From Octopus bimaculoides (taxonomy: Eukaryota), in contig NC_068992.1 of assembly GCF_001194135.2 (NCBI RefSeq), forward strand, positions 44,210,291-44,274,290: a DNA stretch of 64,000 nt. Reading direction: 5' to 3'. Positions 1 through 64,000 of this stretch are shown piece by piece. Within the stretch, counting starts at the first letter, position 1; each line of letters starts with the position of its first letter. The notes under the pieces are model-generated. The model made no database searches, was not told the DNA's origin, and saw nothing but the letters and a program-made list of their open reading frames with translations. A program made the translations under genes and the position numbers.

Positions 1-34
1 ATCCTGTCCTATGAATATCTTGTTTGGGGGCATA

Positions 35-37
<3 letters not shown>

Positions 38-89
<52 letters not shown>

Positions 90-102
90 GTGTGTGTGTG
101 TA
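38..102. repeat. (TG)n microsatellite, representative of dozens of TG/TA/TACA tracts (e.g. 4030-4120, 4500-4560, 20440-20519, 32506-32587, 53130-53280, 60420-60478)
   Basis: Direct inspection. Confidence 0.98.
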
Positions 103-346
103 TGTTTGTGCACGTGTGCGTATGTTTGTACGTGTGTGTGTTTAGGTGGGTGTTTGAAACAATTTCCATCCTGGAATACTTATCCAATTCTCATAGCTTA
201 CCTCTCTCTTTATCTTCAAGAATCTGCAATATTCCCATCGGAAGCATTACTGTCAAACTCCTGGATTATACTAAACTAAGAATATATTTCTGTGCAAGAA
301 GATTAATACTTTCAGAACATACAAAATATCAATATGTAAAAGTTTC

Positions 347-664
347 AGGCCGTCCAGCTGGCAGAGTCGTTACCACAACGGGTAAAATCTAATCGACTTA
401 CCCCGCTCACGAATTTGCTGGTCTTCTGCCAAAATCCAAAACTCAAGGGTGGAAAGCTGGCAAAGTCATTAGCACGCCGGACAAAAAGCTTAGCAGGATT
501 TCGTCTGTCTTTTTACGCTCTGAGTTCAAATTCTCTCGAAGTTGATTTTGTCTTTCATCCTTTTGCGGTCGATAAAACAAGTACCAGTTGAATACTGGAG
601 TCGATATAATCGACTTAGCTCCTCCCCCGAAATTTCTGGCCTTGTGCCAAAATGTGAAACCAAT
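347..664 (+). mobile_element. tRNA-derived SINE family A: internally deleted copy followed by full copy
   Basis: AGCTGGCA(A/G)AGTC(A/G)TTA head, TCTGAGTTCAAATT B-box-like, TTTCATCCTTT..GGTCGATAAAA.AAGTACCAG core, GGCCTTGTGCCAAAA tail; recurs many times in the window. Confidence 0.85.
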
Positions 665-3360
665 ATGTAACAGTTTCACAGTCTCTGGAAATTCTGTTTA
701 GTTCCAGCCTTCACCTTCTGGAAGTTATTTCAAGAAAGTCCCCTCTGGAAATATTAGAATCAGTGAAGTGTTGGAAGGAATAAAAGGAGTGTTATGAAGA
801 TATTCATTTTTGTTGTGATGTCTGTTTTATATATTACCGAGCTTATTAAATACAGGATCCTGCACTAAATGTGTGCTGGGTAGTGGAGGAGATGAGATAA
901 GGTGACTGATACTTCATCCTATGAAGTTGAACATTGAACATTTCCATAAAGTTGAACATTGGGGTCACTAATCCACGCAAATATCCATAATAGATTCATA
1001 AGGACATGATAGCATTAAAAATATTGATAAAAATCTACAGCGAAAAATAAGTTTGTTTGTTCAAAATTTACTTCGTTTTTCGTTGCAAATCATAGGGAGG
1101 AGGCGTCTGTGAAAGAGACTTCAATAAAAGGGGATTGTATTGCGTTAGAATAGGTTGCCGCGACATAAAAATAGAGACGGATATGTGTTGTTGATGTTGT
1201 TACTGCTTACCCTTGGATATATCAATCAGTCCATTACTGCTATTATTCTGTCTGCTAGGTAAGTCAGTGACACGGCTTCCATTCAAATTTGTAGCAGCTT
1301 TAAGATTTAAAGGATATACAAATACTGACAAAGGATAGAGAGGGACAAATGATCTCTTAAGGATAGACAAATACTGACAACTTCCCGTTTCTCTTCATGC
1401 CAGTTTATCAGTTTTGGATCTTTCTTAAGAAAACTATTTTTTCTCATTTCCATTAATCCAAATCCATATTTATGGGCTGAAGCCCCTCTAGCCGATCAAG
1501 CAATATATGCTATGTGACATGAGTGAACAAACAGCCACAGAATCAATCCCCTACATAACTACAAAGCCTTATGGATACATAAACAACTAACCTTTTTGTC
1601 CTAAATTCACTCATGCATACACGTATGTAAGTATTCATTTTCATAAAGAGTCCCGCATTATATATATATATGCACTACTTCCAAATTTTTATTAGAGGGA
1701 AATAAAATATTTACTTTAAAAGGACATCCAGCAGGCTTTGCAAAAGATAAGGCTAGAACTCCTTCCACCATACTAAAACAGGATTTTTTTTTTGACACAC
1801 ACGCAGCTTAAAATAATATTAAGTTTGTTATGGAGACAAAAATAAAAGCGCCACAATGAAGCACTTCCTTACCGCCTACTTAAAAGACTTTTTATTAATA
1901 AAATCAGGGTCTACACATCAATAACATTTCTATCTTCTCTCAGTATTCTAAAAATGTTCTTTAAATTAAAATATGTAGTATGCTGTCTTAAGAAAACATT
2001 AGAGAATGAAGAAAACCTGCTGCCATTTCCACACTAGCAAAATGAATCAAATATGTTATTTCTAAACGTAAAAGTTATTATGATACTTGTTAAGTGAATT
2101 GATGTTAAAAAGATTTCTTTACCAGTAATTGAATTAAATAATTAACTTATATTAGTTATGAAGATATTAATTGGTTAAATGAACAACTATCTTTCTAAAA
2201 CAGTGCCCATCTACAATTATGTGCCTCATTTTATGAAGACAAAAGACCGAAACAAAAATATATGAATAGTCTGAGCTAATAGATACATAATATAATATAA
2301 TATAGTATAATATAATATAATATAATATAATATGATATAATTTAATATGATAAAAATAAGTGAATGTTTCCTGTGATAATTCCTTCACTTTCTCCTCGCA
2401 CTAATTACCAAACAAAAACTATTTTTCCTAAACAGAGTTATACACGTATGTATGTAAACTTAAGTGTGTGTGTGTGTGTGGGGGGGGGGGTAAATATGTC
2501 TGTATGTATAAATATATGTATATTTACAGAGATATTTAAAGACATTTTACATTATTGTGGTAGCAATAACTAGTCCCCAGCTGAAAATATGTATTTTTCT
2601 TCAATTTACCAATTACCGCAAGACATCTATGTGGCACCACGTCACATGAATTGGCTGTAGTTTCTTCTAATTCTTCTTGGCCTACATTTGTAAGAACTAC
2701 GTCTGAAATGTAACAATTGGTACAAGAAAATGCTGAGTTCGGAGTGTTTTATCACCTTCATAACACCCCTACAAAACATTTGACGAGTGGGCGGGATTGT
2801 GCCGGTGGATCAGATCAACTCTCTAGTGTCGATCCTCTGCAGTCTGTAAATATTTTGATAATATTTTGTTGAAGGCGATTCAATAAAATGTGACACGTTA
2901 AGCGTAATCCTTTAAAATGACGGAATTGAAATGTTTATCCCGTATTTCAAGTATTTCATAATTGAAAAATATGCTTCCCATTTTTCTTTATTCGAAAACC
3001 TATTGTGATCAGCCCATTGCTTTTTTCCAGGAAAATATCGGTACTATTTCATTCTATACAATGTACAGTAATTTCAAAATATTTTGCTAGACGGAGATCT
3101 CCGCGAGTATACAGATATCAATCGTGCTATACTTATCTTAAGCGATTCCCTACACCATCACTGTATCATTTAATTACTTTACTCAGCTTTTTACTTAATA
3201 ACACTCCTATGTATTTCATTACACGCCTCCGTCTCGCCGTCGAACAGGATTCAACAGAAATATGGTTCAATTCTCGTAGATGTCCCTATCCACATTTAGC
3301 CGTCTTATATTGTGCTTGTGAATTTACTTACATCTTAAATGTTTATATTATACTGTGTAA

Positions 3361-3404
<44 letters not shown>

Positions 3405-4035
3405 TCTTTGGTCAGTAAGTATTATTTCCGATTTGTTTCTATCAAGAAATCAAAGGAAACGAGTACTATTTCCTTCAAACTTTGCTTTTGTGACCTGCAC
3501 ATCGATGTTTTGAAACTGACCTATTTTTCATTATGTGTCAGACAGATTCAATGCTAAGTTACTGAAGCAGAAATATCATTTTAACAAATACTCTGCTTTG
3601 TACCATAAATTTGCTTCTTAGTTGCTTGAATTTAACCACTTGAACACGTCCCTTAATGGCTGACAATATGTGTATCACTGATCATAAGCAATAGTAGTGG
3701 AGGAGCATCATAGCCATGAGTTGAGAGGGATTCTTTGGGGTTGGAACAAATGTAAGAAAAGCAAAGTTAGCCATTTATATTAGCCATTTTTCATATTTTA
3801 TAGGGGTAAGCAATTGGGAAATAACAGTTGCTACCTAAGGACAAAAATCGTGTTACACAGTGTTATTTACACAAACAGGCATACATATATGCACAGTCGG
3901 AGAAATTGAAACAATTGTAAAAGTTTTGCGATGAAACTTTTCTGATCATATAATGAAAACATAATATTTCAGATCAAAATTCTCGCAAGAAAAATGTGTG
4001 TGCATATGTCTATTTTTCTTTCTTTCTTTCTTTCT

Positions 4036-4070
<35 letters not shown>

Positions 4071-4527
4071 TACATACATACATTCATACATACGTACGTA
4101 CATACATACATACATACATACAAAAATACCCTGTTGTTCATGTCGAAATTTCACTGAAGGAGCCTTGGATCTAGGTTAGAAACCGACTTTTTTTTTCTAA
4201 AAGTGAATAATGACATACATACATAAATATATCATGCGAGAAGAAATTACAAAAGCAGCACGTAAACGCCAACACCACACAATTCTAACCAAACCCTTTA
4301 TCATACACCTTTATCACACCCTGAACCACTTGCTCTAAAACACTTGTTTCTTCTCAGAAAAATTTTCCTGATCTGACTAGCAAAAGCTAAAATAGCTTCC
4401 TGCTCCTTTTTTGCCTGTGATATCCACGATGTTTCCTATGTGTTCACATCCCTTTGGGATGTCGACCAGAATATGTGTATACAAACTTAAATACATCCAT
4501 GTATACATACATACATACATACATACA

Positions 4528-4563
<36 letters not shown>

Positions 4564-5149
4564 TGCGGATGTGGATATAACAAGCGCGCACACACATACA
4601 TACATATATATATCTGTGTGTATTTATATATGTGTGACAGAAATGGAGATTGAGTGAGGAAGTTAATTATTTATCTAATCCAATGAAGACATAATAACTA
4701 TACAAGAACTGGAGGAAATGGAAAAGGCTTACAAGAATTACACTTTGTTGTAGTAGTAGTTCTAGTAATCACTTCTACTTTTGCTTTAACAATCCAGCTA
4801 AGAAGCTTGTCACTGGACGAACAAGAAATATCTGTCAAGTCTCCCTCAAGTCACATCACATTGTTTTTCGATTATCTAGGTTTAACAGGTGCAACTGTCA
4901 TGGGAGCAATTATAGCTTTGTTCGATCCAAGCTGATATAAGGTTAAATAACAGTAACAGCAGCAGAAACAATAAAACAACTGATCTGGATATTTTTCTAG
5001 AATATTTTAGGTTTTCTTAAAGAATCAAACAAACTGAAGCAATAAAGGACAACACAAAACTTGTAAGAGAAAAAAACTATTAGTTTTATGCGGGTGAGGG
5101 GGGAGATAAAAAGGGACCGTTGATGCACAGGTTTGGGGTTTGGGGGACT

Positions 5150-5985
5150 GACTTTCCACGTTCTATTACTATTTATTTCATTGTGGTATTTATTTCGTCA
5201 CAAGGCAGAAATTGTGGTTCATAAAGATTCATCACATGATTTCATGTGTTCTCTAGCGACATCGTTGATAACTTTGAACATTAGATCGATCGGATTTTTC
5301 TCACTCTTGTTGGGAATGGTCTGTTGCTCAACGAAAGCTTCGAGAAAGTAGCAAATGATTTTGTGAATTGTAATTTTAAAATGTTTTTGAGTTGAATGTA
5401 CTCCGCAGTCTTCGCTTCTGAGCTAAATTTGGAGACGACTCGAATTTAGCGATGGTGAGGGCGTTGGTTTGTCTACGTTATTTTTTACGCCGCCTCTGGC
5501 AGATTTTGGCCCATTCTCGGTGTTTAGGGAAGATCAAAAACCAGTTGATTTGTTTTTTACAAAAGATGCTTGTCGTCTGAGCTGTTTCGCTGTGAAGTTA
5601 TTTAAGTTGGGATGAGCTTCGTCCCAGTATTGTTTTAACTGCTTCATATATCCGATTGAAGGGTCATTTCGGGCTTTGTCATAGCATCGAAGTAAATCTT
5701 GGTTTAGTTGTTGAGTCCAAGTAAAATGAGAAGTGTACTTACGTCTTCTTAAATACCTTACTGATAAAGTAGTTCTGTTTACATCGGTGGTGACGTTGTT
5801 AGTTTCATCTGTGATGGTGTTAGTTTCATCCCAAATCGTGTTAGCGAGATTCCACGTAGTGTAGATGTATATTTTAAAATCTGTTCAAGATAACGCTACG
5901 TTGGTGAGTAAAAGGTGTTTCTCTTACTAATTATTGAAGCGACCTTTTCAAACGATCCTCTACACCTGCACGTCCGATGTTGATA
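5150..5985 (-). mobile_element. N-terminal relic of an R4/Dong-like non-LTR retrotransposon
   Basis: 5743-5541 minus translates RKYTSHFTWTQQLNQDLLRCYDKARNDPSIGYMKQLKQYWDEAHPNLNNFTAKQLRRQASFVKK, the W...L..CY...GYMK.....W...HP pattern of R4/Dong-type ORFs (recalled); flanks degenerate. Confidence 0.7.
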
Positions 5986-6297
5986 GCGTCATTATGTATG
6001 TATGTATGTATGTATGTATGTATGTATGTATGTATGTTATCTACCTAACTGTGTATGTGTGTGTGTAAACATGTATATTGGTATGTGACGAAGCACAATT
6101 CTAGTGTCATCCATGTTTAGTGATGCATACCAACACCTCGATTACCATACTTCACTAAGTGTTTGCTCATATGCTCTACTTTAGTAACTGTTTTGTCAAG
6201 ACTCATCTTTCTACCCCAAAATCAGGAATGTAGAGGTAATTTTGTTAAAGGGGTCAGCGTCTATCAGAGACAGTCATATAATTTCATATACTGACAG

Positions 6298-6426
6298 GAT
6301 CGGTTGATATGTTGTTATCTAAAAGGGGACTCAGAACAGTTGCAAATCGGTATACATATAGACGATCTGTACCATAGCTATGTACAGTGTCTTGGTTTTC
6401 TTGTTTTCTTTCTTTTGAAAGTCCAG
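6298..6426 (+). CDS. Candidate upstream exon supplying a signal-peptide hydrophobic core (tentative)
   Basis: ctgacag| acceptor-like site and CAG|gtaatg donor; 129 nt open in phase 0 ending ...CLGFLVFFLLKVQ, which would join TDGLMEW in frame; no in-frame ATG within it. Confidence 0.3.
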
Positions 6427-9400
6427 GTAATGTGTGCGTTACCTAATAATACTATTTTCTGTATCTTGTATAGGGGCTATCTCTATTTCCAGAATTTTAC
6501 ATTTGGATAATTTCTCCAGTTGTTTTAGAAATACAGTTTTTTATTCTATCATATAACATAGTTATCGTTTCTTCTGCTTATCTTTCCAGTCAACGACAAA
6601 GAAATGCAAACAAATTGAAAGAAAATTCCTCAGTAGATAATTACATTCTTGAAATGTTTGTATCTTATACTAGTCTATAAGTGTGACGAATGTAAATAAA
6701 GCAATAACTATCTATGAAGGTTATTTTGCAGGTTCTTTATAAAGTTTCATCGACCATCCAACATGATACACGCTTAAATCTCGATATTTCTTTCTTAGCT
6801 TAATATTGTTATATATAGAATAATACAGTTAGGATAAAATCCAGCTTTTTATTTATCCATAAATACTTATGGCTATTAAATAAATAGGATGAAACTAGAG
6901 ATCAATTACTATCGCATAGAACCCATCGTCGTTGCATTGTATTTGTAGCAATGACTCAGCCAATTGAGAAACATTTCCATTTTGAAGGTCTTGCTGCCGA
7001 ACAAACGATCACTCTGTGTATAAGATGAAAAGAAACTAAAATAATATAGTCTAAAAAAGACCAATGATATTAAATTGGATCACAAAGTCGATCGAAAGTA
7101 CCCTAAATGCTGCTCAAGAAGATTCTTCATTTACAGAAATTTCTCCGAGGAACGGATAAAGAAAACATAAATTTCACAATTATTGTTAACATCGTATGAG
7201 AAGGAGAGATAATTTCCCGAAATTAAAAAAATTCACGCTTGGATTAACATGATTAGAAGAGATCTACTACTAATGTTTGTTTCAGAGATGGGAGGCGGCT
7301 ATGAACACATTTTGTCCTCGGTTTAGAGACGCCAGTAGAACATAGTCTTAATAGACAAACAGGTTATCAGGCAGACAGAGACAGGCATATAAGTAGATAA
7401 ATTGATATTTGTATGTAAACATGTATACTTTTAGATGTACTCACAAAAGCAAGAGCGCTGAATACATCTAAGAGAGTTTATTTACTGGCTCGAAGCTAAT
7501 AATTCACTCATTGCTACTGCGATTTTCATATTGAAACTGAATATGAAAACTTAGTGAAAATATCTCCATTGAAACAGAATATAATGAAGAAAGTGGAATC
7601 CTGGGTAATATGTTGCCCATCAGTACCAAGAACCAGTTACCTCGATAGTGTAAATTTCAAACCAATTTTCAGTGTGTGGTATGGAAATGACATTAAAATC
7701 TAAATTAATCAATCCTGTGTGTAAAGTAATTATGTCAATTCTTGTCATAAATTCTTACGATAACTCAATAAAATGACATAAAGGTATGTTATGAACATTT
7801 GTCCAAACCAGTATTTTGTTGATATGTGAAGCTGAAAGCGTTTCAGAATCACTAACAAGCCATCAATCATGATACAATAAATAGTAGCACGTCAGTAGAG
7901 GAGTCATAAAGATTTCTATACAAATTATTTAACATGTCTTCGTGAAAAGTTTCGTGTGTATACATACAAAAGGTAACGTGTTTTTTATAAGATTCTAAAC
8001 AAGTACGGTGACTACATATCGAACTAAGAAATTTACTAAGGAACACTTGTCAACTATTTACTCCTGCTTTTTATTATTTTGGGCCATTTTCTGTATTCTT
8101 TCAGAAATATCTTTGTCTCTTCTCCTGTTGTCACAGGAAAAATATCAAGGTTTCTATAAAAGCGTCAACGAGATTTTAAAAATATAGAAAAAAGAAATTG
8201 AGAAATTTTAAAGCTGACGGCCGGTCATTTTGTTTTCTTGGGTTGTACTTTACATACACATTTTTCAGTTGTTTTGAGTCGACTATGAAAATGATATTAT
8301 CAATGGCAATAATAGAAATAAGCGATTAATGACGAAAACTTAAAACTTTTCACAGAAAATAATCTGTATCAGAATTTGCAACTGAAAGATATATCAGTGT
8401 AGTTTGCTCACAAGAAGATTGATAACTTTGTGACCATTTGGAAATACACAAATATCCAGATTAATCTGCTTTAAGATTTAAGAACTAAGAATAACTCTGA
8501 CTGAGGTCAAATCCATAGTTTCTGAAAAATAGCAAGATCGACAATATTAAAAATAACTAACTTAATGGACAAGCAGAACTGCTTGGAGAAACGATACAGA
8601 GGCCTAACCTAAAATCGATTTAGTATCGTTAAGATTCAAACTGATCATGATTGCATACACCATGCATATAGGATCAAATTTATCATCTTCAGTAATAACG
8701 AAAATTTAATAAAAATCTTAATTTCTTAATTGTTTTTGGAAATCAGTCAAAAAGGCTGAAACAAATTATTAATATTAATATTAACATATAATTATTAATA
8801 TTCCTATTATTAACCACTAATTACACAATCATAATCTGTTACCACTTCACTACAGACTTCGCATTTATTGTATTCATTTTAGCCAATATAAAGCGAAGCT
8901 AGTTGCAATACCTAATGGCAATATATCTTGGTGAAATTGTACGGATTTCACTTTGGTATGTGCTAGCTTCAGCAAATAAAGAATTATATACAAAGAAGAT
9001 CTGACATCATCTCATTAGCGTTCGCAGTTCAACACTAAGCCAACTACAATGCAGATTAAAGTTTATTTTCATATTAGTGTGGAACATGACGTGCCACAGT
9101 AATCTTAGTGTTGAGTTTCTAAAGCTGAGAACTTATTTAGTATTTGTTTGGTTATCTAAGTCTTTGAAATAGAAACTAAAACCATTCCTGCTTTGTCAGT
9201 GTTTTGATAAGGTGATGCAATATATTACTTACTCATTCATAAGCACAAGATAATCTAGAATTCCGCAAATTACTGATTTTATGAAGTTGCACGATCTTGT
9301 TTTCAAAACAGCGAGGCTCTTGTCAAAGAAAAAGTAAGCGTCGTCTAGTTTACATTCATCAGACTGCAATCCTGCTTTGGCTAACCGTTGCGGCACTTTT

Positions 9401-12400
9401 AGTACATGTGTTAAATAATAAATAACATTTAAAGAGTTCAAAGCAATTTTATCACTGGTAGCCATCAAACGACTGAAATTAAACTATTTCTTCTTTTACA
9501 CAATCACTAAAAAAAAAAAATAACTATTAAACGAATCTTTGAAGTGGACATAAAGGGTTTTTGTTTCACCAGCTCCTGCATTCAGTTTAAAAGCTAACGA
9601 GTGAATGTAGTAATATTTGTCAACGGATTTCCGGGTAGCGTTTATAGTCCTTAACTTGAATAACATCCAGTTATTTAATTAAGAAGGTAATATCTACAAC
9701 TAATTCCTTGTAATAAATATATACCATACTTTTACTACATTTAGCACTTGATCATGAAAAATCGGTTAAAAAAGGAGACTAATAAACTTTCAGACCTTTC
9801 TCTGGTTATTTTATCATCATGTGAACCACACTACATTACTTAAATAATATATAGACTTTGTTTCGGGTTCATTCCCATTACGTACACTTTGGCCATGTGT
9901 TTTTTTTTCCATAGTCTCAAGTTGACATTTCCCTTATATGTAGACGAAATCTAAGCAATAACACCATTTTGTTTTCCAGAAGTAAACACAGGCTCTCCAC
10001 TGCAGTTTCCCATTATATTCTACCCTGTACTTTTTCTTTTCACTTGGTTCCATGTCTCATCTCTACCGTCTTCAGTTCCTTCAGCTTATCCCCGGACATC
10101 CAAGCAATTCTCTTCAGGGTTCTAAACTAAGACATGTCTTGCCGAACGTCTCGCTGGTCTTTTTAATCTATGACCTATATATCTCCATTTCTGTATGTAA
10201 ATATGCATATACGTGTGTGTGTGTGCAAGCATGTATATGCGTTTATGTATTTGTCCGTGTCTAAGTTTTATGTAAAACACTGTGTTGTGAAAAACAGAGT
10301 GTAACTTGACGATTCAGTAAACATATTCCATAAAACGATGAATATCAGTATAAAATAATAAGTGTAGTCGATGTGAGCAACTACAACCATGAAGACGATG
10401 TTCCAGAATGACCACAAATCGGTGTGTGTATGTGTGTGTGTGTTCGTGCGCGCTGGCGTGCATGTGTGCAGGCGACAGTTTCGGGTAACTTCAGTTGTTT
10501 TCCCAGTTTAACGTTCAGCTCCCAATCTTTTGATACGACATGCAAGTCTCAAAGGGCGAACCTGGTATCTAGCATCGTCACGCGAGCCCTCACAAAACTG
10601 ATACTCTTCATCGTATATTTATATTTGTAAGAAATACGCGTGTATATTTTATATTTTGCATGTCGAAATGTATTAATATATATATATATATTTTAAATTG
10701 AATTTGTGACTATATATGCGTATATTTAAAAAAAAGTTGATTGCCTAATTTGAGCTTTTCTCTTAATTCTTTTATATATGTATATATGTGCATTATATAT
10801 ATATGTGTGTGTGTGTGTGTGCCAAGGAGGTGGAGTTGGGGATATGTAATTTTCCCATCATGGCCGTCACCGCCACCATTGACAACATTGGCATTGCGTG
10901 GGTAGCCAGGTTGCTGAAGCACGTTGTAATGGTGTCAAGTGTCTTCATTTCATGAGAACAACGTTATTCTTTCTTTCTTTTTTTTTGTTATTTTTTTTTT
11001 ACTTTCAACCAATTTCTGATATTTACTTTCCGTATACTGGAAGAGGCTTTATTTCAGTATTTCTCTGTGTATTCGGTTATCAATACGTAAACATATTGTT
11101 GTTGGTGTAAAACAGGTCTTGACCAAGTGGAAGGGTTGCTTAGTAGACGTACAGAATTACATTGAAACAGGATTTAGTGAGTACGATATTTGTCTGGTGT
11201 TAATTTAAATAGCTCTGTCAGACTAAGTGGTTTTAGAAATAGCAGTAGTGAAGTGGAAGACATAGTAATGAAAAGGATAAGGAGATGCCAGTGACTCTAT
11301 GGATTACTTAACATGATTATTACACTTGTAATCTACTTTCTCATTGACACGGCTACCAACATGAACGGTAAATCAAATTTACAACTGTTTGATAACGTAT
11401 CCTTTGTAGGTCACTGACTAGGTTTTGAAAGGGTCGTTTAAATTTCATTATATCATTATACGCTTCATTAGCATTATACAGCCCTTTCTTCACGAGCAAG
11501 CGTGTCAAATAAAATGTAAAACTACGATTTCTTTGCTTTGATACGAGAAAGGAAGAATAAGTTGTGTTGACCTACATATGTTACTAGTATTTTGTTTATT
11601 ATAATATCAAGTGAATAACAATCATGACTAGATGGAATTTAAAACGAATGCAGGGATGATCACTTTAATACACAGCCCCAAAGTTTCTGTGATGTTGATA
11701 TTACGTTTTTGTATCTCCAGTATTAATATTCCTTTTATGTGATAAAAGATATTTGTTCTACTTCTTCAACTGAACTTTACAGGATTGACATATCGGGGAA
11801 AGTAAATTGATACAGAACTGCCAAACTACATTTCTATTACATCTGTGAGTATTCCACAAAAAGTAGTATAATAATCTAAAAGTCTTTTTATTGTCGTCAT
11901 GAAGTGTATGGTTCAGGAACCTACAAGTGACTAAAGCAGCCTGCACGAATGACGACAAAATTTCTAATCTTTGTAGAACAACAACTGGAAGCTATTATTC
12001 TATGTTGTATCATTAAATCAAAGCAATTTTAACTTATTTAAATTCTTACCATTTATACCACTCACTACTGCAACTATGACAGCATCCATTACGTTTTCGG
12101 TGACTTCGCGAAGACGCACAGCCTAGCTACGACTGAAGACTACGAAACGAATACAGGACGCTTCTAACCAACATACAAACCCCAATGTATACTTCCTGCA
12201 TATGGGACAGGACATTAGTTAACACCATAGTTTTTACTATCATATCGTTAAAACACTATTTTCTCTTTCTATATTGTTTCGAAGATTGACAAACTCATGT
12301 TGTTCGTCTTTTCCTTTACGAACATGGAAAGCTTTAGATTAGCATTTCAAGATATAAGAGCAATTAAAACTTCTCATGGTGTCTAGCTATAACTAGGAGA

Positions 12401-13071
12401 AAAGAGCTATAGTTTTTAATCGATTTTGGCAAGATTACAGAGCGGTGATGATGATATAAGCCGTTAACTCATTCGAGGATGCTAGCATGCTAATGACCGA
12501 CTGTTATAGTTACAAATTAAACAAAGAAAATATAACGATTAACATATTTCGAGTTTGTAGGTTGCATAAACTGCATGCTTCACTTACGATGACAGCGAGA
12601 AGAAAAAATTTCGTATTGAGTTGACACTGTCTAAATATAATGTTAAAATCTCTCTAATATGCTTCAAACATGAAAACATTTCAATTAATAAAAACCACAT
12701 GTTTCTTGAAATAATAACAGCAACTATGTCTATATTTATAATGAAGCATGGAGGTAAAAATAAAAACAATGGAGTAACTCAGAGGTACTGATGGTTGCTT
12801 GTGTTTAAGGGTCGGAATGTAGTTTTGAAAGCGGGTGGTCGAATGTAGCGTGAGAACTAACTAAAAGAATGGCGAGAACATGAAATCGTGCTACTATATA
12901 TGTATGTCCATAAATAGCACAAAGGTTCAGATTTATGTGCTCAAGGAAATAAAAGTGTGGCAGCGTTCTGCCGTTCTAAATATAATTAGTAAATCATAGA
13001 AAATACGTAATTAATCAATAATCTAAAACTGCAATGTAAATATATAATATAGGACAATCAGTTAGTTGTCA

Positions 13072-13133
13072 TAATAAAACTCAGAGTTTCGGATGTCGGG
13101 CTGAAGGCTGCTCCGGCATCTTATCAGTTATTA
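13072..13133 (-). ncRNA. Hammerhead-like motif, left arm copy with G8>A core substitution
   Basis: Minus strand: TAATAA CTGATAA GATG...CATCC GAAA CTCTGAGT T TTATTA; stems I and III intact, C3-G8 pair broken. Confidence 0.5.
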
Positions 13134-13418
13134 AGAGAAAAAAGGTATGAAAAAATCGTCGAATAAAGGAAAGCTATTCCTATAGGCATGGGGAAAGTAA
13201 AACTTCGTTCATAGAATATATATATGTTTGTGTGTGTATATATGTACACGTGTATGTGAGTATGTATTTGTATTTATACACGTGTGTATGCGTACGTGTA
13301 TGTATATGTGTGTACATGTGTGCATATGCAGATGCTATGAACGAAGTTTTACTTTCCCCACGCCTATAGGAGTACCTTCCCTTTAATCAACAGTCGTTTT
13401 TTCGTAGCGTTTTTGTCT

Positions 13419-13480
13419 TAATAACTGATGAGATGCCGGAGCAGGCTTCAGCCCGACCTCTGAAACTCTGAGTTTTATTA
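13419..13480 (+). ncRNA. Type I hammerhead ribozyme-like motif (right arm of foldback element)
   Basis: Stem I TAATAA/TTATTA; core CTGATGA 13425-31; imperfect stem II; GAAA 13462-65; palindromic stem III ACTC-T-GAGT; U-U at positions 16.1/17. Confidence 0.6.
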
Positions 13481-15633
13481 TAACATCTAACTGGTTGTCC
13501 TATATTATATTTATAGATAAATTCCTTTATTTACATAATATCGAGGGCTCATTCATTCTTTTGTTGTCATATTATATATATATAAATTCCTAGTTTTATT
13601 TTTACCCAAATGTATATGTTCTAAATTGGAATATATCACCTGAACGTTATATAAAAAGTAATGAGAAAACACAACATGCAAATAAAGAATATGACCCGCT
13701 GACTACCTCCAATGTTCAAATTAATCACAACCGATAGAAGTGTGTCAAAAGACGTGTTGATTTTGAGGGTGTGTTCATTTTTTAGAGAGTAACTTGTCTA
13801 CTTAATTCAACAATGTTTAGTTAGAATAGAACCTTAGACTTATGTCAATAACATTACACTGCAATATTTTATTTATTTTCTCTTTCCTCTTGCATGAATT
13901 CTTTTAAAATGGAAATCTTTTTAGGCTTTGAAATTTTTGTTCACAGGACTCCATTTTAAAAATATATGTATTTCCGAACTTCCTCAGTTGATTTTATCTT
14001 TTCTTTATCTCTGATCATTTTGATTTCCGGTTAGAACACAATGTCAAAGGTTTGTATGTTTGCAGAGATTCTATGATGTTCATCTTTTATGCAAATTGGT
14101 AACTTTTATCATGGGAACTAGTTTCCATCACGCATTGGAAGCGGCTCACTGACTCCAATCTTGCCTCCAGCTACACACTGACGGTTCACCACTAAATATA
14201 AAAAAAATGATTCTAGTTTTCAAAAGACTTAATACCGGTGTTACGATAAAATATATATCTTCCTGTTCTACAAACTCCCTACCATTATCGGTAAATGACA
14301 CGAAGAATGATCAGGTGCTTAATCACGTGACAGTTAGCCATTATATACACACGCTATTTCATGCCATATCTTCTCAATATGTTTTATGTCTAAAAATCCG
14401 AGATTTTACACTTGATATTGAGGTCACATTTATTTCTACCCCTTTTCACGCAGATTTACCTTGGGTAGGTTATCTATAAAATCTATCTTAAAGAAAAATT
14501 CTAAAATTAGGTGAATTGAGTGTTTTTGCTCAAAACAGCGAAATAACAGCATCTATATTTGAACTAAGGATTATTGAGCTAAATTAGATCAATAATTTCT
14601 TTCATCAGTAATTACTCTTGTATAATACTTTCGTTTCCCTTATCTTACAGAAATTCTGTAATTTAATGGTAATCTTGGGCTTATTGCCAACAAGTATAAT
14701 ATTGTTACGTGGATGGGTTCGTCAGTAAGCGAAATACCTGTTGTAAACGTATTATCAATAAATAGAATATTTATCGTGAATCTACATCTATAGTGAGGTT
14801 TATCAGCTGGCGAGAATTTAATATTTTTTGTCAAGGAAAATGCATGCTTCAACGATTAAGCAAATATCTTTGGATATCTGTCAGGATCAAAAACATCTGT
14901 ATTTTGGCATGTTACAACATTTTTACCTATCACCACCTCCTTGTGTGTACTTGTCGATAATCGCTGAAATCTTGAATTTTTATCAAAGAAATATAACTCA
15001 AACAAATATGGTTTAGCTACAACAAAATACCTGACTGCATTAACGTTTTCAATGCTGCTGCTGATGCTACTCTGATCTATTCATGTTTATATTTTTGTTG
15101 AAAATATGCTACCACGATAAAAACTGCACCTCCACCTTCTTAAAGGATCACACACCTCTTAAATGCATAGTCATTGCTGCCAAAATCATTTACGTTTCTT
15201 CTGTGAAGTGGATAGAATATGAAGTAATATAGTATTGACAGTTGTCATTACTTGTTAACGGGAAAAATTAAGCAACAGACCCACAAAAAGAATATGTCAA
15301 TGAATTATGAATTGGAAATAAAATTAAATCCGCTTTATATCTTTTCCATTCAGTAGATTCTGTGTTTGCTATATCTGTTTAAGAAAGTTACACTAATGTG
15401 AAGCACTGAGTTAATTTTCACAAAACTTTCCAGTTTTCCAATCTACATTATTTTCGTTCATGATGTAACACATATTTAAGTTCAAATTCTCTTTATTCGA
15501 TACAGTTAGTACTTGTAATTTACTAGGATCTTTGAATTGTAAAGCATCAATTGTAATCACAAGCCTGCTACATTTGATGATATTCAATTGTTGTTGTATT
15601 ATTGTAAAATAACATTGCTCTTTCATATTCTAG

Positions 15634-15740
15634 ACTGACGGGCTGATGGAGTGGAGTAAATGGTCGCAATGGAGTGAATGCACAAAAACATGTAACCGGG
15701 GAGTTTCTCAGAGGCGAAGGCAATGCAACGAAAATCCTAA
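15634..15740 (+). CDS. Exon of ADAMTS-like (THSD4/ADAMTSL4-6-like) gene: N-terminal part of TSP1 repeat
   Basis: tttcatattctag| acceptor and |gtaagt donor; translates TDGLMEWSKWSQWSECTKTCNRGVSQRRRQCNENP(N) with the WxxWxxWxxCxxxC...RxRxC TSP1 signature; 107 nt, phase 0 to phase 2. Confidence 0.93.
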
Positions 15741-15949
15741 GTAAGTTATGTTATATATTATACACATATAATAAATTAACACAAACTTGGACCTGCTTGG
15801 GCCAAGATTGGCCCAGGTCATATCTAGCACCACCTGGTATATAATAGATTGCGAGAAATAGTTGAGGATACTTAATTATCAGTATAGTACCCTTTTTAAT
15901 CCAGTTAAAAGGACTTTATTTCTTTCAGATCTTCTATGCCAAATAAAAT

Positions 15950-16430
15950 GCTAACACAAGAAATGAAGACATACAGCTATTGTTACCGTACATGTGGAAC
16001 ACGGTAATTTAGATATTGCCAATTTTCTAAATGTTGCAAGCTCTTTTGTACATAAAGTTTGGATGGAATTTGAGGCCTTTAGGGGGAATGTTTCAACTGT
16101 ATCAAAGAAATAAAACATCCTAAACGTTTGGACACTATAAGGACACCGCAATTCATTCAATGGGCTCTAACATTATTGATGATGATCCCAGAAAATCAAG
16201 GAAATGTTAAAGTGGATTATCGAACTCACGAGTACATTCGATACAAATCGTAGTTCTGAAGAGAGGCCAATTCTTGTCTACAAAAAGACAGAGAGACTGA
16301 TCCGTACCAAGTGGACATGGTATGCTTTGGTTCATCTCTGATAAGGGAAACTTCGACCAAGATCAAAATCTAAAAAAAGGATCTAATGATAAATAATGTA
16401 AAAAAGAATTGGTATATTAACTTCAGGTGA
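15950..16430 (+). mobile_element. Degenerate Tc1/mariner-superfamily transposase fragment (maT/DD37D-like)
   Basis: KRHTAIVTVHVEHGNLDIANFLNVASSFVHKV (HTH-like) and FISDKGNFDQDQN resembling the FSDEKxF first catalytic Asp motif; frameshifts and stops. Confidence 0.65.
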
Positions 16431-16736
16431 TTCCGTCTTTGAGCACTCTGTAGTAACACAACTCAGCTAATTAGATAGACCAGTGATAATCGTTGTAAAC
16501 CATGTTAGCCCATACAATTATATTTGTACTCCTGTTCAATTAGTAAATCCAAAGTTCACTTCTGAAGATTTCAGATCATAGTATAAAACACAAAGAAGAC
16601 TGGAGAGTTATACATTTGAATTCAAAATTGATAAACTATAATTTGTTTACGCGCGTTTCATATAAGCTAGTGTTGCGTAATACAATTATGTGCGTCAGGT
16701 CTGCATATTAATCTGTCCATATTTAATCGACTACAG

Positions 16737-17075
16737 CAGGGATTCTGAACAATTTTTTGTTTATGGACCCCTTTCATTACTATCTTACTCTGGTGGACTT
16801 TTCGTAGCCATGCGATGCTTGAAAAATAGTTTAATAGAAACTTCTCCTAAAATTCCTATTTTGCTTTTCCCATGTTAACTTGTGTAGGTTTAACTATGTA
16901 AAATGTTTTAGAGAAAGAAATCTAGCTATTTCTTGCAATAATTGCATCTAAAATAATGTTTTTTTACAAGAGCCTTTTAAACAGTATTGTGGACCTCCCC
17001 AATTTACTAATTTGCTGCGTGGATCCCCAAAATCTTATATGGACACTCAGGGGTCATATGGAACCCGGTTCAGAA
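16737..17075. mobile_element. hAT-type MITE relic
   Basis: Minus-strand end GTTCTGAACCGGGTTCCATATGACCCCTGAGTGTCCATATAAGATTTTGGGGATCCACGC and left-end ATGGACCCC subterminal motif resemble Charlie/MER5-like termini. Confidence 0.5.
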
Positions 17076-17385
17076 CATAGATCAAGAAAATCAACATCAG
17101 CCAATCCTTCTCAAAGCTATTCGCTACGCATTTACAACTTCTGTTACTGTTTCCTTTTATATTTTGTTTGTGAATGTGTGTATGTCTTTTTTTTTTTTAG
17201 TATCTTTAGTATTTAAAATAGTATATTAAATACCGTTTAGTCCTAGTTAATTCCTGTATTTAGTAAATTATGTTTTATTGAAGGGCTGTTTGTGTCTCTG
17301 ATTGTCCACTGCATCATTCTGCGTGATATGTGTTTAATCTGTTGTTGACTCAATTTTTCTGTATCCGTTTTTCCACTCTTTGCAG

Positions 17386-17458
17386 TGCTGTAAGATCGAC
17401 ATCGCATTTGGAAAGATGCCCGGGTCACTACAGACAATATATCGTCTGTAATACAGAG
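17386..17458 (+). CDS. Exon of ADAMTS-like gene: C-terminal part of TSP1 repeat
   Basis: Strong pyrimidine tract ...ccactctttgcag| and AG|gtaagt donor; 73 nt, phase 2 to 0, completes the previous exon in frame: (N)AVRSTSHLERCPGHYRQYIVCNTE; CxGxYRQYxxCNT resembles THSD4-type proteins (recalled family motif). Confidence 0.92.
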
Positions 17459-17497
17459 GTAAGTGATTTATCTTTAAATAACCATCGTTCACGTTTA

Positions 17498-17650
17498 CGA
17501 GGGGTTCCCAAAAAAACCAGAATTTTGCAATATTATTCTCTTCACTTATTTTTACATGTTTACACTTTTATCGCCTTCAAAGTATTCTCCATTTGAAGCA
17601 ATACATCGGTCCAGACGCGTTTTCCGCTGATCGAAGCAGTCCTACAACTC
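17498..17650 (-). mobile_element. Mariner 3' end with TIR
   Basis: TA|CGAGGGGTTCCCAAAAAAACC terminus; minus strand encodes KTRLDRCIASNGEYFEGD*, a typical mariner C-terminus. Confidence 0.8.
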
Positions 17651-17844
17651 TTGCGAAGTGGTGCCTGTTAACGTATCGTCCTGCCGCTTTCCTTTGGCCG
17701 AGAAGGCACGCAGTTTACCTGTGTCTGATGGCTATGGCAAAAGAGTTAGTTTGGTGGATGAGTTTGAAAGGAGCAAAAGTAGCCCAGTAACATTAAAACT
17801 GGAGAACGTTCTCTGATGCTGAGTTCAATTATTTCTATGACTAA

Positions 17845-19001
17845 ATCATGGATAGATATTTCTGAATATTTGATCAAACAGTTTTGTATAAACTTGATAT
17901 TTCCCTGTCGTTATATTCATTCCTCCAGGGTGTGATGTTAACCCGCAAACATATTTCTCCTCATGTATTCTGAGAAGTGAAAGGGAAATAGATTCAGAAT
18001 ATTTTCTGAGAAGATGCACTTTCAAGTCATTTTCAAAATTGCAGCATAATTTTAGCAAACATTATATAATAAATAACAGAATTCCTTTAGTGATTAACTG
18101 GCACCGAAATTTCGCTGGCATTTCAAAAGTGTTGCATGAGAGTTACCAGCATGTGACGAAAAAATATCCTCGTTTCAAACAGATATTTCTTCAGCCTCCT
18201 ATTGTAGCCTTCAGACGGAATAAGAATATAAGAGAATTATTGACCTCCATTTTTGACTCCAAGAAAACGAACAATGGAGTATCTGCACGCTGTACATTGA
18301 AAAAGAGTGGTAAGCCCTGTTCATTGTGCAACAACATGAGTTAAGTGAATTCCATCAAGAATCATAACAGAAATGTTATGATTTATTTATACAAAAGGTG
18401 GGACATGTAGAGATTCCCATTTGGTGTACGCGGCAGAATGCTCGAAATACAGCTTGATTTATGTTGGTTGTACAACAGAACAATTAAACAAAAGGCTTAA
18501 TGGGCACAGATTCGACGTCAGGCACAACAACAATAGTTCGACAGAACTTGTCAAACATTTCGTTTCATATGGTTACAATTTTGAAAAAGACTTAAAAGTG
18601 CATATTCTCAGAAAATATTCTGAATCTACTTCACGTTCACTTCTCAGAGGGAAAATATGTTTGCGGGTTATTAACATCACGCCCTGGAGGAATGAATAAA
18701 ATGACAGGAGAATATCATCAAATTTATACAAAACTGATTAAATATTCTTCTTTTTCTCTTTTTTCTTTCCTCTTTTTTTTCTGTCTCTTTCTTTTCGCCT
18801 GTTATAAAATTGGAACTTAAAGACTTGATGATGTCATTCCATCAATGTGTGCACGCTGGTTGCTCTTGTTCTTTACATTTAAATTTCTGTAATTTTGAAT
18901 TTTTATCACTTCTTATTTTGAACTTGACAAAGACAGACTTACTGCCGAAATATCGTTCAACCAATAAAATATCTATTACAATCGAATCGCGCTCTTCATC
19001 T

Positions 19002-19003
<2 letters not shown>
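17845..19003 (+). mobile_element. 5'-truncated Penelope-like retroelement (GIY-YIG endonuclease end) with inverted partial terminal repeat
   Basis: ORFs 18039-18344 and 18421-18699: PPIVAFRRNKNIRELL, Cys cluster, VYAAEC...YVGCT...RLNGHR GIY-YIG motif, LTSxPGGMN terminus; 17845-18045 is an inverted copy of ~18571-18745; hammerhead and (AAT)n follow. Confidence 0.88.
18918..18960 (+). ncRNA. Minimal Penelope-type hammerhead with U3-A8 core variant
   Basis: TTGAAC/GTTCAA 6-bp stem I; core TTGACAA; extra A; stem II GACAG-ACTTA-CTGCC (one A-C mismatch); GAAA; palindromic ATAT helix III; predicted cleavage after C18954; lies 3' of a GIY-YIG ORF. Confidence 0.75.
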
Positions 19004-19093
<90 letters not shown>

Positions 19094-19114
19094 TATAATT
19101 ATAATTATAATAAT

Positions 19115-19193
<79 letters not shown>

Positions 19194-19200
19194 GTAATAA
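19004..19200. repeat. (AAT)n microsatellite, centrally interrupted by TATAAT units
   Basis: Direct inspection. Confidence 0.98.
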
Positions 19201-19400
19201 GAGAGTATTGCAGTTCGCTTGAAACATTGTGTATTGTTTGTAAAGAATAAAAAGTTTTGAATGGTATAACAATGCACTATAATACAAAAAACTGGACTAT
19301 ATACTTGTTGTAATTTTGTTATCTATAGTCCGATGATATTTCGGAATACAATTCCTTCTTCAGATCTTCTTAGATGGAGTCTCTGGCAGAAATATGCTTT
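19201..19400 (-). mobile_element. 3' end of a second Penelope-like element, opposite orientation
   Basis: Minus-strand hammerhead followed by ~130 nt of unique sequence running into the same AAT/TTA tract; no ORF seen. Confidence 0.5.
19332..19366 (-). ncRNA. Minimal hammerhead with intact core
   Basis: Minus strand: GAT CTGAAGA A GGAAT-TGT-ATTCC GAAA TATC ATC; perfect 5-bp stem II, ATAT palindromic helix III, 3-bp stem I. Confidence 0.7.
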
Positions 19401-20456
19401 TACTAAAGTTGAATGAAACGTAATTAGGAAGAAATTATAATCTTTCCCTTCTAAGACTATAACTTGTGTAGTTATATAACCCTAAACTAACGTATAGTGA
19501 AGCTAATACATGATGTTTCATATCTTGTGGAAATATAGATTTGACAGTTACATTTGTTGCCAGAAAATGAAGTGTAACAGACTTAAGGGAATTATAAAGT
19601 TTGGCTGTGTTTCTTCATATTCTATATGAAAATCCCAGTAGAGTCATTGCATTTTATCTCTTCTTTTCAGATCTTCCCGTATGGGTTAATTAAATAGTAT
19701 TAGTAGTAATAATACTAGTTTTAGTAGAAGTGGTTGTGAAAACATTATTAAATATATTTTAAGAGATGGGTGTGGTGATTAAGTAGTTCTAGAGGAGAAT
19801 TTAATAATGGAATATAATTGTGAATAATATTGAGATGGCTCGTAATTGATCGACATATTTATAGGTTGTAATTATCGTAATAGTAATTATATAGTTTAGC
19901 ATAATGGAAAATAAAACATCTAAAATTATCGGTGCCTAATTTATATACACACGCACGCATGTGCGTGTGTTTGTAGTTTTTCCTATTTTTATTTGTGGGT
20001 TAACAAGGCTACCATTGATTTCAAGCTGAAAATTCTCAGCAATTATCAAGCCTGCTACATTAGGACGTTGGTACTCATCTCCATTTTAATGTTGGATCTT
20101 TATAATGTAGCGTTGTAGTACGGGGTAGCCTTTTTGAAAGTAGCTTTATCAGTGGATAGGTTAGAAACGTGCCAGCTAAGACTATAAATTAACTGTCTGT
20201 GATTGTCAGTAGGCGGTTAGAACCTATGTCAATATATGAAGTATGCTTTAACTGAACTCCCTCATAACACAGATATATGTGCATTACACATATCCATGAT
20301 ATCACGTGTTATACACAAACTCATGAGTCCACAGCCCCATAAATTTACAAAACCATGGAGTAAGTTTGACGTCAAAATAAGTGTAAGTCCACAATTATGT
20401 GCGCACACTCAAACCCGAACAAAATACATAATGCACACATATGTGTGCGTGCGTGC

Positions 20457-20519
<63 letters not shown>

Positions 20520-21109
20520 NNNNNNNNNNNNNNNNNNNNNNNNNNNNNNNNNNNNNNNNNNNNNNNNNNNNNNNNNNNNNNNNNNNNNNNNNNNNNNNNN
20601 NNNNNNNNNNNNNNNNNNNNNNNNNNNNNNNNNNNNNNNNNNNNNNNNNNNNNNNNNNNNNNNNNNNNNNNNNNNNNNNNNNNNNNNNNNNNNNNNNNNN
20701 NNNNNNNNNNNNNNNNNNNNNNNNNNNNNNNNNNNNNNNNNNNNNNNNNNNNNNNNNNNNNNNNNNNNNNNNNNNNNNNNNNNNNNNNNNNNNNNNNNNN
20801 NNNNNNNNNNNNNNNNNNNNNNNNNNNNNNNNNNNNNNNNNNNNNNNNNNNNNNNNNNNNNNNNNNNNNNNNNNNNNNNNNNNNNNNNNNNNNNNNNNNN
20901 NNNNNNNNNNNNNNNNNNNNNNNNNNNNNNNNNNNNNNNNNNNNNNNNNNNNNNNNNNNNNNNNNNNNNNNNNNNNNNNNNNNNNNNNNNNNNNNNNNNN
21001 NNNNNNNNNNNNNNNNNNNNNNNNNNNNNNNNNNNNNNNNNNNNNNNNNNNNNNNNNNNNNNNNNNNNNNNNNNNNNNNNNNNNNNNNNNNNNNNNNNNN
21101 NNNNNNNNN
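20520..21109. other. Assembly gap (N)
   Basis: Run of N after a (TG)n tract. Confidence 1.
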
Positions 21110-21320
21110 CAGTGAGTATTTATATTTCAACTTTTTTAAGCAGATAATATTTCAATTATTAAAAAGTAACTATATATTTCGTAAAGGACCCGTTCGTACC
21201 TCGGTATGGAATAATTTTTTTCCACAGGTATTTTCGAGAGCATTCAACGCATCTGACCGCCAAACCCACCGCAAGCCACTTCTTTTCGGAAAAGGAAGGG
21301 ATAAAGGGGTGGTGAGAAGA

Positions 21321-21344
21321 TCGGAGTTTCCCGGGAAACTCCGA
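21321..21344. promoter_or_regulatory. Perfect 24-bp palindrome with kappaB-like and STAT-like motifs (function untested)
   Basis: TCGGAGTTTCCCGGGAAACTCCGA; GGGAAACTCC on both strands fits GGGRNWYYCC; central TTCCCGGGAA fits TTC-N4-GAA. Confidence 0.3.
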
Positions 21345-21929
21345 GTTTCCCATCAACGGAGTTTTGTTTCGTGTTTCTTTTTCTCCTTCGGGTTATATTG
21401 CATGCTTTCAACGAATGAGTACTGAGGTCAACTCATTCGACTAAAAAATTTCTTCAACGCAGTGCTCCGGCATGGCCGCAGTCTAATGACAGAAACAAGT
21501 AAAAGATAAAAGATATGTGTGTGTGTATGTGTGTGTGTGTGTTTGTGCGTGCATGCGTGCGTGCGTGTGTGTGTGTGTGCAGTTTACAAACTCATAACAA
21601 TTAGATACTCTATAAACATGCCAGAGGCGAAGGGTGATTTTTTTCATAAAAGAAATGAAATTCTTTATATTTCAGCAACCATTGTATTTTTAATTATAGT
21701 AACTACTCCTCAGTTGTTTGCCTCCGTGAGAACAAAACATTTGCACAACTGACTGCTAGCCTCTTGTAATTGGGGACTGGAATTAAATTCCACTGAATTA
21801 ATACAAGTTACAGACAGTCTTGTTGATATTTACTTTTGCCCTCCCATCCCGGATTACACTAATTCTTATAGGTTTAAGTAAATATATAAACTTTATCGCC
21901 GTGTCTATTTTTAACAGTGTGCCAGTCTT

Positions 21930-22172
21930 TTTCATTTACTTGTTTCAGTCATTTGACTGCGGCCATGCTGGTGCACCGCCTTTAGTCGAACAAATCGACT
22001 CCAGGACTTATTCTTTGTATGCCTAGTACTTATTCTATCGGTCACTTACGCCGAACCGCTAAGTTACGGGTACGTAAACACACCAACATCGGTTGTCAAG
22101 CGATGATGGGAGGACAAACACAGGCACACAAACATACATATATACATACATACATACATATATATATATATA
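21930..22172 (-). mobile_element. SINE family B 3' half running into a microsatellite and N gap
   Basis: TTACTTGTTTCAGTCATTTGACTGCGGCCATGCTGG...CCGAACCGCTAAGTTACGGG...ATCGGTTGTCAAGCGATG...GGACAAACAC; other partial copies at ~21412-21513(+), 33262-33292(+), 42235-42358(+), 48440-48573(-), 51215-51400(-). Confidence 0.88.
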
Positions 22173-22398
22173 NNNNNNNNNNNNNNNNNNNNNNNNNNNN
22201 NNNNNNNNNNNNNNNNNNNNNNNNNNNNNNNNNNNNNNNNNNNNNNNNNNNNNNNNNNNNNNNNNNNNNNNNNNNNNNNNNNNNNNNNNNNNNNNNNNNN
22301 NNNNNNNNNNNNNNNNNNNNNNNNNNNNNNNNNNNNNNNNNNNNNNNNNNNNNNNNNNNNNNNNNNNNNNNNNNNNNNNNNNNNNNNNNNNNNNNNNN
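22173..22398. other. Assembly gap (N)
   Basis: Run of N after a (TACA)n(TA)n tract. Confidence 1.
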
Positions 22399-25300
22399 AA
22401 TACATTAATAGAACTTCAGTTCACTGAACGGACAAAGTACCAAGGAAATTACTGAGAGTCACGTAGTTCGTCTCCTGCCAGCGGCACTTTGCTACCTCGG
22501 AGATTTTGCAGATGTTTCTAGCTGGTCCTGTGACCACGTCGGATGGGGTACCCCACTCTAACTCGACACATTTTATCTGATAATAAACTATACCCGAAAA
22601 ATTACTCATTGAAAGTGCTTCATGGCGATATTTTCAACACTGTATTTCATTCAGTGATTCAGTTTATATTATACAAACTGAACACATAAAAGAATTGTGA
22701 GTTTCTAAACCTTTTTACGTGCTCCTTCACTGCAAACGTTGCTTATAGTATTAAGACAGGGATATATTGAAGTGATGTCAGTAAAATGGTAGCTATTAAC
22801 CTCTCTAATGGAATCTAGACAACGTACAAAAGATTCTAAAGAAATGAAGTATTGACACTAACGCGGTACAAATGCTGTGTTAAATGTTGGACTATTATAT
22901 TAATGTTGTTCAGTACCGGTTGACGCTAAAAGAAGCTAACTTAAACAATTCATTCTCTATAATTCCTCTCGAGTTACTCTCTTCAAGCCAGTATTTTAAC
23001 AAAGACGTGTTAAATTCACTGGAATATTTCGAATAACTGAATATACCAAGGTGGCCACATTTACTTAACTTATGAACCTCACAACATCGTGTTCCTATGT
23101 ATTTCACAGAATTTTTTTAAAAATATATTTTGTTATGATCTATACCGTGCAAATATGTCATGAAACTATTTTCGTGGATCACACATAACTTTTCACAAAT
23201 AGTGAAATAGTTATATGTCTTCTAAACATTACAGTGTCAACAAATATTTCTTAACGTTGTATCATTTATGTAATTTTTCTTGATCTTTGTCTATTCCCAA
23301 TAGATAACAATTTTACTCCGAAACCCCACTGCACTTTCATCAGGTTTCTTCATTATATACTTCGCAAAACCTTTCGTCGTACCTACATTCTGGTTAAGGC
23401 ACTTCATCATATGAAGCGCTTTACCCCTCGTTCCTCATAAATTGTAGTCAAGCATTATATCATAGATACTCTTTCAATAATACAAAATTTAATTTTAGTA
23501 TAAGTATAAAGGTTACTCGGAAACCATATCTAAATCACGCCAGATAACAAAGCACGTACACACTTATTTAACATCACATCAAAGTTACTCCGTAACGAAT
23601 TTCCATCATCGTGCAACACAAAGACGATGTTTTCGGTGATGACCCAGTCTAAAGTTACATGGCAGTTTCCTTTCAAAACATAGACAGTAATTCTAAATAG
23701 TTTCACCCTAAAAAAGCTCTCCTTATTTATATGACAACAAATCATAATTTACTCAACAAACTTACATTATTGTCATAGGATAACACTCCGAATCCTAGGG
23801 AATAAGGTATTCGAGACGGTGATATCAGCAGTAATTATAGTGCAAAGGCGAGATGATAAGAGAATTGGATTAGTTTAACTAATGTGATGGGAAGTGATTA
23901 ATCTAATGATGTGGGTCTTTGCGCTTCGCCTGACAGTGAGGAGGAGAAAGACAGAGAAAACAAACTTTTCTCTTCGACTGCAAGCTACCAAATGTCATTG
24001 TAGATTCGTTACAGTGAACAACACTGTTTTGCTAACATATTACATGTATACGTAATAATTTGGCAACATTGTTAATGCTTTTGCAGCATCATATTCGGGA
24101 ATTGACTTCTTATTCTATACCAAGGTTGTATAATGTTACAATACTACGTTAGTAACATTACTTTTGCAAGAATGTTAGCCTTGAAGCATTTTGGAGTAAA
24201 GTTGTTTTACTGGAATCGTTAGTCACAGGACATTAGAGAGTAAAGATTAGGTGTCAATATCGACCATAACTTAAGTCCAAGATATAAACAACCCCTTTGG
24301 TTGGTTTAAGAGAACAAATATTTTTGTGTTTGTTGTTTATGGTAAAATAGAATCTCTTAGGTAGAAAATGTTAATTACTAATTCTTTCTAATTTACACAG
24401 ATTTATAATATTAGTTGTGGCTGCCCTTTTCCTGTGTAAATTGCTAAATTGTTTCAGTCATTAAAAACAACGTGATCAAGTATATTATTAGCTTAGCATG
24501 GGCAGGGATTCTATGTAAAACCTTAGTTTTCCTTCAATGCAGGAATTATATAGTTCTTTTTTGTTAAATTTTGTTGCGTTTAGATGTTTTTAAAACACAA
24601 ATTATAACCTAGCCCATGTTGCCTAAATTTAGGAAATATAAATAATGTCTCGACAAATCATATTTCGTCCTAAATCACGCTGTCTAAATACCATTTCATT
24701 CTGTTAAATTACACAACTTTCTAAACAAAATACCAGAAAATAGAAAGTAGGAGATACCAGGTCTAGTTGTTATACGGGTAAGTTGTTACAAGCCCAGTGT
24801 TTCCAGCTTCAAGAAATAGGTGACATTCGGGTCTCTACCTCGTGAAGGCCAACTCCATAGCATCATGACTGCACATGAGACTATGGAAGGAAAGGCAGTC
24901 TAAACTTTCATTGAGGTGGCACAGGAGATAAATGTCTAAAATGTATAGTAGTATTAGCACTGCTACTATGTTCTATAGTGATAAATTACGTCACCCTGTG
25001 GTACCCCTTAAATTAAATGGATTCAGCCTTTGAAATTGTAACCTGGTCATGATTATTTGGCTGCAAGAAGAAAGGAACTATCTTTCCCAATTCTGCTCTA
25101 TTCTAGCAATACTTGCATACATTCTACGGCGATCTGAGAAATTATTAGTTTCAGTGGCCGTCTTAAAGTATTCAGAATTTTATCTGAAATATCAGTGCTG
25201 TCATTATTATCGCTTTCATCATAGTTATTACTTTCATCGCTGTTATCGCCAACAATGTATTCCAACATCAAAGAACGTCTAGCACACAGACTCGAAGCTA

Positions 25301-25643
25301 TACGAGTCTAAATACATTGGAATCTATGCATCATGCTTTACTTCACACTAAACCAACACCACCACCATTACACCCACCAGTCATAAAATAATGTTGTTTA
25401 ATATGGAATATAAAGATATCTAGAACATCTAAGCCCGAGGCTAGAAATATTTTCAAGATATTTCCAGTTCATTAATCCTTTATATCTGATAATGAATAAC
25501 AGAAATTATAGCAGACTGCAGGAAAATAAGAATTTCTTTGTACGACCAGACATGCGTTATCTTGATAGAACAATCTACTTATCTTGATGGCTACGTCCTT
25601 CAGCGATGTATTTCCCCATAGGTGGGTTCCTATTGGTGAAGAG

Positions 25644-25683
<40 letters not shown>

Positions 25684-26162
25684 CGAGACAGAGTGGGGAA
25701 GTGAGAGTACATAATACTTAATATAGGTAATATAGAAAATATAGGTAATACATCAAACTTAATTGCCACATCTAATTGAGTGTCCATTATTGGAACCTAG
25801 CAATATATTTTCAAATATTACATACAATAAGACAGACTTAAATGCGTTTGTGTGTGAACGTGCGGGTTTGTTAATCTACATTAATCTACAAACATAAATG
25901 CACACACACGCACGCGCACACACACACATATGTGCGTGTGTGTGCGTGTGATGTATTTTGATATGATTTGCATGTATATGTATATATGATTGCATATGTA
26001 TGTAACAGAAGCTGCTTATAATAACGGTGAATATTAACAAATTTGTTATGGTTACGGTTAATGTTAGCATAATTAGTAGATTTAAACACGCTCAATTTAC
26101 TGCTACAAGTTCTTCTTAATGTAATCAGCTGTTGGTTTTTTTTATTCGCCGATGTTTTCCGT

Positions 26163-26163
<1 letters not shown>

Positions 26164-26219
<56 letters not shown>

Positions 26220-26231
26220 CGCGCGCGTGTG
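26164..26231. repeat. (TG)n(CG)n alternating purine-pyrimidine tract
   Basis: Uninterrupted TG run followed by GC dinucleotides at 26211-26226. Confidence 0.97.
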
Positions 26232-26235
26232 ATGT

Positions 26236-26585
26236 TACTCTTCGGAAATGGTCCTTCTTGAGTGTCTTCTATAGCCTCGGGCCAACCAAAGCCTTGTGAG
26301 TAGATTTAGTAAACGGAAAAGGAAAGAAGCCCGTCAGATATATATGTATATACATCTATGTGTCCGTGTTTGTCCCCTCCATCACTACTTGACAACCGGT
26401 GTTGGCGTGTTTACGTCTCCGTAACATTAGTGGTTAAGCAAAAGCGACCGATAGAAAAAGTACTAAGCTTAAAAATAAGTACTGAGGTCGATTCATCTGA
26501 CTAAAAAGAATTATCAAAGGCGGTGCCCCAGCATGGCCGCAGTCTAATAATTGAAACAGGTAAAAGAAAACATAAAAGATAAAAG
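26236..26585 (+). mobile_element. SINE family B with internal TA/TG microsatellite
   Basis: GTGTCTTCTATAGCCTCGGGCCAACCAAAGCCTTGTGAGT...GAAAGAAGCCCGTC, microsatellite, GTGTTTGTCCCC...CTTGACAACCG...CCAGCATGGCCGCAGTC...GAAACAGGTAAAAGA. Confidence 0.85.
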
Positions 26586-29156
26586 ATAATGGAAATTTCT
26601 GAACCTCATGGTTTACACAATCGTGAATTGTTGATAAGTTGTATTTCTTTTCTAATTTTAAAAATTTTAGTGCTTTTGTAATATTTCATCATTTATCGTT
26701 TATTGTAGTGTGCGTTCTTTTATTAGAGGTTTTGTTAACCTCCTCATATATATTTCCTTTAGTATACCTTTAATTCTTACAATACGCTTTACGTTTCGTT
26801 TGTGTGTTTTCTAATAGCTCTAAATATACGTTTGTTGCGGTCTATTTCTTCTTGTATGTCTCTATTGCATGCTCTATTACTTTGTTACAATACCCGTTGA
26901 TCACTTCTCAAATTGGCAACATGTATGTACGAAACAAAACTACATCAGAAAACAGTAGACAACAGGTCTATTCTTCATAAAATTTCCCACGAATATGAAC
27001 AGTTGTTGATAGCAACGTAACACAAACGCAACGTTAGAATAAGCACACCGCTAGTATATACACCTGTCATAGCCAAAAAAAGAAACACCTGAATAACGAA
27101 TTATAAATCTAACGGTGAAAATTAAAATTCGATCGATAGCGTTTACACCAATCACATTGTCTCTGTCTCCTATAAACAGCCAGTAATACATTAACACATC
27201 ATATTGAAAATGTAACTGTGAAGAACACGTAAATTTGTTGATGGATACGGAAAATTCACAGTTAAAAGAATAATGCAAAGGACTCGGTGGGCAATAAGAT
27301 AAAAATAATAGAAGTGTAAAACTAGAACATAATATGTCTAAAAAAAAGACGCTATTCGCCAATGCGCGTTCTTGTGTGTACAAAGAGAGTTGGAGAGAGA
27401 GAGAGAGAAGTCTGTGTACAGCGATTATGTATAAAGTATAGAATAGATATACATATTTATACACCACCGTCCACAGCTACGCCGGCATAATATATAAATA
27501 TACACAATTACATAAACATGTGTCTGTTGAAATATGGAACAGTTTTCATTCCATACGTGTGAAAGCTTGTGTATGTGTACATGCATGTTTTGGGTTTATG
27601 TATATGTGCGCGTGTGCGTGTGCGTACTGTATGTATACATTTAGACACACCTACGTAGAAATACAAACCCCAAAAGTAGGTGTGAATATGCATTACTGCG
27701 TGTATACATATGTATATACATAGACACATTTGTTAGCAGCTGAACTATTTAACCCTAATTATTATAAATATATTTGTGAGTGTATATTAATAGCCATGAA
27801 TATAGATAGCGTATCTTTATTCATAAACAAGTGTGTTAATAGTCGAATGAAATATCCTTAATTATCATAAACACACACACACACACACAAACACACAAAT
27901 ATATTTGTGAGTGTATATACACTTCATATACATATATATCTATGTATATGATACAAAGAATATATATACATATATACACACATATATGTACATACTTACA
28001 TCTACATGTGTATATACATGCATATCAGGGTACAGGACGTTAGAACAATAAACTACAGACAACGGAACGAACACATAGGAAAACGGAAAGCCACTTGGAA
28101 TGTCCCTTCATCAGCTGTCTCTATTCTATCTAGACGTTTCGAAGACAAGACAGAACGTACTCTAGAATAGTCTCTTCCTGAGTAGTGGATCAACCCACTA
28201 CACAGAGGATTCCAAGGTGGCAAACACAAACCAAGACAAGAAAAAATGGACAGTGAAAACAACATTCAAAAGCCGTACGGCCAAACGCAAATCTGAGGTA
28301 GAACGCTAGTAGTTCGTCTTGCCTTCACAGCGGCTGGAGTGAAAAGAAAGTTGACCACAGGTCACACGAGAGCAGAGAGGATGGTGGAGGGAGGAAGTGG
28401 AACAAGGAGGAAGGGACAGAAGCAGTGAAGTAGAGGCCAGGACATACATTACATACATACATATATATATATATATGCATATATATATGTATGCATGCAT
28501 GCATGTATGTATGTATGTATGTATGTTTACACGTATGTTAACCCTAAGTTAATGTTGGATGCTATTTTCGGACGAGTTGGTGTGGTGTTTACTTAGAACA
28601 GAATCCCAGTAGAAGCCCAGAAGAAATGCGAAACTACACAATCTCTTATAAACAAATTCTATTATGTCAATACATTGAAGAAGAACGAACGATATCGGCA
28701 TGCAGATAAAATTGGATAAAGACTCTGTATTATGGTATACAAACCACTTGTGGTTATTTTCTGGCTTTTAATATACCACTTGTAAATTCATCAAGTTTCA
28801 AAATCATCACTGGAGATTTTAGTAGCCATTATGTTTGATAGGGTTACTGAATTACTAACGCGGGCAAGAGTTAATTCTTGGGCAGAAAGCATCTGATATT
28901 GCCGAACAGGCCAAATAATTTTATTGTAAACACTGAAAAAAGAAGACACCACTGATTTAGATTACAGTCACCTCGTGTGTTAAGAGAGTTGCATAGTGAT
29001 TCAATTTTAAGAAAGCAAACTGATAATTGTTAAGCATATGTTGGAGGAAACCCCTACAAACTGAAGGCAGGAAAGGGTTATGTGTGCGTATGTATATATA
29101 TTAATTGCTGGTAGGGACACCATCTTTTGTTTTGCAACCATAATATACTACCAAGT

Positions 29157-29210
<54 letters not shown>

Positions 29211-29406
29211 TACATACAATGTATCAGTATTATTTCAGCTTTATTGGTGGTAAGTGCCGATTCTTCAGATATATGCACAAACGGTTTCCTAAATTAAACC
29301 ATATTCCACAGAATATATATACACATGTTGATGTTATTAAAATCATTTCATTAGCATATCACAGCTAAAACAAACAAATAATAATAATAACAACAACAAC
29401 AACAAC

Positions 29407-29452
<46 letters not shown>

Positions 29453-29649
29453 GCCACAAATTCAACTCAAGCGGTCAAGCAATGGGGAGGATGAAGACAA
29501 CAAAAAATAAGAGGAAGATAAGCAAATAGCTTGACAAATAAATAGATGAACAGATGAAACAATTTAATTAATTTTTTTGTCTACATAGATCCTTTCATTT
29601 AATATCAGACGTCTTCCCTCAGGTCATAAGGTTACTAGACCCCCCAACA

Positions 29650-30400
29650 GTTGAATCTGATACCGCTTTCATTACCCAGAGTTAATTCATTGATGTCCTC
29701 GACCTCGAACTGACTTACAACCCGCCGGCTATCGATACCATCTGTCTTAGGTATGATCCGGGCACATCTTGACTGACCACTTCTTTTCTGGGTACTGCAG
29801 ACTGGTACTTCCTAATATGCTCATGAACATTTTCGTTGTTGCCCAACGAAAGAAGACAACTACATTGTTTTAGCTTTTTATAAACCCTTCTAGTACTTTT
29901 TACCAGCATTTTATTACTTAGAACTGTCAAATGACCACTGCTTTTACGTATGACCGGCAACCTCACTCCGAGGGGACTAGGTACCACTTCTAACCTCTTA
30001 CGAGGCTATAGTCTGGGATCATTCCTTTTTCTTTTTTCATCTCAAACCACCATCTCTGCATGACATTTTGATGTTACTGTTACTCGTAGTCTCTTCCCGA
30101 TCCTGTGGCAGGAAAGACTCTTTGCTTTTCGGTTGTTGTCCTCTTGCACTGACAGTACTGAAGATGCGTTTTCGTTTGTTCTAACCATCTTCAAAGCTGC
30201 AAACCATTGGTTCTCTGGAAATATCGATTGCAACAGCCATGGTCTTCACCTCTTAGAGACCAGGTATGTTTCCATATGTCATGCTTCTATCGGTGACTGG
30301 TGTCCTCGTCGTTCCTTTTTTTCTATCCTAGCCAAAAGAGTACCAGGATTTATGCGATCCGACTACCAATATAGGCAAATATATCTTAGCTAGCAATATA
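29650..30400 (-). mobile_element. Decayed LINE (RTE-like) fragment
   Basis: GC-richer non-repetitive block; FAYIGSRI resembles the FKYLGS RT thumb motif; otherwise disrupted. Confidence 0.3.
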
Positions 30401-32486
30401 TTGATATGAATGCATCCAACCTCTTAATATTTCACCTGTCAATATATAGATGCATACCCCCAATATCCTACCTATCAAGTTACATGGATATATTCCACCC
30501 ATCAATACATACATACATAGGCGCGAAATTGCTGAGACCCTTTGGACGATAACTGATGAGGATTTGGCGACCTTCTTTGTCTGTTTTTCGTTTGTTTGTT
30601 TGTTTTTTACTTATATATATAAAGGGAGAGAGAGTAACAGAGATGAGTAAAAGAAAGAGATAGATATAGACGCAGATATATAAAGAAATATAATATATAG
30701 ATATACACCATATCTATACAGTATATTAGCGCTGCTACTATTGATGACGGTTTTACGAGCTGCGAATTCTAGGCTCGTCTCTACTAATGTCTACAACAAA
30801 TTAACTTTAATGAGACAAATTACATCAACACGAATTCTAAAGTAAGGCTCCTATTGAATAATGGAACTCACGTTCACCACTTCCGTTCCTACTTGCCTTA
30901 AATAGAACTTCTACTCCCTAGACGCCTCCTCAATATCTTTTATGTAAACTAGTCCAACGACTAATGATGTCATATGTTTTACATCCCATGTTAAGGTTAC
31001 AGAGGAGAATTTCTCAATAGTTATTACCGTTCATTTTAAGAAAGGGAGAAAATTAGTTTATTTTAAACGTGTCTGGAATATAAGGTTTAAAGACATGCAC
31101 AGATGGTGACTCTGACAGCAAAAATAGATGACTCATTCTTATAACCTATTTGGTGGAAGGAATAAACATCTCCGTTCCTCATTATGTGTGTGTGTGTACA
31201 CTTACATACGTACCCACACACACACACATATAGATAGATACGGGTGTGCGCGTATATATATAAATATATATATATGGGGACGGGGGACGTGTTGCTGTAT
31301 GTGTCGTGTCCGTGTGTATGGGTGCGTGTATGTCATTATTTATTCACACATGAACATAATTATATACATAAATTATAAAGCAACATGTATATACACAATG
31401 AATATATACAAAAATTACGTATGTGTATTATGTGGACATCTATTTTCACCCTTCTCTGAAGACATCGTCTTCTCGGGGACTTTAATTACCACAACTTCTC
31501 ATGGTTTTCACACTCATCTAGTACTGATTTCGCCTGTGCAGAAACCGAATTTTTCCCAACCCCAACTCTTCATTTCAACTACTTCACGCCTTCAGACATT
31601 ACAAATACCTTTAATCTCGTTCCCATCTCTACTCTGACCTCTTTCTCAACGCCTACTAAACAGTCACCAATACTTTAATGATTACTTTCCAATACACATC
31701 TACATGCTATAAAATACACTCCCACTTTCTGGACGTATAGGACTTCAAGTCAGCTGAATAGTCGAGTTCATCTTATTCTATGCTATCTCTGACAGTATAT
31801 GTAAGCCGGGTAATTAAAACCATCTTTTTAGGTATGTCCCTCTACAACTCCCACATAAGAAAAACTCACAGACTTAAGTTCCCTGTGTAGTTGATTTATA
31901 ACTGCATTGCAGCAGAGCAGATACTGCAGAAGATTTTGTGACGCTTGGAAAGAATAACCCACCGTATAAATTAGACGGCTCTTGGTCAACATCGCAAAGA
32001 CCACCATCCATTTCTAGTATGATGCTGCACACAGACACCCTGGACCATATCTGGACAAAGGCTACTTAGCATAAAGTCTTTCCCAAATGCACTTCAAACT
32101 CTGATCTGTTGTGTCTTCTCTCTATCTTTTCTACTGCTACTAAAATGGTCTCTGCTCTTCGGATCTGGCTGCTCTCGAGCCACTTCTGCTTAGCCACTCC
32201 CAATACATTCATCTCTCCTCAAGCTACCCATGTTGTGTCCATCTGTTCAGGCCCAGAACTAACCCTTACACTCAAAATGTTGATCTTCTAGAAAATCAAT
32301 ATCTTTCCTACAGTACAAACAATGTCAACCCCACTGGTCTCGGTGATGGCTATGAGCAATAATCTTTTTTTCCACATCAAACCAATTAAAAAGCAAACAC
32401 GAAAGACAAGTCGGTCCTGTATCAGTAGAGACTGTTTCTGAATTGAGTCGGCTCCTTTACCTCTCTCTCTCTTTCCAATCTCTCTC

Positions 32487-32505
32487 NNNNNNNNNNNNNN
32501 NNNNN
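32487..32505. other. Assembly gap (N)
   Basis: Short N run between (CT)n and (TG)n. Confidence 1.
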
Positions 32506-32506
32506 N

Positions 32507-32589
<83 letters not shown>

Positions 32590-33329
32590 ATGCGTGTTTG
32601 TATATTTATAACCACGTCTCTTATATCCACTGTTTCTTTATCTACTCTGTCTCTCTAATTGTCACTTTCCTTCGGCCTTTAAACATATCCACTTGATAAA
32701 ATGAAGAAGCTATTAGGGGCAGCTTCACCGGAGATGTAGCTAGAATTGCAGTATGTCCTCAGACAGGTTTATAATTGGTAGACGTCAGACTAAAAATACT
32801 TTCGCAGTGATATTAATAAATCCTAAGAGCCAATTGATATAAAGTGTTGAGAACTGAGGAATCAATTAAGCAACAGTAAAGTGTGGGAGTCAAAGAAAGT
32901 ATTATAAAGTAGATATATTAAGAATGATGTCGGAAATGGGGATGCTTTATACAGAAATAGCAATCTCTTCGACATTATATCATATGTAAGTTTCTTTATA
33001 TATCTGTTTTTTCGAGAGGCCGTTAGAAAATTGGTTCATTCTTCTATAATGTTATATATCAATATCAAATATTGTCATCAACAGAAAATTTTAAGCATCG
33101 GCTTCAGCTTAAATCCTAGTTTAAATTGAATTAAATCTCAGTTCCAATAAGACTAAAAATGGTCTTAAGTTAAATTAAGATCTTTGAATTCACCAGAACA
33201 TGGTTTTGTTTTTCTCGTAATGTGTGTCTTAAATTATTTTAAACAATGATATAATATATACAGGCGCAGGAGTGGCTGTGTGGCAAGAAGCAGGGAACTC
33301 GACATTCGAAATAAACTTGGATATAATTG

Positions 33330-34030
33330 AGTACCTTTTTATTACATTTTAAGCCCATCTTTACTTTTTTTCTTCTTTTTCTTATCCATTTCTCCCTCCT
33401 CTCGTTCTTCTCCACCCCATTCCTTTCTTTTTGCCACTCTCTTTTCCTTTTCCCTTCTTACCTCCTCCCCTATTTCTTCTCTTCCTCTCTATTTCACCTT
33501 TCCCTCTTTTCCTCTATTTCTATTTCCTTCCTACCCTTCTACCTCATTTATTTGTCCTCCTACCCCAACCCCATTCCGCCCCAGCTTCATTCATCACTAC
33601 CTCTCTCTCTTCCTTCCCAACATTCTGCTTCCGTTTCACTCATCTCTTCTCGAAAACCCATTACAATTTTGCATACCGCTTTCTACTGGGTTTTATATTA
33701 CAATTTATACAATAACATTGTAAGCGCCTCATACCAGAAGACAATCACTTACTCATTTCACAAAGAGAGATCTTGCCCGTTATACCTTCATTTTCTAGGT
33801 GTAGATCAACTCTCTTTTTCACCTGTCAATTTTCATTTATCTTCTTTCTGCATCTCTTTACTTATGCCGTCTACTATACCTATTGTTTTCGTATCCATTT
33901 CTTATATCTATTATCTTTTCTTATTTTATTTACTTATTCATTCCTTCATTTATATAATTGTTTATGAACCACTGTTATATTTTTCGGCAGGTTCTCTACA
34001 TTTTAACGTCAATCCCATATTTTACTTCAT
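33330..34030. repeat. CT/T-rich low-complexity tract
   Basis: Strongly pyrimidine-biased plus strand; mirror-composition GA-rich tract at ~46600-47000. Confidence 0.85.
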
Positions 34031-34437
34031 TATTATATAATACGAGGGGTGTATGAAAAGGCTTGTGCCTTGTAACTTCCTCAGAAGTCTTGTACCATGT
34101 TTTTTTTTGTTGCTTTTTTTTTTGAGGCTCAAGACTTTTCATACACCCCAACTATATTCTTTACTTGTTTCAGTCATTTGACTGTGGCCATATATCTTTT
34201 TACGCGTATGTAATTGCGTGTATACATGATGTACACGGGCACATATGGGCATGTATATATGGATACAAGCATATATATGATATATATGATATATGATATA
34301 TGATATATATGATATATAGATATGAGTGCATCCGCGTCTAGCCATTATCCTTCCTGTCCGTTTATTGCTTATACTGATAGTTCTGCCTTGTGTGTATATA
34401 AGTGTCTGTGTGAGTGTGTATGTGTTTGCATATATAT

Positions 34438-34445
34438 TGAGGGGA

Positions 34446-34534
<89 letters not shown>

Positions 34535-34700
34535 GACGGGCTTCTTTCAGTTTCCGCCTACCAAATCCACTCACAAGGCTTTGGTCGGCCCGAGGGTATA
34601 GTGGAAGACACTTGCCCAAGGTGCCACGCCGTGGGTATGAACCCGGAACCATGTGGTTGGAAAGCAAGCTACTTACCACACAGCCACTCCTGCGCCTATA
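34438..34700 (-). mobile_element. SINE family B head with expanded internal microsatellite
   Basis: Minus strand AGGCGCAGGAGTGGCTGTGTGGTAAG (A-box-like), GGTTCATACCC (B-box-like), CACCTTGGGCAAGTGTCTT, GAAAGAAGCCCGTCGT, (TA)n(TG)n, TTTGTCCCC. Confidence 0.88.
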
Positions 34701-34729
34701 TATTTATATACATGTATACATATATATGC

Positions 34730-35668
34730 ACAGGGTTGTCAAAAAAACAATATATATATATATATATATGTCAAAATATCGGTTCTGTTTTTGTCGGTAT
34801 TAAACTTTAAATGCTCTATGTAGCTAACTTCAGGCTGTTCCTCGCGCATGCGCACTCATTAGATATTTGATACTTGACATCAACTCCCTGTTTTACGACC
34901 AAGATGATCATTGATATTCCCCGAAATATTCAAATCGAGTGCTGAAAACCACCTGCACCAACTTGGTTACGTTAGCCGGCTCGATATTTGATTCTTACAT
35001 CAATTGAATGAGGAGAACATAGCCCAACGAATATCCATCTGCGATTCGTTACACAAATGTGGAGAAAATGGTCTTTTTTGAAAAGACTAGTGACAGGGGA
35101 CGAAAAATGGGTCATCTATAACATTGTGAAACGCATGCGATCACCACAACAACCTCCAAAGCGAACGAATTTCTTTCTATGGATAGGCACATCAATTCGG
35201 CTGTACTTTGACCAGCAGGGCTAACTAAACGCGCCGAACTATCGGAAGCGTCCAACACTTGCTAATCATAATGGAATCTTCATTCATCATTACAATGCCA
35301 GACTTCACACGTCTTTACAAATGCAGCAGAAGTTACCGGGACTTGGCTGTGGAAGTTTGCCGCACCCTCTGTACTTACTTGTCCTTGCACCTTCAGATTT
35401 CTACCTTTTTCGATCTCTTCAAAATTCATTGAATGAACAAACCTTCGTCTATGAAAAGGATACAAAAATAAAGTTCATCTGACCGAGTTGTCCGCCAGTA
35501 GAGACAGAAAATTCTATGAGCAGGGGATCTGCTCACAAGATGGCAGAAGATACAGGGAAAAAAACCCAGCAATTATATAATTAATGGAATAAATCGCTTT
35601 GTGGGTAAAACTTGTGTTATTTTCGCTTAAAAAAGCGAAAAAGAGAACGAACATTTTGGTCCACCCTA
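34730..35668 (+). mobile_element. Degenerate, internally deleted mariner element
   Basis: HLHQLGYVSRLDI..., FLKRLVTGDEKWVIYN catalytic motif at ~35074-35125, FYEQGI C-terminal remnant; TIR-like ends CAGGGTTGTCAAAA and TTTTGGTCCACCCTA. Confidence 0.85.
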
Positions 35669-35706
35669 CACACACACACACACACACTACATTAAGGTCA
35701 ATCCAT

Positions 35707-35751
<45 letters not shown>

Positions 35752-35772
35752 CTAGATAGATAGATAGATAGC

Positions 35773-35803
<31 letters not shown>

Positions 35804-37319
35804 GATAAACAGGTAGAAAACCAAGAGATAGTGAGAGAGTAGAGGTTCTCCAGCTGAAACAGACTTATATTAAACAGTAGCCTATCGAGGTAGAGCCTTA
35901 TCTCTCAACATGTTAACTTTAAGAAAGCTGGAATATCTTTCAGCAGAATATCCTTCCAGAGCAGATGGATTCTAAAAGACGAGCGTAAAAGGCGGTGAAA
36001 GAACTCAGTGAATTTAGGCTGAATTAACAATTGTCAACAATATTTCTCACTCCCTAGTTTAAGCATGTCACCTTATCAAAGCTTGAATTGAGTTACAAAG
36101 AATAAATGAAAACTGATATACCTTGTTTCGGTGAGGAGGTGCTCTGTTGTAAGTTATCAATTATGTAACTTCAGATACTTGCTCACTCTTACAGAGCAAT
36201 AGTGAAATATTTCGTCACTTTAATAGTAAAAAATAATTAATGGCTTGTTTGGGTGATGAAGCAATAAACTAGGTTACAGCTAACACTCCCTTAAAAATAG
36301 TAAGAGCTATGAAAAGAGAATAAAATAAAATATAAATAAAGTAGAGAGCAAAATTTTTCTTTTCGCAATCTCCAACAAACAATAACAGGACAGGTATTTC
36401 CTTAAGTAAACAAACAGTCTTTCGACTGATTGCAATCTATACAAACAAACATTGCTTCCACTTATAGAGCACTGTTTTTTTTTATGGTGGTGGTTGCATT
36501 AATATGATGGTAGTGGTAATGGTGTTAGTATGGCGGTGGTAATGTTGAAATGGAAGTAGACGTTATGTCAGTGGTGGTATATAATGTGCTTTTTGTCTAT
36601 TATTTCAACTGACAATTTCTAGCCTCTCGAACCTCTTGTGGTGACAATATTTCAGTAAACGATGTGATGTCCACGAAATCACATTGGGAAGTTTCTCTTA
36701 TATTTCTGTTATACCATTATCAATTACACCAATAATTAGAAAGTAGAAGGCACGTGGAATCTGTTGATAAATTTCTGGAGTATTCAAAATTCCATTACCC
36801 AGGATGGCAGAAGTAACACTTGGTTCTTCTTAGTATTTGTCAAAGTGACGATAGCTTTGATTTGATATATGAGCAATGATGAGTCATCAATACGGCTGCT
36901 GAGCTGGCTAAATCTGACCGAAATCTTATCTTACCGTCTTAAAAATGTAATTCTATTTACCTCTGAAAAAAATGGAATGATCATGGCTCTTCTTTATATA
37001 GATTCTGCTCATTCAAGTTTTGATTTGTTGTTATACAACAATTTAAACAACAATAACCTCAAAATTAATATCACAATTATAGCAATCAAAAACAACAATA
37101 TTAATGGGATTAATGGGATACATATACTTAAAGGGGTACATAGCAGCACTCTCTTACCTCCCCCACATGCACACATATATACACATCTTCTCCCCTTCAT
37201 TATACTCCTACTTACACTCACACACATGCATTATTGCTCTTCTACAAAACGAATAAATTTATTGTTAAAAGATACAAAATATTGATTTTGGTTGCCACTG
37301 AAATGTATTTACCCTACTT

Positions 37320-37755
37320 TAGTTCTTATCTTATTCTTTAAGGCTTCAGCCAATTCTTGTCTCCAACTTCAGCGTTTCAAACAGCACTTGCTTCATTCAT
37401 TAACGTATCTACTAGTTCTTACCTCATTCTTTAAGGTTTCTACCAATTTTTACCTCGTTATTGAACACTTCCAGTTCTTACCTCATTATTATGTCTATTA
37501 GTACTCATTCCATTTTAAGGCGTTTACCAGCTCTTTAATGCAACTAATATTTCTTCTCCATCCTTTGAGATTTATCTCCTTTGTATACACTTTTACCTCA
37601 ATATTTAACATATTTTCCAGTTCTAAGCTCATTCGTTAAGGTGTCTTGCAGTTCTTGTTTTATTCTTTAAAGCTACTGCCAATTCTTACCTCATTCTTTA
37701 AAAACTTCTACCAGTCTTCCACTAGTTCTTAACACACTGTTTAAAACTTCTAGAT
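37320..37755. repeat. Degenerate ~30-bp minisatellite (CAGTTCTTACCTCATTCTTTAAGG-like)
   Basis: Near-identical cores at 37414-37436, 37472-37487, 37681-37700 plus diverged units. Confidence 0.75.
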
Positions 37756-37808
37756 TATTTAGTATTTTTGTTGTATTCAAATTCATTTGCTTTGTTGTAT
37801 TTTGCCAG

Positions 37809-37911
37809 AAATGTCCGACTCCAGAACCGGATTACCGAAAAGAGCAATGTGACAAGTTTAATAAACGGAGATTTGCTGGGAAAAGTTATATATGGAAATC
37901 CTTTATTGACC
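37809..37911 (+). CDS. Exon of ADAMTS-like gene: end of TSR and start of Cys-rich module
   Basis: ttgtattttgccag| acceptor, |gtaagt donor; 103 nt, phase 0 to 1; KCPTPEPDYRKEQCDKFNKRRFAGKSYIWKSFID matches the ADAMTS CP...(F/Y)RxxQC..(F/Y)N...F.G..Y.W pattern. Confidence 0.93.
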
Positions 37912-39002
37912 GTAAGTATATGAGAGAACTGTCAGAAATAGGAGGGCTATGTAAAACATATTACAGGTTATCGTCACGTCATTTTGTATTCTCAGTTCAA
38001 ATTATATCAACGTCAGTTTCGAAGCAGTTGCCCATTATTATCTTCCTTCTCTTAAATTTTCAAAGATATATTAACATCAGTAGGACAGCTGAGCTCTATG
38101 GCGGTACATACTGTGTGTATGTATTTATGTATGTATGTATGTATGTATGAATGTATGTATGTATGTGTGTATGCATGCATGCATGCATTCATGTGTGTGC
38201 ATATGTGAATGCATGAATGTGAGTGAGGTCCCTATAGGAGACTATCAGAATTCTGTCTGAAGTGGCATTTATGATGGCTTTGAAGAATTTTGTGTATCTT
38301 TTATGAGATGGGATACTGTAATATATACCTCGATATACACTCTAATTGTGTACTGATGCAGTTGAAGTAGAATAGGTCTGTTGTGTCTGCAGGAAATAAG
38401 TGCAAGACTAAAAAATGGATCGAAGATGATGAGTTGAGAGAGAGAGAAAAGTGTGAGTGAGTGCAAATGAGTCTTTGGTGCTGGTGTCCGTATGAAAGAG
38501 GCATATGATAGGGAAAGTGAACACTGCTTCAGACATTATCAGCTTTCAAGGAGGCAATGTTGAGACACAGAGTACAATTTGAATCAGCAGAGGTGGATTA
38601 GTGATGGAGTTGAGAGCAAGTTGCACCTATCCGGGTAGAATAGGTATTTAGTTGTAGTTATTTGAGGAGAAGAAGCATTAAGTTGCATTTGTCTGGCTAA
38701 AAGAAATTTTTAAATACCTTGAGTTACAAACTAGTTAAACTTTCTGTAGTAACTTATAAGAGAGAGAGACTAGCTGACACTCTGGCGACAACATGGTGAG
38801 CGAAACAATATAATATACTTTTTATATACAAAATAACTTACATAAAGTCTAGTACTTTTTTTATGCAACACAAGCTAAATATTTATATTCAATGAGATTT
38901 AATGGAATCTAAATCAATTCTTTGCTTCTTTCAAAATGTTTCCAATGTTTCTGCTCTATTTCATCGAAACTCCTTTTATTAAAGTTTCATTTTACAAACA
39001 CC

Positions 39003-39125
<123 letters not shown>

Positions 39126-39857
39126 ATAAAATGTCACTTTACACTAAAAACAAATAGTAAGCAGCGAACTCGGTGAATCGTTCATTCATAAAATTGTGTG
39201 CCTCTCAGTGTGAGTTTGTGTGTGGTCTGGAGAGTTCATTGAGCAAAATTCATGAATGAGAATATTTTTCAATGGAAGATATTTCTGTATTCAGTTCGTT
39301 GGAATGTATTTAAAAAAAAAATCTCTGAAACAAATATTTATGAGAAAAGAAATATTAATGTCAGTCAAGATTGAGTATAAATCTCTACGACTTCTAATCT
39401 TCTGTACTAGCAACCTCATTCACTTAGCTTGGTCTCATCTGCCAGATCTACTTCTATACACAGTTCATAATATTTCATCTCCAAAACTACACCCTTGGTC
39501 ATCATAAAATCGCCAGATTGGTGAAGACATTCAAAGGACACTGTCCATCTTTCTTAAAATAAAGAGGATCGGTGAGTGAAGGTAGTAGATGAAGACTTGC
39601 TCACCTAGGACAATGGATACACTGGGGCCAGGTACTCGAGCGCCCACTGTCCTGGAAGGAACTCTGGAGCACCAATCAGCGAAGATTGTCTTTCTTTTGA
39701 TTAGGGATTTAGTAAATTTTGTCTATATGGTTTGATGTGATATATCATAAGTCATACCATGTCGTATATGTTAGCACGTAGAACGGTTAATATACCAGAG
39801 GTTAGAGGTGACAAAATCTGAGCATTCTGAAATATATAATATCTGAAATACAATTAA

Positions 39858-40056
39858 TGATCGTTTCAAATCATGGCACAGAACTTGCAATATCAGGGGA
39901 AGAGGTAAGCCGATTATATCGACCTCTGTGAGCAACTGGTATTTATTTTATCGACCCCGATTTAATGAAAGGCAGCCTCGGTTTCAGCAGAATTTGAACT
40001 CAGAATGTAAAGACAGAGGAAATGCCTCTAAGCATTTTGTTCGGTGTGCTAACAAT
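39858..40056 (-). mobile_element. SINE family A copy
   Basis: Reverse complement of family A (AATTTGAACTCAGAATGTAAAGACAG; CTGGTATTTATTTTATCGACCCC). Confidence 0.8.
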
Positions 40057-40759
40057 TGAAATATATTTAATAAAAACCTTCATTTATGATAGTATGTGAG
40101 TGTGTGTGTGTGTGTGTGTCTTTAGCTGGTGTACCATTAGGGTGTCTACCGTGGCATTTTTACCTTTGAGACACAGAAGAAATGTGTCGTCAGTATTTTT
40201 CATTATATTTTAAAGTCCTTTGTTGTACAGTTAAAGAATTTACTGGATCGGACATAAAATATTGGTTTGTCGATAAAATACTTAAAATCTCATTTAGCCA
40301 AGTGAATTCTATTTTTTCTTCTTTCTCTTTTTTTTCTTTATTTTTTAATCTCAGTCAGTACAACAGGAAATTCGAAATACACTTAAAAGATCAGAGCCTG
40401 TGAAGTTTTATTAGTTTTCTCTGCCAAACCACGTAGAGACAGAAAACAGCAAACAGTATGAAAGAGCTGAGGTTACGATTGGCTTTATATCTATAATCTA
40501 AAGTTACCGTCAGTTGTGAGTTAAATACAATTGATGTGGCTACTGTGAACACTACGTTGGTAGTTGAACCTGTTTAGAGGAGAAGTTTTAATTAAATTTA
40601 TGGTTTCATATGTCTTAAAATATTTGTACTTTGTCAAGAAAATGATTTGACCGTGAGAAATTTGACATTGAGTATTATTTTAGTGCATGTCATACTTAAG
40701 TCAATGTCTCTCTTTGTATTGGTGCCGAAAAAAGTATGGCATTTGATATTTGATTTGGA

Positions 40760-40886
40760 CAACTTTTGTACGAGTCCATACCTCGTAGAATTCAAGGTGT
40801 AATTACTGCCAAAGGCGGTCCTACCCCATATTAAAATAAATTTGTTTGACATTTTAAGGTGTTTCCATTATTTTGTCCAACCCCTG
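40760..40886 (+). mobile_element. Tc1-like transposon 3' end
   Basis: QLLYESIPRRIQGVITAKGGPTPY* (stop 40832-34) followed by TIR-like GTTTCCATTATTTTGTCCAACCCCTG|TA. Confidence 0.85.
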
Positions 40887-41658
40887 TATGTTGTTAATTA
40901 GAAGTATACCAAGAAGTGATTATTGCAGTATAGATGTGTATTATTATGCTAAATGCGCTTGGGAATATCCAAATGTAGAAAGACCTTTATTGCTAAAACT
41001 GTCTCCGGAGACAAATTCTCCTTAGAGAATGTGCAAAAAAACACACCACTGGGCCGTAAATGATATAGTAGTTCCATATTCTACATACAGAGAGTGAAGT
41101 GTATTTCTTTAGGTCTGTCATTTTTTTTCTGTCAGTATCAAACAGCCATGATTACCTTTCAATAAATGCATCTGGAACTATTGTTGCCCATAAAAAATTC
41201 TTTTTGTTGTGGTTTTTTGTTACTCATTTATATCACGAAAATTTATAGTAATTTAATTCAAATTCCAAATTTAATTTAATTTGAATAAGTGACATCATTG
41301 GATAAGGAAGTAGGACATAGGAAATGTTCAGTTTGCTATTTCTGCTATCGTTTGCAGCATGCACTTGAATATCTTTCGTACTTTGTTTCTGGGTGATTGC
41401 TTGTACTTAAATGAATTCAGCTTAACCACCTTATTCCTCATTATAATTCCTACATTATATGGCAGTAAAGTTAATATGGAAATAGTATTCTAGAAATGCC
41501 AGTGAATATGCTGAATCCTGTCAAATGGATTTTTTGGTTGCTGACATCTTCAGCAGGTTTTATAATAAAAGTAAAATATTTTAAGTGGATAATAACAAAC
41601 AATTTATTTGTATATAGTGAAACGTCTTTCTCTAATTTTTCTATTCCTGTTTTTATAG

Positions 41659-41789
41659 CTCGAGATAGGTGCACAATTTCTTGTCGACCAGTTGGATTCA
41701 GTTTTTATGCCCGAATTGTAAGTGGTGTTCCCGATGGAAGCATCTGTTACCCAACATCAGATCATATTTGTGTAAATGGTCTCTGCAAG
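41659..41789 (+). CDS. Exon of ADAMTS-like gene: Cys-rich module
   Basis: ttcctgtttttatag| acceptor, AG|gtaaga donor; 131 nt, phase 1 to 0; (P)RDRCTISCRPVGFSFYARIVSGVPDGSICYPTSDHICVNGLCK matches the ADAMTS C.L.C...G..F.......V.DG..C......ICV.G.C pattern. Confidence 0.94.
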
Positions 41790-43423
41790 GTAAGAACTAA
41801 TTCACATTTAAAAATCTATCTTATTGTACAGAACAATTGCAGTTACAAACTTTATCTTAACAAAAAGCTTTCTCTTTCATGAAGTTTTGCATAATGGAAG
41901 TAACATAGAGGCAGGTGTGTTTGACCAGTCGTGCGTGTCAAATGACAAAGCCAATTCTTTGAGATGTTCGTTCCTTTTGTTGTTTATTCCTAACTTAATC
42001 CAATTGCAATAACATTAACCATCATCTATCCAAATATACCTATGTCAATGAATATATCATCTAATGTATCCATCTGTTTCTAGTGGGTGATCAAGTGTGT
42101 TTAGATTGCCTCAAAATTGTCGTTCTTTTTCTACTGGTCTACTTTTTAAATGTCAGCTGGTCACCTAAACATAAAATATATAGCAATATTTCTATCTGAT
42201 CCCCACCACTGCTTCCCAATAAGCTTGGTTTGATTACTCTACCGTAACTTAGTGGTTTGGCAAAGAGTAACCGAACGCATAAGTACCAGATTTAGAAAAT
42301 ACAAATAAGTACAGGGGTCGATTCGTTCGACTAAAATTCTTCAAAACGTTGCCCCAGTATCACACACACATACACATTCGCGTTTATGTATTTGTTTTGC
42401 AAGATTCCTGATGTGAGTAGCTGAAGTGGTCACAGGTGTGTAACGAAAGATTTCCAGACAATGGACATAAAATAACAACAATAATAAACAAGTGAAGAAC
42501 GAATATATAGTGTGTGTGTTTATTTAGCAAGAAACCATAAATGACCAGCCCGAAATATAGCAAGATTGAGTTAATGATTTATTGAAAATTACAACCAGAA
42601 TTTTGGTAAGAATATCCTTTCAGATGTAATATCTCTCCCAACATCAATAAGGCCAGACATCAACATCCTGTTATAGGTTCTCATAATCTAGAATTGATTC
42701 CTGCAAGAATTATTTCAATGAAGATTGGCAGACTGCCCAGTTTTATATAATCTGATAATTTTAGCATTTTGGATCAACAGCAAGGTGTGTCTTTAGATAA
42801 CCATTCCTTTATGGTATTGCATTCTATTTAAAGACTCTTATCTTCTGTCTCATTTGAAAGAACTGTACTCTCCCCCCCCCACTCTCTCTTTCTCTCTCTC
42901 TCTCTCTTTCTCTCTTTCTCTGAGTATTTGGTTTCTGTGTACGTGTGTGTCACAGATTATATCACTTTATGCTCAGGTTAAAGCAGTTATTACAGTTCCT
43001 GTTGATATCTCCAGTCTGCAATGTTTAACATTCCATATATTTGGCAACATTTCTGGAGCACTCATCTTACCTTCATTCTTGTGACACTAATTATTCTTTT
43101 ACCTGAATAAAGTAGACAGTATTTTTAATGTTCACTGTATTTTCCATATTCAATTCAAACAACTTCATTTTCAAATATTGGCCTCATTATATTTCACATT
43201 TAATTATGATAAATATCTTCATAAGCTACACTTAATAGTTGTTCTTAGCTCTAGCATTAGTAATATTAAGACGATACTATGTAAATCTAGTTACAACACT
43301 GGATTTTACATGCAACATTCTCAGAAAGTTTGGTTCTAATCTGTAATCATATCCCTCAGGCATAGGAAATTATAGCAATCCCAGACGACAAAATTACATG
43401 TAACATAAATAATCAACTAATAT

Positions 43424-43780
43424 ATATTTATTTTAATTTTCAATATTTATTATATTGTGAGAAAAAACAAAAGGAAATATTTATACCTGAGATGATTGAT
43501 TTAATTTGACACAACTGAATAAGTATGACTATTCATGTATATGACATGAGTAATGAATAAAACATGACTAATCAGTAAAATTTATTTATTTTAATTTTCA
43601 ATGTTTATTATATTGTGAGGAAAATGGAAAGACTTATACCTGAGGTGATTGATTTAATTTGACATGACTGTTCATGTATAAAACATGAGTAATGAATAAA
43701 ACATGACTAATCAATAAAATGTAACAAATGAATAAAATATGACTAATTTATAAAATGACTAATGGTAAAGCATGACTAAG
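43424..43780. repeat. ~150-bp tandem duplication followed by ATGACTAA short repeats
   Basis: TTTATTTTAATTTTCAAT.TTTATTATATTGTGAG...TTATACCTGAG.TGATTGATTTAATTTGACA...CATGAGTAATGAATAAAACATGACTAATCA occurs twice. Confidence 0.9.
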
Positions 43781-43794
43781 CTATAAAATATCAT

Positions 43795-44287
43795 CATCGT
43801 CGTTTAACGTTTGCTTTCCATGCTAGCATGGGTTGGACGATTTGACTGAGGACTGGTGGACCAGGTGGCTACACCAGGCTCCAATCTGATTTGGCAGAGT
43901 TTCTACAGCTGGATGCCCTTCTTAATGCCAACCACTCCGTGAGTGTAGTGGGTGCTTTTACGTGCCACCGGCATGAAGGCCAGTCAGGCGGTACTGGCAA
44001 CGGCCACGCTCGAAATGGTGTATTTTACGTGCCACCTGCACAGGAGCCAGTCCATCGGCACTGGCAGAATAAAATATGAGCCTTTTGTTACGGAGCATCA
44101 ACTAAACCATACATATTTTATTAAATCAGACCATGGGCTGATAAGGGACTTCAATATGACCACACATGGAAATTGGTAGAGGTTGATGACAGGAAAAGCA
44201 CTTGGACATAGAAACTCTGCTTCAGCATTCTCCTGTTTGACTCATACAAGCATAGTAAAATGGACATTAAAATGATGATGATGATGC
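43795..44287. mobile_element. Two oppositely oriented copies of an RTE-tailed short retroposon
   Basis: CATCATCGTCGTTTAACG...GGATGCCCTTCTTAATGCCAACC (minus) and a diverged plus copy ending GGACATTAAAATGATGATGATGATG. Confidence 0.65.
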
Positions 44288-44879
44288 TTAGTTAGGTCAG
44301 AATTGGGTAATGGCAAAACCATAACAACAGCAACATATATACAAATATTTCCATTAAAAATAAAATGGACAATTAAATGACTTCAAAGGTTTGTAATGCA
44401 TAGTAACAAAGTAAAATAGGTTTTTGACTTGTTACTTGGCTTTAAAATATTTCAAGAATTAGATAGAAAAGAATTGGTTTTCTTGTGAAAACAAACAGTA
44501 GATGCAAAGATAGTAAAACAGCATTAATGCCATTACTTCATACTGTTTATTTGGAGTTTATAAAGCAATATATTCAATGAAAAGAAACAGTAATCTCAGA
44601 AAACATTTTGTGAAATTATTTTCCTCCAGTATTCCTTCCTCAAGTGGCAGCTAAAACTGGAAGGAAATTTAAACATGCAAAAAGATCTACTATTTCCTGA
44701 GTTCTTATAGAAAATCACACCCTTCCTGTCTTTTATTTGTTCTTTAATATTTTATATTTTAACTGAAGAAAACGTTATTTGTCAATTGCTGTTAAGTATT
44801 CACTGAGTGTAAATACACGTGTTAATTAAAAATTAAGGAACATTATTAAAAAAATTCATTGATTAACTAATAATAATAA

Positions 44880-45026
44880 TAATCGTCTCTTCTATAGGCA
44901 TGAGGTCTAAAATTTTGAGGGTGGGAGTTGATTACATTAATGCCAGTTCTCAACAGGTTTTTATTTGAACAAACTTGAAAGAAAGGATGAAATGATTAGT
45001 CAACCTTGGTAGCATTTGAACTCAGT
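44880..45026 (-). mobile_element. Degenerate SINE family A copy
   Basis: GAAAGGATGAAA...CATTTGAACTCAG reverse-complement match. Confidence 0.55.
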
Positions 45027-45486
45027 GCTGCTGGTGGTGGTGGTGGTGGTGGTGGTGGTGGTTTCTTTTGAGTAGAAAGATCAATTTCTACAATGAAAGA
45101 AAGTGAGTGAATTCACTGTATTAATTATGACAAATTAGGCAGTCGAGTCATGTGACATGTTAGCATAGCATGTGACTGTACTCTAATGGAACACTCAACA
45201 TCTGAGGAGTCAGAAAATAGGTAATATGTCAAGTATTGTTGAATTCATTTGAAATCACTTTTGTACAATTATTTCCTTGTCTTTTGACTTCCTTCATTGA
45301 ACAACAATGTTACACACCTTTGTCAAGTGGACGTTTCACAACTTCCTATTCAACTGTCCAGGAAATAAATGGAATTCCAACAGTGGACTTGTTTTGTTAT
45401 TAACAATGGGGAGTGTATTTTATTAAGAGACTTAATAAACAAATATCCAAGACTCTTAACAGTTGTTTGACTTACTCCAGTTTCTG

Positions 45487-45492
45487 ATAGAT

Positions 45493-45531
<39 letters not shown>

Positions 45532-45608
45532 TAGACATACAGACAAATAGATAGACACAGAAATAGATAGATATAGATAGACTGATGGATAGATAGAGAG
45601 ATAGACAC

Positions 45609-45695
<87 letters not shown>
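45487..45695. repeat. (GACA)n/(GATA)n tetranucleotide array
   Basis: Direct inspection; a similar (GATA)n array lies at ~35705-35805. Confidence 0.97.
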
Positions 45696-45696
<1 letters not shown>

Positions 45697-46749
45697 GATT
45701 ATCACAGCATGTTTATTGGTGTTTTCATGGGTGTGTAAGTATATGTTTGTGAATGTGTGTGTAACGGCATATCTATTTTCTCAAATGCATATTTCTATTC
45801 CCCTCTTACTGTTGTGTTCAACCTCTACAGCCGGGCCAGTGAACCATATAAAAGACATGCCTTGTGGACAGAAACATGTATAATAATAAAAAAGAGGAGA
45901 AGATTCATATAGTTTTCAAGTGGCTATAATTAAGATGGCAACATATTCTCTGATCCATCTAGCACCCTCCACTTGGGCTGCATACCAACACTTTGGGAGT
46001 ATGCCGCCAGTATCTCAAGAGTAAATAGTACAGGTGTCAACAGAAAGTGTGTGTCTAGCAAGAGTATTAATAAAGGACAAGACTTCGTTAATCAGTTCAT
46101 AATATTAACTGAACTAATCTTTACCTAATCTACAGAAGGCAAGACCTTCTACTGTGACAATGTGAATTTCTATGAAACATAACCTGCCCATTTCCACAAC
46201 AAGCCAACCAACTGGCTTACTTAATCTAGCTTTAATATAAGTAGCTGGAAAACTGGTTTTTATCTCTATCTCTAACAAATAAAGAGCACTATAAAAGGAA
46301 CAGACCAGATTGTAATAGGGGCAAAGTTTGAGTGTTTGAAGTGCAATGATCATGTCTGTGACAACAATAGAATATTGAGTTTATACAAGTAATGCGATCT
46401 AAATGACAATTCCTTGGTTAAAATGCAACAAAACTGCAATGTTCTTTTACAATAAGAACATAATGTATTCTGTTTTATGACGTTCTAGTTCAAGATCTAA
46501 CTTGATTTACAGGAACTAGCATTGAGATTCTATTGTTTTGTGACATATTTCTTTTGATATTAGTGGTACTAATATATAGTTAGCAGTGGGGGTGTAGGCC
46601 AAGAGCCAAATAGATACTATAGGAGATAGGCAAATAGGGGGATATGGTGCTATAGACAGACTGGGAGAGGCATAGAAAGATAGAGAGAGGGGGAAAGATA
46701 CTGAGAAAGATATAAAGAAACACAGGGTGAGGGTGGGAGAGGATATGAC

Positions 46750-46799
<50 letters not shown>

Positions 46800-48573
46800 G
46801 GGCAGAGAGAGTTAAGCAGAAATACGGGGAGAAAGACAAACATCAATTGGGGGCAGATAGGGAGAGAGAGAATGATAGATAAAGGAACACAGAGTGACAG
46901 ACGCGGTGAGAGAGACAAAAAGAAATATGGAGAAAGAGAATCATAGACATTGTGTGAGAGAGATGAGGATACAGACTTCATGGACAGACAGACAGACATG
47001 AAGAGAGGTTGGGGGAGTTAAATGTAGAAGTGCCCGATAACTATTCTTGGATTGAGTGGTGAAGTTGTTTTCTCATAACTCATCCAACCATAATCCATGC
47101 CTCATCAATCTCACAGTTATGTAATAACATGAGATTAGTTACCCGATAGTAAGAATTCAAATGAAGTAGCCCCGAAAAGGGTTTTAATGCGTTCCCAGAG
47201 TATACAGAACATAGGAGGCAATACTAATAAGGTATGCATACTAAAATCTTGAAGCATGTTACGTAATAACAGACTAATCAGATATGAGGTAATAACGATT
47301 CAAAGTAAATAACTCTGAAAAGGGCTTTTGTGCGTTCCCAGAGAATATTACCCTCAGGGGCGCTAGTGTTAGTACGTTCGTGACTAAGTCACTAACCTCT
47401 ATTTCCAATAATATTGAGTTCTACTACTTTCGTTCCTACACACCTGGTTTGTCCACCCACCCACCCCCACACACACACACATACACACACACTACGTATG
47501 TATGTACACACATGTATTTATGTATGAGCCTAAAATATTTGTTCTCAAGAGACTATAAAATTGAAAGAGAAAACTGAATGCTCAATAATTTGTTTTTATA
47601 AATCTTTCTTACCCGAAAGTTTATTGTTATTTGCTAAAAGCTGATGTGCACCAAATCTTGTACATATGGTAGCTATTACAGAATCCCATCAACAGACGAT
47701 ATCACTATTTTTAAATATTGTCCCCTGAAAATGTTGCATATTTTGAACCAAAATAGAATCAAGTTCAACTGAAATATAACAGAAGACACAACAAATCTTT
47801 ACACAGAGTGCATTATTCTGCTTAACAGTGTGAAGCTGACATATAGCGGGATTTTAGTTTCATCGAATGCTTATCACATTACATGATTTTATTGCAACAA
47901 GTGGGTGAGTTGGAACTTGGCTCAGTGCAGGGGTACCAGTTGGCAGGCTGGTATTTTGTGTTACATTAATTGCACTGCACTGTGAGAGTAACAATGCTTC
48001 AGTCCATCTAGCTGTATATGAACAGATTAATCTAGCATGTTTGTACAGTAGCTGTGGAAATTAGTGCTGTAAATAGTTACTGTAGATATAGATATTAATA
48101 CGGTATAGTAGATATAAACAGTGTAGTATATAAGGTACTATGGATAAAAACATTTGTGCAGTATATATGTACTGTCGATGTAGCATTAGTGTGGTTACTG
48201 TAGATGTTATACGTTAGTGATATTGATACAGTAGATGTGCACTTCTCTGTAGTGCATAGGTATTGTAGATGAAGACATTGATGTTATATAAGTATAAACA
48301 ATAATATAGTATATACTCACTGTAGATGTACACAGTGGGTATATTAAATACTGTAGTTGTAGGCATTAATGTAGTACATACATACAGTAGATGTACACAG
48401 TGTAATTAATAATTATATTTATATATTCTCTTTTTTTTCCTATTACTTATTCCAGTCATTTGACTGTAGCCATGCTGGAGCATTGCCTTAAAGGGTTTAG
48501 TCGAAGAAATTGACCCTAGGGTTTATTCCTTGTAAGCCTAGTACTTATAAACACACCAGCATCGGTTGTCAAG

Positions 48574-49020
48574 AAATTGCTCCACCATGTCATCTTGCAA
48601 TGATTGTAAATAGTTGCTATATGTAGTCAAATCCTCATCAACCAATTCCTCTTTCAAAGAAACAAGTTGTGGAAATTGATGGAACTGACGTTTTGAAATG
48701 TTAGTCTTATACAGCACCAATTTCGAAATGAAGGTATGATAAATGATTTACAATCAACGAGGGTTTTTCTGTTTCCTTGAAATAACTTATTTAAAACATT
48801 TAATTTTGGGAATATATCACAAAGAAAGATGATATAGCACCTTGCAGCCATCAATGAGGCAGATAGTGGCATACCTAGATATAAGTAAATGCAGACTTAA
48901 TTTCTAAAAATTCTTTGTCACCCTCAAAACGTTCACATCGCCCACCAAAATCTCAAATCACCCACCATCATTCGCCCATCGCCCACCGGTGGGCGATATC
49001 ACCCACTTTGGAAATCTATA
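48574..49020 (-). mobile_element. hAT (Charlie/Buster-like) transposon relic
   Basis: Minus-strand IIFLCDIFPKLNVLNKLFQGNRKTLVDCKS and LYKTNISKRQFHQFPQLVSLKEELVDEDLTTYSNYLQSLQDDMVEQF; terminus TTTCCAAAGTGGGTGATATCGCCCACCGGTGGGCGAT with repeated CGCCCA subterminal motifs. Confidence 0.8.
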
Positions 49021-51443
49021 ATGTAAATTATAGCTATGATGTAAATGATATGCTGCCTTATGTTAAGTGAGATGTCACCATTCAATGAAGTAGTGAAGTA
49101 ATTAGGCTATGACTACAGCCTTGATGGATTGAGAGCTGATGTCTTAACTATTTGGTTTAAGTTCTTAGTCCAGACACATCACTCTACTTGTCTCATGATG
49201 AAATTGTTGAAATAATTAAGATTACAAACTCGCGATAAACCGTTTTACTTTTAGATGCCATACAGATTTGTAAATTTACAAAGTCATCCCCACCTTTGTT
49301 AAGCAAACAAATGTTAAAAAAAGTATAAAAACCTTCAATAATTTTTTTCATTTAAGAATTCAATTATTTTAAATCATTAATTAAAATTTAGTAATCAAAC
49401 CTATGTTCCTCTCTTCTACCTAAATAGACACTACACCGTAGACGGTCTTTGATGAGTTCAACAATTGTCTTTCTTGCATCACATCAGCCCTTGATAAACC
49501 TATTTATTACCAGACTGAATTACACTAATACCATGTCGACATTGTTAAAGGAGTCAATGGTTTACACATCATTATCATTATCATCGTCGTCTTCACCCCA
49601 CTTCTTCTCCTTATTATTACCACCACCACTAACAACAACAACATACTGAGAATAACTCCCAGTAAACCATTTCGTATTTGAATTAAATTTGTTTTAAAAG
49701 GGAAACTTCAGTTGTTTTGATAGTCTTTCTTTATTCATTATATATATATTTTTTTTGATGCTGTAGTTGTTCTCGTTTTTGCTCTTGTTATTGTCGTCAT
49801 TAAATGTTCGTGTTTCCGTTCTATTATTAAACAGCGGGTTATCTTTTTGTTCTCGATTCATTGTTGCTGGGTAAATGTGTTTTAAGGAGTTGCTATAATT
49901 CTGCCAGCTAACCTTGCCTCGGGTCTTTTGAGTCAGTTGTGCTATGAGCAGACATCGACGACACGCATATGCAACAATGTGTTGCTTTTGCTGCAGCTTA
50001 TAATGCCACATTCCATTTATCAGCGGCATAATATAAAACAGCAGGTGGTAGACCAATCTTCACACAATTCAACCCTTTATCTAAAAACCAGCATACGGCT
50101 CCTTCCAGTAGCATTTTAAAGACTTAATTGAAAACATTTTACAACTATCTCGGCAAACGATAAAATGAAAACACACACATGCACGTTTCAAAGTTTATAT
50201 TTGTGAAGATATATTTGTGAATATATTTTAGTATTTTCTTTTAACTGGCAATGCCATGTTTATCAGTTTAAACAGCAGAGTTTAACATTTCACATAGGAT
50301 AATAAAGAGCAGTGAGTAGAGGAGGGGTTACCGAGATGTTTTTCTACATAAAGAAGTGATTAGGAATCTCTAAGCATATGTTTACTGAGTCAATATTCCA
50401 CTGAAAGCCCCTGCTTCTCTTTTTTTTCATTATCCCACAATAAATGGACACCTAGGGATTTGTTGGAAACATTACAAGTCGTCTGTCGAAATCATTTAAT
50501 CTTCAGTAAAGAAAGTAGAAAGAATTCTTGTATCAATTTGTCTTCGTTTGAGTGACCGTAGTTTGGCGCACTAAATCTGGAATAAACTCTGTTGTAAGAA
50601 ATACTCGGCTAAAAATAACATCCTTGATGACTTGGCACGGAATTTTGGCTTTCCAGAGATCTTCATCAGTTTGCTGTTTGTTACCAGTTTACGGTGGCAA
50701 ATTCCAAGCTCTTGCGAACTATGCAAAATAAACACCTCCTTGTCATATGAAAGAGTAGAACGCATTAGCAGAGGTGGAGAAAGAAGTAATCTGTACCTTA
50801 ATTCTTCGAGTTTAATATTTAGAATATAAATATTGTTTGTGGAACCTGCACTTTGGTGCACTGTTACAATGCCACAAGTGACACGGATGGAAGCGTAAAA
50901 AGGTATAACCTAATGTATTTGGCGATTCTGGTATTTGTTATTGTGAGCCTCAGTTCACTATATATAAATAACTTCACAGTTTCGAATCCTCGTCGAGAAC
51001 TTCACTTCACCTATTGCAAAGTCACTTTATGTGGGATTTTTGGAAAATGAAGCAAATTGCATTCCGATTATAATCTTTCAGTTTCGGGTTTAATAAAGAA
51101 GTTGGAAATAGAAAATAATATTTTACACACTTACACATACATGCACACATACAGACAAACATACAAGCACATATACACAAGGTGGAAATCATATCTAATG
51201 ATTCTTTTATCTTTAATGCTTCAGTCACTGGACTGCAATCATGCTGGGACACAGCCTTGACGGATTTAGTCGAATAAATCAATTCCAGTACTTGTTTGTT
51301 TTTATTTTTTAAGCCTGGTACTTAAATTATCGGTCTCTTTTGCCAAAGTGCTAGCTTACGGGGACGTAAAAAAAAAAAGCAACACTCGTTGTCAAACGAA
51401 TAAACACTAACAGGAAGACTATATATACCCTACACACACATCC

Positions 51444-51477
51444 TTTCTGTCGAAGAGCGTAGGCTCGAAATGTCAAA
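51444..51477 (+). ncRNA. Degenerate minimal hammerhead (A6>U)
   Basis: TTT CTGTCGA A GAGC-GTAG-GCTC GAAA TGTC AAA; one change from the CTGACGA core, helix III ATGT (likely from ACGT), 3-bp stem I. Confidence 0.55.
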
Positions 51478-51534
51478 AATATAATTTTGCATTTTAAAAT
51501 ACCTTGGATGGAAAATCATTAGGGTGCTCAAAGG

Positions 51535-51584
<50 letters not shown>

Positions 51585-51594
51585 ATATATAAAA

Positions 51595-51885
51595 TAAGTG
51601 TAATCGACTATCCCCTTTACCCCGAAAATTTCAGGCCTTGAGCCCAAAGTAGAAAGGATCATTACAATTAATATGGGTGCTGTACAGAATCGCTAGCTCG
51701 CCAGGCAAAATACTTAGCGGCATTTCGTCTGTCTTCGCGTTCCGAGTTCAAATTCCACTGAGGTCGACTTTACCTTTCATCCTTTCCAAGTCGATTAAAT
51801 AAGTAGCAGCTAAGAACTGACATTGGCGTAATCGATTAACGATTCCCCTTAAAATTGCTGGCCTTGTGCTAAAATTAGAAAGAGC
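51595..51885 (+). mobile_element. SINE family A: tail fragment plus full copy
   Basis: AATCGACT...AATTTCAGGCCTTG tail, then CCAGGCAAAATACTTAGCGGCATTTCGTCTGTC...GAGTTCAAATTCC...GCTGGCCTTGTGCTAAAA. Confidence 0.85.
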
Positions 51886-52029
51886 TATTGCTATATTTCC
51901 TATACTTTCTGTTATAATTTTCTTTTCTGACATACGCACGAGATCTGAAATTTTGTGGGAGGAATTGAAACGTGTATTGTTTAACGAAAGTAACTTTTTT
52001 TGTTCAGGCGTGTGACAAGTTCCTTCTCT

Positions 52030-52232
52030 ATCGCCACTACTACCACCACCACCACTACCGCTACTACTACCTCAACTACTATTATCGTTACCACCACCAC
52101 CACCACAACCACCACCACCACCACCACCATCACCGCCACCACAACCACCACCACCACCACCATCACCGCCACCATCACCACCACCATCACCACCACCACC
52201 ACTATCACACACTACTACTACTACTACTAGTA
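52030..52232. repeat. (ACC)n/(ACT)n degenerate trinucleotide repeat
   Basis: Direct inspection. Confidence 0.95.
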
Positions 52233-52918
52233 CTGTTGTACTGCTGCTCCGTACATTATCGTCAACAGTGTGTGTGTGTGTGTGTGTGTGTGCGCGTGTG
52301 CGTGCGTGTATTTATTGTTGCTGTCACTCTGAGTACCATCCGGCCCGTGGCCGCCTGCTTGTGGAATTAGACGACACATTGCACCCAGCGTCACCCAAAT
52401 AAACCACGTTGTTTAGATACAAAGTGTTTGGTGGTCAGGTACAGTCTATAGCGGGTGGGTGGTATACATACATACATTTCATAATTAAATAGATATATAA
52501 TATATATATAGATAGATAGACATACACACGCACATTTGCATACGTACATGTATGTATGTATGTATGTATGTATGTATTGCGTTATATGTTTATATACCGG
52601 CACTTTTCGGTCTCTTCCTTTCTCTACATAAACACACACGCAGACGACACTGACACCAACGTGAAGAAAGTAGGAGTTCATTTCTCTCTCACTCACTCCC
52701 CCTCTCTCTCTCTCCCTCCCTCGCTCTCTCTCCCTCTCTTTCTCTCATCTCTCTGCTAATTCGTGTGATTCAAACAAACATTTGGAAGAGGAAGAGTCGG
52801 AGAGGGTAGGAAGAGGCTTGGACAATGATATTTCCCGCTTTATAATTCTTCCAAAACACAGCTCTCATCTGTTCTCTCTGTATCCACAAACAGTACACAA
52901 TTATTCAAACACATAGAT

Positions 52919-52984
52919 ATGGAGTTCAATACTGGTTTGCAGCTCTCTAATATTTTTCTTTTATTGTTTCTTACATATTTTCAG
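52919..52984 (+). CDS. Candidate alternative first coding exon (signal-peptide-like) or recursive splice site
   Basis: ATG at 52919, 22 codons MEFNTGLQLSNIFLLLFLTYFQ, perfect CAG|GTAAGT donor in phase 0; the same bases also read as branch point plus pyrimidine tract plus AG. Confidence 0.35.
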
Positions 52985-53128
52985 GTAAGTTGACTTTTTA
53001 CTTATATTCCATCGTTCTTTTCTTTTTTACTTGTAATTTATATTTTTTCATACAATTACACACAAATACATCACACATGCACATACATCACACACACATA
53101 CATCACACACACACATACAAACACAACA

Positions 53129-53164
<36 letters not shown>

Positions 53165-53292
53165 GTGTGTGTCTGTCTGTCTGTCTATGTATGTATGTAT
53201 GTATGTACGTATACATACATACATGTATGTGCGTATGTATGTATGTATGTATGTATGTATGTATGTATGTATATGTATGTATTCTACACACA

Positions 53293-53575
53293 NNNNNNNN
53301 NNNNNNNNNNNNNNNNNNNNNNNNNNNNNNNNNNNNNNNNNNNNNNNNNNNNNNNNNNNNNNNNNNNNNNNNNNNNNNNNNNNNNNNNNNNNNNNNNNNN
53401 NNNNNNNNNNNNNNNNNNNNNNNNNNNNNNNNNNNNNNNNNNNNNNNNNNNNNNNNNNNNNNNNNNNNNNNNNNNNNNNNNNNNNNNNNNNNNNNNNNNN
53501 NNNNNNNNNNNNNNNNNNNNNNNNNNNNNNNNNNNNNNNNNNNNNNNNNNNNNNNNNNNNNNNNNNNNNNNNNNN
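53293..53575. other. Assembly gap (N)
   Basis: Run of N after a TG/TATG tract. Confidence 1.
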
Positions 53576-53679
53576 GCTGGCCTGATGCCAAAAGATTAAA
53601 ACCATTATATTGTTAATATGAGGGAACTGGCATGCTTGCTCCTACCAGTAGCTGATAGTAGCTGTACAATTATAGTTAC

Positions 53680-54090
53680 GGTTTCTAACTTCGGTCTGTC
53701 GTATTCTGAGTTCAAATTCCTCCCAAGTCTCAGTTTCTCTGCCACCCTACAGAATCGTTAGCACGGACGAAATGCTTAGCGGTATTTCAGCCGTCTTTAT
53801 GTTCTGAGTTCAAATTCCGCCTAGATCAACTTTGCCTTTCGTTCTCACGGGAGTCGACAAAAGACTTATCATTAAGGCGGCGAGCTGGCAGAATCGTTAG
53901 CACGCTGGACGAAATACTTAGTGGTATTTCGCCCGTTGCTACGTTCTGAATTGAAATTCCGCCGAGGTCGACTTTGTCTTTCATCTTTTCGAGGTCAATA
54001 AATTAAGTACCAGTGATACACTAGGGTCGATGTGATCGACTAGTCATCTCCTCCCAAATTTCAGGCCTTGTCCCTTGAGTAGAAAGGATT
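53680..54090 (+). mobile_element. Head-to-tail cluster of three SINE family A copies
   Basis: TTCTGA(G/A)TT(C/G)AAATTCC occurs three times; third copy complete (GGCGAGCTGGCAGAATCGTTAGCACG...TTTCAGGCCTTGT). Confidence 0.88.
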
Positions 54091-54524
54091 ATTGTCATTG
54101 TTGTTGTTATTGTTATCATCATTCCTTTGGTTGGGGAGAACAGTCATTGTACAGTGTCCGGTGCACGTACCGAAAAAGGTTGCATGTTGGATGGGATTGA
54201 AGGGGCTGGAGCCGGGGGCGGGGAATGTGGCCTCCTAGCAAATTTGTTGAAAGGTAGATGAGAGTAGCGAGCATGGCCTGAGCTAAACGGACATCAATCT
54301 GAAAATGCACCTATAGATTTAGTGAGGGAGTGTACTTATCTGAGTGTACTACATTAAGAGAGTGTACTTATCTGAGTTTCAGGCTGACCGTTGTTTTGTG
54401 GGGTTCCTACGAGTTGCCCTCAGAGGTCTCCCTTCTTGAAGGAGAATATTTCTTTCAATTTTTTTACTGTTATTTTCACTTTTCATGTAATCCTACTCTC
54501 TATCGTTTTCTACTGTCGACTGTG

Positions 54525-54800
54525 TTAACTAACGCCCCCACCTCTCAAATTTTCTGGCCTTGTGCATAATCAATTTCAATTAGAATTATTATTGTTTAGG
54601 GCAATGAAAGGCGGTCAGCACGCCGGGCAAAATGTTTAGCGATATTTGAACTTCTGCGTTCAAATTCCGCTAAGGTCGACTTTGTCTTTCATCCTTTCGG
54701 AGTCGATAAAATAAGTACCAGTTGAGCACTGGGGTCGACGTAATCGACAAACTCCTTCCCCCAAAATTGCTGGCCTTGTGCCAAAATCTGAAACCATTAA
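54525..54800 (+). mobile_element. SINE family A: tail fragment plus full copy
   Basis: AATTTTCTGGCCTTGTGC tail, then CAGCACGCCGGGCAAAATG...GGCCTTGTGCCAAAATCTGAAACC. Confidence 0.85.
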
Positions 54801-55309
54801 GGGCAATGAATTAGTAGAATTAGAAGAGCATCAAATTAAATGTGTTTCACAGTGCTTTAATTACGTCTGTCTGCGATCTGAGTATAAACATTGCAAAGAT
54901 CAACATTGATTATCACACTTGTTGGTTCCATAGCATGCACCACCAGACGTGTAGTGGGGGTAGATTTTAAATTCCCATAAAACATCCCAGAAATAAATAG
55001 ACTTTTAATAGAAGGCCAAGACCGTCTATCACGCCTCCCACACGGGAGGTGGGGCGATGCGAGGGAGTTATTATCAAGAGTATTGAATAGTCCAAACAGG
55101 AAAGTGACGGGCTGGTGACAATATCAGTATGATGAGTGTCATATGAATATCACTGTTTATATAGTTTGATTCCGTTCTCACTATCCAGCGTTTAAACCCA
55201 AAGTTAACATTAAATCCAAGTATTCGGGGTCGTTAACAGAAATAGTATTTCTGGTGTTGATCCGATCGAGAATATTGTTCTCTTTAATGCACAGTCATGT
55301 GTCTGGTCA

Positions 55310-55950
55310 TAAGAAATAGCTCGATGGTATTATCATCATTTTCATCGCTGACGCAACTGTCATCGTTAACCAAATCATGACTGACATCACAAACATTGCT
55401 GTCATCACCCTCTCTGTAATCCATATTATCACTGTCGTAACGCTGTCAGCATTGTTATTACTACCATCATTTTTCATCACTGTCGTCATTGCCATCTCTT
55501 TCATTTTGCTCATCATTGTCATCAAGTCATCACAATTATCCCTATCCTCATTGTCATCGCTGTGATTACTGCTGATCTCGTCGTCTCTCATTTCTGCCAT
55601 TATTAGCAGCATTGTCATCACTGCCGTCTCTAATCGCTGCAATAACTGTCATCATTATCATCACACTAATCATCGTCATTCCAGTCATCACTATCATTAA
55701 TGTAATCACAGCCGTCAGCGTCGTCGTTGCCATTTCTGTCATCATTCTCAGTTCTTTTATCCTCTTCAAAACTCTCATCGGTCATCACTATCGTCATAAT
55801 CACTATCACTACAATCATCTCTGTTACCAATGTCATCACTGTCATAATAATCATCACTATCGTCAACGTCATTTCTGTCATTATTCTCATCAATGTCCAC
55901 CGTCGTTCCCGTCATCATTGCCGTCATTGCCATTTCCGTCATCGCTCTCA
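55310..55950. repeat. Cryptic ATC/GTC trinucleotide-derived low-complexity tract
   Basis: Recurrent TCATC/GTCAT/ATCAC triplet periodicity; produces Met/Thr/Ile/Asp-rich pseudo-ORFs in all frames. Confidence 0.85.
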
Positions 55951-58829
55951 TCATGTAGTCTTGACAATATTGGTACGAATAGTTATTGATGTTACTGAGT
56001 GCGAACATTTCTTCCATGTTTTAACTGTCGTAGTATTGTCTAACCTGGAGGCATTTTTAGTGCCGGAGTGAAGTAAAAGGACCAATCATGGTCAAAGGAA
56101 TCGGTAAGAATTTTTCTTGTTTTTCTGTCTTCTTCTGACGAAATTTTGTTTTGGGAATGTCGGATATGGGTATTTGCTTGGAAACAAATTGTAGCTATAT
56201 AGGAGACTGGATAACCAGGTTTAGAGCGCGGGGTAAACCAGGTGACATTTTTTTGTCATGAAATGAAACCATTTGATCCTCATATTGAACTTGGGTAATT
56301 GTTTAGCTAACCATTTCTCTCGATACTTTTAGAAAGATACAGCGCAGGTGGAAGTTGTACGGATTATATTTTTCTATAGAATATTAATGGCATAAGTGAC
56401 GTGAAATGGTTTCAACTGAGGAGCAGAACTTTCTTGTGATTACGACCAGCCAAGAACTTATCTCTTGTTCATCTGCTGTAAAACCTAATTCTTGTGCGGA
56501 ATTAGTTGTTTGAATTGAGTCAGTATAGCACTAGTGCTTATTTAATAGTACAGTGTAATTTGATTTGAGATAAAGGGATGGTGACACATTAAGACATTCA
56601 GTTTGGGGTCGTCTTCACTGCCTTCACCCCTCTGAGCCAGAAAACTCACTACGGGATGACTTGCCCTGGTAGAAATATAGAGCCGTTTACACTCTACAAT
56701 CCTTTAAAAAGAAAAAAAGTCACATTAGATGATGTGATCCTAGATATTCTGAGGTAGGAAACAAAAGATGCGATAGTTAAGGCTAGAATATCGTTTGGTC
56801 AGAGGTTTGTTTGATCTGAGCTGACCAGCGATTAAACAATTGAACAGGTCACGTAACACTCATTTATTAAAGGGTGACGATCTTCATATTTAATTATAAG
56901 TATTAAATTTATTGAATGCAGTCAATTATAATGGAAAATTTTAAATTACTTGTCAAACAGATGTAAAGATCATATTAAGTATACTTCACTCTCTTTCTTT
57001 TAGTATTTGGGGAATACTCGCAGGTTCTTAGTTCTCCAAAGGATACTCTGGTGCTCAATTTAGAATTAAGGACGAGGTTTTAACACTAATGAGGATTACT
57101 CTGTTCTCATTAGTGCTAAATAATGTCTAGAGAATCTGGTTATTCATCATTAGTGTTAATTACCATGTGGTGGAACTGTGAATCAGTAATTGCTTACGTT
57201 CTGAGAACATGGTCTAATACAATCTCAATGTTTATATTATGTACCCCCACCCACCACACACACACACAGACACTCACACGAATATAAGTACAAACGCGCG
57301 CGCACACACACACACACACACAGAAGAAACAGAATTTTTCTATTTACATAAAACCACGAGAACTTTAAATATAAAAGAAATTAAGAAAGAAATTTTCTGG
57401 TCTTTAAAAAGCAAAAATATGTAAATATTTTACTCTTTAAAACTATTTTTTGACGTTATATTTAAAATTCTCTCTCTCTCTCTCCCTCTCTCTTACACAC
57501 ACATACACACACACACGTGTATGAGAAATTATAGAAAGGTAAATCAGTTTCTCAGTCAGTCAGTGAGAGATTTGAAATCTTATACACTCTGTTGTGATGT
57601 CCTTAATCTTCAAATACAGAAGTAACTAAACATTTTAGCAACTGAGTCCCTCTTGCAGCTTACTGTTTGAACCCCAATATTTCAATACTTTGACTATACC
57701 ATTCTCAGGTTGTAATTTTGTATCTTTCTTACCCATTATGTTTCTATCTCCGTTATATCCATATTCTTGTTTGCAAGTCAATGTCTCCATACCAGTTCTT
57801 TAATCCCAGAAGTGAATCCTTGGTGTACAAGAACTGATGTAGGAGGAAAGAAATCAATAATAAGAAATACAATGAGTCTTCAAGTCATACAAACTCATAC
57901 ATGTATAACTTGAAACATTTTTGGTGTTGGATGTTTATGTAGGTCTTTAGTGACAGCCTCAGTGAGTGGTTTCATATTTGAGTGCAAGTGCAAACAATGC
58001 GTTTGCACTCCTGCTCTACGTTGTTGCTCAGCCTGTTAGAAATAGTAACTATATCTTTTACAAATTATACCATACTGTCTCAAAATAAGGAAGGACACAA
58101 TTGATAATTATACATATATTATGTCTGCAAGTAAGGTGGATTGGGCATAGCTGGAATCACTTTAATCATAGATTTATCGAATCGGGACTGACCTAAAAAG
58201 CATGTATTTTTATTTCCACTATTACAAAACAACACATCTCTTTAACTTATTTATGTGTCTCTCATTTTACTTTTATTTCGTGTTGAACATATTTTCAAGA
58301 GAATATGGGTTTCACTTTTGATATAACTAAGTAAATCTTGTCTAATTCTACACAACTTGTGTTTTATGTCAACATAGAATTATCAAATATTCACTCTTTA
58401 AACACAATTATCTAATAGAAACTCCCCATTCTGTGTTAATTGACAATGGCGTCTTGTGCAAGTTTTATTTTTCCCCTTCTTTCTTCTCTCGTGACCACAT
58501 CCGTTCTTGCTAACGAGTGCACATATGTGAAAATTTCTCTACAATTACAGTCGTCATCGGAATCTGAAAGTTGAGATAAATTTCCAAGCAACAGTCGATA
58601 AAAGCTTCTTAATGGAATTCTAATACGTTTCAATACATGAATAACCCATTTCGTGAGAAATTGCGATAAGGATCCTCTACAAATTTAACTACGGCCCTTT
58701 TTCATTTATAGGCGACAGTAGGCCTGATTGAATCCTGTTTATAATCAATAAAACAACTCACTCTGGTCGTCAGGCACGCCAGAAAGGGATTTAATTACTT
58801 ATTATTTATAGACTAACAAAGACTTGCTT

Positions 58830-59140
58830 ACTGCCACTTCAACGACATCCATCCCTACGCAAAAGAACTCCCACTCTTCATTCATCTCAAAACTCTGTCA
58901 CAAAACGTTATCCCATTTCGACATAGACACTTCACACCAAATCTTCATTGTCTCTGCAGAGACCTTGAAAATATCCTCCACTGGGGCTATACCACATCTT
59001 GTCTCTTTCAACAGCAAAAAAAAAATCTGTGGACATATTAAGGGGACATCGTCACCCCACCATCCTTCACTTAAACTTAAAACGGACGCTTCTAGATCCC
59101 ACGTGATTGTTTCAAATGCTCGGTGGCGAAGGTGTATCCT
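58830..59140 (-). mobile_element. RTE-like LINE C-terminal relic
   Basis: Minus strand RCGIAPVED...EMNEE resembles the RTE GxAPIEDK...RLRWFGHV region; heavily decayed. Confidence 0.4.
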
Positions 59141-59419
59141 TAACTCGGCTAATCACTACATCTCCAAAGCTGGTTTTTCTTGGCCAGATATTATTTCGTC
59201 TCCAAACTTCTATTAGCCCTCTACAAAGTTCAAGAGAGGCCCATAATGAAGTACTGCTCTCAATACTGCTGTTGTGTTGATGCTACATAGACTCTGCCCC
59301 AAGAGAAGAGCGCTCGACTGACTGGCGTAAAGTCACTCAACAATATACACCAATCTCTGGCTCACAGACCTACTGTGTCTCGTCTCTCGAGTTTTCTGCT
59401 ACTACTATAAAAGCACTAT

Positions 59420-59546
59420 CGTAGCTAGCGGGTGTTGGGGTGGACATAGGGGCGGCACTTTTGGGTCTGCTGTAGGTAATATTTGTTTTTTGGGGAGTCC
59501 AGGGCAAACGGAAGGGCCGCTCCGGGCGGCACACACCCGAGCTACG
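59420..59546. mobile_element. Small GC-rich MITE-like element
   Basis: Terminal inverted repeats CGTAGCTAGCGGGTG / CACCCGAGCTACG around ~100 bp containing two GGGCGGCAC motifs. Confidence 0.5.
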
Positions 59547-60416
59547 CTAATGTACAAAAGCCCCTACTCTTCGCATCTAGTTGGGTTTCCTCTACATCCA
59601 CTTTTATTCCCCCTTTTTCTTCGTATTGTATCCCAATCACGTACCCCACGCTGGCCACTATCTCCCGGCTCTCAGGAATTCTCTCCTCTCACACCACTTT
59701 CCTGCAGTTCCAAGCGGAACGAATTCCAGTGCGTCTATCCCTCTTCAGGGGGTCTACCAGAGCCACTAGTAGGCTATCTCTATCTACCAATGTAACTATT
59801 TACCACAAAGTGGAGTGAATTATTTGAGAATAAAGCACTTTATAACAGATAGCGGCGGTCACGAGGTATGAACCGTTGACTCCTCTTTTCACTGATATCA
59901 CAACGGCGGCGACGACAGTGTCGTCGTCATCGTCGTCACTGAAGCTTAGGTCTTTGGTTACTGAATTGCTTGTAGAGCTTTAGTCAAATACTGTAACTAC
60001 TCAATGTCAAATTTATTTTTCATTCTTTCTGAGTGGATATGATAAAGTACTCGTCTTATACTGGGTGGATCTACTCATCTATCTCTTTTCTCAAATTGTG
60101 TGGTCTTATGCTAATGTTATAAAACATTAATCATTTCTTTGAAGACGGTGTTTTTGGGTTCGCTAGTTTCCTGACAATAACGTCTGTTAATTAACCTTCA
60201 TGTAACTGTAATTACGGGATTCCTATGATGGAACGAAGGACCGACGGCAAATCTTTTTTATGGTTGAATATATAGATGTTGTGAGCGTGAAGTTTTGACA
60301 GTCCTAGTCAAGCATGCGGCTTTAAATTGATTGCAGCCAGTAAACTCTACTACAAATAACTCCACAATCATTATCTACTCAAATTATCTATTTCATCGCT
60401 GAAATGTCATTACACC

Positions 60417-60482
<66 letters not shown>

Positions 60483-60664
60483 TGATATTATTTTCTTTTG
60501 GTGTTGCTTCGTGAGTCTTACGGCCCATTAATTCACCTTCTCACTTTGGACACTTTACATTCTGCTTCAATGAAATATTACAGATAAACTTCAACGTTGC
60601 TATCTGTCCTCACTAACCTGTGAGCGTGTGTGTGTGTGTGTGTGCGCGCGCTCTTGCGTGTACG

Positions 60665-60697
<33 letters not shown>

Positions 60698-62455
60698 GAA
60701 GAGAGATTAGTTCAACTCTCAGCAGTCTGTTGTATTTGAGATTAGATCAACAATATTTGCTATTTCTATTTCCAAAGTATTTTTAGTTAATTTATGCTGC
60801 CGCAATTCTTTGGCAAAATTTGGTTTTGCTAAATGTGTTTTGTATAAATAAAGTTAGTTCGCTAGAGATGCTTGACACCTCTCATTCGCATCGTCCTCTG
60901 TATAATCTGAGAAGACATGTTTCTGTTTCTTTTTCTTTTTCGCGAAAGTTAATTGAATATAAAAGAAAACCAGGTAGGAATTTGTTAAGTAATAAAAATT
61001 TTTCATCATTGTGGAATCTTTGCTATCAAATACAGTTTCTTACTTTTTCATTCTGTCTTTCCTATAAGAAAAGAATACAAATTTCTGTTGATTTATTTCA
61101 AATCCTGCCCATGTCAAATGTGATACTTCCAGAGTCGATAAAATAAAGTACCAGTCAAGTACTAGAGTTGATAATATGTATAAGTTCCTTCAGCAGGGAC
61201 AGAGCACGTGCCAAGTGTTTAAGACTGGGCATAGAACAAGAAGGTGGGTAGGCAGGGTTCGTGTGTAAGACGCCGGCACAGTATGATACAAGCAGAAGAA
61301 ACACAAAGGTCGTGGATAGAAGCATTGGTGTGTGTGTGTTGACTTTTGGCTCTGTATACTCATATCCCGATACCATCCGAAGACCACGTGGCAATCGTGG
61401 AGTTATACACGATAGTAGAAGTAGTGAAGTCAAACAGACTAGTCATATGATTGAACGGAATGAGTTAGTGGTGGAATGGAACGCAACTAAATTTTCAACC
61501 CCCAAAACCAAACTCTGTTATTTGCATGCATGCACGCGCGCGCGCACAAACACACAGTGTTGGTTTAGAAAAATAAACACTTAAATCCTGAAACAGCAGT
61601 TGGAATATTTTATTCCAGTTAGAAACATCAACTTCCTAAACATTCATACCAACTTCCTAAACATGCATACTAATTAGGTGTTTTTAATCTAATTGCTGTT
61701 CCGCTTCCTTTACACTGAACTAACTTTCTGATAACGTGTCAATCATGAATAATTTAAACCATCTGTAACTTTTATTACTTACTAAGTAGCTTTAAAGGTA
61801 TCAAAATTCTTTGAAATATCTTAGAAGCGTGTTTATGTCTAATTAAAAAATACCAAGTAATTAAAACTAATTGGAGCATCTATTAGAGCGTTGTTGATCA
61901 AATCTTTAATTACTACAATTAGAAACACTTGAGTAACTATCCTGGTATAACTGATAGCTTCAAAAAGTAATTTTCAACATCTAGTTCGTTTTTTGATAAA
62001 TAGTTTCAGTAACCAGAGAAAAGAAACCTCTGAAAAATAAACATACTTCTTTGCTGTACTTTATTCGCAGGAAATTAAATGTAAGTTGTGTCATACGGAC
62101 TTTTAATATAAGTATTAGTAATTAAATCACAAATGAACAACCAGAGACTGTGAAGCATTTATTTGCTATTAAAATGAATTCTAAGGTGAACTGTGAGCAG
62201 TGCATAAGATGACTGCGTCACTGGCATCACCTTGAATGTCATCCAGTGTATAAGATGGAAACTCTGTGGCATATTGTATATAGGTAAAAACCGGTCATAG
62301 GCTGACCATGTTTTAGTAAACATTTGTGGGACGTCTGACAAAACAACACTGGATAATAAGAGCCTCTATAACCACTCTTTTAGAATCCACATATTCATTT
62401 TCACACAAACGTACACACGCATTCGCGCGCGCTACATACTCTATATGCGCACATA

Positions 62456-63260
62456 CAAGGGTGGGATGGAAAGTTCATAGGCTGGCTATGAAGGAGTGAT
62501 GCTAGAGCTGTGAAATCTTGTACGTATTCATTTCAACTACATTGTTCCTTTTCAAGTAAACTGACATCTGATTGTTCAAAGAAGCCTCTAAAAGTGACAA
62601 GGAGCGACTTCTCTTGAAAAATTGACAAATTTGGGCATCGTGGTGTTATCAAATACCTTCAGAAAAACGGTTCAGCCTCCAACGACATTCATGCTGACAT
62701 GGTTGCTACATTAAGGAATGATGCTTCAGCTTTATCAAAAGTACAAATGTGGGCAACTGAATTTAGGAGGGAAAGGGAGAGTTTTGAAGATGATCCCAGT
62801 TCTGGATCTCCTGCAACTATCACCATCGTGGAAAACATTGTGTCCACCACATGGTGATGGATGACAGGTGATTTACTATAAATCAAATAGCCAATGCTAT
62901 TAGCATATCCCACGAGGGAATTGAGAATATTCTGCACAAGGGATTTGGTATGACAAAGGATTCTTCTCGGTGGGTGCCACGTCTTCTGGCACCTGATCAA
63001 AAGCGCACCAGGTCGGTCACATTGTGGGAAAAATCTGACGATCCAGTTGGTTTCCTTGAACACTTACGAACCCACTTTGAGCCAGAGACAAAGAGATGAC
63101 TTGATTACTTTTCTGAACAACAAGACGAAAGCTTTTTCACCAATGGGATATCCAAGCACTGCAACATTGATGGGATAAGTGCGTGGACTACAAGGGGGTA
63201 CTATGTTGGAAAATAAACCTCATTTGGTCACATTCCATGAGAGTATCTTGGTCAGCCTCG
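62456..63260 (+). mobile_element. Mariner element with catalytic domain deleted
   Basis: TA-flanked; HRGVIKYLQKNG...WATEFRRERESFEDDPSSG, RWVPRLLAPDQKRTR (WVPHEL-like), then a jump to QQDESFFTNGI...WDKCVDYKG; right TIR internally shortened. Confidence 0.9.
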
Positions 63261-64000
63261 TACACACACAAGTTTACTGCGATTTGTCTAGCTTTTGCAC
63301 ATACATTTTACACACACGTGCACACACACAAACACATTTGCATTCTACCTCTCCCACATACGCTCAAGTGCACAGGTTTTGTATTACACTTAACTCCGCA
63401 ACACCTGTGATACACTTTGGTATATGCACTCATGACTGCGTACGTAGATAGATACACATACACACACACACACACTACTTACAACTTCTCACACGCACTT
63501 CAGGCATTAGTTTCAACTCACACTTTTCTGTTAGACACTGTTGACTATGTTTACCATCAACCGCTGGTTGATTATGTTTACCATCAACCGCTGGTTACAT
63601 CACTTCTTTACTTAACTTCGCTTTGGTGCTTCTTAAACATATTGTTCTTTCTCTTCTTCTGCCTCTTCCTTGACCAAGTAAAACTCTTTGAAACGTCTTC
63701 ATAGCATTGTATATTGCTTGTTTGCTTGTTTGTTTGTTTGTTTGTGTGCACGTACGTGTGTGTGTCAATGTTTGAGTTTCCCCACTACTTTAAATTTTTT
63801 TTTAATTTCCCAAGACTTCACACGCCCTTACATCAAAGAAAAAACCGGAAGACGGTCGTGACACCTTCATAGAACCACAACTAATATTGACAAAGTTTTA
63901 TAGTCATGTAAAATTAAGAAAAAAATGCTTGGTGGGTAAATACAAAAGATTTTATTAAGTGTATTCACTTAGCAGTTGTAGTTGAGAGCTGTGGCTGAAG

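What the first reader, a model, noticed from the sequence alone, without database searches (positions are those of the whole stretch)
52900..52990. CAG|GTAAGT junction deep in a >22-kb intron: alternative signal-peptide exon or recursive splice site
Seen: ATG-initiated 22 codons (MEFNTGLQLSNIFLLLFLTYFQ) ending at a perfect phase-0 donor, downstream of CT/GA-rich sequence, in the intron after the ...CVNGLCK exon (also phase 0). The same bases read as branch point (CTCTAAT ~52945-51), pyrimidine tract and CAG immediately followed by GTAAGT. From recall, to be verified: vertebrate THSD4 has a short ADAMTSL6-beta isoform whose own signal-peptide first exon sits in the equivalent intron. Established: AG|GT ratchet points subdivide long Drosophila introns. 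Inference: this is either a deeply conserved or convergent short-isoform promoter, or a molluscan recursive splice site; both would be notable.
Basis: partly seen in the sequence, partly recalled or inferred. Interest (0 to 1): 0.7.

Follow-up and report, generated by a model that had tools for sequence, protein, structure and literature searches.

The report
Back-to-back splice signals inside long intron
Deep inside a long intron of an ADAMTS-like matrix-protein gene, a good splice acceptor sits directly against a perfect splice donor; this looks like a "recursive" splice site of the fly type, but without RNA or cross-species data it may be a chance motif, and reading it as a signal-peptide exon is weak.

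Summary
ATG 52919 opens 22 codons (MEFNTGLQLSNIFLLLFLTYFQ) that end at CAG|GTAAGT (52982-52990). The same bases read as a CTCTAAT branch site, a tract of 25/30 pyrimidines and an AG-free zone. The site lies 11,195 nt into the intron after the ...CVNGLCK exon, and that intron is at least 22.2 kb long.

The 9-mer alone is not unusual (0.61 expected per window). The full acceptor-plus-donor juxtaposition is rare, about 0.02-0.04 expected per strand, and it is the best-scoring such site on either strand.

The signal-peptide reading is ordinary. Seven ATG-initiated hydrophobic ORFs abut GTRAGT in the window, three of them antisense. A pyrimidine tract translates to Phe/Leu by necessity, and the peptide has no basic n-region. 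The THSD4 "equivalent intron" recall is not supported: the human isoforms differ by 360 residues.

No orthologous DNA or transcript could be retrieved, so conservation and usage remain untested.

- Recursive (zero-length-exon) splice site: about 0.38
- Chance, unused motif: about 0.32
- Alternative first exon: about 0.12
- Other U1-binding or cryptic-exon roles: about 0.18

Interest is modest until RNA data exist.

The parts
41659..41789 (+). Upstream coding exon (exon D) of the host ADAMTS/ADAMTSL-type gene. It encodes ...RDRCTISCRPVGFSFYARIVSGVPDGSICYPTSDHICVNGLCK and ends in phase 0.
   Evidence: Read directly. Joined with exons 15634-15740, 17386-17458 and 37809-37911 it gives a TSP_1 domain (Pfam). 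The joined peptide aligns over residues 6-137 with ADAMTS13 TSR1 plus Cys-rich region. The exon peptide is 100% conserved in a related species' contig, L001, whose flanking intron is about 80% identical.
41790..41795 (+). 5' splice site of the long intron (AAG|GTAAGA). It would pair with the 52984 acceptor in the first recursive step.
   Evidence: donor PWM 6.5 bits.
52945..52951 (+). Branch-point-like CTCTAAT (yUnAy match CTAAT), 34 nt upstream of the AG. The real exon D acceptor uses the same heptamer.
52953..52981 (+). Pyrimidine tract. 15/20 pyrimidines lie immediately before the AG, and no AG occurs for 40 nt.
   Evidence: The real acceptors of this gene have 14-17/20. Only 7 of 334 AGGT sites in the window reach 15/20.
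52982..52990 (+). CAG|GTAAGT: acceptor AG juxtaposed to a donor with the full 9-nt consensus. This is the proposed ratchet point; the junction is between 52984 and 52985.
   Evidence: It is the only CAGGTAAGT in the window and the top combined acceptor+donor score of all AG|GT sites on both strands (acceptor 3.8, donor 8.8 bits).
52919..52984 (+). ATG-initiated 22-codon ORF MEFNTGLQLSNIFLLLFLTYFQ in phase 0 (the alternative-first-exon reading). It overlaps the branch site and pyrimidine tract.
   Evidence: The stop-free frame is 52829-52990, and read-through gives VS*. Base rate: 7 comparable ORFs in the window, 3 of them antisense.
52841..52847 (+). TATAATT, 72-78 nt upstream of the ATG. This is the only promoter-like element seen, and it is weak evidence in 65% A+T DNA.
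   Evidence: Read directly. No CpG enrichment: 3 CpG and o/e 0.25 in 52801-53200.
53033..53038 (+). Weak GTAATT (CTT|GTAATT) 48 nt downstream of the junction. It is the only candidate donor for a cryptic RS-exon (52985-53032).
   Evidence: Read directly. It was not among the GT sites scoring above 0 bits, where no donor above 1.5 bits occurs within 300 nt. My hand calculation gives about -2 bits.

Best explanation
The bases 52945-52990 are a ratchet-point-type recursive splice site, that is, a 'zero-length exon', in the sense strand of a long intron (at least 22.2 kb) of an ADAMTS/ADAMTSL-family gene. The proposed mechanism is inferred, not shown. As the intron is transcribed, the exon D donor (41789|41790) is spliced to the acceptor at 52984, using the CTAAT branch site near 52949 and the pyrimidine tract. 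This removes an 11,195-nt lariat. The junction recreates a strong donor (AAG|GTAAGTTG), which is then spliced to the true acceptor beyond the window. The mature mRNA carries no trace of the step. On this reading the 22-codon 'signal peptide' is a by-product of translating a T-rich acceptor tract. Shown here: the motif, its rarity, its strand and its intron context. Inferred: that the spliceosome uses it.
For: The tandem motif is complete: branch-site match, 15/20 pyrimidines, a 40-nt AG-free zone, CAG, then GTAAGT. It is within the range of this gene's four real acceptors (14-17/20) and stronger than all four real donors (8.8 versus 1.6-7.9 bits). It is the top-scoring juxtaposed AG|GT site on either strand. 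Its expected chance frequency is about 0.02-0.04 per strand per 64 kb. Both non-exonic AG|GTAAGT sites with a tract of at least 15/20 lie on the sense strand (1258 and 52984), and none on the antisense strand. The first segment would be 11.2 kb, inside the 9-15 kb 'bite size' of fly recursive segments (PMC6110457). The consensus given for fly RP sites is (y)nncag|gtaagt, and such sites are enriched in large introns of all five invertebrates examined, including sea urchin, but not in vertebrates (PMC2773006). There is no competing strong donor downstream, and read-through hits a stop after two codons, so the regenerated donor would win and nothing would be added to the mRNA. The core 52760-53055 is unique in the window and not part of a repeat.
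Against: There is no transcript, lariat or conservation evidence of any kind, because every route to orthologous sequence came back empty. At relaxed thresholds there is no sense/antisense excess of juxtaposed sites in this window (7 versus 5 and 2 versus 2), so enrichment rests on one or two sites. The thresholds were chosen after seeing the site. The acceptor PWM (3.8 bits) is lower than three of the four real acceptors. Fly ratchet points are accompanied by a cryptic RS-exon with a usable downstream donor (PMC8605326); here only CTT|GTAATT at +48 is available. Recursive splicing has not been described in cephalopods or molluscs in the held literature. By extrapolation from the per-window rate, a genome of gigabase size would hold on the order of a thousand such motifs by chance (my arithmetic; the genome size is assumed, not measured).
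Confidence: 0.38

Rival explanations
1. This is a chance juxtaposition with no use. A perfect donor 9-mer happens to follow one of the many T-rich tracts of an AT-rich intron, and the spliceosome ignores it or uses it only as noise.
For: The 9-mer alone is expected 0.61 times per window. 4-7% of CAG sites have an equally good tract. Extrapolated to a whole genome, hundreds to thousands of chance copies are expected (my arithmetic). No excess of weaker juxtaposed sites is seen on the sense strand. There is no usable downstream donor for exon definition. The site sits between microsatellites, CT/GA low-complexity DNA and SINE-like repeats, which is fast-evolving sequence. The first-stage reader would flag any such motif, so selection across many windows applies.
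Against: The expected count for a site this good is only about 0.02-0.04 per strand per window. It lies on the sense strand, at a fly-like distance into a long intron, and resembles the gene's own acceptors down to the CTCTAAT heptamer. A strong acceptor transcribed more than 11 kb before the real one would be hard for the spliceosome to ignore (inference).
Confidence: 0.32
2. This is an alternative first coding exon. A promoter near 52.8 kb yields a transcript that starts translation at ATG 52919. The 22 residues supply the n- and h-regions of a signal peptide, and the exon is spliced from 52984 in phase 0 to the next exon. The result is a short secreted isoform that lacks TSR1 and the first part of the Cys-rich module.
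For: The ATG has a purine at -3 and a G at +4 (GATATGG). The frame is open, and phase 0 matches the phase of the preceding exon. The hydrophobic core is IFLLLFLTYF. Given a pyrimidine tract plus AG, only 6 of 230 sites (2.6%) carry a phase-0 ATG ORF this hydrophobic. TATAATT lies 72-78 nt upstream. Alternate-promoter short isoforms exist in the family: THSD4 isoform 2 / ADAMTSL6-beta. The break after CVNGLC corresponds to the point before the GCD...CGVC unit of ADAMTS13, whose cysteines pair among themselves. That last statement is from my recall of the ADAMTS13 structure; only the alignment extent comes.
Against: ATG-initiated hydrophobic ORFs abutting GTRAGT occur 7 times in the window, 3 of them on the antisense strand, and 2 are in phase 0. 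The Phe/Leu run is what any frame of a T-rich tract encodes. The n-region has Glu and no Lys/Arg (net -1), which is atypical for signal peptides. There is no CpG or other promoter signature. No protein with this N-terminus exists among 5.8 billion clusters or 1.84 billion representatives, although the same databases also lack transcripts of exons A-D, so this is weak. The vertebrate precedent is not in the equivalent intron (a 360-residue difference).
Confidence: 0.12
3. Only one half of the motif works. Either the site is an intronic U1 snRNP binding site (for example, protecting the long intron from premature cleavage and polyadenylation), or it is the donor of an occasional cryptic or poison cassette exon such as 52894-52984, 52862-52984 or 52943-52984.
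For: 9 of 9 consensus positions will bind U1 whatever else happens (established base-pairing rule). In-frame, stop-free internal exons of 123 nt and 42 nt, and a 91-nt frameshifting one, can be drawn.
Against: All upstream acceptors that could open such an exon are poor (at most 0.8 bits, most strongly negative). A 14- or 41-residue hydrophobic insert inside a disulfide-rich module is implausible. The U1-only idea does not explain the adjacent acceptor features.
Confidence: 0.18

Closest known systems
Drosophila intronic ratchet points / zero-nucleotide recursive splice sites (Ubx, kuz, Bx, Ten-m; Hatton 1998, Burnette 2005, Duff 2015, Pai 2018, Joseph 2018/2021)
   Same: The tandem (Y)nNCAG|GTAAGT motif, the sense strand of a long intron, a first segment of about 11 kb (fly segments are typically 9-15 kb), a regenerated donor stronger than any nearby donor, and read-through that would be out of use (a stop after 2 codons).
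   Different: No conservation, saw-tooth or intermediate data exist. The cryptic RS-exon donor expected about 50 nt downstream is very weak here. The pyrimidine tract is interrupted by five purines, and the host intron is repeat- and microsatellite-rich, unlike fly long introns.
Vertebrate recursive splicing through RS-exons (Sibley 2015; Blazquez 2018)
   Same: An AG|GT junction that regenerates a donor after the first splicing step, in a long intron of a repeat-rich genome.
   Different: Vertebrate sites depend on exon definition of an RS-exon with its own donor, and many are expressed exons. No such exon is definable here.
THSD4 isoform 2 / ADAMTSL6-beta (alternate promoter, distinct N-terminus)
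   Same: The same protein superfamily (TSR1 plus Cys-rich N-terminus in the long form), and the idea of an internal promoter giving a shorter secreted form.
   Different: The human short form lacks 360 residues (658 versus 1018 aa; PMC8559271), so it starts well downstream of the position of this intron, which is at about residue 170-190 of a long form. Orthology of this gene to THSD4 was not established. The candidate signal peptide lacks a basic n-region.
Pseudo-exon 'zero-length exon' in rat tropomyosin (Grellscheid and Smith 2006, as cited in PMC2773006)
   Same: An acceptor immediately followed by a donor inside an intron.
   Different: That case is a regulatory decoy in a short context. 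Nothing here indicates such regulation.

Membership tests
Ratchet-point (zero-nt) recursive splice site | Tandem acceptor|donor motif (Y)nNCAG|GTAAGT | tested here: met
   CTAAT at -34, 15/20 pyrimidines, 40-nt AG-free zone, CAG|GTAAGT. Top combined score in the window.
Ratchet-point (zero-nt) recursive splice site | Lies on the sense strand within a long intron and divides it into multi-kb segments | tested here: met
   The site is on the + strand, like exons A-D. It is 11,195 nt from exon D, and no next exon appears in the remaining 11,016 nt. The total intron length is unknown (at least 22.2 kb).
Ratchet-point (zero-nt) recursive splice site | Cryptic RS-exon (about 50 nt) closed by a weaker but usable downstream donor | tested here: inconclusive
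   Only CTT|GTAATT at +48 (below 0 bits). No donor above 1.5 bits occurs within 300 nt. An assembly gap starts at 53293.
Ratchet-point (zero-nt) recursive splice site | Strong cross-species conservation of the SA|SD motif relative to flanking intron | not testable with these tools
   Six-frame protein searches of the region found no related contig. The only related contig recovered covers exon D (L001).
Ratchet-point (zero-nt) recursive splice site | Recursive intermediates: exon|RP junction reads, saw-tooth intronic coverage, segment lariats | not testable with these tools
   No RNA data are accessible.
Alternative first coding exon with signal peptide (ADAMTSL6-beta-like) | ATG-initiated open frame ending at a donor in the phase required by the downstream exon | tested here: met
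   52919-52984, phase 0, the same as the end of exon D. The base rate is high.
Alternative first coding exon with signal peptide (ADAMTSL6-beta-like) | Tripartite signal peptide (basic n-region, hydrophobic h-region, c-region with a cleavage site) | tested here: inconclusive
   The h-region IFLLLFLTYF is present. The n-region MEFNTGLQLSN has net charge -1 and no K/R. The c-region would lie in the unseen next exon. No SignalP was available, so this is a heuristic reading only.
Alternative first coding exon with signal peptide (ADAMTSL6-beta-like) | Promoter/TSS, and a transcript or protein carrying this N-terminus | tested here: inconclusive
   The only signals are TATAATT at 52841 and no CpG enrichment. 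No protein with this N-terminus is in either database, but those databases also lack transcript-derived products of exons A-D.
Alternative first coding exon with signal peptide (ADAMTSL6-beta-like) | Position equivalent to the vertebrate THSD4 alternative first exon | tested here: not met
   Human isoforms are 1018 and 658 aa (PMC8559271). This intron follows about residue 138 counted from the TSR1 start, about 170-190 of a full-length form.
ADAMTS/ADAMTSL superfamily (host gene) | TSR1 followed by the ADAMTS-type Cys-rich module | tested here: met
   Pfam TSP_1, E=5e-8. Residues 6-137 align to ADAMTS13 TSR1 plus Cys-rich (E=3e-10). Whether a protease domain lies upstream (ADAMTS versus ADAMTSL) and whether the gene is a THSD4 orthologue were not determined.

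The most novel reading that the evidence does not exclude
Long introns of a lophotrochozoan (cephalopod-type) genome are removed stepwise by fly-type zero-length-exon recursive splicing, and 52984|52985 is such a ratchet point. That would extend recursive splicing at intronic ratchet points beyond insects and vertebrates and argue for a bilaterian-ancestral mechanism.
Probability: 0.35. Interest if true: 0.5.

Novelty: new member of a known kind. Interest (0 to 1): 0.3.

Why it matters
If the site is used, it would be a first concrete candidate for recursive splicing in a mollusc-type genome with very long, repeat-rich introns. Such genomes resemble vertebrates in intron architecture but may share the invertebrate enrichment of ratchet points. 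It would also give an easily testable locus, with one RT-PCR for the 41789|52985 intermediate. If it is a chance motif, it is a useful warning: in AT-rich introns, a polypyrimidine tract read as protein looks like a signal peptide, so 'ATG + hydrophobic run + GTAAGT' should not be annotated as an alternative first exon without transcript evidence. Either way the mature mRNA and the protein are unaffected, so the biological stakes of this single site are modest.

Tried and rejected
1. Orthologous DNA or transcripts. A search with the exon A-D peptide found only one genomic contig of a relative that covers exon D. A concatenated six-frame query of 52760-53060 found nothing in the 5.8-billion-cluster database, and only a spurious low-complexity hit among 1.84 billion representatives. 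A third search on the two sibling sites (around 1258 and 6426) also found nothing. Conservation therefore could not be tested.

2. Repeat origin. The core 52760-53055 has no other copy in the window, so it is not a transposon-borne splice site. Only the flanking microsatellites and CT tracts recur.

3. Known RNA genes. There are no Rfam families or tRNAs anywhere in the window.

4. Internal cassette exon ending at 52984. All upstream acceptors are poor, so this was rejected as the main reading.

5. RS-exon with a downstream donor. None is usable.

6. Site 1258 as the gene's true signal-peptide exon. It is phase 2, and its phase-0 reading ends in TAG, which is incompatible with the phase-0 start of exon A. 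A scan of 1-15633 found no convincing phase-0 signal-peptide exon. The 5' end of the gene is unresolved.

8. The primary ADAMTSL6 papers (Tsutsui 2010, Saito 2011) and Duff 2015 are not held. Secondary sources were used.

9. The run accession of the related contig is not mentioned in any held paper, so the taxon was not identified.

Full report
**Observation**

The sequence is exactly as described.
- ATG is at 52919-52921, and the 22 codons MEFNTGLQLSNIFLLLFLTYFQ end at 52984.
- CAG (52982-52984) is followed at once by GTAAGT (52985-52990).
- Read as RNA-processing signals, the same bases give CTCTAAT at 52945-52951 and 25 pyrimidines in the 30 nt before the AG.
- No AG occurs for 40 nt upstream.
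- CT-rich and GA-rich low-complexity DNA lies upstream. Microsatellites and an assembly gap (53293-53575) lie downstream.

**Host gene**

On the + strand I mapped four exons: 15634-15740, 17386-17458, 37809-37911 and 41659-41789. Joined, they encode a 138-residue peptide with a Pfam TSP_1 domain. Residues 6-137 of this peptide align with ADAMTS13 TSR1 plus Cys-rich region. The last exon ends ...CVNGLCK in phase 0 with donor AAG|GTAAGA.

The expected continuation (GCD...CGxC) is not found on the + strand downstream. The intron is therefore at least 22.2 kb, and the site lies 11,195 nt into it.

Three things could not be settled: whether the gene is an ADAMTSL or an ADAMTS protease, whether it is a THSD4 orthologue, and which animal it comes from. 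A related species' genomic contig (L001) shows exon D 100% conserved at the protein level and about 80% nucleotide identity in the flanking intron.

**Is it more than chance?**

The 9-mer alone is not. One copy is seen, 0.61 are expected on both strands, and 46 of 100 shuffles contain at least one.

The full juxtaposition is rare.
- Of 334 AG|GT sites on both strands, 7 have at least 15/20 pyrimidines upstream.
- AG|GTAAGT occurs three times, all on the sense strand. One is the real exon B donor. The other two (1258 and 52984) both carry such a tract.
- Markov simulations expect 0.03-0.04 such sites per strand.
- An independent estimate gives about 0.02: roughly 0.3 expected 9-mers per strand times the 4-7% of CAG sites with a tract at least as good.
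- With a simple position-weight score, the site is the best juxtaposed acceptor|donor on either strand (acceptor 3.8 bits, donor 8.8 bits). The gene's real acceptors score 0-7.5 and its real donors 1.6-7.9.

Three cautions apply. The thresholds were set after seeing the site. At relaxed thresholds there is no sense-strand excess (7 versus 5 and 2 versus 2). Extrapolated to a gigabase genome, about a thousand chance copies are expected.

**The signal-peptide reading**

ATG-initiated hydrophobic ORFs of 12-80 codons abutting GTRAGT occur seven times in the window. Three are on the antisense strand and two are in phase 0. Among 230 pyrimidine-tract+AG sites, 34 end a phase-0 ATG ORF, and 6 of those are as hydrophobic. 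A T-rich acceptor tract translates to Phe/Leu/Ile in any frame, so 'hydrophobic core' and 'pyrimidine tract' are one observation, not two.

Other points against this reading:
- The n-region (MEFNTGLQLSN) is acidic and lacks Lys/Arg.
- There is no CpG enrichment.
- The only promoter-like element is a TATAATT 72-78 nt upstream.
- No protein with this N-terminus exists in either large database. This is weak evidence, because the databases also lack transcript-derived products of the upstream exons.

Points in favour:
- The Kozak context is good.
- The phase is right.
- The 2.6% conditional rate of so hydrophobic an in-phase ORF is a real, if post hoc, coincidence.

The recalled precedent is half right. 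THSD4 does have an alternate-promoter short isoform with a distinct N-terminus (PMC8559271; ADAMTSL6 alpha/beta of 145/95 kDa, PMC10850197). But 1018 versus 658 residues places its start far downstream of the point equivalent to this intron.

**The recursive reading**

Fly ratchet points are defined as tandem acceptor|donor pairs, (y)nncag|gtaagt, in long introns (PMC2773006; PMC8605326). They cut introns into segments of about 9-15 kb and occur in most introns over 40 kb (PMC6110457). [quoted passage not shown]

The present site matches the motif, the strand, the long-intron context and the segment length. After a first step (41789 joined to 52985) the regenerated donor would be AAG|GTAAGTTG. 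No donor above 1.5 bits lies within 300 nt, and read-through gives VS-stop. A second step from the regenerated donor would therefore leave no trace in the mRNA.

One feature is missing: a usable downstream donor to define the cryptic RS-exon that fly and vertebrate sites rely on. Only CTT|GTAATT at +48 is present. Internal-exon readings that end at 52984 have poor acceptors. The core sequence is unique in the window and matches no known RNA family. Recursive splicing is not described for cephalopods or molluscs in the held literature.

**Weighing**

I compared rough rates per intron for each hypothesis. These use prior times probability of the observed features, and the numbers are judgement, not measurement.

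| Reading | Probability |
|---|---|
| Recursive (zero-length-exon) splice site | 0.38 |
| Unused chance motif | 0.32 |
| Other one-sided roles (U1 binding, occasional cryptic exon) | 0.18 |
| Alternative first exon | 0.12 |

The ranking is sensitive to the unknown prior that this lineage uses ratchet points at all. One RT-PCR or a genome-wide sense/antisense count would settle most of it.

**Verdict**

The feature is real and correctly described. The recursive-site interpretation is the best-supported functional reading but is unproven. The signal-peptide-exon interpretation is mostly a composition effect, and its vertebrate analogy does not hold positionally. If confirmed, it would be a new member of a known kind in a new phylum. 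As it stands it is a moderately interesting, cheaply testable candidate.

Noticed in passing
window 1194-1264 (+): A second sense-strand juxtaposed site: ...CTGCTATTATTCTGTCTGCTAG|GTAAGT (junction 1258|1259, 15/20 pyrimidines). It is preceded by the ATG-initiated MLLLLTLGYINQSITAIILSA (1194-1258, phase 2). The phase-0 reading ends in TAG, and phase 2 does not join exon A in frame. It may be a 5' exon of this or another gene, a second ratchet-like site, or chance.
   Followed up: partly
window 6404-6432 (+): A weaker juxtaposed site, TTTTCTTTCTTTTGAAAGTCCAG|GTAATG (acceptor 4.8, donor 4.2 bits), on the sense strand upstream of exon A.
   Followed up: no
window 455-634, 39946-40057 (-), 51683-51809, 53750-53862, 53883-54060, 54624-54748: An interspersed repeat family of about 100-180 bp (72-82% identity between copies), SINE-like. 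Three copies flank the finding within 2 kb.
   Followed up: partly
window 18382-18696 (+): An ORF with a GIY-YIG nuclease domain (Pfam E=5.6e-5) inside the intron between exons B and C. It is probably a Penelope-like retroelement fragment. The adjacent ORF 17898-18341 has no Pfam hit.
   Followed up: partly
window 62618-63096 (+): Two ORFs that look to me like a mariner/Tc1 transposase N-terminus (…KYLQKNGSASNDIHADMVATL…), but neither has a Pfam hit at E<=0.01.
   Followed up: partly
window 18990-19230 and 52000-52400: Long trinucleotide low-complexity runs: (AAT/ATT)n of about 230 nt, and a CAC/CAT/CCA-rich stretch that reads as poly-His, poly-Pro or poly-Thr in the three frames. TG, TATG and CT microsatellites are abundant throughout. 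Four assembly gaps lie at 20520-21109, 22173-22398, 32487-32506 and 53293-53575.
   Followed up: no
whole window: GTAAGT occurs 16 times on the sense strand (3 are real donors and 1 is inside exon D) versus 21 times on the antisense strand. This mild deficit of intronic sense-strand donor hexamers makes the perfect 9-mer at 52982 stand out a little more. The numbers are too small to test.
   Followed up: no
L001 487-1707 versus window 40891-42134: A related species' short-read contig (Logan, run SRR11869391) aligns at 80% identity over 1.28 kb, with exon D identical at the protein level. This is a useful yardstick for neutral intronic divergence if the orthologous site can be obtained.
   Followed up: yes
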